Source: Paraspadella gotoi (Eukaryota; Animalia; Chaetognatha). From it: DNA of 64,000 nt. The position numbers and the translations under genes are program-made. The notes under the pieces are model-generated. The model saw only the letters and a program-made list of their open reading frames with translations. It was not told the origin of the DNA and did not search any database. This document shows positions 1 through 64,000 of the stretch, one piece after another; positions within the stretch are counted from its first letter, which is position 1; every line of letters starts with the position of its first letter. The stretch is taken from positions 186,001 to 250,000 of the forward strand of contig CM119269.1 in NCBI GenBank assembly GCA_051294375.1. The letters are read 5' to 3'.

Positions 1-2383
1 TAATGAGCTCTGCTGAATAGGTACTTTCTTCACCCTCTTTTAGTCGGCCTTTCTCTCAACGATACCCCTATCATAATGGAATTGTTTTCTTTTTTATCTT
101 AATTTTGCTTTTTCAGATATTTTTTCCCTTCTTCCATCTTTTCTGCTTCTTCATTTTTTCATTTTGTCACTTCTTCTTCTTTCTCTTCTTCTGTGGGATC
201 ACAGGCGCTAAGGTGTGGCTGAAGCATGACTATTCCGTAAGCTTTCTGTAACCTTCCCTTTAGTAGATGCGCTCATTGGTGTGAACGTTTGTGTCCTAGG
301 TGCTTTGGACATGGCCATAGGCCTTGAAGTGGGGTTGCCACGTCGCCGCCAAGGCGGGCTTAGCGGCCGTCACTCCACGCTGCGCAGGGAGGTACGCTCG
401 GGTTGTGGAAGGCTTGAGCCCGGTACCGCTTAGTGGTCATCGAAGCAGTGTCGAGCTTTAACTCAATGAGGGCCCTGGGTCAGACTGAGAAGGTGTGCAT
501 GCTTAGGTAGGCGGGGTGATCGCCTTAGGCATGCCCGGACCTTCGACACTTCTTCCAGATCCTTTTCCTTCTTGTTCCTTTTCTCTCTTGCCTTTCCATC
601 TTTTCCCTCCTCTCTCACTCTTCTCTGCTATTCTTTTTCTCACTCTGCGTCAGATTCATCATTTCTTTTCTTTTTATCGTTCGCGGTTTGCGCTCATCTA
701 CTTATCTCTCTCTCGCTCTCTTCTCTCTCATCTTGCTCTCTCTCTCCTACCTCCATCTCTATCCACTCGCACTTGTGCGTGCTCTCGTAAACTTTTTATT
801 TCTTTCCCTGCTTGTTGTGTCAAATTTTGTGTTTTTTCTTTTTTAGATCTAAAAAAGTGTTATTTTATCCTGTTTTTTTCTGTCAAGTGTTTTGCTCCCC
901 AAAATTGTTGTCATTCGAGTGTTGATGTACCTGTCTGTGATATAAGGTAAGTAATCCGAAGGAGAGAGAGAAAAGAGGAATGAGAAAGAGGAATATGAGA
1001 GACGCAGACAACAACAACTACACTAATGTCTACGGTCTTGCCCGGGGACTATGAAAAGAAGCATAAATATGTTGTAATTAAGCCGAGATTAAAATCTGGC
1101 CGGGAGAATAAGAGGTAGGAATGGAGAATGCAATGCGCTATAGTAAAAGGGGAGAAGGGAGAAGTTTGATATAGGAGAAATCGCGTTTATGCGGTAGGCA
1201 ATGAAAGACGAGATTCAAGTAGGCTTGAGCCCAAGTAAATGGTTGAATGTCTCCCGAGGTGTTAAAAGTCAATCCGTTTCGTTAGATTGTAGTAAATGTT
1301 TCATGACATTGATTACTATTGGTGCGGCATATTTTTCGTGTATTATGATCCGGGTTATACTAAAAATACGTAATTGGATAAAGGTTATAAGATTGAAGAT
1401 TAATAATAACGTGGGAAACCATGAAAGAACTCAGATGTTTTGATAATTCGGTTACACAGAATTTAATGTAAAGATTAATGAATGAATGGTCAATGATTGA
1501 AATTGCAGTGATGCGAGATTGCTTATCGAACAGAGTTCCAACTCCTAGTAATGTTCATGTTTGGTCGTCGTGCGGTCTGCTCCCCAAATCTTGTAGGGTA
1601 ATCAAATTTTTATTCAATATCAAGCGATCGAATTGTGAAATAAATGATATACAATAAATGAAATGTCGCCGCATCCAGTTCCGTTGTGTGACATGGCCCG
1701 TCCGTCCATTATGCCGTTCGTCCATGCGTCCATGACAGTAGACGTCAACTTTAAATTTGTCACGTAGCTTAATCAATTAAATGACTCCAATGTGAACTGT
1801 GTAGATTGGATGGATGTTGGATTGGAATTTAATGATATGCGTTGCTTATTGCGTGAGCCTACGGGCTGGATATAGAAGTTGAGTGGGAGAATTGAGTTTG
1901 CAGTGGAAAATGAGACCTAAGATCGTAGATGGTTGACTTGTAAATTTTTATTATTTAGGTGCTTACTCATATAATGTTATAAATTAATTAATTAAATTTA
2001 AATATTGAAGTTGAAAAAATTATTGAGAGTCAGACAGAGAAGTGATATTGTGAATTAACAATTATATAAAGATTAGTGGCAAGTTGAAAAAATAATGCCA
2101 GGTTGGAAATAATTCAAGTGAAAAATGATGCAGAGATTGAAGAATTTGATGCCAAGTTGTACACACATGGTAGGGGCAGCCTATGTTAAAAAAAAAAGCT
2201 AAATTAAAAAATGGTGCAATTAGTTGAATAAAGTAATTATAATTTTAAAAATGATGCAATCTTTGGGAAAAAGTGAATGGCATCTTTAAAAAGAATATAT
2301 AGATGATGTTAAATGAAAAACTATTTAGTACTTTATTTTATAATTTAATTTCATGTAATAAATGTAATATGGCGTCAGTGCCA
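1..2383. repeat. Noisy, insertion-rich duplicate of ~9170-11225
   Basis: Colinear match throughout (e.g. 1006 agacaacaacaactacactaat vs ~9976; ends ggcgtcagtgcca vs ggcgcagcca at ~11218), with scattered 1-nt insertions typical of uncorrected long reads. Confidence 0.9.
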
Positions 2384-3362
2384 NNNNNNNNNNNNNNNNN
2401 NNNNNNNNGCTTTTATGGGTCAAATGCAAATGAATCTTTTGATGATGATGTCAGAAATCGTAGTCTCTCTCTCTCTTTCTCACTCTCTCTCTCTCTCTCT
2501 CTNNNNNNNNNNNNNNNNNNNNNNNNNNNNNNNNNNNNNNNNNNNNNNNNNNNNNNNNNNNNNNNNNNNNNNNNNNNNNNNNNNNNNNNNNNNNNNNNNN
2601 NNNNNNNNNNNNNNNNNNNNNNNNNNNNNNNNNNNNNNNNNNNNNNNNNNNNNNNNNNNNNNNNNNNNNNNNNNNNNNNNNNNNNNNNNNNNNNNNNNNN
2701 NNNNNNNNNNNNNNNNNNNNNNNNNNNNNNNNNNNNNNNNNNNNNNNNNNNNNNNNNNNNNNNNNNNNNNNNNNNNNNNNNNNNATTTTCATCTGCAATT
2801 TAGTTTTCTTTTCTTATTTTATTTTACTTTTTCAAAATTGTACGTTAAGATACGCCCAGAAAACAAACCCGATGACAAACTCAGTGAAAATGAAAAAATA
2901 ACAAACTGGGACAAAAATATATTTAACACATCATAAGAAAAATTTCAAAGCCAGACAGCAAGTACGAAAAAGAGACAGAGAACAAAGTGGGAAAAAAGGG
3001 AGAGAATATGAATATGAATATGAAATAGACTAAACTGGGGCGCAATTTGCTGTGGCCCATGAGGTCATTTCGTTTACGAAAACTAAGTTAATGGTAAAAA
3101 TTCATTTTTAAAACTCATTTAAAATTAATTTTTAAAACGTGAAAATCCAAAATTTAAGAACTATGTACAGACTTTCAAATTGTTAGTACGTGATACTAAA
3201 ACCAGAAAAAGGAAAAAATTAATCAAAAATTACTAAAAAGATTGAAAGAGCTACAAACTGTAAAAAACGTTATGACGTAATTATGAAACCAGTTTAAGAA
3301 TAGAAATTGAATCAATTCAATTAACAAGTAATATTGGATGAAAAAAAAAACAAAAAAAAACT

Positions 3363-3727
3363 TTAAGACTCGCAATGACAGTCAAATCCAAAGAATGTGC
3401 TAAGGCAGATGTTGTCCGACTTCAGTTTCTCATAGCAGAGTTTCATTGGTGATATGTGTGTGTTCCATTTGTCGTTCTCTATGTTGTGTACTGTCCTTTC
3501 AAACATTTCATTTCCTTTGGTCACTTCAATTATTCTCTTCATTGCTCTTTTCTCAATCTGTTCTTTCATTTCTGTTGTACCTGCTGCATCATACACAATT
3601 TTTGAAGAGGTATGCATAGGCAGTTTTAAAAAGGTTTTTAGGGCTCTTATATTTAGTTTTTCCAATTTTTCTCATTAATACTTGTTTGTTGTAATCCATA
3701 CCAGACTGGAATAGTTTAAGACAGACA
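3363..3727 (-). pseudogene. C-terminal (thumb-region) remnant of a non-LTR retrotransposon reverse transcriptase
   Basis: One frame reads VSVLNYSSLVWITTNKY**EKLEKLNIRALKTFLKLPMHTSSKIVYDAAG...; this fits the LINE RT pattern 'S/P-x-L-x-Y-x-S-x-V-W...KL...N+ALR...P..TS'. Two in-frame stops. Second noisy copy at ~21945-22305. Confidence 0.6.
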
Positions 3728-5248
3728 CGACCAGAGAGAGAGAGTGACCGAAATAGGAGGCATGAAAACACTCTCCATAAATGGTTTGGATTTCTAATCC
3801 TTAGAGAACGAAACGGACGACGATGGAAAGAGAGAGAGAGAGTCTCTTATATTTTATAGTATAGTAATTTTCAATTTGTCTCACAGAAAACTAAAAATGA
3901 ATTTAACTTGGCCTAATTGAGGATAAAAGAGAGAAAGAGAATAATCGTAAAATAGGTAGGGATTTTTGAGCTACGTAACAAAAGTTGGTAAGTTTTTGAG
4001 TTACGTAACAAAAGTTGGTGGGTTCACGGCCAACGAAGTTGAAATTAGGCACGAAAACGTGGTAAGGCGAGTTGGCAGGAGAGAAGTCAGTCTGGCCTTG
4101 TCCTTAAACTTGGTGCGTAACGTTGGCCGGGAATTCGTCTACACCAATATTATGAATCTCTTAATCTTAAATCAACTAATTAAAAAAGAAACCAAAAAAC
4201 CAGTTTTATATTATGGTAATTAAAAAATTTAGAATTTGGTTATGCAACAAAAAATTAACAAGGTCATGACAAGATTTAAAAATGGGATTCTTTTCATAAG
4301 TTCAAATAGAGATAGAGATAAGATATTTCAATGTAAAATTTTGCTCAAATTATTATATTTTAATATGTAACTTTTTTTTGGTTCTATTGCAGCGTCTGAC
4401 GCCGAGAAATATGTCGCCCTGTCCTTCTTTAATTCTTATTACATTGATATTGATATCCATCCTCTCCTAGAGTGTCCATTGATTTAACCCGGCCGGTTAG
4501 AACTGGCACCATCGTTAAAAGAGAAGGTTAGTCCACGTGCGCTATTACGTATCCACGATGTGTACAAAAACTACACGATTTCAATTTCATTTTAAATTAT
4601 ATTTCTCCTTCTTTCATAGTTCTCATTACTTACTATTTCTTTGTCATTTCTATTTCTCTCTCCTCTTAATATATATTTGTCTTTCCTTTTCCTTTATGTG
4701 TCGCGGCTAACGATTCACTTTATTTTCTTCCTCAACCATAAACAAAAACAATCCTTCTCTCTTATTTTTCTTTTCAAAAACGAAGGGGAGAAGCACTCTT
4801 TGTATCAAGATTACCTCATAAAATCTGATGTTTTTGCTTGTTTCTCTGATGCTGCTTGCTTCTTTTACAATTCGCATTACAACATTATGAGATCATTTAA
4901 TGATTTTAATCTTCATGCCGCGCTGTCATTCTTTCCACACCTTACCTTCCATTCTCTCTCCTCACCATTCTTTACCTGAGATGAACTTACTTATCCGCAC
5001 CCAAGTTCGTTTCTCCTAACGACTCAATTGCCCCGCGCCGCCGCCGCCACCGCCGCGCCGCCGCGAGCCGCCTTTGTTTCCATCCTTTGTTTTTTTGTTT
5101 TTCTATCGTAAACAAAACAATTGTAGGCGAATTACATCTCTGTGTTTCGTGTTTGTTTTTGTTACTCGGTTTATGTTTTAGAAAATTTTCTCCCTTTACG
5201 ACTTCGGAGTCCGACTTGAATCTCGTAAAAAAAGGGGAGGGAAAAGTG

Positions 5249-5298
<50 letters not shown>

Positions 5299-7933
5299 CG
5301 AGAGCCATGAGAGACGAGAGAGAAGGAGAGATAATGAATGGCCTCTGGCTTATCAATCCTTCGCATCAGATAAAAAACTAGTTTTTTCCAGGCTTATTGT
5401 TCAGTTACTATTAAACAAATAAATTTAAATGCCCCATAATATAAATTATGGCCAAATACGGATTTTAGTTAAAACCATCTCCAGCTATTTAATCATATAA
5501 TAGTAACATTTTTGCAACTTTTAGGAAAAAAAAATCATGTCCATTTTTGTCCATTTTCACTTTCGTTCTTCAAAATTTGAAAATGCCAAAGGAAAGTGAG
5601 AAAATTGTTTTTTATTTTGGAATTCCTTTCTTCCTTTTTATCTTCTTCACCCTGAGGTAAAAATTATTTCTTATATCATTCATAGTTCACCTTATGAATT
5701 AATTTTAAAGTTTGACAAGTCAAAAAGTCGCAGTTTTAGTTTTATTTATATTTATTAAACAAAAATAGTTTAAATTGGCTTAAAACTAACAGCAAATATA
5801 GCCCACAGAATAAGGGCTTTTTAACACCTACAAATTATCAAAAAAAACTCATTTCGTTTAGCCATAGATAATTTTAAAGACGGAAAATTAATTTGTGACT
5901 TTTTGTGGACTTGCATGTTATTTTAATAAAGATAAGATTTTAAATTTATTTTATAGTTAACAGTTGAGGAACATACTGACGTTTAATATAAAACAAAAAA
6001 AAAACCGCATCGTTTAAACCCATGGAAAAGCTCAGGACTTGTTTTTTTCAGAATCGACATTATTTTGACGAAAATATTTTCCGCAAATTCTGTCGATTTA
6101 CTAAATTTGCCAGGCAACCAAAATTGCAAAAGAAAAATCATGCAGCATACCGTAAATTTCTTTTCTATAATGATATTAAGAATTTCTTTGATTTGGCTCA
6201 ATGTAAATGCAGAAAAAGTAGTGGGGATGGGAACAGGAAAGGAGAACAAGAAAAGAGAAGGGTGAGAATTGCAGAGAGAAAGGGGGAAAAGCATAAAAAG
6301 AAGGCAAAGGAGAAAAAAAAATAAGGAGATAAAGAAAGAAAGGCGGAAAAAGAAAGGGGAAAAATGAAAAATAAAAAAAAGGGGAAAAGAGGGAAAAGAA
6401 GAGAAGGAGATGAAGGCGTTATTAAAAAAGGGATAAGGAAAGTCAAAATCAGTGTCAGAGATAAGGTAGGGTCATAGAAACGGTAAGTTACGGCTGTGAA
6501 AAAAAGTAGGGGAGGAAAGAGGAAGGATAAAAATAGAAACACAAGAGGAGGAAAAGAGATAAGAAAGAATCAGGGAACAGTATGGAAAGGAAAAAAAAAT
6601 GTATTTCAGATTATGTGGCATCTTGTCTCTGAAAAGTTTTTGTGTAAATTAAAAAGCCACAAAAAATTTAAAAAAGAGGAATTGATCTTTTAAAAGGTTG
6701 TTAGCTACCATAAAATTCATTCATTACTTTCATCTCAAAATTAGGTTGTTAATGAGATTAGATTGATAATCTCCGAAGAAATCATGTCTTACCGTTATTT
6801 TTAACTCATTTAGAAATTTAACTGAACAGTACTAGGTAATTAAGAATTGAGATAACCATCAGCAAAACCGTGTTTTTTAAATAAAGAAAAACTTCATTAC
6901 TATCAACTGAAGATTCAAAAAGAGATGGTAATGTATTTAAGTTCAGAAATCGTTATCTAAAGGACGTCGATCGTACGTGGAGCCAATGGCGAATAACAAT
7001 GGAGGCGGAATTTTTTTAAGAATATGAAAATTCTTCTTTCCCCGAAATTTTGATTTTTTTTTTCTTGGAAATCGAATTTTTTTTCGAATTGAAAAATAAA
7101 AAAATATTTATGCATTTGGTTTAGACTAAACAATGAAATGAAAAATGTTTAAGAATGAAGAAGCGAAAACAATATGAGAAGAAATATGAAAGAGAGAAGA
7201 AGAGATAAGAGGGAGAAAGAGAGAAAGAGAAGAAGAGATAGGAGGAGGAAAGAGAGAAAGAGAAGAAAGAGTGAAAGAAAATATAGACTAAAAGAAATAA
7301 AAGCGAGAAGGGAATTGCTAGAATTTCACCCCGCCCATAAGAATGTCCTTTTCAGTCGTGACCAGGTGGCTCATCAATTAATGACCATCAGGTATGGGGA
7401 ATGATACCCAATGGGCCTACCCTTCCTGCATACCTATATGGAATTAGCCCGAGCCCGAGCCAGCGGCACAGATCCCACAGGGAATAGACAAGACCTTCAG
7501 AGATAAAACGTAATTATCACTCACAATTGAAATTATTTTAAACGATTTCATCTCAAAAATAAAAGAAGATAAACTAAAACGAAAAAAAAAAGAGAAATTT
7601 TAAAGGTCAAAATCAAAATCACAATCAAAATCATTTTCAGAGAGAAAAACGACAATAACAAAAAGAGAAAAGACAATAGTAAAAATAACAATAAGAGTCG
7701 AAACGAATCTAGTGGTCAGTTAACTATTTGACCTTAAGTCGTAGGTCACGATTTAGGTAAGTTTAAAAGTCGTTAAGGTTGTTGTTGTTGTCGTTGTTGT
7801 TGTCGTTGTTGTTGTCACCAAAGGTTTAAGTTTTACACGAAAGTCAAGGATTTCAATAAAACTGAATTCCAGATTTTTTCTCGAGATAAAAAAAACAGAA
7901 TTTCAATTTGATTCTTCCTTTATTTTCTATTAC

Positions 7934-8000
<67 letters not shown>

Positions 8001-8798
8001 CAATATTCTTTTTAAATCCATGAAATTGTTTTCTTTGATGAAAAGAAAACCGAATTCATAAATGCTTGGTTGAGATTTTGCTTGACATTTGACGCTTGTT
8101 ACATTAAAATTTATGAATGCCACATTTATAGGTAAAAACATATACCGATTTATTAAACTTAGAAACTATTACAAGTCCATATTATTACTTTATTACAACT
8201 ATTAAAAATATAATCTATTACAATGCAACATAACGAGTTGTGACGTAAAAAAAGAGAAATAGAGAAAAAAAGAAAAAAAGAAAAAAAGAAAAAAGGAAAA
8301 AAGGAAAAAAGAAAAAAAGAAAAAAAGAAAAAAAGGAAAAAAGGAAAAAAGGAAAACAGGAAAACAGGAAAACAGGAAAAAAGGAAAACAGGAAAAAAGG
8401 AAAAAAGGAAAAAAGAAAAAAAAGGAAAAGTAGGAAAAACTCTTCTCAAAGTTTCGTCTAATCTAATTAAGGCCCCGCAGGCGAAATCGTTCTCGTCAAC
8501 GTTGGCATCGGAACTGGGCTAGCACTGCACCGGCACTGCACCGACACTGCATCGGCACCGCATCGCACTTTACCGGCCAATGAATCGACACTGCACCGGC
8601 AATTTATTGGCACTACAGTGGGATCTCATCCTCACTGAACTGACGTTTTGTTTGTACTGCACCGACAATGCACCGGAATTCCTCCGGCAATGCACCGGCA
8701 CTGCACCCGCAAAGCTCCGGCACTGCACCGGCATTTCATCGGCTCGAAACGGAAGCTTCCTCCGTCGAGAGGAACTCGTGAGTCCCATCACATTTTCA

Positions 8799-8869
<71 letters not shown>

Positions 8870-8972
8870 CTCCAGAGTCCAGATCTCCTGCAATTAAATA
8901 TTTAATATAATGTAATATCTGTAGTAGGGCATTGCATAAGTTCATATCTGTAGTCATATCTGTAGTCATATC

Positions 8973-9609
8973 TGTAGTCGGGCATTGCATAAGTTCACCC
9001 CGCCTATAAGCATGACACCTTCCGTCGTGACACGGTGGTTCATTGAGTAAAGGCATCAGTTCATGACCACTAGGTACCGGATTCAATCCGTAAGCCGCCT
9101 TGGGGTTGTGGAAAACCCTCAAGCCAGATTCCAAGACCAGGACCCGTTCCATGGCTGCTAGAGGGGCTTTAAGAGCCTGCTGATAGTACTCTTCACCCCC
9201 TCTTAGCGCCTTTTCCACATACCCATCATAAATTTTTTCTTTTTACTTTATTTTCTTTTTCTATTTTTCCCCTTCCACTTTTCTCTTCTTCTTTTTCTTT
9301 TTCTTCTTCTTCTTTCTCTTCTTCTGTGGATAAGGCGCTAAGTGGGCTGAAGATGACTATCCGTAACTTCTATAACCCCCTTTAGTAGGCATGGAACGGG
9401 TCCTGGGCTTGGAACCAGGCTTGAGGGGTTGCCACGCCCCCAAGGCGGCTTACGGCCGTCCTCACGCTTCCCGCAGGGTAGGTACCGGGTTGGGACTGAG
9501 CCCGGTACCTAGTGGTCATGAGCAGATGGCTTTACTCAATGAGCCACTGGGTCAGGACTGAAGGTGTCATGCTTAGAGGCGGGGTGATCCTAGGCAATGC
9601 CCGACTACA
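8973..9609. mobile_element. Foldback / long-TIR non-autonomous element (arms ~240-280 bp, CT-rich spacer)
   Basis: 8973-9218 is the reverse complement of 9326-9609 (TGTAGTCGGGCATTGC...GCAATGCCCGACTACA). Related arm fragments at ~7310-7390, 24260-24339, 31027-31111 and 40427-40520. No TSD seen. Confidence 0.75.
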
Positions 9610-9719
9610 CTTCTTCCACTTTTCTCTTTTTCTTTTCTCCCTTCCTTCACTTTTCCTCCTCTCTCCCTTCCTCCTTCTCTTTTCTCACTCTCTCATTTTC
9701 TTTCTTTTTATCTCGCGTT

Positions 9720-9775
<56 letters not shown>

Positions 9776-10379
9776 TCCACTCGCACTTGTCGCTCTCTAT
9801 TTATTTTTCTTTTCTCTTTTGTGTCAAATTTTTGTTTTCTTTTTTTAATCTAAAAGTTTATTTTTTGTTTTTTTCTTCAATGTTTTTGCTCCAAAATTGT
9901 TTCATTCGAGTTGATGTATGTCTGTATAAAGTATACCAAGAGAGAGAGAAAGAGAGAGAAAGAGAAAGAGAGACCGACAACAACAACTACACTAATCTAG
10001 GCTTGGGACTGAAAAGACGCATAAATTGTTGTATTAAGCGAATTAAATCTGCGGAAAAAAGTAGGAATGAATCATTGGTATAAAAAAAGGGGAGAAGGGA
10101 GAAGTTGAATAGAGAATCGCGTTTGCGGTAAATGAGACGAGATTCAAGTAGCTTGAGCCAAGTAATGTTAATCTCCGAGGTTTAAAGTCAATCCGTTTCG
10201 TTGAGAGTAATGTTCATCATTGATACATGCGCATATTTTTCGTATTATGAACCGGTTATACTAAAAACGTAATTGGAAAAGGTTATAATTAAGATTAAAA
10301 ACTAACTGGAAACCTTAAAAACTAGTTTTGAATTCGGTTACACAATTAAAGATTAAGAAAAGGTCAAGATTAAATTCGG

Positions 10380-11361
10380 ATCGGATTTGCTTATCAACAG
10401 ATTCCAACTCTATAATTCATTTTGTCGGTCCGTCGGTCTCTCCCCAAATCTTGTAGGTAAATCATTTTTATCATATCAACATCGAATTGTGATAAATTAT
10501 ACAAAAATGATGTCCGCCCGTCCGTTTGTACATCCGTCCGTCCATCCGTTCGTCCATACGTCCATCCATACGTCCCTTTATTTGTCCTACTTATCAATAA
10601 AACTCCAATTACTTGTGATTGGATGGTTGGATTGGAATTAAATTATGCGTGTGTAATTGAGCTAGATATAAAGTTGAGTGGAAATGAGTTTGCATGGAAA
10701 AAACCTAAATCAAGTTGACTTGAATTTTTATTATTTATGCTTACTCATAAATGTTTTAATTAATTAATTAAAATTAAAATAATTGAAGTTGAAAAAATTA
10801 TGAGAGTTAAAAAAATGATGTGAATTAAAATTAAAAAATTATGCAAGTTGAAAAAATATTGCCAGTTGGAAAATAATGCAAAGTGAAAAAAAGATGCAAG
10901 TTGAAAAAATGATGCAAGTTAAAAAATGGAGCAAGTTAAAAAAAAAGCAAATTNNNNNNNNNNGCAAGTTGAAAAAATAATGCCAGTTGGAAAATAATTC
11001 AAAGTGAAAAAATGATGCAAGTTGAAAAATTGATGCAAGTTAAAAAATGGAGCTAGTTAAAAAAAAAAGCAAATTAAAAAATGGTGCAAGTTGAATAAAT
11101 AATTAAATTTTAAAAATGATGCAACTTGAAAAATGATGCACTTTAAAAAAGAATAATAATAGTTAAAAAAACTATTTATACTTTATTTATAATTATTTCA
11201 TGTAATAACATGTATTGGCGCAGCCACTGGTTTGGTATGGTATGATCTGTTATGATCATTTAGGATCACAAATTGAAAGAATTATCGTGATTTATCATCT
11301 AATTAGCTGATTATTTCTTAATTATCGTAGGCAGATTCGACATTGTTTGCTCAAACTTGTT
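10380..11361 (+). mobile_element. Helentron/DINE-1-like non-autonomous element, family 1 (diverged copy)
   Basis: 5' tcggatttgcttatcaacagattccaact palindrome remnant, GTCC-type microsatellite, 3' end gcagattcgac-attgtttgctcaaac-ttgtt. Confidence 0.7.
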
Positions 11362-11748
11362 TAATGTTAATGCTCAAACTCAAACTAATGTGCAAACTAT
11401 TACAGGTTAAAATGACATTCTATATTAGCAGTTTCACTAAAGCCTGTCTAAAGATAGTCTTACATCTTGAGTCGAGATATATTATATTATATTATATTAT
11501 ATTAAAACAAAGATATGATGTGAAATCATCCTTGATTTACATAGTTTAATCAAAAAACCGAAAATGTATTTATATTATTATTTTTTTGTTGACCAGTAAT
11601 TTATATTGAAAAATAAAACTTGGTGCTAAGCTATCGAGCGATTATTTTTTTTTTTTAACTAAGAGAAGGTTGATATTTGAAATCTTGTCTCTTGAAGCTA
11701 ATTGGATGAAACCGGTTGAAAGATTTCATAATGAGCCTAATTTTTGCC

Positions 11749-11755
11749 TATAAAA
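11749..11755 (+). promoter_or_regulatory. Candidate TATA box of the secreted-peptide gene
   Basis: cCTATAAAAg lies ~170 bp upstream of the ATG. A splice acceptor (tttttttaatacag, ending 11904) just before the ATG implies a short 5' non-coding exon or a trans-splice site. Confidence 0.4.
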
Positions 11756-11921
11756 GAATATTTTTTTAAAATTATAGCTCAAACTGGTCATTTGAAAGGG
11801 AGGTTTATAACAGAACTCCCATTATTTCTTACCATTATTATAAATAAGCAGCATTTGTATTCTCAAATATTTTTTAAATACTTGATAAATTTTTTTTAAT
11901 ACAGATTGCAATATTGCAAAA

Positions 11922-12003
11922 ATGCAGAGGATATTTATTATTTGTTTTGCAGTGGTCAGCATGGTTGGATTCCTTTTGGCTGAAACCTCGTTTAAAACTA
12001 TAG
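11922..12003 (+). CDS. Secreted cationic peptide precursor, coding exon 1 (signal peptide)
   Basis: caaaaATG context; MQRIFIICFAVVSMVGFLLA-ETSFKTI has a basic n-region, a hydrophobic h-region and a likely cleavage after LLA; ends at a phase-1 donor ag|gtaaat. Confidence 0.75.
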
Positions 12004-12128
12004 GTAAATTGAATACCTAATGATGAAAGTTAGTGATAATGATAGTAATAAAAGTTAATGAAAATACCTAATGCAACCTAATGAACCAGCATTTTCTGAA
12101 TATAACCATAAGGAATAAAATACTCAGT

Positions 12129-12884
12129 AAGGCGGGCCAAAATTTATCACTTTTTACTATTAGGATTTCTGTAATACAAAGTTATTTTGTCCTTTATATA
12201 TTTAATCAATTTTTCCTATCCTTAAAAAATCCGTATCACTTTTTCTCTTTTTTGTGACGCATCGGGTGCATTTAAAGAAAAAAATTTAATTTTAATTTTT
12301 ATCTTAAATATTAACTTAATCATGTTAAGACGAAAGAACACACTATTTTTACTTATAGGAACAGGTTAAAAACCAACAGAAGTCCGGTATAAATATTGTT
12401 AATAAGTTTATTAAAGATCATTAAAATTAAAAAAATTAAGATTTATCTTATAGTTAAATGCATGGAAGCTATTTTATATTATTATATATTATACTATATA
12501 AGGTTAAAAAAATTTAATAGAGCTTAAAAAATTAGATGAAAGTTATTATTATAACTTTTTAAAATTTTAATGATTCCTTTATAAAAATTAAAAAAAACTA
12601 TAAAATTTAATGAATGATGATTTTAAGGTTTTTTTCTAATTTTAGTCAATTTATCATTAAAATTTTTAAAATTTGTAGTACTAACCTTTATCTAACTTTT
12701 TAATCTTTATCAGAATCCAATTTTGAAAATTTAAATTCTTTAAAAAAATTTTAGGCATTTCTTATATATTGTTAAATATTAAAATGCATCCATGCTTGAG
12801 GAAAATTAATTTAATTAAAATCTAACAGCATAAGTCAATTTGGTTGTAAAAGGACGAAAGATGTGAAATTCTGACCCGCCCTAA
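12129..12884. mobile_element. Probable MITE in the intron of the peptide gene
   Basis: Imperfect terminal inverted repeats taaggcgggccaaaattt / aaattctgacccgcccta around an AT-rich non-coding interior. Confidence 0.45.
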
Positions 12885-13901
12885 TATATATTTATATTAT
12901 TGCTTGTTATTGCCATTTATTTTAAACGCATATAGAATATCTATATGCTTTGATTATTTTATTAAGATACCAATTTTAACCCTGAACAAATTAAGAACTT
13001 TGTTCTAGAACATTTTTATTGAACCAAGTGGTTTTGACGAACTCTTGCAGCCGGCGCGCCGTCTGGAAAAAGTTGGCGATATCGTAAATTCGCCATAATT
13101 ATTCCTATTCTTAATCGCCTTCTTAATAATATAACATACAACTAGGAACATTAACATATTTAGTAGTGATTTTAAGCTCTAAACCGGCACAGAGCAAATT
13201 CAACCAATGTTGCATTCTTTTTTGTAGCGCAGCGTATTGTCAGGACATGAGAAAAATAAAACCTATCTCAGAAAGAGAAAGCATCAGTGATTATTTTAGT
13301 ATATTATTAAAAGACATTCAATAACTTTTTGCCTATAAAATCTAATTGTAAATACTATTCTAAGTTTTGATTCACTACCCTGTATCTTTTTTAACTAGTG
13401 AAGCATAGTATAACGTTGAAGCTTTTAAATATTTATCAGTGTATAAGCAATGAAAAATATTGGAGAAAAAAAATCATCATCATCAAAATGTTATGGTTTT
13501 TATAGTTTTTGCTATTTTGATCAACAAAATATAAGAATTTGGAAATTAGGTAATAATATTTATTTTTATTTTTTTAAGCTGTATCAGAATCCGTTTTTAA
13601 AAATTGTATCTCTGGAGGAATCTCTAACCTTATTTATATTACAGAACTCTTAGTTTTTAGCTTGTTTTGCCTTAATACTCTGACAAACTCCTCAACTGAA
13701 AAAGTAATTATTTTCGACTTAACAAAAAATAATAGAATCGTTACATTATTTACATAACAATACCCTAATTATATTCCCGCCAGTTTGAGATTAATCTAAT
13801 TATTTGTTAATGAATTAATTAATTAATCTATTTTTAACTTATTAATTAATTAATTAATTTATTAAATTAATTACTAAATTAACCTAATTATATTCCTGCA
13901 G

Positions 13902-14189
13902 ACGAACATATTGCCAGTTTGAGATCAATCCTGAGAAACATTCAAGACTCAGATCTGATGGCTGTCGAAAAAGGTTTTGAGAATGAAATGGAAAAACGTG
14001 AAGACCGCACAGTAAAAGACGATGATGACGATGATGACGACGCTGGCGTTCCGAACAACCATCGCCAAAAAGCGCTTACAGGCACAGATTAAGAAAAGGA
14101 AGATTCGGAACAACAAGAAGGAGATTTAGATTATTTAGATTTAGATATCGAAAGAACAAAAGCGTTTCAGGTTAATTTTGGGTTCCTAG
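13902..14189 (+). CDS. Secreted cationic peptide precursor, coding exon 2 (acidic propiece + Arg-rich mature peptide), copy A
   Basis: Acceptor tattcctgcag| joins exon 1 in phase 1, giving DEHIASLRSILRNIQDSDLMAVEKGFENEMEKREDRTVKDDDDDDDDAGVPN...; after ~14056 a few 1-nt indels (probably read errors) relative to the clean copy at 18581-18734. Confidence 0.7.
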
Positions 14190-14202
14190 TATCAATATGG
14201 AG

Positions 14203-14834
14203 TAAGCGGTCTGTAGTGAAAGTTAGGTACGAAAATTCTAAAGGTTAATTATGAACAACATACCATCAGTAAACATTAATTTGTAAAAAAAATTAATTTT
14301 ATGTTTTTTTTTAAATTTTCTCAGTTAGGCTAATATTTATATATAGTACTATTCCTTATAAAATCGAAAAAATTTCAAAATAGGCTTTTCTTAATATTGA
14401 TTGCAGATTTGAATTCCTCGTCAAAAGTTGATAAAATAAAATATAAATTATTTTTTTAAAAATTCTTTCATTAAGTGGGTTGAAAATTACAAAAACTATA
14501 GTTAATATATAAACAAGTTAATTTTCAGCTTAAACATATAGCATTTTCTAATTTTTGACCCACTTAATGAAGGAATTTTTTTAAAAAGAGTTATATTTCT
14601 TTTTATCAACTTTTTATGACGAATCCAAATCTGCAAAAAAAATTTAGAAAAAAACTGTTTTTGAAATTTTAACATTTATTGGATTAGTACTAGTATAAAT
14701 ATAGCCAACTGCGTAAATTATAAAATTTATTATAAATTTTTTTTATACATAATGTTCATTAGTATAATGTTTGTTCGTTCCTCACTTTTAGAATTTTAAT
14801 TAAAGTTAAATTTAGAAATTTTACTACGCGCTTA
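14203..14834. mobile_element. hAT-type MITE (8-bp TSD ATATGGAG), largely palindromic; copy A
   Basis: TIR TAAGGCGTAGT...ACTACGCCTTA (clean in copy B), flanked by direct ATATGGAG; long internal inverted repeat at 14368-14670. Confidence 0.75.
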
Positions 14835-15032
14835 ATATGGAGCCCTTGAAATACCTTATTTTATTTGTAATTTCACCATCTTTATCGATTCGTCTTTTCA
14901 TGGGCTATCTTTTGGTATTAGTTTCAAAAAAAAATTATCCTAGGGTGTTACAGGAAGCGTCAAAGTGATACGAGCATCAATGTATTATATTTTTTATAAA
15001 ATTATTTGCTGTTAAATGATGATAGAAACCAG

Positions 15033-15527
15033 TATGGTGGGACAAAAATCCACCCAACCGTTCATCAGCGCGCCATTGGTGCCTCCTCTTCATTCGTGAG
15101 CCCGACTTCCGAACACAACAGCAAACAACAACACTTTTCCAGGCGCACATGCCCTCAACCTGGCGATGCACTTTTCCGCCAACAAACACATCAGGCGACA
15201 TCTGCCTCAACTTGGTGCACACCACTTTCCACCAACAACAATTCACTGAAGAGACGTAACAGACTTCTCCCTACGGGAGTGGGGGCTGTATGGTGGACTA
15301 AAATCCACCAACCGTTCATCAACGGCCATTTTGGTGCAAAGGCAAGTCATTCGCTTCCCAACCCAAAGGTCTGTGGTTCTAGCCCGGTGCCGCCTAGCAG
15401 TTAAGTGGGACGGGGGCGCTTAAACCCCCTGCTTAACTCGGTGTTACAGCCTGATCCGAAAGCTCAGGGACTGCTTATATTGACGGTTTCATATCACTAA
15501 CACATAATAATAATTACTGTCTCTTCA
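15033..15527 (+). mobile_element. TRIM (miniature LTR retrotransposon) with tRNA-like LTR; copy A
   Basis: Same structure and CCAG TSD as 19335-19809, but noisier. Confidence 0.75.
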
Positions 15528-18500
15528 CCAGTTGTAATTGTAATTTTTTTATAAATTTAATTAATATATTTTGTGCGGAATTATTTATACTTAATTTCAG
15601 TTTAAAAGCTAAACCATAATTAGCGTGTTTTTTTCTACTCAACTAATTTTTTCAAAATCAATGAAATAACCCACTGCTGTTTGCAAATGACAGCATATTT
15701 CTACCGGCGCTTTGTAAAAATTGTCACCATGTATATGCACATTTAAAGTTTTATATCTGTTCTTTTAAGTTTCTTAAAATATTTTTTTATTGTGAAATTT
15801 CTAAGTTTAATTTTTTTTTTTTAATATGAATGAAAAAAAGTTCTAAAACTTTATTTGAGCAGGAATAAGTTGTTCTTATTTTTATTTTGTTTTTAGCATA
15901 TATTTTATTCAAAACTAATTTTAAAGTTATTTACTTAAGTGATAATTGCCATGCATTAAATAAAATAAAATTTTTAGCTTAAAACTATAAAAAAGTTTTG
16001 AACAAGTTTTCTTATCGTAAATAATTATCGTCATTTTTATTTGCTGTTGTTTTCCTGCTTAGTAGATCAGTCCTAAATCCGGGGGTTTTAAATGGTATGC
16101 AAGTCTTAATTGTAATAAATAATTGGAGAAATGTTTCACTGTTTTAAAAGTCAATAGTCATTTCTTAGTAAAATTACAACAACAATTTTCACCATATTTT
16201 CTATCTCTTTATAGCAGCTGAATTGTGTTAGTCGACTTATTTATTTGACCCTGCAAAAGGCTAGTCTATTTTTATTGGTTAAGTAATTTGTTGGAATAAA
16301 CTTAGATAAAACCATTTTACATTATAATCTATAAACAAAAAAACTTAAAAAAATGAGAAAGAAAGAAAGAAAGAAAAGAACAAGAAAGAAAGAAAGAAAG
16401 AAGAAAACGAAAAAGATGAAAAACAAGCTTTTTGTTGGGTCAAATGCACGAATGAAAGTCTTTTCGATGATGACGTATCAGAAATCGAATCTCTCTCTCT
16501 CTCTCTCTTCTCGTCCTGTCTCGTCTCTCTCTTTTTTTTTCTTTCTCTCCTCTTCGCCTAAAATTGCCATTCAATCATCCCATTCATACATTTTCCCTCA
16601 AGTCTCCATCATTCAACTTCTTTGATCCGATTAATCTTTACATATAACAGATATGGAAAACGTACATTTTATGAAAAGTCATGAGTTACTGTTAAGATTC
16701 ATGCAAAATGCAAAATGTAAAATGTAAAAAGTAGTTTATGCGGAATAAAAAAAACTTATCTGTAACTGTTTTTAACGCGTGGGAACCAGTATTGGAGTTT
16801 TGTAAGCAAGGTTGGAATGTTCTCAAAAAAGCACGAAATAAGGCTTTTCTTAAGTTTTCTGCAACGTTCTGGCTTGGGATTGAGAGACGCCTAAACTTGT
16901 CGGGTAAAGAGTTCATATCTTTACTTGAGTTAGTCCTTCGGGTTTTGTTTGTCGTGGCGATCTTAAAGTACATTTTTGAAAAGTGAAACATAAGAATAGA
17001 ATGAGAAAGAAAACTAATTGGCAGATGAAAAGGAAAGAAATAACAAAACTGGGAGCAAAAATATTATTTAAGGCACATCATAAGAAAAATTCAAAGCCAG
17101 GACAGCAAGTACGAAAAGAGGACAGAGGAAAAATGGATAGGGAAAGAAGCGGAGAGAGGAGAGACGAGAGAGCGAGAGAGAGAGAGAGAGGACCGAAATA
17201 GGAGCATGAAAACACTTCTCCATAAATGGTTTGGATTTCAGAATCCTTGGAGAGAGCGAAGACGGAAGGCGCGCATGCGAAAGAGAAGAGAGAGAGAGCA
17301 GCAGACGAAGAGAGAGAGAGAGAGAGCGGCAAGAGGCGAGTGTGTCAGTTCAGGAAAGAGTGTCACATAGGGAGAGCGTCCTCTAGACGATGATAAACGC
17401 GAGGAGAGAAAAAAGAGAGAGAAAGAAAAATGGCGAATTCAAAGTGTTTTATCGCATTAGTTATTGGCGTAATTGTTTAGCGATAATGCGATAATCCTTG
17501 TCATGAATTTAACTCTAAGTGATAGACTCTTTTTTAAAGAAAATTTAAATATAAGGATCGGTCGATCAATGACCTTTGAAAAATCAAAACAAATGTTACG
17601 GCGGACGCATGATTTTTATTTCTTGCAGTTCTGGTAAAACAGGGTTTAGCGCTTTAAACATAAGAAGTCTTTAAGTAGGTTGCATTAGGTTTTTGAGTAA
17701 GAAATCATTTGCAGCAGCAATATTGGCCGAACAAAAGTTTGAATAAAATTTTAAAAAAAAAGAAAACTTGCGGAAATAAAAAAAGAGAAAACATTTTATT
17801 TTGAAGAAGCTAACACCAAATTCTAAATGATGCTCTTTTTGTCATCTTCTATGTCATGTACAGCAAATGTTAAATTGTATTTGTTGCACATTGAGGCACA
17901 GTAATTATTTGAAGATGGCCTTTCATATTGTTAAACGGTCTAGTGAAGGAATAAAACGAAGGAAAAAATTTTTGGCGAGAACTTGTAAAAACTGGTCACA
18001 CTGGCTTTCAGCGTCGTTAAGAGATGGAAACTTAAAAAAATAAACGATGCAAGGCATATTAATCAGGTTGTATTGAAATTCTGTAACTTTAACTGTAAAA
18101 ATTTGTACAAATGAAGCCCTGAAAAAAATGACAGAGGTATAGAAATATTGGGTATAGGCCGAGATAAATTGTTTTTTTATCAATCGTCTGCGTCTGTGTT
18201 TTTAGGTCGGGATCTGGCTTTGCAGCAGGGATCCCGACTCTATATCGACTTTGTTGGTCTGCTCGCGCGTCTGCACCCTGATTGATTTACGTCGGGGCAC
18301 TCACTGTATATTGCAGTGGTCAGACATCGAGATTATGATAAAAGTATGCGAAAAAAAGATGGATGTCCGTCCGTTCGCGGGTCCGTGGTCCGGTCCGGTC
18401 CGTCGTCGCGTCCTCCGTCGTCCGTCCTCCTGGGCCGTCCGGGTCCCGTGCCACGCTGGTGAGCAAAAAACAGCCAATTACTGCGGTGCCATTGGTGTTT

Positions 18501-18580
18501 TTGCTAAGTGGAGACGGCACGGACTGGACGGACGGACGACGGCATCTCCTCTCTGNNNNNNNNNNNNNNNNNNNNNNNNN

Positions 18581-18734
18581 TGATGACGACGCTGGCGTTC
18601 CGAACACCATCGCCAAAAAGCGTTACAGGCCAAGATTAAGAAAAGGAAGATTCGGAACAACAAGAAGGAGATTTAGATTATTTAGATTTAGATATCGAAA
18701 GAACAAAGCGGTTTCAGGTAATTTGGGTTCCTAG
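18581..18734 (+). CDS. Secreted cationic peptide precursor exon 2, copy B (5' part lost in gap, otherwise clean)
   Basis: DDDAGVPNTIAKKR-YRPRLRKGRFGTTRRRFRLFRFRYRKNKAVSGNLGS*; a possible donor tcag|gtaatt after AVS could change the last residues. Confidence 0.7.
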
Positions 18735-18747
18735 TATCAATATGGAG

Positions 18748-19144
18748 TAAGGCGTAGTGAAAGTTAGGTACGAAAATTCTAAAGGTTAATTATGAACAAC
18801 ATACCATCAGTAAACATTAATTTGNNNNNNNNNNNNNNNNNNNNNNNNNNNNNNNNNNNNNNNNNNNNNNNNNNNNNNNNNNNNNNNNNNNNNNNNNNNN
18901 NNNNNNNNNNNNNNNNNNNNNNNNNNNNNNNNNNNNNNNNNNNNNNNNNNNNNNNNNNNNNNNNNNNNNNNNNNNNTTTTAACATTTATTGGATTAGTAC
19001 TAGTATAAATATAGCCAACTGCGTAAATTATAAAATTTATTATAAATTTTTTTTTATACATAAATGTTCATTAGTATAATGTTGTTCGTTCCTCACTTTT
19101 AGAATTTTAATTAAAGTTAAATTTAGAAATTTTACTACGCCTTA
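18748..19144. mobile_element. hAT-type MITE, copy B (spans an N gap)
   Basis: ATATGGAG(18740-47)|TAAGGCGTAGT ... ACTACGCCTTA|ATATGGAG(19145-52). Confidence 0.8.
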
Positions 19145-19334
19145 ATATGGAGCCTTGAAATACCTTATTTTATTTGTAATTCACATCTTTATCGATTCGT
19201 CTTTTCATGGGCTATCTTTTGGTATTAGTTTCAAAAAAAAAATTATCCTAGGGTGTTACAGAAGCGTCAAAGTGATACGAGCATCAATTATTATATTTTT
19301 AATAAAATTATTTGTGTTAAATGATAGAAACCAG

Positions 19335-19809
19335 TATGGTGGACAAAAATCCACCAACCGTTCATCAGCGGCCATTGGTGCTCTCTTCATTGGTGAGCCC
19401 GACTTCCGAACACAACAGCAACAACAACACTTTCAGGCGACATGCCTCAACCTGGCGATGCACTTTCCGCCAACAACACATCAGGCGACATGCCTCAACT
19501 TGGTGACACACTTTCCACCAACAACAATTCACTGAAGAGACGTAACAGACTTCTCCCTACGGGAGTGGGGGATGTATGGTGGACTAAAATCCACCAACCG
19601 TTCATCAACGGCCATTGGTGCCAAAGGCAAGTCATTCGCTTCCCAACCCAAAGGTCTGTGGTTCTAGCCCGGTGGCCGCCTAGCAGTTAAGTGGGACGGG
19701 GCGCTTAACCCCCCCTGTAACTCGGTGTTACAGCCTGATCCGAAGCTCAGGGACTGCTTATATTGAACGGTTCTATCACTAACACATAATAATAATTACT
19801 GTCTCTTCA
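19335..19809 (+). mobile_element. TRIM with tRNA-like LTR; copy B (cleanest)
   Basis: TSD CCAG on both sides; internally deleted 5' LTR 19335-19389 (TATGG...TCTCTTCA); PBS TGGTGAGCCCGAC at 19391 (12/13 to the canonical tRNA-Trp PBS TGGTGACCCCGAC); 185-bp non-coding interior with a ~50-bp tandem duplication; PPT GGGAGTGGGGGA at 19561-72; full 3' LTR 19575-19809. Confidence 0.8.
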
Positions 19810-20789
19810 CCAGTTGTAATTGTAATTTTTTTATAAATTTAATTAATATAATTTGTGCGGAATTATTATACTTAATTTCAGTTTAAAAGCTAAACCATAN
19901 NNNNNNNNNNNNNNNNNNNNNNNNNNNNNNNNNNNNNNNNNNNNNNNNNNNNNNNNNNNNNNNNNNNNNNNNNNNNNNNNNNNNNNNNNNNNNNNNNNNN
20001 NNNNNNNNNNNNNNNNNNNNNNNAGAGAGAGATCTGTCATTTAGCAAACCAGAATGTTATTTCATGGTGATTTTAAAAAATTAGTTGAGTAGAAAAAACA
20101 ATCGCTAATAAGTTTTATATCTTCTTTTAAGTTTCTAAAATAGTTTTTTATTGTGAAATTTTTAAGTTTAATTTTTTTTTTAATATGAATGAAAAAAGTT
20201 CTNNNNNNNNNNNNNNNNNNNNNNNNNNNNNNNNNNNNNNNNNNNNNNNNNNNNNNNNNNNNNNNNNNNNNNNNNNNNNNNNNNNNNNNNNNNNNNNNNN
20301 NNNNNNNNNNNNNNNNNNNNNNNNNNNNNNNNNNNNNNNNNNNNNNNNNNNNNNNNNNNNNNNNNNNNNNNNNNNNNNNNNNNNNNNNNNNNNNNNNNNN
20401 NNNNNNNNNNNNNNNNNNNNNNNNNNNNNNNCTATAAAAAGTTGAAAAGTTTTCTTATCGTAAATAATTATCGTCATTTTTATTTGCTGTTGTTTCCTGC
20501 TTAGTAGATCAGTCCTAAATCCGGGGGTTTTAATGGTATGCAAGTCTTAATTGTAATAAATAATTGGAGAAATGTTTCACTGTTTTAAAAGTCAATAGTC
20601 ATTTCTTAGTAAAATTACAAACAATTTTCACATATTTTCTATCTCTTTATAGCAGCTGAATTGTGTTAGTCGACTTATTTATTTGACCCTGCAAAAGGCT
20701 AGTCTATTTTTATTGGTTAAGTAATTGTTGAATAAACTTAGATAAAACCATTTTACATTATAATTATAACAAAAAAACTTAAAAAAATG

Positions 20790-20824
<35 letters not shown>

Positions 20825-20836
20825 AGAAAAAAGAAA

Positions 20837-20867
<31 letters not shown>

Positions 20868-23853
20868 AAATAAAGAAAAAAAAAAAACAAGAAAGGAAAG
20901 AAAGTAAGAAAAAAAGAAAAGAAAGAAGAAAAAGATTGAAAAAAAGCCTTTTATGGGTCAAATGCAATGAATCTTTTGATGATGACGTCAGAAATCGAGT
21001 CTCTCTCTCTCTCTCTCTCCTCTCTCTCTTCTTTTCTCTCTCTCTCTCGCTTAAATTCCATTCAATCATCCATCATACATTTTCCTCAAGTCTCATCATT
21101 CAACTTCTTTGATCCGATTAATCTTTACCATATAAGATATAAAGTACATTTATGAAAAGTCAATTACTTAAGATCATGCAAAATGAAAATGTAAAATGTA
21201 AAAAGTAGTTTAGCGGAATAAAAAAAACTATCTGTAACTTTTTAAACGCGTGGAACCAGTATTTGAGTTTTGTAACAAGGTTGGAATGTTCTCAACAGAC
21301 GAAATAAGGCTTTCTTAAGTTTTTCGCAACGGTTCTGGCTTGGGATTGAACCAAACTTCGGTAAAGAGTTCATATCTTTACTGAGTTAGTCTCGGGTTTG
21401 TTTTTGGGCGATCTTAAAGTACATTTTGAAAAGTAAAATAAAAATAAGAAAGAAAACTAAATTGCAGATGAAAATGAAAAAATAACAAACTGGGACAAAA
21501 TAATATTTAGCACATAATAAGAAAAAATCTCAAAGCCAGACAGCAAGTACGAAAAAGAGACAGAGAACAAAGTGGGAAAAAGGAGAGAGGAGAGTTGAAT
21601 ATGAATATGAATAACTAAACTGGGGCGCAATTTCTGTGGCCATGAGGTCATTTCGTTACGAAAACTAAGTTAATGGTAAAATTCTTTTAAAACTCATTAA
21701 AAATTAATTTTAAAAAACGTGAAAATCCAAATTTAAGACTATGTACAGACTTTCAATTGTTAGTACGTGATACTAAAACCATGAAAAAGGAAAAAATTAA
21801 TCAAAATTAACTAAAAAGATTGATAAGAGCTACAACTGTAAAAAAACGTTATGACGTAATTATGAACCATTCTTAAGAATAGAATTGAATCAATTCAATC
21901 ACAAGTATATTGGAACGGAAAAAAAAAAGAAAAAAAGAAAACTTCAAGACTCGCCATGACAGGTCAAATCTAAAATCTAAGGCAGATGTTGTCCCGACTC
22001 AGTTTCTCATAGCAGAGTATTGGTGGATATGTGTGTGTTCCATTTGTCGTTCTCTATGTGGTGACTGTCCTTTCCAAAACATTTCATTTCCTTGGTCACT
22101 TCATAATTATTTCTCTTCATTGCCTCTTATTCTCAATCTGTTCTTTTCATTCTGTTGTACCTGCTGCATCATACACAAGTTTTTGTAAGAGGTATGCATA
22201 GGCAGTTTTAGGTTTTTGGGCTCTTATATTTAGTTTTCCATTTTTCCATTAATACTTGTTTGTTGTAATCCATACCCAGACTGGAATAGTTTAAGACAGA
22301 CACGACCGACGAGAGGAGAGTGACCGAAATAGGCAGGCATGAAAACACTCTCCATTGAAATGGTTGGATTTCAAATCCTTGGTAGAGAACGAAACGGACG
22401 ACAGATGGAAAGAAGAGAGAGAGAGTCTCGTTATATTTTATAGTATAGTAATTTTCAATTTGTCTCACAGAAACTAAAAATGAATTTAACTTGGCCTAAT
22501 TGAGATAAAAGAGAGAAAGAGGAATAATCGTAAATAGGTCAGGGATTTTTTGAGACTACGTAACAAAACGTTGGTAAATTTTGAGTTACGTAACAAAAGT
22601 TGGTGGGTTTCACGCAACGAAGTTGAAATTAGGCACGAAAACGTGGTAAGGCGATTGGCAGGAGAGAAGTCAGTCTGGCCTTGTCCTTAAACTTGGTGCG
22701 TAACGTTGGCCCGGGAATTCGTCTACACCAAATATTATGATCTCTTAACTTAATTCAACAATTTAAAAAAGGAAACCAAAAACCAGTTTGTATATTTAAT
22801 GGTAATAAAAATTTAGAATTTGGTTATGCACAAAAATTAACCAAGGTCATGACAGATTTACAAAATGGATTCTTTTTCATAAGTTCAATAGAGATAGAGA
22901 TAAAGATATTTCCAATGTAGAAATTTGCTCAAATTATTATATTTTAATATGTAACTTTTTTTTTGGTTCTATTGCAGGCGACTGCACAAGGAAGTTATCG
23001 ACCGCTGTTCTTCGTTAAATTCTTATTACATTGATATTTGATATCCTCCTCCATAGGAGTGTCCATTGATTTAACCCGACGGGGTTAGAACCTGGGACCA
23101 TCGCATTAAAAGAGGAAGCGTTAGACCAGTGCGGCTATTACTAATCAACGATGTTACAAAACTACACGATTTCCCAATTTCATTTTAAATTATATTTTCT
23201 CCTTTCTTTCATAGTTCTCATTACTTACTATTTTCTTTGTCATTTCATTTCTCTCTCCTTCTTAATATATATTTGTCTTTCCTTTTTCCTTTATGTTGGT
23301 CGCGCTGAACGATTAACTTTATTTTCTTCCTCAACCATAACAAAACAATTCCTTCTCTCTATTTTTCTTTCAAAACGAAGGGAGAAGACACTCTTTTGGT
23401 ATCCAAGATTGACCTCATAAAATCTGATGTTTTGCTTGTTTCTCTGATGCCTGCTTGTCTTCTTTTACAATTCGCATTACAACATTATGAGATCATTTAA
23501 TGATTTTTAATCTTCATCGCGCTGGTCACATTTTCTTTCCACACGCTTACCTTCCATTCTCTCTCCTCACCATTCTTTACCTGAATGCACTTACTTATCG
23601 CACCCAAGTTCGTTTCTCCTAACGACTCATATTCGCCGCCCGCCACCGCCGCCGCGCGAGCCGCCTTTTGTTTCCATCCTTTGTTTTCCTTTGTTTTTCT
23701 ATCGTAAACAAAACAACTTTGTAGGCGAATTACATCTCGTGTGTTTACGTGTTTGTTTTTGTTACTCGGTTATGTTTAGAAAATTTTCTCGCTTTAGGAG
23801 ACTTCGAGTCCGGACTTGAATACTCGTAAAAAAAGGAGGGAAAATCAGCAGGA

Positions 23854-23935
<82 letters not shown>

Positions 23936-24369
23936 TGAAATGGCGAATAACACATGAGGCGGAATTTTTAAGAATAGGAATTTATTTATTTCCCGAAATT
24001 TTGATTTTTTTTTCTGAAATCGAATTTTTTATCGAATTTTGAAAAATAAAAAAAAATATTTTATGCATTTGGTTTAGACTAAAACAATGAAATGAAAAAG
24101 TGTTTAAGATGAAGAAGCCGAAAAACTATGAGAAGAAATATGAAAGAGAAAGAAGAGAAAAGAGGGAGAAAGAGAGAAGAGAAGAAGAGATAGGAGGAGG
24201 AAAGAGAGAAGAGAAGAAAGAGTGTAAAGAAATATAGACTAAAGAAATAAAAAGCGAAAGGGAATTGGCTAGAATTCACCCGCCATAAGAATGTCCTTTT
24301 CAGTCGTGACCAGGTGGCTCATCAATTAATGACATCAGGNNNNNNNNNNNNNNNNNNNNNNNNNTTATC

Positions 24370-27300
24370 TGTGGAAAGCCATCTAACGCTTACTTATATT
24401 AAAAACTCTTAGTGTTTGTAGGGTTCTTGTTTTGCCTAACTCTGACAAACTCCCTCAACGCTGAAAATCAATAACGTATAACCTTTATCGATCTTTTAAC
24501 AAAATAATAAGTAGCGAATTCAGTTTAATATATACTAATCAATTCCAGCGTCGACCTAATTATATCCCCCGCCAGGTTTGAGATTAACTCATTATTTTGT
24601 TATATAAATGAATACCCGATGAGATTTAATCATTTCTCTTTCCATAACCATTAATTAATTAATAATATTAAATTAATAACTCACTGCTAACAGCTAACGT
24701 CGCTCACTGATTCATTACGTACTATAGTGCTAGATTCATCACCATGCTTCCACTTTGCACATACATGAACTCGTTCTACACTGTGCCTACGCGACCGTCT
24801 TAGAGATCAATCTAGTCACTCGGGAAGCGCAGAAACGATCACGTACTCCAGATCTGGATGGCGCATTGTCGAAAAATTATTGAAATGAAAGGAAACCTGA
24901 AGACGCAAGGTATAGACTCGATCGATGAACGCTGATGACGACCTTGGCGTTCCAACACACTCGCCAAAAAAAGCGTTACAGGCCACAAGATAAAAAAGAA
25001 GATCGCGAACACAAGGAAGGGAGAATTTAGATTATTTTTAGATTATTTAGATTTAACAAAGATATCGGAGTAAGAACAAAGCGGGTTCAGGCTAATTTAT
25101 GCTCCGCCTAGGTATCAATATGGAACATAAAGCTTAGCTTAAGTATGAGTACCACGAAAATTCTCAAAGCGTTAAACGAACAACCAACCATCAGTACAGA
25201 TAGCAATTAGTTACAAAAAAATAATTTTTATGTTTTTTAATTTCTCAGTAGGCTAGTATCTATACTATATCAGTACTATCCTATATAAATCGAAAAAATT
25301 TCAAAATAGCTTTTCTTAACTTTTGCATTGCAGATTATTGAAATTCCTTCGGCAAAAAGATTGATAAAAAAAATATAATTTATTTTTTAAAAATTTCTTC
25401 ATAAGGGATATGTGAAAATTTTATCAAAAACATAGTTTGAATAATATAAAAGTTAACTTTTCACTTTTAAATATTACAGTTACTTGAGCACTTACATGTG
25501 ACAGCTTCAATGAGACTTCTTTTACAAAAGAGTTATACGTCTTTTTATCAACTTTTTATGACGAGATCCAAAATCTGCCAAAAAATAAAAAAAACTTGTA
25601 GAAAAAAACTGTTTTTGAAGATTTAACATATTCTGGAGATTCGTAGTACTAGTCTCACAAATAGTAAGCCAACTGCGAATATTATGAAAATTTATTATAA
25701 ATATTTTCTTATATCATAATGTTCAGATTAGGTCACTTTAGTATAAATGTGTTCGTTCCCCACTTATTTAGCATAATTTTTAATAACGTTAAATTAGAAA
25801 TGTTACTACGCCTCTAGATAGGACCTTGAAATACCTTTATTTATTTGTAAATCACAATCTGTTTATCTGGATTGCGTCTTCTTCATGGGAGGCTGTGGCT
25901 GATCTTTTAGGTCAGTATTAGTGTCAAAAAAAAAAATCTATGCTCTAGTGGTGTACAAGAAGTCGTGTTCAAAGTGTACGAGCATCAACTTATCCTATAT
26001 TTTAAGTAATAGAAATTATTTGTGTTACAAATTGACTGAGAAAACCAGATATGGTGGACAAAAAATGCCACCAACCGTTCACTCACTGGGCCATGTGAGT
26101 CGCTCACTCTCATTGGGTGAGCGTCGACTTCCAGAACACAACAGCAACGAACAACACGTTTCAGGGCACATGCCTCAACCTGGGCGACTGCACTTTCCTC
26201 CTAACAACACATCAGGCGACATGTCCTCAATTGTGACACACTTCACCAACAACCATCACTGATAGAACTACAGACTTCTCGCCTCACGGAGGGGGGATGT
26301 ATTGGTGGGACTAAAATCCATCAAGAAGACCGTTCAATCGACGGGCCACTTTTGGTGCCAAAGAGGCAAGTCATTCGCTTCCCAAACCCAAAGGTCTGTG
26401 GTTTCTAGCCCGGTGGCGCCTCCTAGCAGTATTAAGTGGGCACGGGGCGCTTAATCCCACGGCCCTGTAACTCGCTGTACAGCCTGATCGAAAGCTCAGG
26501 GAGCATGCTTATCATCATGAACGTTCTACTTCAGCTTAACACATAATAATACATTTACTGCTCTTTCGACTCAGTTGTAATTGTAAATTTTTTATAAATC
26601 TTATTAATATAAATTTGTGCGCGATTATTTAACGTAATTCTCAGTTTAAAAAGCTAAACCATAATTAGCGGCGCGTTTTTTTTCTACTCAACTAATTTTA
26701 AAATCAATGAAATAACCACTGGTTTGCAAATGACAGCATATTTCTACCGGCGCTCTGTAAAAATTGTCCACATGTATATGCACATTTAAAGTTTTATACT
26801 TTCTTTAAGTTTCTAAATATTTTTTATGTGAAATTCTAAGTTTAATTTTTTTTTTTAATATGAATGAAAAAGTTCTAAAACTTTATTTGAGGCGGATAAT
26901 GTTGTTCTTATTTTTGTATTTGATTTTTGCATATTTTATTCAAACTAAATTTAAAGTTATTTACTTAAGTATAATTAGCCATGCATTAAATAAAATAAAA
27001 TTTTTAGCTAAAACTTATAAAAGTGAAAAGTTTTTCTTATCGTAAAGTAATTATCGTTCTATTTATTTGCTGTTGTTTCCTGGCTTAGTAGATCAGTCCT
27101 AAGATCCGAGGGGTTTTAATGGTATTGCCAAGTCTTAATTGTAATAATAATTGGAAAATGTTTCACTGTTTTAAAAGTCAATAGTCATTTTTAGTAAAAT
27201 TACAAACAATTTTCACATATTTTCTATCTCTATTGCTATAGCAGCTGAATTGTGTTTAGTCGACTTATTTATTTGACCCTGCAACAAAGGCTAGTCTATT

Positions 27301-27505
27301 TTATGGGTAAGTAAATTGTTGAATAAACTTAGAATAAAACCATTTTACATTATAATTATAAAAAAAAAAACTTAAAAAAAAGAGAAAGAAAAAAGAAAGA
27401 AAGAAGATGAGAAAGAAAAGAAAGAAAGAAAGAAAGAAAAAGATGAAAAAAAGCTTTTGTGGGTCAAATGCAAATGAATCTTTTGATGATGACGTCAGAA
27501 ATCGA

Positions 27506-27544
<39 letters not shown>

Positions 27545-28153
27545 TTTTTTTTTCTCTCTCTCTCTCGCCTAAATTCCATCAATCATCCATCATTACATTT
27601 TCTCAAGTCTCATCATTCACTTCTTCTGATCCGATTAATCTTTACCATATTAAGATATAAAGCATTATAAGCATATTATAGTATATAAATAGTACAGTTA
27701 TCATGCAAATGAATAAGTATAAATGCATTACATGATGCAAAATGAAAGTAAAATGTTAAAATAGTTTAGCGGAATAAAAAAAACTATCTGTAACTTTTAA
27801 ACGTCGTGGAACAGTATTGAGTTTTTGTAACAAGGTTGGAATGTTCTCAACAAGACGAAATAAGGCTTTCTTAAGTTTTCTGCAACGGTTCTGGCTTGGG
27901 ATTGAACCAAACTTCGCGGTAAAGAGTTCATATCTTTACTGAGTTAGTCTTCGGGTTTGTTTCTGGGCGATCTTAAAGTACATTTTGAAAAGTAAAATAA
28001 AATAAGAAAGAAAACTAAATTGCAGATGAAAATGAAAAATAACAAAACTGGGACAAAATAATATTTAGCACATAATAAGAAAAATCTCAAAGCCAGACAG
28101 CAAGTAGAAAAAGAGACAGAGAACAAAGTGGGAAAAAGGAGAAGAGGAGAGAT

Positions 28154-28186
<33 letters not shown>

Positions 28187-28286
28187 CCGAAATAGGAGGC
28201 ATGAAACAATCTCCATAAATGGTTTGGATTTCAAATCCTTGGAGAAACGAAACGGACGACGATGAAAGAAAGAGAGAGAAGAAGAG

Positions 28287-28323
<37 letters not shown>

Positions 28324-29400
28324 GAAGAGGGAGTGTGTCAGTTCAGGAAAGATTCAATAGGGAGACGTCCTCTTAAGACGATGATAAACGCGAGAGAGAA
28401 AAAAGAGAGAGAAAGAAAAATGGCGAATTCAAAGTGTTTTATCGCATTAGTTGATTCTAGATTTTTACATAATCATAATCCTTGTCATAATTTAACTCCA
28501 AGTGATAAGACTCTTTTTTAAAAAAATGTTGAAATTATAAGGATCGTCGATCAATGACCTTGAAAAAATCAAAAAAATGTTACGTCGACTAGCATGATTT
28601 TTATCTTTGCAGTTTGTAAAACAGGTTTAGCGCTTTAAACATAAGAAGTCTTTAAGTAGTTGATTATTTTGATAAGAAATCATTTGAGAGCAATGATTGC
28701 CGAACAAAAGTTTGAATAAAATTTAAAAAAACTTGGAAATAAAAAAAAGAAAAACATTTTATTTGAAGAACTACACCAAATTCTAAATATGCTTTTTTTG
28801 TCATCTGTTATGTCATTTACAGAAAATGTTAAATTTGTATTTGTTGCACATTTGAGGAGCAGTAATTATTTAAATGCTTTCATTATTTTAAACGGTTAGT
28901 GAAGGAATAAAAGAAGAAAAATTTTGAGAACTGTAAGAACTGTCAACTGCTTTCAGCGTTTAAGATATGAAACTTAAAAAAATAAACGATTGAAGCATAT
29001 TTAATCATTGTATTAAATTCTAACTTGTAACTTGTAAAAATTTTTACAAATGAAAGCTAAAAAATGAAAGGATAAAATATTTATAGCAATAAATTTTTTT
29101 TTATCAATCTCTCTCTGTTTTTTAGTCGGATCTGCTTTCAGCAGATCCCGACTCTATAATTCACTTTGTTGGTCTGTCGGTCTGCACCCTCAATATTATC
29201 GGGCACTCACTTATATCATGTCAGAACATCGAATTATGATAAATTATGAAAAAAAAAATGATGTCCGTCCATCTGTCCGTCCATCCGTTCGTCCGTCAGT
29301 CCGTTCGTCCATTCGTCCGTCCCACCTTACCAAAAAATACCAATTACTCGTAATTGGATAGATGAATTGGAATGAAATTTTGTGAGTGGGTAGGGAAGTG
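24370..29400. repeat. Segmental duplicate C of ~13610-18555 (very noisy 5' half)
   Basis: Colinear; contains degraded copies of exon 2 (~24790-25111), the MITE and the TRIM (~26050-26570). Confidence 0.85.
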
Positions 29401-29978
29401 CGTGATTGAGCTGTATATGAAGTTTCGATGGAATTGTCTGAGTGGAAATGAGTTTAAATGGAAAAAACAAAAAAATATATTTTACTATTTGAACACCAAA
29501 TACTCATGAATGGATGGGGCGATTGACTTGAAATTTTGTATTTGGGTAGAAAGGTGTGTGATTAAACTGGAAATCAAGTTTTGATGGAATCGTTTGAGTG
29601 GAAATGAGTTTAAATGAAAAAAAACAAAAAACCTGTTGCACTAATTGATTATGCTTCTTTTTCTTTTTATATTAAATGTAAATGCATGATGTATTATTAA
29701 ATCAAATAATTAATCAATTAATTAATCAATTAGTCAATTAATTAATCAATAATTAATTAATCAGTCAATAAATCAAGTCAATTGTTATCGACATTATTCT
29801 CATCGTCGTCATTGCTTTTATCGTGGTTAGTGACGAAAAGACCTAAAAACAAATATTTGGGATCAAATTAATTATTAATTGCCTAATTAATTAATTAACT
29901 TGAATTATTTAATTATTGAATTGAATTAATTACCGATAATGATCGTGGGCAGATCCGACATTGTTTGCTCAAACTTGT
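29124..29978 (+). mobile_element. Helentron/DINE-1-like element, family 1
   Basis: TTTT-AGTCGGATCTGC tttca GCAGATCC(C)GACT 5' palindrome; GTCC microsatellite; 3' subterminal IR GCAGATCCGAC, hairpin GTTTGctCAAAC and CTTG-TTTT. Partial copies at 18204-18555 and ending at 35110. Confidence 0.8.
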
Positions 29979-29981
29979 TTT

Positions 29982-30023
<42 letters not shown>

Positions 30024-32589
30024 GCATCTTGTACCTGCCTCGGCCTCCGAAAGGGGCGCTTCATTAAGGGGACCCAGTGATAAAAATGATATCATAAGCT
30101 TAAGGGTCTATCATCAAAGGAATTTGAATGGTGATAGTCATTAATTTTTCTTTGCACGGGAAAGTGGCAAAAAAATTCCTATCTCTTATTCTAGCGGAAA
30201 CAAAAATTTAATAATTATGAAAAAAAAATTTAGTTGACCCTACCTAAATATTTATATAATCCATTATTTTATTTTTGCATTAGAAAGTATTTTTTACTAA
30301 ATTCCAATTTTTTATTTTTTACTGTACAAAGCTATAATTTTAGGTTTAAGCGTCATTGAACAAAGGCTGTATTGGCGTTCGCGGTGCGCAACGCGGGCGT
30401 NNNNNNNNNNTTTTACCCCCCCTGTTCACTTGGTCCCCTTAAAGACTTTATGTTTTCTCATGAAAGAAAAGGGAAATATCAATCCGAGCACCTGAGACTG
30501 AGACTGACTAAGACGACGACGACGACGAAGACGACGACGACGCATAAACACAGTAAATAGTATTATCCCTTGTATTTACTACCTATGCCTACACTGATTA
30601 GCATGCAAGTGCGTATTTGCACGCTCGTGTAAACGCGAGATCAAGCACGACCAAGCACGATCAAGCACGACCAAACGCGACCAAGCACGACCAAACGCGA
30701 CCAAGCACGATCAAGAACGACCAAGCACGATCAAGCGCGTGACCAAGTAGNNNNNNNNNNAATCTCTTGCTTTCTCTTGACCTGTCCCAAGTCTACAGGG
30801 AAAATTAGCTTATTTAATTTAAATAAATGATAATTTTGATAATGGTTCATACAATCACTGAGAATAGATATGGCCTTTTATACTTAGAGAGTCTCCAACT
30901 TGTTTTTTAATTCAAGGCAGCAAATTAACAGTTCGGGTTCGTCGCGCGATCTTCAATTCTCTGTTTATAAAGATGAACAATGGTCCACCAATGAACATTA
31001 AATTATAGAAAAAATTAAATTTATGTACCTATAGGTCAGGAGCTGATGGTATTACCCAATGAGCCACCGGGTCTCGACTTAAATATCATGCTTATTGTAA
31101 TGCCCGACTACAGAAAAGAAAATAAGGGGAAAAAAAGGGAAAATAAAACTAAGAAAAAAATAAAAATAAAAAGAAAAGCATAAAGTGGTAGATAGAGAAT
31201 CAGGCAACCCGACAGCTCGACATTCCCTCGTCGAATCAGCCTAAGAAGCCGACGTCGAAAGGAAAAATGTCCTCGATTCCTTCGCGACTTGCGGACACAT
31301 TTGCCGACATATTTGCCGATGCCGATGATGACATATTTGCCGACACATTTGCCGACATATTTGCCGACACATTTGCGAGACCGCCCACGTTTTGTTGCTT
31401 CGCAACACAAAAGCGAATCATAATATTTTGAATTCGTTCCTCCTTCGTTTCACGCCTGTTCTCCTCCCCCTCTCCCTCCTTTCTCGTTCTCCTCCCCTTC
31501 TTCCTCCTTTTCTTCTCGTTCTCCTCCCCCTCTCCCTCCTTTTCTTCTCGTTCTCCTCCCCCTCGACGCATAGCACAGAGAGAGTGCTGGTGCGGCATTA
31601 TCTCGAGATTATATATTCAAGAATTACCTTCTTAAATTTTAAATATTTTTTTTTATTAAAAGAATTAATACCATCAATTAAGGCGCATTGAGAACCGAGT
31701 TTCAAACGTCTCTATCAGTTCGAGCTGATTAGATCATGTTATTCTTTAAGTAACCCATTGGCAAGGGGTAAATAAGATTAGGTCTTAACAATTGGACATA
31801 AGCAAGCGTTATCTTTTCATAAAATTAATAATTTTCTTCGTACAAAAAATACAATGTGGATGGCGCCGTTCAACACGGACAAAGCGATGGGTGGCGCCGT
31901 TGGGGTCAGGGAAAAACAATCTTCGTAACAGAACTGGACAACGCATAGACATACTGTCGGGTCTGTAAAATAGGTGAGTAAAAACGGTCGTTCTTAATAT
32001 ACCGTGCATGACATATGAAACTAGCACTGCTGTGGAAGATGCATCAGAAAGGAGGATCCAAGAAATGGAAGATGCTGCGTTTTGTGTGAATATACAACGG
32101 CACAGTGATGGTAATTTATTCTATCTCCCACCTCTGAGACGTCATGTCTGTTGAGTTATCAAGTAAAAAGATCTTTGCGATACGGTTCCTGCGGCCTTAT
32201 CGAGATTGCTTTTTAAAAGAACATCAAGTCTCGTTCCAAAATCAGCGTTGTAATAAACGGTATGTAAAGTAGTACGGATAAAAACAGAGGAACGGAAAAG
32301 ACCTGAGATCCTGTACAGGCGATAGTCCTATCGATTACGATACGGTACCAGACTTTGACTCTACAGATAAAAGAATGCTGTTGTTTTGTGCGTGGGGTGG
32401 TAGACCCGATGTTCACGGTAAACTGCGGTAGTAAATACGTGTTCATATTTTGATTAAAAATAATGTTTAATAATGAAAGAAGAAATATTGAATCGCCATT
32501 AGATTACTTACGTAAACACCGAAAGGGGTCACGGTGAAAGAAAAGCATGCGTCCCCCATTTCTGGTGGACGAAAAAAGTCAACGACGAT

Positions 32590-34240
32590 GGTTAAGACGC
32601 ACGAACACGGTTTCCGTCCATCACGTGACCATACTTGACACCATGAGAGATCGGAACACCGAGGGCTGAGAATGGGACGAACGAAGTAGCGAGTGAACGA
32701 AGACGAACAGAAGAGTCGAGCACGATGATCGACAGAAAGAGGCTAGCCAGCAACGACCCAAGGGCGGAATGGAACGACTGGGGTAGTGTGGGCGTATACC
32801 GATCACAGCGATCGGACACATAGGAGAGTTGAGAGGACGACTGAAGAGATTGGCTGAGCGACGGAACGGACTCGATGGACGGTTGAGACGAACTGAAGAT
32901 TGGCCATACGACGCACCAGGAAGCGAATTAGTTGAGGTACGAACTGAAGATTGAGCGGACGAAGCGGGAGAGAGGGAATAGACGCCGATGGAATCAGCAC
33001 GAGATTGGCGCTCGATACTAAGAAGAGGAAGAGGGAGCTGACGAGCGGACACCGAATGGACCACCCATCGCCATAGGAAGTATCGACGAAACGATTCTAT
33101 GGACCAAAATTGATTGAAACAAAAGTCAAGGCGAACAGAGCGGAGTCAAACGTGATTTAAATTTAGGAATTCACGGGTAACAACATAGAGAGCAATACTG
33201 CGTGGTGATCGCAGATGCACAACAGAGAGATAACAGAAAAGATTCGATGATGGAATTGACATAACGACACACTGCTCAGATGATGGAGCAAATAAAAACA
33301 GCTTCAAAGGATAACTAAGCCGGCCAAGTGACATAGTAATACACATAGGTATGAAGATCGACGCATTTCGTCTGGAATAAAACCAAACACTGGCTAACTG
33401 CAACGCCAAGAGAATAAAGAAGAAGGGGAATTTAAACGATGAACTTATAGGTGAGAAATTCTTTTACAGTCGGGCATTGAGCGTGAAGGATCATCTGGTA
33501 TTGGTGGTTTCACCAATTTTATTAAAAGTAAATAAATATTCAACATCAAATAAAAAAATCGACGCACTGCTCGCGCCCAAGCACGAGAGACGTGCGAAGC
33601 ATGTGGAATAAATAGGGGCATAGTGAATACGCAAAAAATAAGGAGGTATTGTAAGAAAATAGAGAGAAGAAACAGGACAAGAAGATCCTATTCCGGCGAA
33701 GAAGAGGAATTCGATGGCGAGTGACTGCAAAAGACTTCGCATCTCCGATTGAAAAAAAAAGAAAGAATTGAAGGAGAGAATAAAACTTTGAGCCCTGTGT
33801 TCTGAAGAGAGGTAAAATATAAAGGGCTTGTTGAGCATTACGGGTGAATACCAGATTGTCATAGCCAGTCGCTTCTCCTACGAAGTCAATATAATCACGA
33901 GAAACCAACGTTTATAGAACTACATGAGGAAAAACCCCACTCTCATTAAAACATTTGGAAATATATGATTAAAAAAAGAGAACCCATTGAAATGAACGTA
34001 CGAAAACTGGAAGAAAAATAAAAGTGGAGAAACTGAATGAGAGCGAAAAGTCATACAGAATATGCGTAAACAGCCTCGATGCAGAATAAGCATACGTAAT
34101 CTCACCAAACATTCCATTGTAACGTCCTAGAATAATATTCCAACGACGCCGGAATGCCGTATGGAGCTTATATTTACTGGAAGTAGACACAATTGAAATA
34201 GAAGGATGTAGGGGTGGGGTGAATAGAGGGAGAACGTACA
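32590..34240 (+). pseudogene. Degraded retroelement (Gypsy-like integrase) remnant
   Basis: Purine-rich coding-like sequence with frameshifted fragments resembling the integrase motifs 'G-N-x-x-A-E-R' (~33705) and 'A-L-R...S-P-Y-E-V...R-K-P' (33830-33910), followed by a purine tract at 34200-34233. Very noisy; no RT or LTR pair seen. Confidence 0.4.
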
Positions 34241-34899
34241 ATGTATATTGTGTTAATGTTGGTTTTTGACCAATTTAGACGCTAAGGTAAAGCACGATAG
34301 AAAAGAGTAATGCGAACAGCGACCATGCGCAGAGCTGGTGTCGAGTAGATGCTGAAGTATCGAATGGGTAGAGACAGAGGACAGCACGGTATCGTAGAAA
34401 GAAGTTCGAATGAGAAAGAGCACACCTGGCAGGGTTTCGCGCGGCTTAAAAGAGCGTTACGTCATGCATTTTTTAAGTCACAATTTTTTCGTGGCAGATG
34501 AACGGACAGCCTAGACAGTCAGCAGACAGGCAAAAAGATAAGAAAGTCCTCATAGGTCGGTGTGCGATATTCGGCTGAAACGACTGAAAGTGCAATTGGT
34601 ACGCGTGTTCTTTCTGAGTAACTGTGATTTAAGGCGACGTAAGTTTTCGAGCGGCGCGAATTCTTTTATCCTGGTCCAAGGTGTGGTCAAACTGTGACCA
34701 CGTCTCAGTCAGCTAAACAATCGGACTAAAATGATCCGTCGAAAATCAAACCGCAGCTGGCGTTCACCAGAGTGATAATCAACAGCTAGAAAATCGTTAC
34801 GACATTGCGTTCTTTCTGTGAATCTTGATAAAGCGATAAGTTTTATTGAGTTTGCGAGTGTTTCTCAAACCTTATCAAAGATGGCCAGGAAGGTGTAGT

Positions 34900-37800
34900 A
34901 GTATTCATCTCTGTCGTCATTGCTTTTTATCGTGCGTAGTGACGAAAAGACGCTAAAAATAATATTTGGGGATCAAATTAATTATTTTAATTGCCTTATA
35001 TTTATTTAATTTATTATATAACTTTGAATTATTTTAATTACTTGAATTGACATTAAACCGGATAATTAGATCGTGGGGCAGATCCGACATTGGTTGCTAC
35101 CAAACTTGTATTCTTCTTCTACTCATCGTCTCTCTCCGGTTTATTGTCTTGTCTCTCTCTCACTCTCTCGCAATCTTGTGAACTGACTGGGCATCGGACC
35201 TCCGACGAAGGGGCGCTTCATTGTAAAGGGACCCAGCAGTGATATGGGAAAATGATATCATAAGCTTAAGGTTATCATCAAAGGAATTTGAATGGTGATA
35301 GTCTTCATTTTTCTTTGCAGCGGGAAAGTGGCAAAAAAATTCCTATCTCTTATTCTAGCGAAACAAAATTAATAAAATTATGAAAAAAAAAATTTAGTTG
35401 ACACCTACCAATATGTATGATAATCCATTATTTTATTTTGCATTAGAAATGTATTTTTTACTAAATTCCAATTTTTTATTTTTTACTGTAGCAAAGCTAT
35501 AGAATTTTTAGGTTTAAGCGTCATTGAACAAGAAGGCTGTATTGGCGTTCGCGGTGCGCCAAGCCGCGGAGGAGCGTACGCCAGATAGGGGGCAGGACGG
35601 CTCACACGGTTCGAGAGAGCGAGAGACGAAGGCCAGATGATTCGACATCCGAGTCCCAAGTTTCCTGATTCGCGGAAGGAACGTCGTCAGACGACGTACG
35701 ACAAAACGATTAAATATGAAGAAAAACGAGCATCTGGTTATTTTTAACGTTCATTGAAATTTAAGAAAGTCGGAGGGGCCAGTTGCCTCACGTAATGGAA
35801 ACCGCGACGTCGAACGTTTTCACGTTGAGAGTTTAAGGTGTTGCTTTAAGGTGTTTTTAAAGGTGTTTTAACTGTTTTAAACTTTGGAACTGTTTTTATA
35901 CATGTATCGCCAAATTATTTCAATATCAATAAACATTATTTTAAAAACATCGTGTAGAATTCTCGGTCGTGTACGTCTCATAAAGTCAGAGAAAATTAGT
36001 AGGCAGCTCAAAAGTGAATAACGTGGCGTCTTAAAACTATCATCTAAACCGAAAAAGACCGGTCGGGCGGAGAATCTAAAACACGTGAAGATCAATCGGC
36101 GACTTCAAACGAAGCTCGCGCGCCGGAATTAAGGAATGATGATGCGTTGTGACTCAGAGGCCGGTTACTCGTCCGGTCCAGATATCTGTGAAAGGACCTG
36201 GTGCAGGTGAGAGATCATGGGAAACGAAAACGATGAAGCCCGGAACGAGAAGAAGTCAGCTTATCAGAGAAAAGTTCGTTGGCGACGTAACCGGCAGCTT
36301 GGCTGTGGACTCGGCGGGCCTGGTGAACTGATTCTCAAGAACCCGGCGCCACGTGCTCGGGGCATCGCCGTACGTAGATTGTACGACGGCACAAAGCAAG
36401 CAACAAAAGACGATGATCAGCGTAAGGTATAGGATTCAGGCGGCGACGAGAGACCGCCGCACAAAGGCGCGGTGCTTATCAGTTCAGCGCTTTTCCGCCG
36501 TACGGATCAGAGACAACGCAGCGCGTGTAGCCTAGTGGCGAGGAGGGCGCTGTGACGCGACGGCAGAGAGCTGTGATAATGCACATACTGTGGAACCTGG
36601 ATGGGTATCAGAGATTCGTCGAAGCGTGCCTTCCGATCCTCAGATAAGATGGTGATGGACAGGACTGATTCATAAGTCGCCAGTGGATGTGAACATCTGA
36701 ACTTTTGAAAAGAGAACGTGACAGCATATATTATTGAAATATCGAATCTAGAGGAGAATTTCCTGATGAAGATATGGGACCTGGAGTGGAAATGATTTTC
36801 CACTCTTCTCTTCTGAATCCTTGTACTCGCTGATGCAGTAAGGCGACCTAAGGTGAAGTTACCAATCCTGACAAGGAAGTTTTGAAGTGCCGCTGCAGAT
36901 GGAGGAAGAGGCTTTGAAGTGAGAGGGATGGTGGATCAGCCCGGTCTGGCTCTGGGAGTAAGTTCACATGGCTCTGACGGGAGCGTGCAGGTTTCATACG
37001 TCCTTGAAGAGAGCATTGATAGCGTAGCTTTGGCTGAAAGATAGAGCCAGATTAGAATTAGAGAATCTGCATATGTTAATTAAGAAAGAGAGGGAGGAAC
37101 GTGGCTGCAATTGGCAAAGGCCGAATATGAGGCTCAATGAAATAGAAAAAAGACGGTGAACTTATTGATAGACGCACAGAATTGGGAGAACGAAAAGGAA
37201 AGTAGCTGAGACTGGAAAGCTCAATTGATTGAGCTTGAAGCCAGAATGAAGTTAATGAATTCCTCTCCTGGAGTGCAGACCTCAACACTGTAGAAAGGAT
37301 GCTGGTCGCAGATGGCAAGTCCAAGAACCATCGTCTGTGGCCAACCAGAGGAGGGCGAGGACACCGGGTCTAATCAGCAACATCCTGTGAACAGCCGTCT
37401 GCTTCAGTGAGATTGTGATGCTGTCCAGCTGGCAACCTTCTGCTGAAGTGGGGACTACAAACCGAAATGGACATGGATTCTGGAAACACTAACAGGGTCA
37501 GAGTGTTAGCTTCATTGAAATCCTTTGGGCTGGGGTTGTGGCTCCTCAAAAGGCAAACGACTATTGAATTAGGGCTTTCTTGGTTTCAGTGAATGACGGC
37601 ATCCTGTGGCTTGCTGGAGCAGTTCAGCCTGCGGTTCCCGCAACACGTTTATGACCTATCAAGCTATGGCCTTGCTGCATATGGTTGGCGGCAGCACTCC
37701 TCCAAGGAAGCGTCCTCCTGGCAGGCTTACATGGCCAGGTATTCCAGCCGGATGTGAGCTCATTTCTGAGGAGTATTTCCTTACATGTTGAGCATGGTTC

Positions 37801-40800
37801 GCTGGTATGTCAGGTCATGAATATAATTTTTTTGAAATTGTTGATGGACAAGGGGTGCTGCATCATGGCCATCCAGGGAATTTAAGAATGTACGTCCTGA
37901 TGGTGATCATGGGCTCTGGAGCTTGCGAAATTTCGCAAGATTAAGAGACATTGGGGATTACCAAAAGTGGCACTGCAGCTAGATAAATTGGAAGAGCTGG
38001 CCTGAAGAGGGTTGAGCTTAAGCTTCAGACCAATGATGGATCTAGCGCGAAATTTGTTGGGTGATCTTCAAAAAAGGAGGCAAATGTCTGAATCAATGGT
38101 GAGATTTGCAAGGTATTTGACTCCATAGATATCCCCTGAGAAGGCTCTTGAAAGGCGTGTACGCCTTACATCAGAGAGCTTGGAAAACGAATATATCATA
38201 GTTGAGCTTGGCGACAAAAAGACCTGCCTGGTTTTGCTGTTTTGTTTCTTTTTCTTAAGGAAGTTCGTCATGCCGATGGAATCAGCCCTCATGCAGCAAT
38301 CACCAGCAGCAATCAATGACGGGACTAGACTCTGCTGGTCTAAGTTTGACGCCATCCAGGCAACCTGTGAATAATACGAGAGACAGCAATCTGAAAGCCA
38401 TCTGAAGGATCCCAGGAGCTGTTTGGCGGAGAGCTTGAAGCATAAGGAGCAGTCAGAATGGAGCAGGAGTCTAGAGTATTCATCGTCCCTCCTTAGACTG
38501 CTAAAATCCAATGCTGGAGAGAAGAGATCGGGCGCTGTCAAGCATCCGTGAGTACATGTAACATGCAAATTTATTGCCCTTTGTTATATCTAAACTCTGT
38601 GCCTGACCGGAGTCCTTCAGGTTGCAGAGATCAACAGAAGCTGTTTCAGCGTGTTTGCGGCGTGGACATATGCAACGAGACTGTTGGGCAAGAAAATGTA
38701 TGTAGAACCTGTTAATTCAGACCAAACAGCCAATATACTTTAAGCAATCCACTCATGAGATGGTAGCCCTATAGTGGGTGGGACTGCGGCCAACGGGATA
38801 CAAACCCATGCCTGAACCCATTTTGTCCTGCCTTAGTCACCCTGGATTAGGGAGAAGCCAACTTGTTGGCCACCCGGTTCCAGGCGCGGACTTTGGTGAC
38901 CCACCCTTATCTGGAAGAGAGAGAGAAATGGCAAAGAAAAGATTGACGACGGTCTCTGGCCAGTAAGAATTCAGTTCTTGGGTTGTCATGGTGTTGCTAA
39001 TCGATGCCTTGCTTCCCTGGGCTGGTCTCTGCTAATGGAGGGGGATTTGTCTCTAGGTGTTTTTTAAAGTGTTTTTAAAACGTTTTTAAACTTGGAACTG
39101 TTTTTTACATCGTCGCCAATTATTTCAATATCAATAAACATTTTTAAACATCGTTCGAATTCTCGGTCGTAGCGCGTCTCATAAAAGTCAGAAAAATTAG
39201 AGGCAAGCTCAAACAAAGGCTTTACAAGACTAATATTTTTTATTTTATATATTTACTTAAAAGCATATAAAATCAGACCTAAATTCCTATTCTTGACAAG
39301 AAACAAAACTGTAATAATTATTAATTGATATATTCTATTCATCGGCCCTTAAATGTATAATTAAATATATTGATTTCCTAATTATAATCAATTAAAAATT
39401 TAAGCAAAAGTACAGAAACTTTCTCTTCTTTTTTATACTTTATATTACATCAAAAGAGTTTATTTCATCCAATTAACAGAATCTATTTGAAAAGAAAGTT
39501 TTAAATAAAATCATCGATACCCTTAAATTTTGAATTCATCTAAGTTTTTTTTCTATAAAATATTTTGTGACTATAAAAAGCAGAAAATCTCTTTAAAAAT
39601 TAGATCTTACCCTTTTTTGGAAAAAAAAATTTTAAACCTGAAAAAAGATTTTTCTCTACCGAGATTTTTTTTAAAGAGAATTATAAGCATCGCTGATTAT
39701 TATCGGAATTTTTTTAATCTACTTTACCAAATGATTTATAGGAAGAATAATTAATATGATCAGAGACAGCTAAACGTTTATTTTTGGTCAGCTTGTTTAC
39801 CCCCCTGTTCACTTGGTCCCCTTAAAAGACTTTATGTTTTCTCCATGAAAGAAAAGGATATCAAATCCGAGCACCTGAGACTGAGACTGACCTAAGACGA
39901 CGACGAACCGACCGAAGACCTGGGAGACGACACGACGCAATAAACACAGTAAATATAGTTATCCTTGTATTTACTACCTATTGCCTACCACTGATTAGGC
40001 ATGCAAGTGCGTATGTTGCACGCTCGTGTAAACGCGAGATCAAGCAGCGACCAAGCACGATCAAGCAGCCAAACGCGACCAAAGCACGATCAAGGAACGA
40101 CCTAGCACGATCAAAGCGCGTGACCATAGTACGGATGATTGGACTGAGGAAAAATCCTGCTGTCTCGTTGACTGTCCCAAGTCTACAGGGAAAATTAGCT
40201 TATTAATTTTAAAATAAAATGATAAATTTGACTAATAGTGGTCGTCATACAATCACTGAGAATAGATATGGCCTTTTATACTAGAGAGTCTCCAACTTGT
40301 TTTTTTAATTCAGGCAGACAAAATTAACAGTTCGGGTTCGTCGCGCGATCTTCCAATTCTCATGTGTTATAAAGATGAACTGGTCCCACCAATGAACATT
40401 AATTATAGAAAAAATTAAATTTAATGTACCCTATAGGTCAGGAGCTGATGGTATTACCGCAACTGAGTCCACCGGGGTCTCAGATTAATATCATGCATTA
40501 TTGTAATACAGCCCGACTACCAGAAAATGGAGAGAAAATAAGGGGAAAAAGGAGGGAAAATAAAACAAGAAGAAAATAAAAAATAAAAAGAAAAGCATAA
40601 AAGTGGTAGATAGAGAATCAGGCAGACGCCGACAGAAGTCGACATTACGCTCGTCGAATCAGCTAAGAAGCCGCGTCCGAAAGGAAAAATTGTCTCGATT
40701 CCTTCGCGACTCCGTGCAGGAGAGGATGGACGACGCGAGACGGGGCCGCAGGACGAAGCGATGTCAGAAGTTGGTACGCGCCGTGCGGAAAAGATCGTGC

Positions 40801-41940
40801 GGACACATTTGGCCGACATATTGCCGATAGCCATGATGACAGTATTTGCCGCACATTTGCCACATATTTGCCGACCACATTTGGGCGAGAGGACCAAGCC
40901 CACGTTTTGGTGTTTCTCGCAACACAAAAGCGCACGAAATACTCACTTAGCAATTTTGAATTCGTTCCTACCTTCGTGTTCACGCGCTGTTCTCCTCCCA
41001 CCTCTCCTCCTTTCTCGTTCTCGCTGCCCCTTCTTCACTCCTTTTTCTCGTTTCCTAGTCTCCCCTCTCCCTCCTTTTCTTTCTCGTTCTCCTGCCCCCT
41101 CTTTCCCTCCTTTTCTTCTCGTTCTCCTCCCCCTCTCCCTCCTTTTCTTCCTCGTTCTCACTCCCTTTATTCCTCCTTTCTCTCGTTTCTGTCTCTCACC
41201 CTCTCCTCCTTTTCTTTCTCTCTCCGTTCTCCTCCCCTTACTTCTCGCTTTTCTTCATCGTTCTCCTCCACGGCGTTCATTCGCTCCTTTTTCTGTCTCG
41301 TTCTCCTCCACCTCCTCGACCTACTGATTTATTCTCGTGTCCACTCCCCGCTCTCCTATTTGCGTTCTCATTCTCCTCAAGCCCTGCTCCCGCTTTTATT
41401 CTCGTTCCTCGCCCCTCATCCCACTGTCTTCTTCTCGTTGCTCCTCCCCCTCTTCGCCTTCCTTTTGCTTTCGTTCCGCCGTTCCACCCTCTCCTCATTT
41501 ATTCTCCCATCTCCTCACCGCCTCTCCCTCCTTTTCTTCTGTTCTCTCTCCCCTCTCCCTCATTTTCTCATCATTCGTCCTCGCCCTCGCCCTCCCTAGA
41601 TCTACTCATTCTTCCTCACCCCTCTTCCTCGCTTCTTCCTCGGTTCTCCTCCCCTCCCCTTCTCCATCACTTGTTCTTTCTTCCCCTTCGATACCCTATG
41701 GCACGGCTCCTTATTTTTTTCGATCAGTTCTCCTCCCCCTCTCCACATCCTTTTCTTCTCGTTCTCCTCCCCTTTGCCTCATTTTTGCTTCTCGTTCTCT
41801 CCCCCTCTGCCTCAATTTTCTCTCATGTTCTCCTCCCNNNNNNNNNNNNNNNNNNNNNNNNNCCTCTCCCTCCTTTTCCTCTCGTTCTCCTTCCCCAATC
41901 CTTCCTTTTCCACCCGTTCTCCCTTCACCTTCTCTCTCTT
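34900..41940. repeat. Noisy duplicate of 29795-31560 that also spans what the 30401-30410 gap hides
   Basis: 34900-35568 matches 29795-30398, 39796-41150 matches 30411-31560, and ~4.2 kb lies between them. Confidence 0.85.
35839..39213 (+). mobile_element. BEL/Pao-like LTR element, gag only (no pol recognisable)
   Basis: Direct repeats of ~165 bp at 35846-36012 and 39054-39213, each preceded by TGT; PPT GGAGGGGGA just before the second. At 38642-38740, with 1-nt indels corrected, C-F-x-C-L-R-R-G-H-M-Q-R-D-C-W-A-R-x-x-C-R-T-C gives the tandem zinc knuckles typical of BEL/Pao Gag. Confidence 0.65.
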
Positions 41941-41985
41941 CCAATTGGCCTGTCGACTATTGCGTATTTCTTAACCACGACTCGA

Positions 41986-42029
<44 letters not shown>

Positions 42030-42599
42030 TTCACCATTGTGGCTCAGAAATCTCATATCACCTGCATTTGTCTAGGCAAGCACTCGTACAGTAAATTGAG
42101 GTATAGCGGTGATATATTTTTCCATACTTTTAATGCAATACTTTTCAGCCCCCTTACCAAAAAAATGTGCAATGCCTATAACATTGCCAAATATTAATGA
42201 AATAAAAAAAATAATTCAATTCAAAATAAAAATAAATAACTAAATATTAAAAATAATAAAAAATTAATCATAATGTTTTGCCATTTTTAATTTGAGACAG
42301 CAATTTTTTTTGCCTGTAACTTCTAAACGATTTGAGCTATAAAAAATGAAAAAAGCTACTTAAAAAAAATTTAATAAAGATTTTAAAATATTCTGATTTT
42401 TTTTAAATCAAACAAGTTTTCGAGTAGATATCCTTTACTAAAAATGTGATATTTTTTTTCCTAGATGGTACAGATTTATACAATGATTGGGCTAAAAATG
42501 TTATTTAAGTTTAGATCTTTAAATTGCGATTATGAAGGTTAAAGATAAACTATTTGCCTTTTCTTTTCATTGTGAATTTATAATCCTGTTTCCACAATA

Positions 42600-43045
42600 A
42601 CTCTTACTCTTTCCTTTTTCATTTCTCTTCTCTATTTCACCTCTCTATTCTCCTCTCAAATTCTTTCTTCTCTTTTCCTCTCTATTCCTCTTCTCTATTC
42701 TCCTCTCAAATTCTTTCTTCTCTTCTCTATTCTCCTGTATAATCTTCCTCTCTATTCTTCTTCTCTATTCTTCTCTCAAATTCTTTCTTCTCTTCTCTAT
42801 TCACCTGTATAATCTTTCTCTTTATTCCTCTTCTCTATTCTCCGCTCAAATTCTTTCTTCTCTTCTCTATTCTCTTCTATAATCCTTCTTTCTATTCCTC
42901 CTCTCTATTCTCCTTTCAAATATTTTCTTCTCTTCACTAATTCTCCTCTCTATTCTTCCTCTCTTTCCGCCCCGAAAACAAATGTATTTTCTGCGTGCGA
43001 CAACAAAATTGGAAAAATTTTTGGTTCTTAACGACCAGAAAATAA

Positions 43046-43135
<90 letters not shown>

Positions 43136-43238
43136 AAATGAGTTTGGTTCCCTTTTCTCCTTGAACACCTCATTGCTAAAGTTCTCTCTTTACCTCACTA
43201 TTTCTGTATGTTTTTCTTTTCCTATCTCTCTCTTTTTT

Positions 43239-43269
<31 letters not shown>

Positions 43270-43387
43270 ATCTCTCTTTTTTCTCCAGCTCTCTTTCTCT
43301 TTCTCTTCCTAGTAAATGATTTTAGCGAATTTCATCGAAAATTTTGAAAGAAAAAGTTTGAAACGTTTTCAAAAGAATTCGATAAGG

Positions 43388-43435
<48 letters not shown>

Positions 43436-43800
43436 TACGAAAAGAAAAATGAATTTTGAATGGATCCGACGCAAGAGAGAAAGGGTAGTGGGGGTGTGGA
43501 AGGGATAGAGGGGAGGAAAGGGAGAGAGGGGAAAGAGGAAAAGAAGGGAGAGAGGGGAAAGAGGGAAAGAAGGAGAGAGGAAGGAAAGAGGGAGAGAGGG
43601 AAGAGAGGAAAGAGAGAGGGGTAGGAAGGGAGAGACGGGAGAGGAGAAGAGAGAGGGGAAGGAAAGGAGAAGGAAGAAAGAGAAGGGAGAGGGAGGAAAG
43701 GGAGAGAGGGGAGGAAAGGGAGAGAGGGGAAAGAGGAAGAGAAGGGAGAGGGAGGAAAGGGAAAGAGGGGAAAGAAGAAGAGAGAGCAAAAGGAGAAAAA
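42600..43800. repeat. Polypyrimidine/polypurine minisatellites and (GA)n microsatellites
   Basis: Repeated ttctttcttctcttctctattc units, (GA)n and GA-rich tracts. Similar tracts at 40960-41940, 53670-54200 and 59300-60065; (GAT)n, (GAC)n and (GGC)n at 62380-63030. Confidence 0.9.
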
Positions 43801-44083
43801 AATGGGACAGATTTCGCAGGGCGATCGGCAAACCTGAATGGCAATTTGAGCAATTTTGATGCATGGCAATTTGGCGTTATGGTAATCTCGATAAAAGTCA
43901 GATCGGAACGAATGGCAATTTGGCCTCGAGGCAATTGGGACTGATGGCATTTAAGAGCCAGAATATCGGTCAGTGGAACAAAAAGTCGGGAAATGAATTT
44001 TATCGAATTTTATTCCCTCTGATAATTTAGAATAAAATTACGAATATTGAAAGTTTTAAAATAAAATATGTCGTGTCACTCTC

Positions 44084-44142
<59 letters not shown>

Positions 44143-44648
44143 TTCCCGTTAGTCGTTCGTAGTCATCATGTTAAACGGTCATCAGAATCTCTCCTTTTCT
44201 CATCTCGTGCCAACTTTTCTTATCTTCAACTTTTAGTTTCTATCTTTTCCTCTCTCATTTTATTTTTATTTATCTTTTTATTTCCTTATTAATTAATTTT
44301 TAATACTCACCAATCTGATTTTAGTCTCTGACTGTCCTACTGTCTAGCATCTTATCGGATTCTCTCAGTGGGCGTGGCCTTCAAATTCCATCTCTTTCTC
44401 CCCTTTCCCCTTTTCCCCACTTTTTTTCGGAACCGCGATTTCTGGCAACTGGTTCATTGCTTCGGTTCGTTGCCTCCCGAAGGCAGTTTGCAAATCTTCA
44501 GCGATTTCTTGCATGTCGACGACGACGACGACGACGACGACGGTCGGGAAACTGGCATCAAATGAAAAGCTTTTGACCTTTGAGACGGAGAGTCCAGGCC
44601 GAGAGGTCGAATCAATTGCTTACTCTCCCCGTCTGTTGACACGCGAAA

Positions 44649-44713
<65 letters not shown>

Positions 44714-44992
44714 CCCCTGGAGATGTTCTCTCTCGAGTGACCCCAACCACTTTGCATTTCCATTCCGACGGCAGTAAAAACTGTTGCAGAAAAGGCAAGC
44801 TGAAAACAAGCTGCAGAGAGAGTTATCCGAACCAAGCTTTAAATGCTTTCCAGCTGAAATTTTTTTTATCAGAAGGCAAACGTTAAAAATGAAAAACAGT
44901 TGGGAGGTGACGTGATTGCGTCGCGTGCGCGGTATATATTGGCGAAGATGGGGCGTGGCCGAATAAGAGAGGCGGGGTGCGAAATAAATCAA

Positions 44993-46500
44993 GTGTTGAG
45001 CCCAATGGTGGGTGACCTAGTGTTAAGACTAATGGGCAGTCTGCCAAATGGGTAGTGTGCCGAGCGAATGTTGACTTTTGAGGCTAATAAGCTGCGTGCC
45101 AACTGAATGTTAAGCCTAATGGTAGGTAAGCTGAGCGAGCATTGAGCCCAATGTACAGTGTGCCAAATGAATATTAAGCTCATTGATTGGTTTGCCGTGT
45201 GAGTGATGGGAAGTGTGCCAAATGAATATCAAGCATGATGTGCCAATTAGTGTTCAGCCAATGGGCAATGTGCCAAACAAAAATTAAGCCTGATGGGTGG
45301 TGAAATGCTTTAAGATTGAGTCTGATTGGCACTGTGCCAAATGAATATCAAGCCAAATGGGCACGGTGCCACGTAATTGTTGAGCCTGATTGCCATTGTG
45401 CCAAATGAATAGCAAGCCTATGGGAACTGCACTGCACAAATGTTGAGCCTGATTGGAAGTGTCCCAAATGAATATTAGGCCCAAAGGACTCTGCACCATG
45501 CGAGTGTTGAGCCTGATTGAAGTGTGCCAAATGAATGTTAAGCCCAAAGGACTTTGCGCCACGCGAGTGTTGAGCGTGATTGGAAGTGTGCCAAATGAAT
45601 CTTAAGCACAAAGGACTCTGCGCCATGCGAGTGTTGAGCCTGATTGGAAGTGTGCCAAATGAATGATAAGCCCAAAAGACTCTGCAACATGCAAGTGTTG
45701 AGCCTGATTGAAGTGTGCCAAATGAATGTTAAGCCCAAAGGACTCTGCACCAAGCAGGTGTTGAGCCTTATTGAAGTGTGCAAAATGAATGTTAAGCCCA
45801 AAGGACTCTGCACCGCACAAGTGTTNNNNNNNNNNGGAATTGTGCCAAATGAATGTTAAGCCTAAAAGACTCTGCGCCGCGCGATTGTTGAGCCTGATTG
45901 GAAGTGTGCCAAATGAATGTTCGCCAAATGACTCTGTGGCCGCACGAGTGTTGAGCCTGGTCGGAAGTGTGCCAAATGAATGTTAAAGCCAAAGGACTCT
46001 GCCCAGCCGAGTGTTGAGCCTGATCAAAGTGTGCCAAATGAATGTTAAGCCCAAATGACTCTGGCCGCACGAAGTGTTGAGCCAGATCGGAAGTGTGCCA
46101 AATGAATGTTAAGCCCAAAGGACTCTGCGCCGCGCGAGTGTTGAGCCTGATCGGAAGCGTGCCAAATGAATGTTAAGTCCCNNNNNNNNNNNNNNNNNNN
46201 NNNNNNAAGCCCAAATGACTCTGTGCCGCACGAGTGTTGAGCCTGGTCGGAAGTGTGCAAATGAATGTTAAGCGCAAAGGACTCTGCGCCGCACGAGTGT
46301 TGAGCCTGATCGGAAGTGTGCCAAATGAATGTTAAGCCCAAATGACTCTTGCCGCACGAGTGTTGAGCCAGATCGGAATGTGCCAAAATGAAATGTTAAG
46401 CCCAAAGGACTCTGCCGCCGCGCGGTGTTGAGCCTATCGGAAGCTGTGCCAAATGAATTGTTAAGCCCAAAGGACTCTGCGCCGCGCGAGTGTTGAGCCG
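44993..46500. repeat. Satellite array, 63-64-bp unit built from two related 32-bp halves
   Basis: Unit GTGTTGAGCCTGATTGGAAGTGTGCCAAATGA + ATGTTAAGCCCAAAGGACTCTGCGCCGCGCGA; starts at 45504, 45567, 45631, 45695 and onward; degenerate ~32-bp monomers at 44993-45440. Confidence 0.92.
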
Positions 46501-47166
46501 ATGGGCGGTTGGCGACCAGAAAGAAGTTGACAATCGGGAAATGTTCTGTCATCTCAATGAAGATTGGAATAGCGGGGGAGAAGGAGAAAGGGAAAGGAGA
46601 AGGAATAGAAGAGAAGAAAAGAGTGGGGAGGAAGGGCAGGGAGGAGGAAAAGGAGTGGGAAGGCAGGGAGGAGGAAAAAAATAATATGAAGAAGAGGAAG
46701 GGGGAGAAAAAAAAATCAAAACTCGGAATAATGAAATTGTTAGACCCGATTGATTTTCGATGGAGCGATTGGAAGAAATAGTCAAATGGTTTAGTCAATC
46801 AATCAATCGATCGATTTAATCTCATTTATACTTTCGTTAGGAAAAAAAACAACTGGTAAGGCAGCCAACGGGAGAGAATTCTGGCTGAATCTTAAATGAA
46901 GGCAATAAAATGAGCCATTACTCCACCCTTTTATCGATGATAAAATCGTCGGCGGGTTTTTCCCAACTCGACATTGGAAACGGGACACGCCGCCTGAGTT
47001 TGCCGGAAGAAATATTTTAATCAAAGCAAATTTTTTAAAAAATATTGAGAAAGAAATATAGTTTATTTTTTGTTTAAAACTCATAAGTTTTATTTCTGAG
47101 ACGGATTTGTTCTGACTCTTTTTTTCAAATCTTTTTTAGCGCTATGTGAATTTAAACAAAATTTTT

Positions 47167-47320
47167 AGTCGGATCTGCTTATCAGCAGATCCGACTCTAT
47201 AACTCACTTTTTATACTCACTTTTCGGTCCGTCGGTCCGCCCCCTCAATATTGTCGGGCACACACTTATATCATGTCAGAACATCGAATTATGATAAATT
47301 ATGCAAAAAAAAATGATGTC

Positions 47321-47351
<31 letters not shown>

Positions 47352-48798
47352 GCCACCTTAGGCAAAAAACACCAATTACTCGTGATTGGATGGATGGATT
47401 TAAATGAAATTTTGTGTGTGGATAGGTAAGTGTGTGATTGAGCTGGATATTAAGTTTCGATGGAATCGTCCGAGTGGAAATGAGTTTAAATGGAAAAAAA
47501 CAAAAAAAATATATCACTATTTGAACACCAATTGCTCATTGAGTGGATGGGCTGATTGACCTGGAATTTTGTATGTGGGTTGGAAAGTGTGTGATTGAAC
47601 AGGAAATCAAGTTTCGATGGAATAGTTTGAGTGGAAATGGAGTTTAAATGGAAAAAAACAAAAAACCTGTTTTACTAATTGATTTATGCTTCTTTTTTCC
47701 TTTTATATTAAATGTATCTGCAGGATGTATTAATAAATCAAATAATTAATCAGTTAATTATCAATTAGTAAATAAATTAATCAATAATTAATTAATTATG
47801 TCAATCAATCCGTCATCCGTCCCATCTTAGCAAAAAGCTCCAATAACTCGTGATTGGCTGGTTTGGATTGGAATTAAATTTTGTGTGTGGGTAGGAAAGT
47901 GTGTGATAAGCTGGATATAAAATTTCGATGGAATCGTGTGAGTGGAAATTAGTTTAAATGGAAAAAAACATAAGTCGAATTTACTAAAACTTTTTTACTT
48001 ATTTTAAAACAATAAATACTCCATTAATCATAAATTGGATGGATAGATTGAGTTGAAATTTTGTGTGTGGGTAGGAAAACGTATGACGAAGCTTGATATA
48101 AATGTTTCAGTGGAAACGTACAAGTGGAAATGAGTTTTAAATGAAAAATATGAGTCACATTACTTGAATCTTTTTATTTATTTTAACCCATGATAGATTG
48201 AGATGAAATTTGTTGTGAGCCGGTAGGAAAGAGTGAAGAAGCTAGATATAAAGTTTTTGACGGAATGCAAGTTGAAAAAATTATGAAGTTAAAAAAATGA
48301 TGCAAGTTAAAAAAATCTTAAAAGCATAAGGATCGTCGCTATTGCATAAAAAGGAGGAGAGAGAGAGAGAGAAAGAGACTATAGAGAGTGAGAGAGAGAG
48401 AGAGATGAGAGAGAAAGAGAGAGAGTGAGAGAGAGAGAGAGAGAAGGAGACATAAAATAAAAAATCTTAAAAGACTCAAGATCGAGCCAGAGCCCACTAT
48501 CATAGAAAATTAATGAAAAAAACCGGGGAAAAAAACGAATGAATCATGCGATAACGAATTGTTGATGTACTAGTAATTGATTGAGGTAATACTAATTGAT
48601 TGATTGTAATAGTAATTTATTGATGTAATAGGAATTGATTATTGATTCGATGATAATCAATTATTGATGCGATGATAGTCATTCACTGCTGTTGATGATA
48701 GTCATTCAGTGATGCGATGATTGTCATTCATTGATGCGATGATTGTCATTCATTGGATGCGATGATAGTCAATAAAACAAACAAATGCGTGTATGAGT

Positions 48799-48854
<56 letters not shown>

Positions 48855-48855
48855 A

Positions 48856-48895
<40 letters not shown>

Positions 48896-49912
48896 GAGAA
48901 AGAGAATAAATCCGAAAATCTCGGATGAAAATATGGGATTTTGTATTGAAAAAAAGCGCGGAATAAATGGCATAAATAAAAAGTTTTTAGAAGGAAAAAA
49001 ATAATCAGAATTTTTCAAAAACAAAACGATCACGCAAAAGATCGGACAGATAGGGGACAGACACACACAGAGAGACAGAGAGACAGAGAGAGGAGAGAAA
49101 AAGAGAGAGAGAGAGAGACAGCCGCTGCAGAAAAAACAGAAAGAGAAAGAGCGATATATAATAATTAAAAGAGAGAGAGAGAGAGAAGCTCTACAGCCCC
49201 TTTACTCATTAAAGAATCAGCAGTACTTATAGCGAACCGCACGTAGCGTGAGCTATTCTCTACCCAAAGGACCCCGGGTTCGCGCCCTGTTCGCGGCATC
49301 GTTTTTTACATTAGTGAACCCACATTATATCTAAAAAAATTTTTGTAAAAATAAAAAAGAAGAGAGAGAGAGAGAGAGAGAGAGAAGAGAGAAAGAAGCT
49401 GGACAGACGCTGCAGAGCCGGAACTCGTTTTAGAAGAACGAGTGACGGAGAAAAAAGAGAGAGAGAGAGAGCGACATATAATTAAAACGTTTTTGTTTTT
49501 GTAAATAAACATAAACAAATACCAATATTGATATGAACATGAGAATTTTAAGATCTTGATGATTAGAAGCCATATATTGAAAAATTCAACTCCCTATGAT
49601 ATAACACACTTTCAGAAGGCCATGATTGCCAAAAAAGCCGAGACGAAAGCTAAACCGAAAAAACAATTCTAGACAGGACGGGCTTTGCCCGCCTGGCTCG
49701 ATAATAGAGGATATTTGTTTGTTTTGATAAAATGTAAAACAAAACATTTAATAATGTCCTGACTCAATTTTAAGGACATCGATGATGAAAGCTGAATATA
49801 AATTATAAATTAATCTAATAATTAATTAATCATTAAATTAATTAATCTATTAATTAATTAATTAATTAATTTAATTATCGTAGGCAGATCCGACATTGTT
49901 TGCTCAAACTTG
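47167..49912 (+). mobile_element. Helentron/DINE-1-like element, family 1, 2.75-kb copy with an empty site in the window
   Basis: Perfect 5' palindrome AGTCGGATCTGCttatcaGCAGATCCGACT; 3' GCAGATCCGAC-attgtttgctcaaac-TTG; sits in a T-run with no TSD; the same flanks are joined directly at 51826-51850. Confidence 0.88.
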
Positions 49913-51120
49913 TTTTTATTATAATTATGAATGGAATTGCCGACCATGATGGTAGAGGACAGAACCGGAATGGACCAATCAGCCGTACCGCAACGATGGT
50001 ACTGTCAAAATCACTTTTGCCTCTGATCCTCTCCATTATATATAAATAGACTTAGCTTTCCTTAGTTTCAGTAGCATTGATCAAGACTCCTGCGTGGGTT
50101 CTCACACGTTATCGCTTATTCTCAGAATTAAATCTCATCCTTGGTTTCTAACCCTAGAAATCTAATAGTTTTTCCTTAAATGTGGTGGCAGCAGTATAAG
50201 AATTCAAACACGCCTCCGGAATAGCGACTGGTTATACTATAAAGTTATATCTAAAGTACTAATTAAAGAATTGATTATTTTAGTTTTTAAAAATATTTTT
50301 AAAAATTTGTTTAATAATTTATTCTTATAATTTTTTTATTCATATCTATTAAATATGATGACAGTTTTAATCATTCTTTTCCGAGCTAGTATAAAATGAG
50401 GTGGGAGGATTTCTCGCTTAAAAAAAAAGAAAAAGAAAAAAAAAAGTAAAAAAGAAAAAAAAAGAAAAAAGAAAAAAGCAAAAAAAAGGAGAAAAAAGAA
50501 AAAAATGAAAAAAATAAAATAAATAAAAAAAATAAAAAAATCAAAAAAATAAAAAGGAAAAGGAGAAATGGGAAAAAAGGAAAAAAAGAAAAAAAGAAAG
50601 AAGAAAAGAGAAAATAAGAAAAGAATAAAAAAGAAAGAAGAGGTAAAAATCAGGAAAGACAAAAAACGATGAGAAAAAGCGCGAAGAATAAAACAGAAAA
50701 AACGACGAAAGATGAAAACTAAAGACAACAAATATATTTTTATGTTTGTTTATAAAAAGCTCATTACAGAATAAAGAGAAGCTAAAATTTGGATTTTATC
50801 TTCTGAATTTATACCAAAATTTTGCTTTTTATAATCTCATGCCGGATTTTCGGTCTTAGTATCAAATTTCCTTGGTTTGAAGTGAAAATTTGATTTTCTT
50901 TTTTTGTCTTTTCATTTTATTAAAACATAGTTTTTTGTTTTGCTTTGTCTCCGTGTTCATCTTTTTTTTATTTAACCTATACTTTTCATTTATCTCTAAT
51001 TAACAAACTAAAGAACTTTTTGCACGAGTGATGGCCAGAGTCGATATGCGTGTTATTCAACCGGTTGCATTAGAGTCTTCGCGAACACTCAATTTTGTTT
51101 CTTACCACTAGACTCAGTGA

Positions 51121-52970
51121 GGTTAAGCCCAAAGGACTCTGCGCCGCGCGAGTGTTGAGCCCGATGGGCGGTTGGCGACCAGAAAGAAGTTTGACAATCG
51201 GGAAATTGTTCTGTCATCTCAATGAAGATTGGAATAGCGGGGGAGAAGGAGAAAGGGAAAGGAGAAGGAATAGAAGAGGAAGAAAAGGAGTGGGGGAGGA
51301 AGGGCAGGGAGGAGGAAAAGGAGTGGGAAGGCAGGGAGGAGGAAAAAAAATAATATAAAGAAGAGGAAGGGGGGAGAAAAAAAAATCAAAACTCGGAATA
51401 ATGAAATTGTTAGACCCGATTGATTTTCGATGGACGATTGGAAGAAAATAGTCAAATGGTTTTAGTCAATCAATCAATCGATCGATTTAATCTCCAATTT
51501 ATACTTTCGTTAGGAAAAAAACAACTGGTAAGGGCAGCCAACGGGAGAGAATTCTGGCTGAATCTTAATGAAGGCAATAAAATGAGCCATTACTCCACCC
51601 TTTTATCGATGATAAAATTCGTCGGCGGGTTTTTCCCAACTCGACATTGGAAACGGGACACCCCGCCTGAGTTTGCCGGAAGAAATATTTTAATCAAAGC
51701 AAATTTTTTAAAAAATATTGAGAAAGAAAATATAGTTTATTTTTGTTTAAAACTCATAAGTTTTATTTCTGAGACGGATTTGTTCTGACTCTTTTTTCAA
51801 ATCTTTTTTAGCGCTATGTGAATTTAAACAAAAATTTTTTTATTATAATTAGAATGGAATTGCCGAACCATGATTGGTAGAGACAGAACCGGAATGGACC
51901 AATCAGCGTACCGGAACGATGGTACTGTCAAAATCACTTTTGCCTCTGATCCTCTCCATTATATATAAATAGACTTAGCTTTCCTTAGTTTCAGTAGCAT
52001 TGATCAAGACTCCTGCGTGTGTCTCACCGTTATCCTTATTCTCAGAATAAATCTCATCCTTGGTTTCAACCCTAGAAATCTATAAGTTTTTCCTTAAATG
52101 TGGTGGCAGCAGTAAGATTCAAACACACGCCTCCGAATAGACTGGTTATATAATAAAGTTATATCTAAAGTACTATAAAGAATTGATATTTTTAGTTTTT
52201 AAAAATATTTTTAAAATATTTGTTTAAATTTATTCTTATAATTTTTTTATATATCTATAAATATGATGACAGTTTTAATCATTTCTTTTCCGAGCTAGTA
52301 AAATGAGGTGGGAGGATTTCTCGCTAAAAAAAAAGAAAAAAAGAAAAAAAGAAAAAAAGAAAAAAAGAAAAAAAGAAAAAAAGAAAAAAAGAAAAAAAGA
52401 AAAAAAGAAAAAAATAAAAAAGGAAAAAAGGAAAAAAGGAAAAAAGGAAAAAAAGAAAAAAAAAGAAAAGAAGAAAAGAAAATAAGAAAAGAATAAAAAA
52501 AGAAAGAAAAAAAGAAAGAAAGAGGTAAAAATCAGGAAAGACAAAAACGATGAGAAAAAGGCGAAGAATAAAACAAGAAAAACGACGAAGATGAAAACTA
52601 AATGACAACAAATATATTTTTATGTTTGTTATAAAAAGCTCATTACAGAATAAAGAGAAGCTAAAATTTGGATTTTATCTTCTGAATTTATACCAAAATT
52701 TAGCTTTTATAATCTCATGCGGGATTTTCGGTCTTAGTATCAAATTCCTGGTTTGAAGTGAAAATTGATTTTCTTTTTTTGTCTTTCATTTTATTAAACA
52801 ATTTTTTGTTTGTTTTCGTGTTCATCTTTTTTTATTTAATATAATCTTTTCATTTTCTAATTACAAACTAAGAACTTTTGCCGAGTGATGCCAGAGTCGA
52901 TCGGTGTTTCACCGGTTGGCATTAGAGTCTTCGGAACCTCAATTTTGGTTTCTTACCACTGACTCAGTGA
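51121..52970. repeat. Second haplotype or overlap copy of 46460-51120, lacking the 2.75-kb insertion
   Basis: Colinear; both copies end in cttaccact(a)gactcagtga. Confidence 0.9.
51841..52153 (+). mobile_element. LTR-like segment followed by an extended tRNA-Leu primer-binding sequence (also at 49915-50240)
   Basis: CCAAT (51899), TATATAAATA (51960) and AATAAA (52046), then TGGTGGCAGCAGTAAGATTCAAACACACGCCTCCGAATAGACTGGT at 52101-52146, about 40/46 identical to the reverse complement of a CCA-tailed metazoan tRNA-Leu (sequence recalled, not searched). Confidence 0.65.
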
Positions 52971-53498
52971 GTCTGTAACTCTTATAATCCTACCGTCTCG
53001 CTTTACTAATTGGCCGGAGGCCGCTGGGATTGAATGTCGTTAGTAACGTAGCGGCTTTTTCAAATCTCCGATACAAACTGTTAAAACGTGAGAATCACCA
53101 GCAAGAAAAGAAAAAGCATCTGGGAAAATATTGCATGTTTTAAGTTATTATGCAACAAATATTTAAATTTATTACAACATCATAAATTTTTGACATATGA
53201 ATTATCATACAAACTTTCCCTTGTTAAATAAAGCCAAATTTAAGGTTTAAAGTAAAATATTCTTCTTCTATAGAAGGACTTAATAATTAGTATGAATGAA
53301 ATAAAATCATAAACATTTCATTTTTATTTATGTTAAAAACGATTTTAGAACAAATTTGCCAGCTTTTATAGTCTACCTACAAAGATATTTTAACCATACA
53401 TGAAATTTTAAAATACATAAGAAATAAATTGATGAACAAAATCAAAGAAAAACATGAATTTATACTTTATACTTTATACTTTAACATGAATTTATACT

Positions 53499-56400
53499 TT
53501 AACAATCGCGGAAGAGAAGACATCTCTCTTTTCTGTCCACCGAATATTCTGTTCGATTGATGTAGTCTTCTCCATACTCGTGTCTTAACAGCAGATGGGG
53601 TAAACGAGGAGCGCGAAAGGGAGAAGAGCAGATAGAGACGTTTAATGTGGGAAAGACGTCGCTGTGTGTGGGGGGGAGAGGGAGAGAGAGAAGAGGATGA
53701 AAAGGGGGAGAGAAGGAACAGAGGGAAGAGGGTGGAGAGGGAGAAAGAGAAGAGGAAAGAGAGAGGAAGAGAGGGAGGAGGAGAGGGAGAGAGAGAGGAG
53801 GATGAAATGAGAGGGAGAAAAGGGAGAGAGAAAGAACAGAGGGAAGAGGGTTGAGAGGGAGAGAAAGAGGAGGAGATGGAGAGAAAGAGGAGGAGAAGGA
53901 GAGAGAGAGGAAGAGAGGGAAGAGAAGAGGAAGAGAGAGAGGAGGAGAGGGAGAGAGAGAGAGAAGGATGAAATGAGAGGGAGAAAAGGGGGAGAGAAAG
54001 AACAGAGGGAAGAGGGTTGAGAGGGAGAGAAAGAGGAGGAGATGGAGAGAGAGAGAAGGAGAGAGAGAGGAGAGGGAGAGAGAGAGGAGAGGGAGAGAGA
54101 AAAAAGAAAATAGAGAGATTAATAAGGGAGAAATTAGGAAAGGAAGGAGAGGGGAAATGAGAGAGAAAGAGGAATAAGGAGAAAGTAAAAGAAACGGGAA
54201 AATTATTAGAAAGAGTTGAAAAGGGGGAAAGTGTAAGGTTGAATGGAACGGTTTATGGTAAAAATGGTACAAATGGTAAATGAAAAATGGTAAAAATGGT
54301 AAAAATGGTAAAAATAATAAAAATAATAAAAGTGGTAAAAAAGGTAAAAAGGAAAAATGGTAAAATTGGTTAATGGATAACAAAATTCATCTCGATTTTA
54401 GCAAAGCCCATAGATTAATAAATTAATAAAATAATAAATGAATAAATGAATACATAGATTACTAAATTACTCATAAGTCAAAGGATGATCACTAATTCCA
54501 AGGCTTCCGTTTCGTCTGTCGTGAAAATTGTAAAAGTCGATGTGGATTTTGGTCCAGTTTCTTGTCCAGTCACCGAAATATGGGGAGACTCGATCCCAAA
54601 CGACTGGGATGTGGACTCGGAGTGGGACTTGGTAATTAAGGACAACCTGGGTGGAGGGAGGGGGAGAGAGAGAGAGAGAGATTAGATAGATTAGATAGAT
54701 TAGATAAGGTAGATTAGATAGATAGAGACTTACCCTCATCCCTTCTTCTTTCAACAAATTCGCGACTCTCATATTTTCTTTCTTTGGAATCGCGATGTCC
54801 ACGTCGTGTTCCCAATGTATTAAGGAGCTGAATATAAATGAATTAGAGGAGCGCTGAATGATAATGAATTACAGAGCTAAGTGGATATGAATAAAGGAGC
54901 TGAATGATAATGAATTTAAGAGCTAAGTGGATATGTATAAAAGAGCTGAATGATAATGAATTAAAGAGCTAAGTGGATATGAATAAAAGAGCTGAATGAT
55001 AATGAATTAAGGAGCTAAGTGGATATGAATAAAAGAGCTGAATGATAATGAATTTAAGAGCTAAGTGGATATGAATAAAAGAGCTGAATGATAATGAATT
55101 AAAGAGCTAAGTGGATATGAATAAAAGAGCTGAATGATAATGAATTAAAGAGCTAAGTGGATATGAATAAAATAGCTGAATGATAATGAATTAAGGAGCT
55201 AAGTGTATATGAATAAAAGAGCTGAATGATAATGAATTAAAGAGCTAAGTGGATATGAATAAAGGAGCTGAATGATAATGAATTAAAGAGCTAAGTGGAT
55301 ATGAATAAAGGAGCTGAATGATAATGACATCATTTACACCAGAATCATTAACATTATTATAAGTCAGCGACTCACTTTTGAGTATCCGTCGTGCCGTCCG
55401 GGCCGTTCGCAGCCCTCAGCGCCCCGAGCAACGTTCCAAAGGTCACGTGATACTTGACGTCATTTGTTTCCAAAACATTTTTGATTTTCAACGCGAAGTC
55501 GCAGAGTTGATCTTTTTTGAAGGAGCGAAGGCAGCACCAGCCTGTGGATTGATTGATTGATTTGATTTGATTTGATTTATAGCTTTATAAATTTATTCAT
55601 TGATTTATTTTTAGATTGATTGATTTATCGATTGATTTATTTATACTAGAATATTAGTTTCATAGGTACACATATGTGATATAAATTTATTTATCAATAC
55701 AATGTTTAAATTTTTTTTCTCACTTGAATTGAGATACATAAACCCGAAGCCGAATAAAAATCCTATTTTCACCAAAATGACGACGACGATAATGAAAATC
55801 GATGCTTTAGTTAAAGACGAAGTATTTCGTAAACTGTTGGGGGTTAAGAAAGAAAGAAAATGTATAAAAATGATAAAATAATGGTCATTGTATGTGTTGA
55901 CAAGCATTGACATTGACAAGCATCACGAATCTTCTGTGATTAAGAACAAGCTATGGTGGACTAAAATCCTCCAACAGTTCATCAGCGGCAATTGGTGCCG
56001 GAGGCAAGACATTCGCCACCCAACCCAAAGGTTCGGGGTTCTAGCCCGGTGGTCGCCTAGCAGTTAAGAGGGACGGGGCGCTTAACCCTCCTGTAACACG
56101 GTGTTACAGCCTGATCCGAAGCTCAGGGACTGCTTATATTGAACGGTTCTGTCACTAACACAACAATAATCGCCGTCTCTTCAAAGCGATTATTATAGAG
56201 CTTCAGGTAAAATTGTATTTACTGCAGTCAGGTAAGGGGTGAGTCTCTCTTCTTTTCCTTCTTTTTTTTTTAACCTAATGTCCATCTTTTTTAGAAATTT
56301 GACTTACCAACGTTTACTCTGTCGAAAGCATCCCGTCGTCATAGCAACCGCATAGAGACAGATCGTCGGCGTCCAAATTGTTCCGACGGCAAAAATTAAG

Positions 56401-56996
56401 GAATGATTTTCCGCATGAGCGTCCTAAAGAAATTTGGGCATGACTTTTAACCTGGATTAAGGCCCTACTTTAAGCCAAACCTTGTGCCAAACCTTAAGCC
56501 CAACCTTAAGCCCAAACCTTAACCGTTAGCCCGACCTTAACTCTGTAATTAAATTTTAAAAAAAACCTTAAATCAAACTTTAAGCTTAAAGTTTAATATA
56601 ATTTCACATTTTACAATAAAAAAAATTCTAACCCCATCTCTCGCCACCTTTTAACCAACACTTACCAAAAATACAACAAACGGAAATTATTTAAATTACA
56701 TTATTTACAACACGTAAAAAACCTGACTTTAACCATAAACCCAAAGACCGAGACTGTAAGGATCCCTGACAAATATCACTCACCTTTTGCCACTTGAGCA
56801 ACAGTTTCAATTCTGCCCAGAGGAAGAAGACGAGGAGACAGAACTTGGCGAGGAAGATGACGAAGAGACGAGAGAGGGAGAAGGAGAGGGAAGAGGAAGA
56901 GAGAGAGGAAGTGAGAGAGGAAGTGAGAAAGGAAGTGAGAAAGGAAGTGAGGGAGGCGAGTGGTTGAGGCAGAGAGGCACAATTTGAAGGTTTCAT
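53499..56996 (-). CDS. LicD/fukutin-family nucleotidyltransferase-fold phosphotransferase, 7 coding exons, 345 aa, 3 N-terminal hydrophobic segments
   Basis: Exons 56996-56784, 56423-56308, 55833-55724, 55541-55376, 54827-54734, 54646-54471 and 53661-53499. All introns are GT-AG, phases are 0/2/1/2/0/2, and the total is 1038 nt with no internal stop. LicD motifs: VKYHVTFGTLLGALR, LIHWEHDVDIAI (DxD), HIDFY, DVFPT and APRLPHLLLRHEYGEDY. Confidence 0.9.
54828..55327. repeat. Intronic minisatellite, 46-bp unit (two related 23-bp halves), ~10 copies
   Basis: GAGCTGAATGATAATGAATTAAA + GAGCTAAGTGGATATGAATAAAA; unit starts at 54897, 54943 and onward. Confidence 0.95.
55952..56183 (+). mobile_element. 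Solo LTR of the tRNA-carrying TRIM, in intron 2 of the LicD gene
   Basis: AAGC|TATGGTGGAC...TCTCTTCA|AAGC (4-bp TSD); closely similar to 19575-19809 with scattered substitutions. Confidence 0.82.
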
Positions 56997-57689
56997 TATT
57001 ATTTTTCATAAAAATATTGTTGGACGAAATAAATGTAGTTGAACGCGAAAAAAAGTTGTTTTTGGAACTAAAATTAAAAACAAATTAAACACTAAAACTA
57101 AAAAAAAGGGAGTAAGTTTAGTGGCGACTGAGAATAGAAATTGTAAAGTAAATATTGTTAGTTGTAAGGACATCGCATGCACAGGTTATTTAATATTTAA
57201 ATAGAGGATCTTTGTGTTAAGTACAAGTGCATTTATTTTTTGCCAATATTTCAATTCACATAGCGGAATCATTTTTCTCGGCAGTTCAATTACAAATGAT
57301 TGAGATGAAAAATAATTATTTTTCAAACGAGAGAGAGTGAGTGAATGAAAGAGCTAAGAGATGAGCTAATTTCGGAGAAAAGCTCTGACTTTTTTACCGT
57401 CAATCCCAACCACCGATTTTGACCCAAAGAAAGACTCTATAGAAACATATGATAAATATTTGACCAGTTTCGAACAAACCTTTGGTGGGGAGGTCGTTTT
57501 AAAGTTGAGGCGGCGGGAAAACAATAAAGGGTCACGTACCTCGTCTCACCCGCTCGCGCTGCCTCCAAGTCGATGAACCAACTGAACGAGACAATTTCAA
57601 ACTCAACTTTAAATTGAATTACCTCTCTTCAACATTAATTAAATTACAAAACGTGAGAGTTTATTGACCAGATTGAGCTTAATCATTTT

Positions 57690-57977
57690 AGTTGCGGCGC
57701 GAGTACTCGCGGAACAACTCTATCCGTCACTTTTCGGTCGGTCGGTCTGTCCCTCGGTCTGTCCCACTTACGATAAAGCTGCTTATAACTCGCCTATAGT
57801 TGGTTGCTCATTTGTTAAGACAAGAAAAAACCTCAAATCTAAATGACAGCTAGCGCCGCCTACAAAAAATTCTAAAACTATAAAGGATAAAAGACGGAAT
57901 TCCGATGCAGTGCGTGTCATCAATACAAGGGCTAAGAAAGTCACTCTGGCGCAACAAATTGGATGGACCGATCTTGT
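57690..57977 (+). mobile_element. Helentron/DINE-1-like element, family 2 (~290 bp); other copies at ~60917-61207 and ~63494-63796
   Basis: TTTT-AGTTGcggCGCGAGTACTCGCGgaaCAACT 5' palindrome, GGTC/CTGTC microsatellite, 3' gcgcaac subterminal IR and CTTGT end; three diverged copies. Confidence 0.65.
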
Positions 57978-58111
57978 CATTTTGAATTTTTTGATTCTTT
58001 GATTTCATACCAATAAATATAATTTAAAAAATTAGAAAAAAGTTTCGTGTAAAACATTTTGCTTCTCTTCCTTTCCATTTTTTTCTATTCTCCTGTCTTG
58101 TCCATCCCCAC

Positions 58112-58145
<34 letters not shown>

Positions 58146-58588
58146 GTCTTCTCTCTCTCTCTCTCGAGATTTCAATGTCCCTTAAACGAGAAAATGTTTC
58201 ATGCCATTTTTCGCTTTTTGCCTTTTAAAGGAAAAAGAAAAAAAAGAAAAGAAAACATTAGCAATACAAAATTAAAAGTTCGGTGGAAAGAGAATACACA
58301 ATTTCCTTGTGTTAAACTTTAAAATAACATGATAGGGAGCGGGTTCTAAAAAAAAAATAAGGCAAGAAATCATTACAATAAAAGTTAAAGATTTTTTACA
58401 TAAAAGTTAAATAACAAAAAACTACTCTGCCATAATAAAATAAATAAGAAACTCTCTCTGGACTAAAAAAAATTAAGTAACGAGATAAATAGGAAAAAAT
58501 AAATAGGAAAAAATAAATAGGAAAAAATATGGGGGTGAAGAAGAAAAAGAAAAGTTTAGAGAAAAGTAAATTAAAAATAGAAACATTT

Positions 58589-58681
58589 AAGTGAAACGAA
58601 ATTTTCGTGAAACAACAATTTAATTTTATTTTGGATAAAAATAAAATTAAATTGTTGTTTCACGAAAATTTCGTTTCACTT
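58589..58681. repeat. Perfect palindrome, 44-bp arms with a 5-nt loop
   Basis: 58589-58632 is the exact reverse complement of 58638-58681; loop GGATA. Confidence 0.92.
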
Positions 58682-59303
58682 GAATCTAAAACAAATAACA
58701 AAAAGAAAGGCTTAACACAATGTCTACTAAAATAGATACAATAATAAATTCATGGAGTACTGAATTACAATATCAAATCTAAATGTTTAATTTACATATT
58801 CTAAATACTTGTGCATATGATTATATTTATGAAAAATTACAAGATTACTTGTTTTACTAAATTGGATTAAATTTAAAAATAAATGTAAAAATTTAATATA
58901 TTTCACTATTATTAGAAGACGTTTGAAAGTTTCTACAACCAATTTTATTGTTGTTCGTTGTAGAAACGTCTTCTAATATTAAATACAGCAACGAAATGAA
59001 AGGATAAGTACGATGTCTGATATATTTCACTATATTTTATATTTAATTATATTCTTTATATAAGTCTATTCTTTTATAATGTAATGGGTAGAGGGATTTT
59101 AGTGTTGTCTTCTGGAAATAGAAGGAGCATCTTTACAACACAAGGTTAAAAGTTATTATTGTTGTTGCGGAACATTTATGTTGCGCACAATCCCTGCCAA
59201 GTTGCTTCGTCTCATCATTTAATTCTTTTTTATGTTTTTGGTTAAAACGAAAAAAAAACTTATTATGAGGAAAAGAAGAATCGATTAAGAGGAATTAGGA
59301 CCG

Positions 59304-59343
<40 letters not shown>

Positions 59344-59514
59344 TCTCTCTCTTTTTTTTTTTGCTATTTCTTCTTTGCTCCTCTCTAATCTGTTTCTGCT
59401 CTCAGTTCTCTGTATGCTCTGGTCTCTGCTCTCTTCTTTTGGTCTTTTGCAGCAGTTTCCCTTTTCTCTCAAGTCTTCCAAAATCCTTCGTCTATCACTT
59501 AAGAATCGTGCTAA

Positions 59515-59554
<40 letters not shown>

Positions 59555-59953
59555 CTTCTCTCTCTTCTCTCTTTTCTCAGAAAAAGAAACCCATCCTTCG
59601 AAAGAAAGACGCTCAGAATCGATTTCAAAAAAAGACGAGAGAGATCTCCCGAAGAGGATGAAAAACGGTGGGCGAAAAACTCTCTCTCTCTCTCGCTCTC
59701 TCTTCTCTCTCTCTCTCTCCTCATCTCCCTCTGCCTCCTCTCTTCTCTTCCTCCCCTCTCCTCTCTATTCTTTCTGCCCCAATAGGAAAAGTGTGGACTT
59801 ACCAGACTTTAAGCATCTCACTCTCTAAATTCTCTCTCTCTCTCTCTTCTCTCTCTCCTCTCTTCTCTTGCCTTTCCTTTTTCTCCGAGATAAAATGGCT
59901 GCAAATTTTTTTTTATCCTTAAGACCCTTCTTTTTCAGAAAGAGAGAGAGAGT

Positions 59954-59989
<36 letters not shown>

Positions 59990-60004
59990 AAGAGAAGAGA
60001 GAGA

Positions 60005-60064
<60 letters not shown>

Positions 60065-62658
60065 ATTAATTTTTTAATTATTATTTATTTTTTATTTAGG
60101 TAAAATATTGCCCGTCTGTCCGTCACTTGATCATCTCTCCATCCCTCTGCCCGTCAGTCCCTACGTCCGTCTGTCGGATCCACGTCGGCCTTTGCTCCAC
60201 GAATTTTATTTATAGAAAACATTTATAGACATTTAATTTCAAAGGAAAAGAAGAAGGATAATCGATTAAGCGAATCTTTTCTCGGTAAATTGGGAGAAAT
60301 AAATCGAAGTTATGTATCTTTATTTAAATATTAGAATATATAATATATAATTATATATTCAATGCGCAATCCGTCTTGCGTCTTGAATTTTGGGAGGCGA
60401 TATTCGGTTAATGCCTATTTGCCTATTACCAGATTAAAAATAGCAAGAACCTTCAAACTTTTAATCAAGACTCACTTTATTTAATCAAGTCAATTAAGTT
60501 ATAGATCGGAGAAATCTATGCTTGTTGTCAATAGCCCTGTATTTCTATTTCTCGTTGCTGATAACCCTGTACCATCTGACATCCTTGCAACTGAAAAGAA
60601 ATACGAGTTGTATAAACGATATTGGAAAAAAACCGTGGGAGGGGAGAGAGAAAAACTGAGAGAGAATTATGAGAAAGAATTTTAAATATAGAGATAGAAN
60701 NNNNNNNNNNNNNNNNNNNNNNNNNNNNNNNNNNNNNNNNNNNNNNNNNNNNNNNNNNNNNNNNNNNNNNNNNNNNNNNNNNNNNNNNNNNNNNNNNNNN
60801 NNNNNNNNNNNNNNNNNNNNNNNNNNGTGGTATAAAGTTAGTTAACTAATGGAGCAATCGTTTGAGCAAAAGAGTAACAAAAGATCATCTTCATTTCAAA
60901 ATCTTTCGATCGTCCATCGCGAGTATTCGCCTAGAAACTCTTTTCGGTCGGTCCGTCATAAATGCACATAATTTGCCTATAGTTGGTGGCTCATTTGTTA
61001 AGACGGGAAAAAACCTCAAATCTAAGGGACTGCTAGCCACGCCTTCAGGAATTCCTAAAACTATAAGGAATAAAAGACGGAATTTTGATGCAGTGCATGT
61101 CATAAATACATGGGCGAACAAAGTTTTTTAGTCATGTAATATCATGTCATATCATTTGAACAAAATAAAGTCACTGCGGCGCAACAAATTGAAATTACCG
61201 TTCTTGTTTTATTATCTCTTCCTTTATCTTTCTCACAATTATATTATTTATTGATTTCTTTTCCATTTTACTTCATTCATCCCTCTCCATCATTATATCA
61301 TATTTTTTCCCAGATTTAATTTTAGATTTAATCTTAGATTTAATCTTAGATTTAATTTTAGATTTAATCTCATTTTTCCTGAAGGAAAACAAAGATACAT
61401 GTGGATCGGAAAATCTGCGGTGAAAATTCGCCTTCGTGACTCTATTCTTTATCTATTCTTTATCTATTCTATTTCTATTTCTATTGTTGTTGTTCATTCC
61501 ATTTTTTTTTCTCTCGTTTTTTTCCCTTACTTTTCTTTCGGCCTTTCTTTTCTTCCCCAGCAGAATCAGTAAGAACACTCTCGACGGATAATCTGATGAC
61601 CACTCGATTCAGCCTACTCTTGATTTACAGCGGGTTCCTCAGGGGTCGACCTTGGAACAACCCACAGGCCAGTGGTCACTGCCCACTGCGGCAGGCCACA
61701 GCCAAGTGGGCACACGATTTGGATCTTTGTGAAAGTTTATTTGCTGAGGATCAGGTTTTTCAGCCTCCATAAATTTCTCGGGTTACTTCTTTTCTTCTTT
61801 CGGCTCCTCCTCCTCCTCCTCTTCCTCTTCCTCCCTTTCCTCTTAAAACGCCTATTTTTCTCTCACACTTCTTCCCCGTTCGATCTGTTGATTGGTCGTG
61901 CAATGGCAGTTAATTTCCCCAATTTAATATTTTATAAAAGGATTAAATCGTTGTATCATTATATTCTCGCCTTTTCGCGCTAAACAACTCCATGCTTGTC
62001 TTTTAGCTTGCTTCAAAGCTTTTCCTGCTTTCATGGTTGTCCCTATCTTTTTTCTGCGCCTTTGTTTTGCCGCAGTTATGCTGCTCGGCGACCAATCCGG
62101 CTGCTAACTAAATTTAGTATAACTATCATTGTACTTACTTTGTTTATCAACGAAGGAAAACCTCCTTCTGGTAATGGCGGACCATGATAAAGATGATGAT
62201 GATATGAATGATGATAATGATGGCATTATGGATAACTATGATAATGATTATGACGATTGTGATGATGATGCTCATGTCAGTTGCAGTCAGTTGCAGGTTA
62301 GTGTTCGGGGTTTCATTAATTATTTGGTTTAGGATTAGTGTTAGGAATTAGATGTAGCAATTAAAGTTATTGTCGTCGTCGTCATGGTCGTCCTCGTCTT
62401 CGTCGTCGTCGTCGTCATCGTCGTCATCCCCTAACCACGAATTCCCATAAAGATTATGACCTCCGCAGAGAATCGTGTCTTTGAAAAGAGGGAATTCTGA
62501 CGACGACGATGATAACGACGACGACGACGACGACAACGATAACGACGACGATAACGACGATTATACTCTTTTCTACTGATTATAACCACAATAACAATTA
62601 TAACGATGATTAAAAATAAAGGTTTTTGAATGATTATAATGATGATGTTAATATTGAT

Positions 62659-62722
<64 letters not shown>

Positions 62723-63139
62723 AATGATGATCGATCTGGATGACAATTGTGCTGATAAAATTGTGAATAAAATGACTCGATAAAAATGTCGACGACGACG
62801 ACGACGACGACGAAAAGGAAGAAAGACTAAGAAGATGATGACGAAGAATAAACTATTAAATCAAACGAACGTGATAATCATAAAATTTCCTTCAAAACGA
62901 CAACAGAATTGACTCGGATAATCGAAGCGAGCGGAAATGGCGAAAGGGGCGGCGGCGGCTGGTGCGGCGGCTGCTGCGGTGGCGGCGGCGGTGGCGGTGG
63001 CGGTGGCGGCGGCGGCGGCGGCGGCGGAGGTGACGGCCGCCGCTCCGAGATCAGATTTCTCGGAAAAGAGAAAAAGAAAGGAAATCAAAGGAAGAGATCA
63101 TTTTGTTTCCATTCACAGACGAAAATGGCCCATCATGGT

Positions 63140-63247
<108 letters not shown>

Positions 63248-64000
63248 ATGGCCCATTATCGAGAAAAGGGAAAATTCCAGGGGTGAGGACCGAGATAAAA
63301 CGAAGTTTGGTTGAAAGAATAATGAAAGTAATATTAGAGATTAAATGAATGATTAGTTGGATACAAAAAGACTCAAGAAATGGAAGCTTTTGCTATTCGA
63401 AGAAAAAAACTGAGTTTAAGTTTAACAATAAGGTTACTTCGCTTCATTCAGCTCTATCTATACCCCAATCGATAAATCGGCAGCCCAAATTTTCGCGCGG
63501 AACAACTCTATACTTTTCGGTCGGTCTGTCGGTCAGTCGGTCGGTATGTCTGTTCGTCGGTCTGTCCCACTTACGTTAAAAATGTATATAATTTGCCTCT
63601 AGTTAGTTGCTCTTTTGTTAAGACAGAAAAAAACCTGAAACCTAAGGAACTGGAATCGTCGCATTCAGAAAATCCTGTTATGTTATGTCATGTTATGTCA
63701 CGTTATGTCATGTCACGTCACGTCATTTTATGTCATGTCATGTCCCGAGCATAAGGCAGTCAGTGCGGCGCAAGACATTTGAATTACCGTTCTTGTTTTA
63801 TTTTATTTTTTATTCTGTTTTGTTCTTTTTTTTCTTTCCAATTGTTTTCATAACTGGTTACACTCAGTGATCTTATATTAAAAAAAAAGTAAAAACAAAA
63901 TTAGACACCATTTTCCGAAAGCGCCTAATTCGTCGGCTTAATAAAAACCCGAATATTTTAGTTTTCTCTCTAACCAAATACCCAGTACCTACTCTAACCC

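Follow-up and report, generated by a model that had tools for sequence, protein, structure and literature searches.

The window, meaning the whole 64,000-nucleotide stretch of DNA that was analysed, contains a gene with two coding exons on the forward strand (Table 1). This gene is real; its structure, its splice, the open frame of its transcript contigs and its composition were all observed. The encoded precursor starts with 20 signal-like aa and continues with a propiece predicted to be helical, followed by an internal KR, a spacer with an Asp run, a KKR and a tail of 36 residues.

Table 1. Features of the two-exon gene, its further copies in the assembly and its flanks, in window positions.
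Feature	Position	Strand	Remarks
Candidate TATA box	11749..11755	+	sequence motif; second TATAAA at 11839
T-run and CAG, possible 5'UTR intron acceptor	11890..11904	+	sequence and rise in X1 depth; putative
Coding exon 1	11922..12003	+	27 codons and 1 base, GT donor next; single copy in the window
Signal peptide (predicted)	11922-11981	+	20 aa; the remaining 7 residues of exon 1 belong to the propiece
Intron	12004..13901	+	1898 bases, GT..AG, phase 1
Coding exon 2, copy A	13902..14189	+	stop 14187-14189
Predicted helical part of propiece	13904..13999	+	ends in internal KR, 13994-13999
Acidic spacer with Asp run	14000..14056	+	10 D/E in 18 residues, net -8
3'UTR as covered by contig 5	14190..14300	+	X1
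Copy B, exon-2 end	18581..18824	+	open 18582-18734; adjoins N gaps; agrees with transcript
Copy C	24382..29322	+	very noisy; spans the intron end, exon 2 and DNA downstream of it; exon 1 absent

Gene structure and transcript contigs

The acceptor AG of exon 2 lies at 13900-13901 and is preceded by a pyrimidine tract. After the phase-1 join the frame is open in copy A from 13904 to about 14056, and the assembled sequence of this copy then breaks the frame near 14057, 14075 and 14172-14176. Copy B is open to its stop, with the KKR at 18615-18623, the predicted mature peptide at 18624-18731 and the stop codon at 18732-18734. The X1 contigs are likewise open where copy A is broken.

X1 is a public sequencing run from one study; its RNA nature is a guess, and no run is recorded as RNA. 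The run contains 0.27 of the sampled words from 13902-14340. One X1 contig (depth 124.5) includes the last 20 letters of exon 1 and, at the place of the predicted intron, lacks 1898 bases that begin with GT and end with AG. The skip coincides exactly with the canonical, phase-1 splice from 12003 to 13902 that an earlier note on this DNA had proposed. This joint was the only GT..AG joint among the 15 joints listed of 22 for X1 over 11300-14700, and its support consists of one contig from one run with a short side of 20 letters, less than is comfortable for such a joint, at a site predicted beforehand.

Contigs 4 and 5 of X1 tile 13900-14300. Contig 5 (14042-14300) departs from copy A in 5 substituted letters and 8 gap letters. 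Copy B has substitutions relative to copy A at these five places too, and its net difference in length from copy A is also 8 letters. Contig 5 therefore agrees with the earlier reading of the C-terminus, in which copy A was joined to copy B. Contig 4 spans 13900-14072 with 4 letters fewer than copy A, so that 249 coding letters remain; these make 83 codons, the last of which is the second K of the KKR. The whole-codon count of contig 4, taken with the match of contig 5 to copy B in the differences listed, indicates that the transcript is open and encodes about 120 aa. The gene model of the earlier note thus stands, while its length of about 121 aa is not exact. The same contig arithmetic places the Arg-rich frame in register, and an acidic +1 frame of the tail was rejected on these grounds. 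Within 13972-13976 the transcript departs from copy A at three places, so that a few of the propiece residues quoted earlier are probably read errors. A third X1 contig, with a depth of about 40 (258.5 less 124.5 and 93.6), spans 14057 and contains neither 13972 nor 14084; it may represent an allele or a paralogue.

The X1 depth was zero in 4 of 30 bins, three of them upstream and one intronic, and 543 of 851 X1 records were less than 95% alike to 11300-14700. This pattern suggests RNA with cross-matches from repeats, unlike genomic DNA. Two runs from other organisms in the same study, X2 and X3, matched only repeats (5 and 1 records, respectively).

The bin 11870-11983, which includes the position of the ATG, has an X1 depth of 59, although direct coverage of the ATG is uncertain. 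Depth upstream of 11870 is 0-0.2 and rises to 59 across that position. This near-zero depth leaves the candidate TATA box unsupported as a real promoter; TATA motifs number 4 upstream, compared to 2.5 in shuffles. An additional non-coding 5' exon may precede the two coding exons. No kB-like site was found in 720 bases upstream, an uninformative count given that 0.02 were expected. On the other side, a high-copy repeat begins near 14213 (to 14420), just past the stop, and reaches an X1 depth of about 23,000 at 14243-14246. A second repeat of very high copy number lies at 11320-11361 (X1 depth about 26,000).

Two counts describe how unusual the gene is within the window. Among 650 open 22-codon ATG starts, 2 are signal-like, and only the start at 11922 is accompanied by a donor. 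An acidic block followed by KR and a basic/aromatic block occurs at one place in all six frames. The thresholds for these counts were chosen after the finding was known, so they serve as a sanity check and carry no p-value. In an assembly as noisy as this one, automatic annotation would overlook such a gene.

Copies of the locus and the surrounding window

Over 14667-15618 (959 columns), the differences between copies A and B comprise 37 indel events and 5 transversions, with 0 transitions. Copies A and C differ by 241 indel events and 109 substitutions in 2310 columns. In three dispersed repeat pairs, by comparison, transitions are at least as numerous as transversions, and there are far fewer indels per substitution than between the exon-2 copies. 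In addition, copies B and C begin at N gaps and exon 1 is absent from both. Judged from these sequence differences, copies A, B and C likely represent a single locus that was assembled more than once from noisy reads. A tandem gene family was rejected because 1-bp indels dominate the differences between copies, unlike those of the dispersed pairs, and copy B was rejected as a second gene because it is likely an assembly duplicate. No true paralogue was found within the window. The earlier note had spoken of a peptide family; its extra copies are likely duplicates of this kind, and relatives were not found in the searches that were run.

Further pairs of near-duplicate blocks lie at 49905-51121 and 51829-52971, at 46460-47166 and 51122-51838, and at 2885-5342 and 21469-23944; most of the differences within these pairs are again 1-bp indels. 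Such blocks are likely assembly duplicates, so this assembly is not a reliable guide to copy number.

The window is AT-rich (GC 0.25-0.49 in 2-kb bins), with 14 N gaps, abundant AG microsatellites and many near-duplicate blocks. No Rfam family was identified in it, and a Pfam scan of 53 of 80 selected open frames gave 2 sub-threshold matches and no convincing domain. The style of the genome suggests an invertebrate animal. A dispersed element of about 240 bases (15289-15527, 19575-19809 and 55952-56183; 85-90% alike) appears SINE-like by eye and has no Rfam match at the gathering score. Tandem satellites (45316-46499 and 54814-55327) comprise an array with a 64-base unit and a second array that self-BLAST identified. 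A GC-richer repeat forms an inverted pair at 8973-9219 and 9325-9609 (73% alike), with a related copy within 5-2158. The region 32000-39000 is GC-richer, contains no microsatellites and resembles a mobile element in decay; none of the frames scanned there had a passing Pfam domain. Lastly, a 12-base repeat at 61310-61372, kin to the AGATTT hexamers of the peptide core, is Arg/Phe-rich in one frame and has no signal or start context.

The precursor and its predicted function

The signal-like segment has a best 11-residue hydropathy of 2.99, and its cleavage is predicted after residue 20, a site placed by the -3/-1 rule. The propiece contains 19 D/E (1 in exon 1, 1 in the junction codon and 17 in exon 2), and an uninterrupted run of eight Asp occupies 14018-14041; our recount reproduced both figures given earlier. 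Its net charge is about -11 on one side of the KKR, compared to +14 for the tail on the other. The predicted helical part of the propiece has a helical moment of 0.83, equalled by 17 of 1000 shuffles, which marks a real amphipathic signal, and the AlphaFold2 model places helices at residues 2-11 and 15-36 (mean pLDDT 70.6, single-sequence). The layout of signal, acidic spacer, basic site and cationic peptide that had been described is supported, although the description of the propiece omitted the internal KR.

The tail, read from copy B, is 36 aa long and contains 11 R (31%), 3 K, 0 D/E and 0 C, which is the composition reported earlier. It has a mass of 4475 Da, a net charge of +14, a pI of 12.0 and a GRAVY of -1.34, with 6 aromatic residues (4 F, 2 Y), 1 P and a final Ser. 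The tail is not an amphipathic helix. Its best 11-residue helical moment is 0.51, which 946 of 1000 shuffles reach, and its strand hydrophobic moment is also ordinary (reached by 436 of 1000). Despite the poor helical moment, AlphaFold2 puts a helix at residues 28-42 of the 50-aa tail piece; both AlphaFold2 models are single-sequence models of 50 aa with a pTM of 0.30. Four further dibasic places lie within the 36-mer. The R/F core of the tail sits on AGATWW hexamers, and AGA accounts for 8 of the 11 Arg codons.

Searches for relatives used pieces of 27-50 aa, from which distant relatives could escape, and the sensitive phmmer search covered the propiece only. In the word index of longer proteins the copy-B piece had 11 candidates and the propiece 3, none of which scored; the near-length index gave the propiece 0 candidates. 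Phmmer returned nothing for the propiece among 1.84 billion representatives at E up to 0.001. The Pfam pieces were scanned separately, which lowers sensitivity; exon 1 matched 0 families at E up to 10, and the propiece had one sub-threshold match to DUF6432 (E 0.018). PDB sequences gave only 2 chance matches (E 0.41). In the ESM Atlas no relatives of either piece were found, and recognition was low (1049 and 2103), a result that says nothing on whether the gene is real. The earlier failure to recognise a relative therefore holds across the word-index, phmmer, Pfam, PDB and Atlas searches. These blank results are weak evidence of novelty, as small eukaryotic secreted proteins are possibly thin in the sets. 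A description of the peptide was not found in the literature by topic, nor were four tail motifs found in the literature searched, where sequence tables in supplements could still contain the peptide.

The best reading of the sequence is a precursor of an orphan host-defence peptide, a predicted function that we consider reasonably probable. The first 20 residues would route the protein into the secretory pathway, and the propiece would bind and mask the tail in transit. A prohormone convertase would then cleave after the KKR, and probably after the internal KR as well, which would free the tail with a free C-terminus. The Arg residues of the tail may bind anionic microbial surfaces while a Phe/Tyr/Leu core anchors the peptide, and killing could follow from disruption of the surface or from entry and nucleic acid binding. 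A classical pore of amphipathic helices is unlikely, since charged and apolar residues are not segregated on a helix.

The splice with its open frame, the signal-like start with a donor that is unique in the window, and the split of charge around the KKR suggest such a defence precursor. There is precedent for the charge arrangement. Short anionic propeptides neutralise the cationic mature peptides of the sea-urchin centrocins and strongylocins (PMC10608444), and anionic propieces do so in alpha-defensins and frog peptides (PMC7073735). The absence of homologues also fits lineage-restricted defence peptides, as described for Hydra (PMC10945409). Several points count against a defence role. The tail has low hydrophobicity, its helical and strand moments are unremarkable, and no homologue anchors the function. 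The four dibasic places in the tail could split the 36-mer into short pieces. The gene has no true paralogue within the window, although clustering is common among genes of this kind (PMC10945409). Lastly, the same layout is also used for venom peptides and hormones.

A secreted structural, adhesive or reproductive-fluid peptide is unlikely. Its Arg/aromatic tail would cross-link anionic polymers of mucus, cement, egg coat or sperm surface by cation-pi contacts and by pairing of charges, and the Asp run would provide solubility or bind mineral. The non-amphipathic, very hydrophilic tail, the single gene, the low-complexity blocks and the lack of a family match all agree with this role, but the clean convertase site between the charge blocks suggests a released peptide, the protein is small, and repeats and Cys are absent. 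We regard it as rather unlikely that the peptide comes from a venom or defensive gland and harms animal cells, a role suggested by analogy with the precursor layout of spider linear cytolytic peptides. Those precursors typically have an acidic propeptide that mirrors the cationic peptide, and the present internal site, with Glu at -3 and Arg at -1, formally agrees with the definition of the spider processing motif, PQM (PMC8290080). However, Glu is absent from -2 to -4 of the site that precedes the cationic peptide, and the tail lacks both an amphipathic helix and appreciable hydrophobicity.

A neuropeptide or peptide-hormone precursor appears improbable. Its basic clusters would be processing sites that yield receptor ligands, either short peptides or the propiece helix. 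The KR and KKR sites, the acidic spacer and the further dibasic places in the tail are what such a precursor could contain, and a Gly-Arg-Phe-Gly stretch, which we take to resemble RFamide, also counts in its favour. On the other hand, no Gly followed by K/R ends a peptide after the RF motif, paracopies and a C-terminal amide signal are lacking, and a Pfam hormone family was absent from all three pieces. Neuropeptides are usually conserved enough to be detected, and none was detected here. It is very improbable that the locus is no working protein-coding gene but a spliced non-coding or decaying transcript, with the Arg/Phe pattern arising from an AGATTT-type repeat. The hexamers beneath the R/F core, the predominance of AGA codons and the similarly R/F-rich non-coding repeat near 61310-61372 would be explained in this way, Atlas recognition is low, and there is no homologue for a selection test. 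Against it, a signal-like exon, an in-frame canonical splice, an open contig frame and the order of helix, KR, acidic spacer, KKR and basic tail all coincide.

Within the preferred reading, that of a host-defence precursor, a bolder version is speculative and on balance doubtful. The gene would be the first member of a new antimicrobial family that is restricted to its lineage and consists of Arg/Phe peptides without Cys or amphipathic character, with a core built from AGATTT hexamers inside a secretory cassette, a two-part propiece (a helix and an excised Asp-run spacer) and intracellular killing by nucleic-acid binding, not by helical pores. As a Cys-free 36-mer of charge +14, the peptide is cheap to synthesize and can be tested directly. 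If active, it would bring a further natural scaffold, based on Arg and Phe, to the linear defence peptides of invertebrates that have no Cys, which are few in the account of PMC10608444. The precursor layout is already well known and no principle is overturned; the sequence is what is new.

Comparison with known precursors

The precursor is built like those of the myticalins, the arminins, the spider linear peptides and the frog skin peptides, and by the features compared it belongs to none of these groups. The last three had been named earlier as analogues. That analogy is overstated; these are generally regarded as helical peptides, and the present tail has no amphipathic helix, no terminal Gly and no PQM in front of it.

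Frog dermaseptin-type precursors consist of a signal, an acidic propiece, a KR and a cationic peptide, with an intron a few codons past the signal. Their signal and propiece have a profile in Pfam, and the exon 1 piece matched no family there. The likeness lies in the order of signal, acidic propiece, dibasic site and cationic peptide and in the acidic charge of the propiece (PMC7073735). Compared to the frog precursors, the present propiece is much longer and partly helical, and the tail is Arg-rich and non-amphipathic.

Spider linear cytolytic peptides form an amphipathic alpha-helix, which is absent from the tail (moment 0.51). Their simple precursors have a signal, an acidic propeptide mirroring the cationic peptide and one peptide before the stop, as found here (PMC8290080). 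The spider peptides are released at a PQM, mostly EEAR, whereas the present site is a KKR lacking Glu (A-K-K-R). A PQM is defined by an Arg at -1 and a Glu anywhere from -2 to -4 (PMC8290080); here only the internal site, which the acidic spacer follows, agrees with this definition.

The Hydra arminins and the placozoan arminin-like peptides share a signal, an acidic N-terminal part, a basic C-terminal active part and a lineage-restricted distribution (PMC12013895, PMC10945409, PMC11767717). Arminins are described as alpha-helical, with a C-terminal Gly (amidated), and as clustered paralogues confined to Hydra (PMC12013895, PMC10945409, PMC11767717). The present tail differs in that it ends in Ser, is non-amphipathic and is single in the window. 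No match was found in the word-index or phmmer searches; the final Ser in place of Gly sets the gene apart from the arminins as they are described.

The group C myticalins of Mytilus, such as C9 and C10, are also similar (PMC5577615). Their mature peptides are linear, Cys-free and rich in Arg and aromatic residues (23-42 aa, pI >11), and their precursors share a signal, a dibasic site, an anionic propiece and a phase-1 intron with the present gene. The myticalin criteria given there are no Cys, pI >11 and >10% Arg; the tail has 0 Cys, a pI of 12.0 and 11 Arg in 36 residues. Myticalin genes also have an intron just before the ATG, which in the present gene is suspected (PMC5577615). Sequence similarity to the myticalins was not found. 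Their signal consensus starts with MKG, and the exon 1 translation differs. In addition, the order is reversed: a myticalin precursor has its mature peptide after the signal and its anionic piece at the C-terminus, whereas here the acidic part comes first and the cationic part runs to the stop (PMC5577615). Myticalin C9 has 32% Arg, is not Pro-rich and has a MIC of 2 uM against S. aureus, with a mode of action that is unresolved (PMC5577615). C9 is the best compositional counterpart with measured activity. If the present peptide is active, it would represent convergence on the composition of the group C myticalins with the opposite precursor order.
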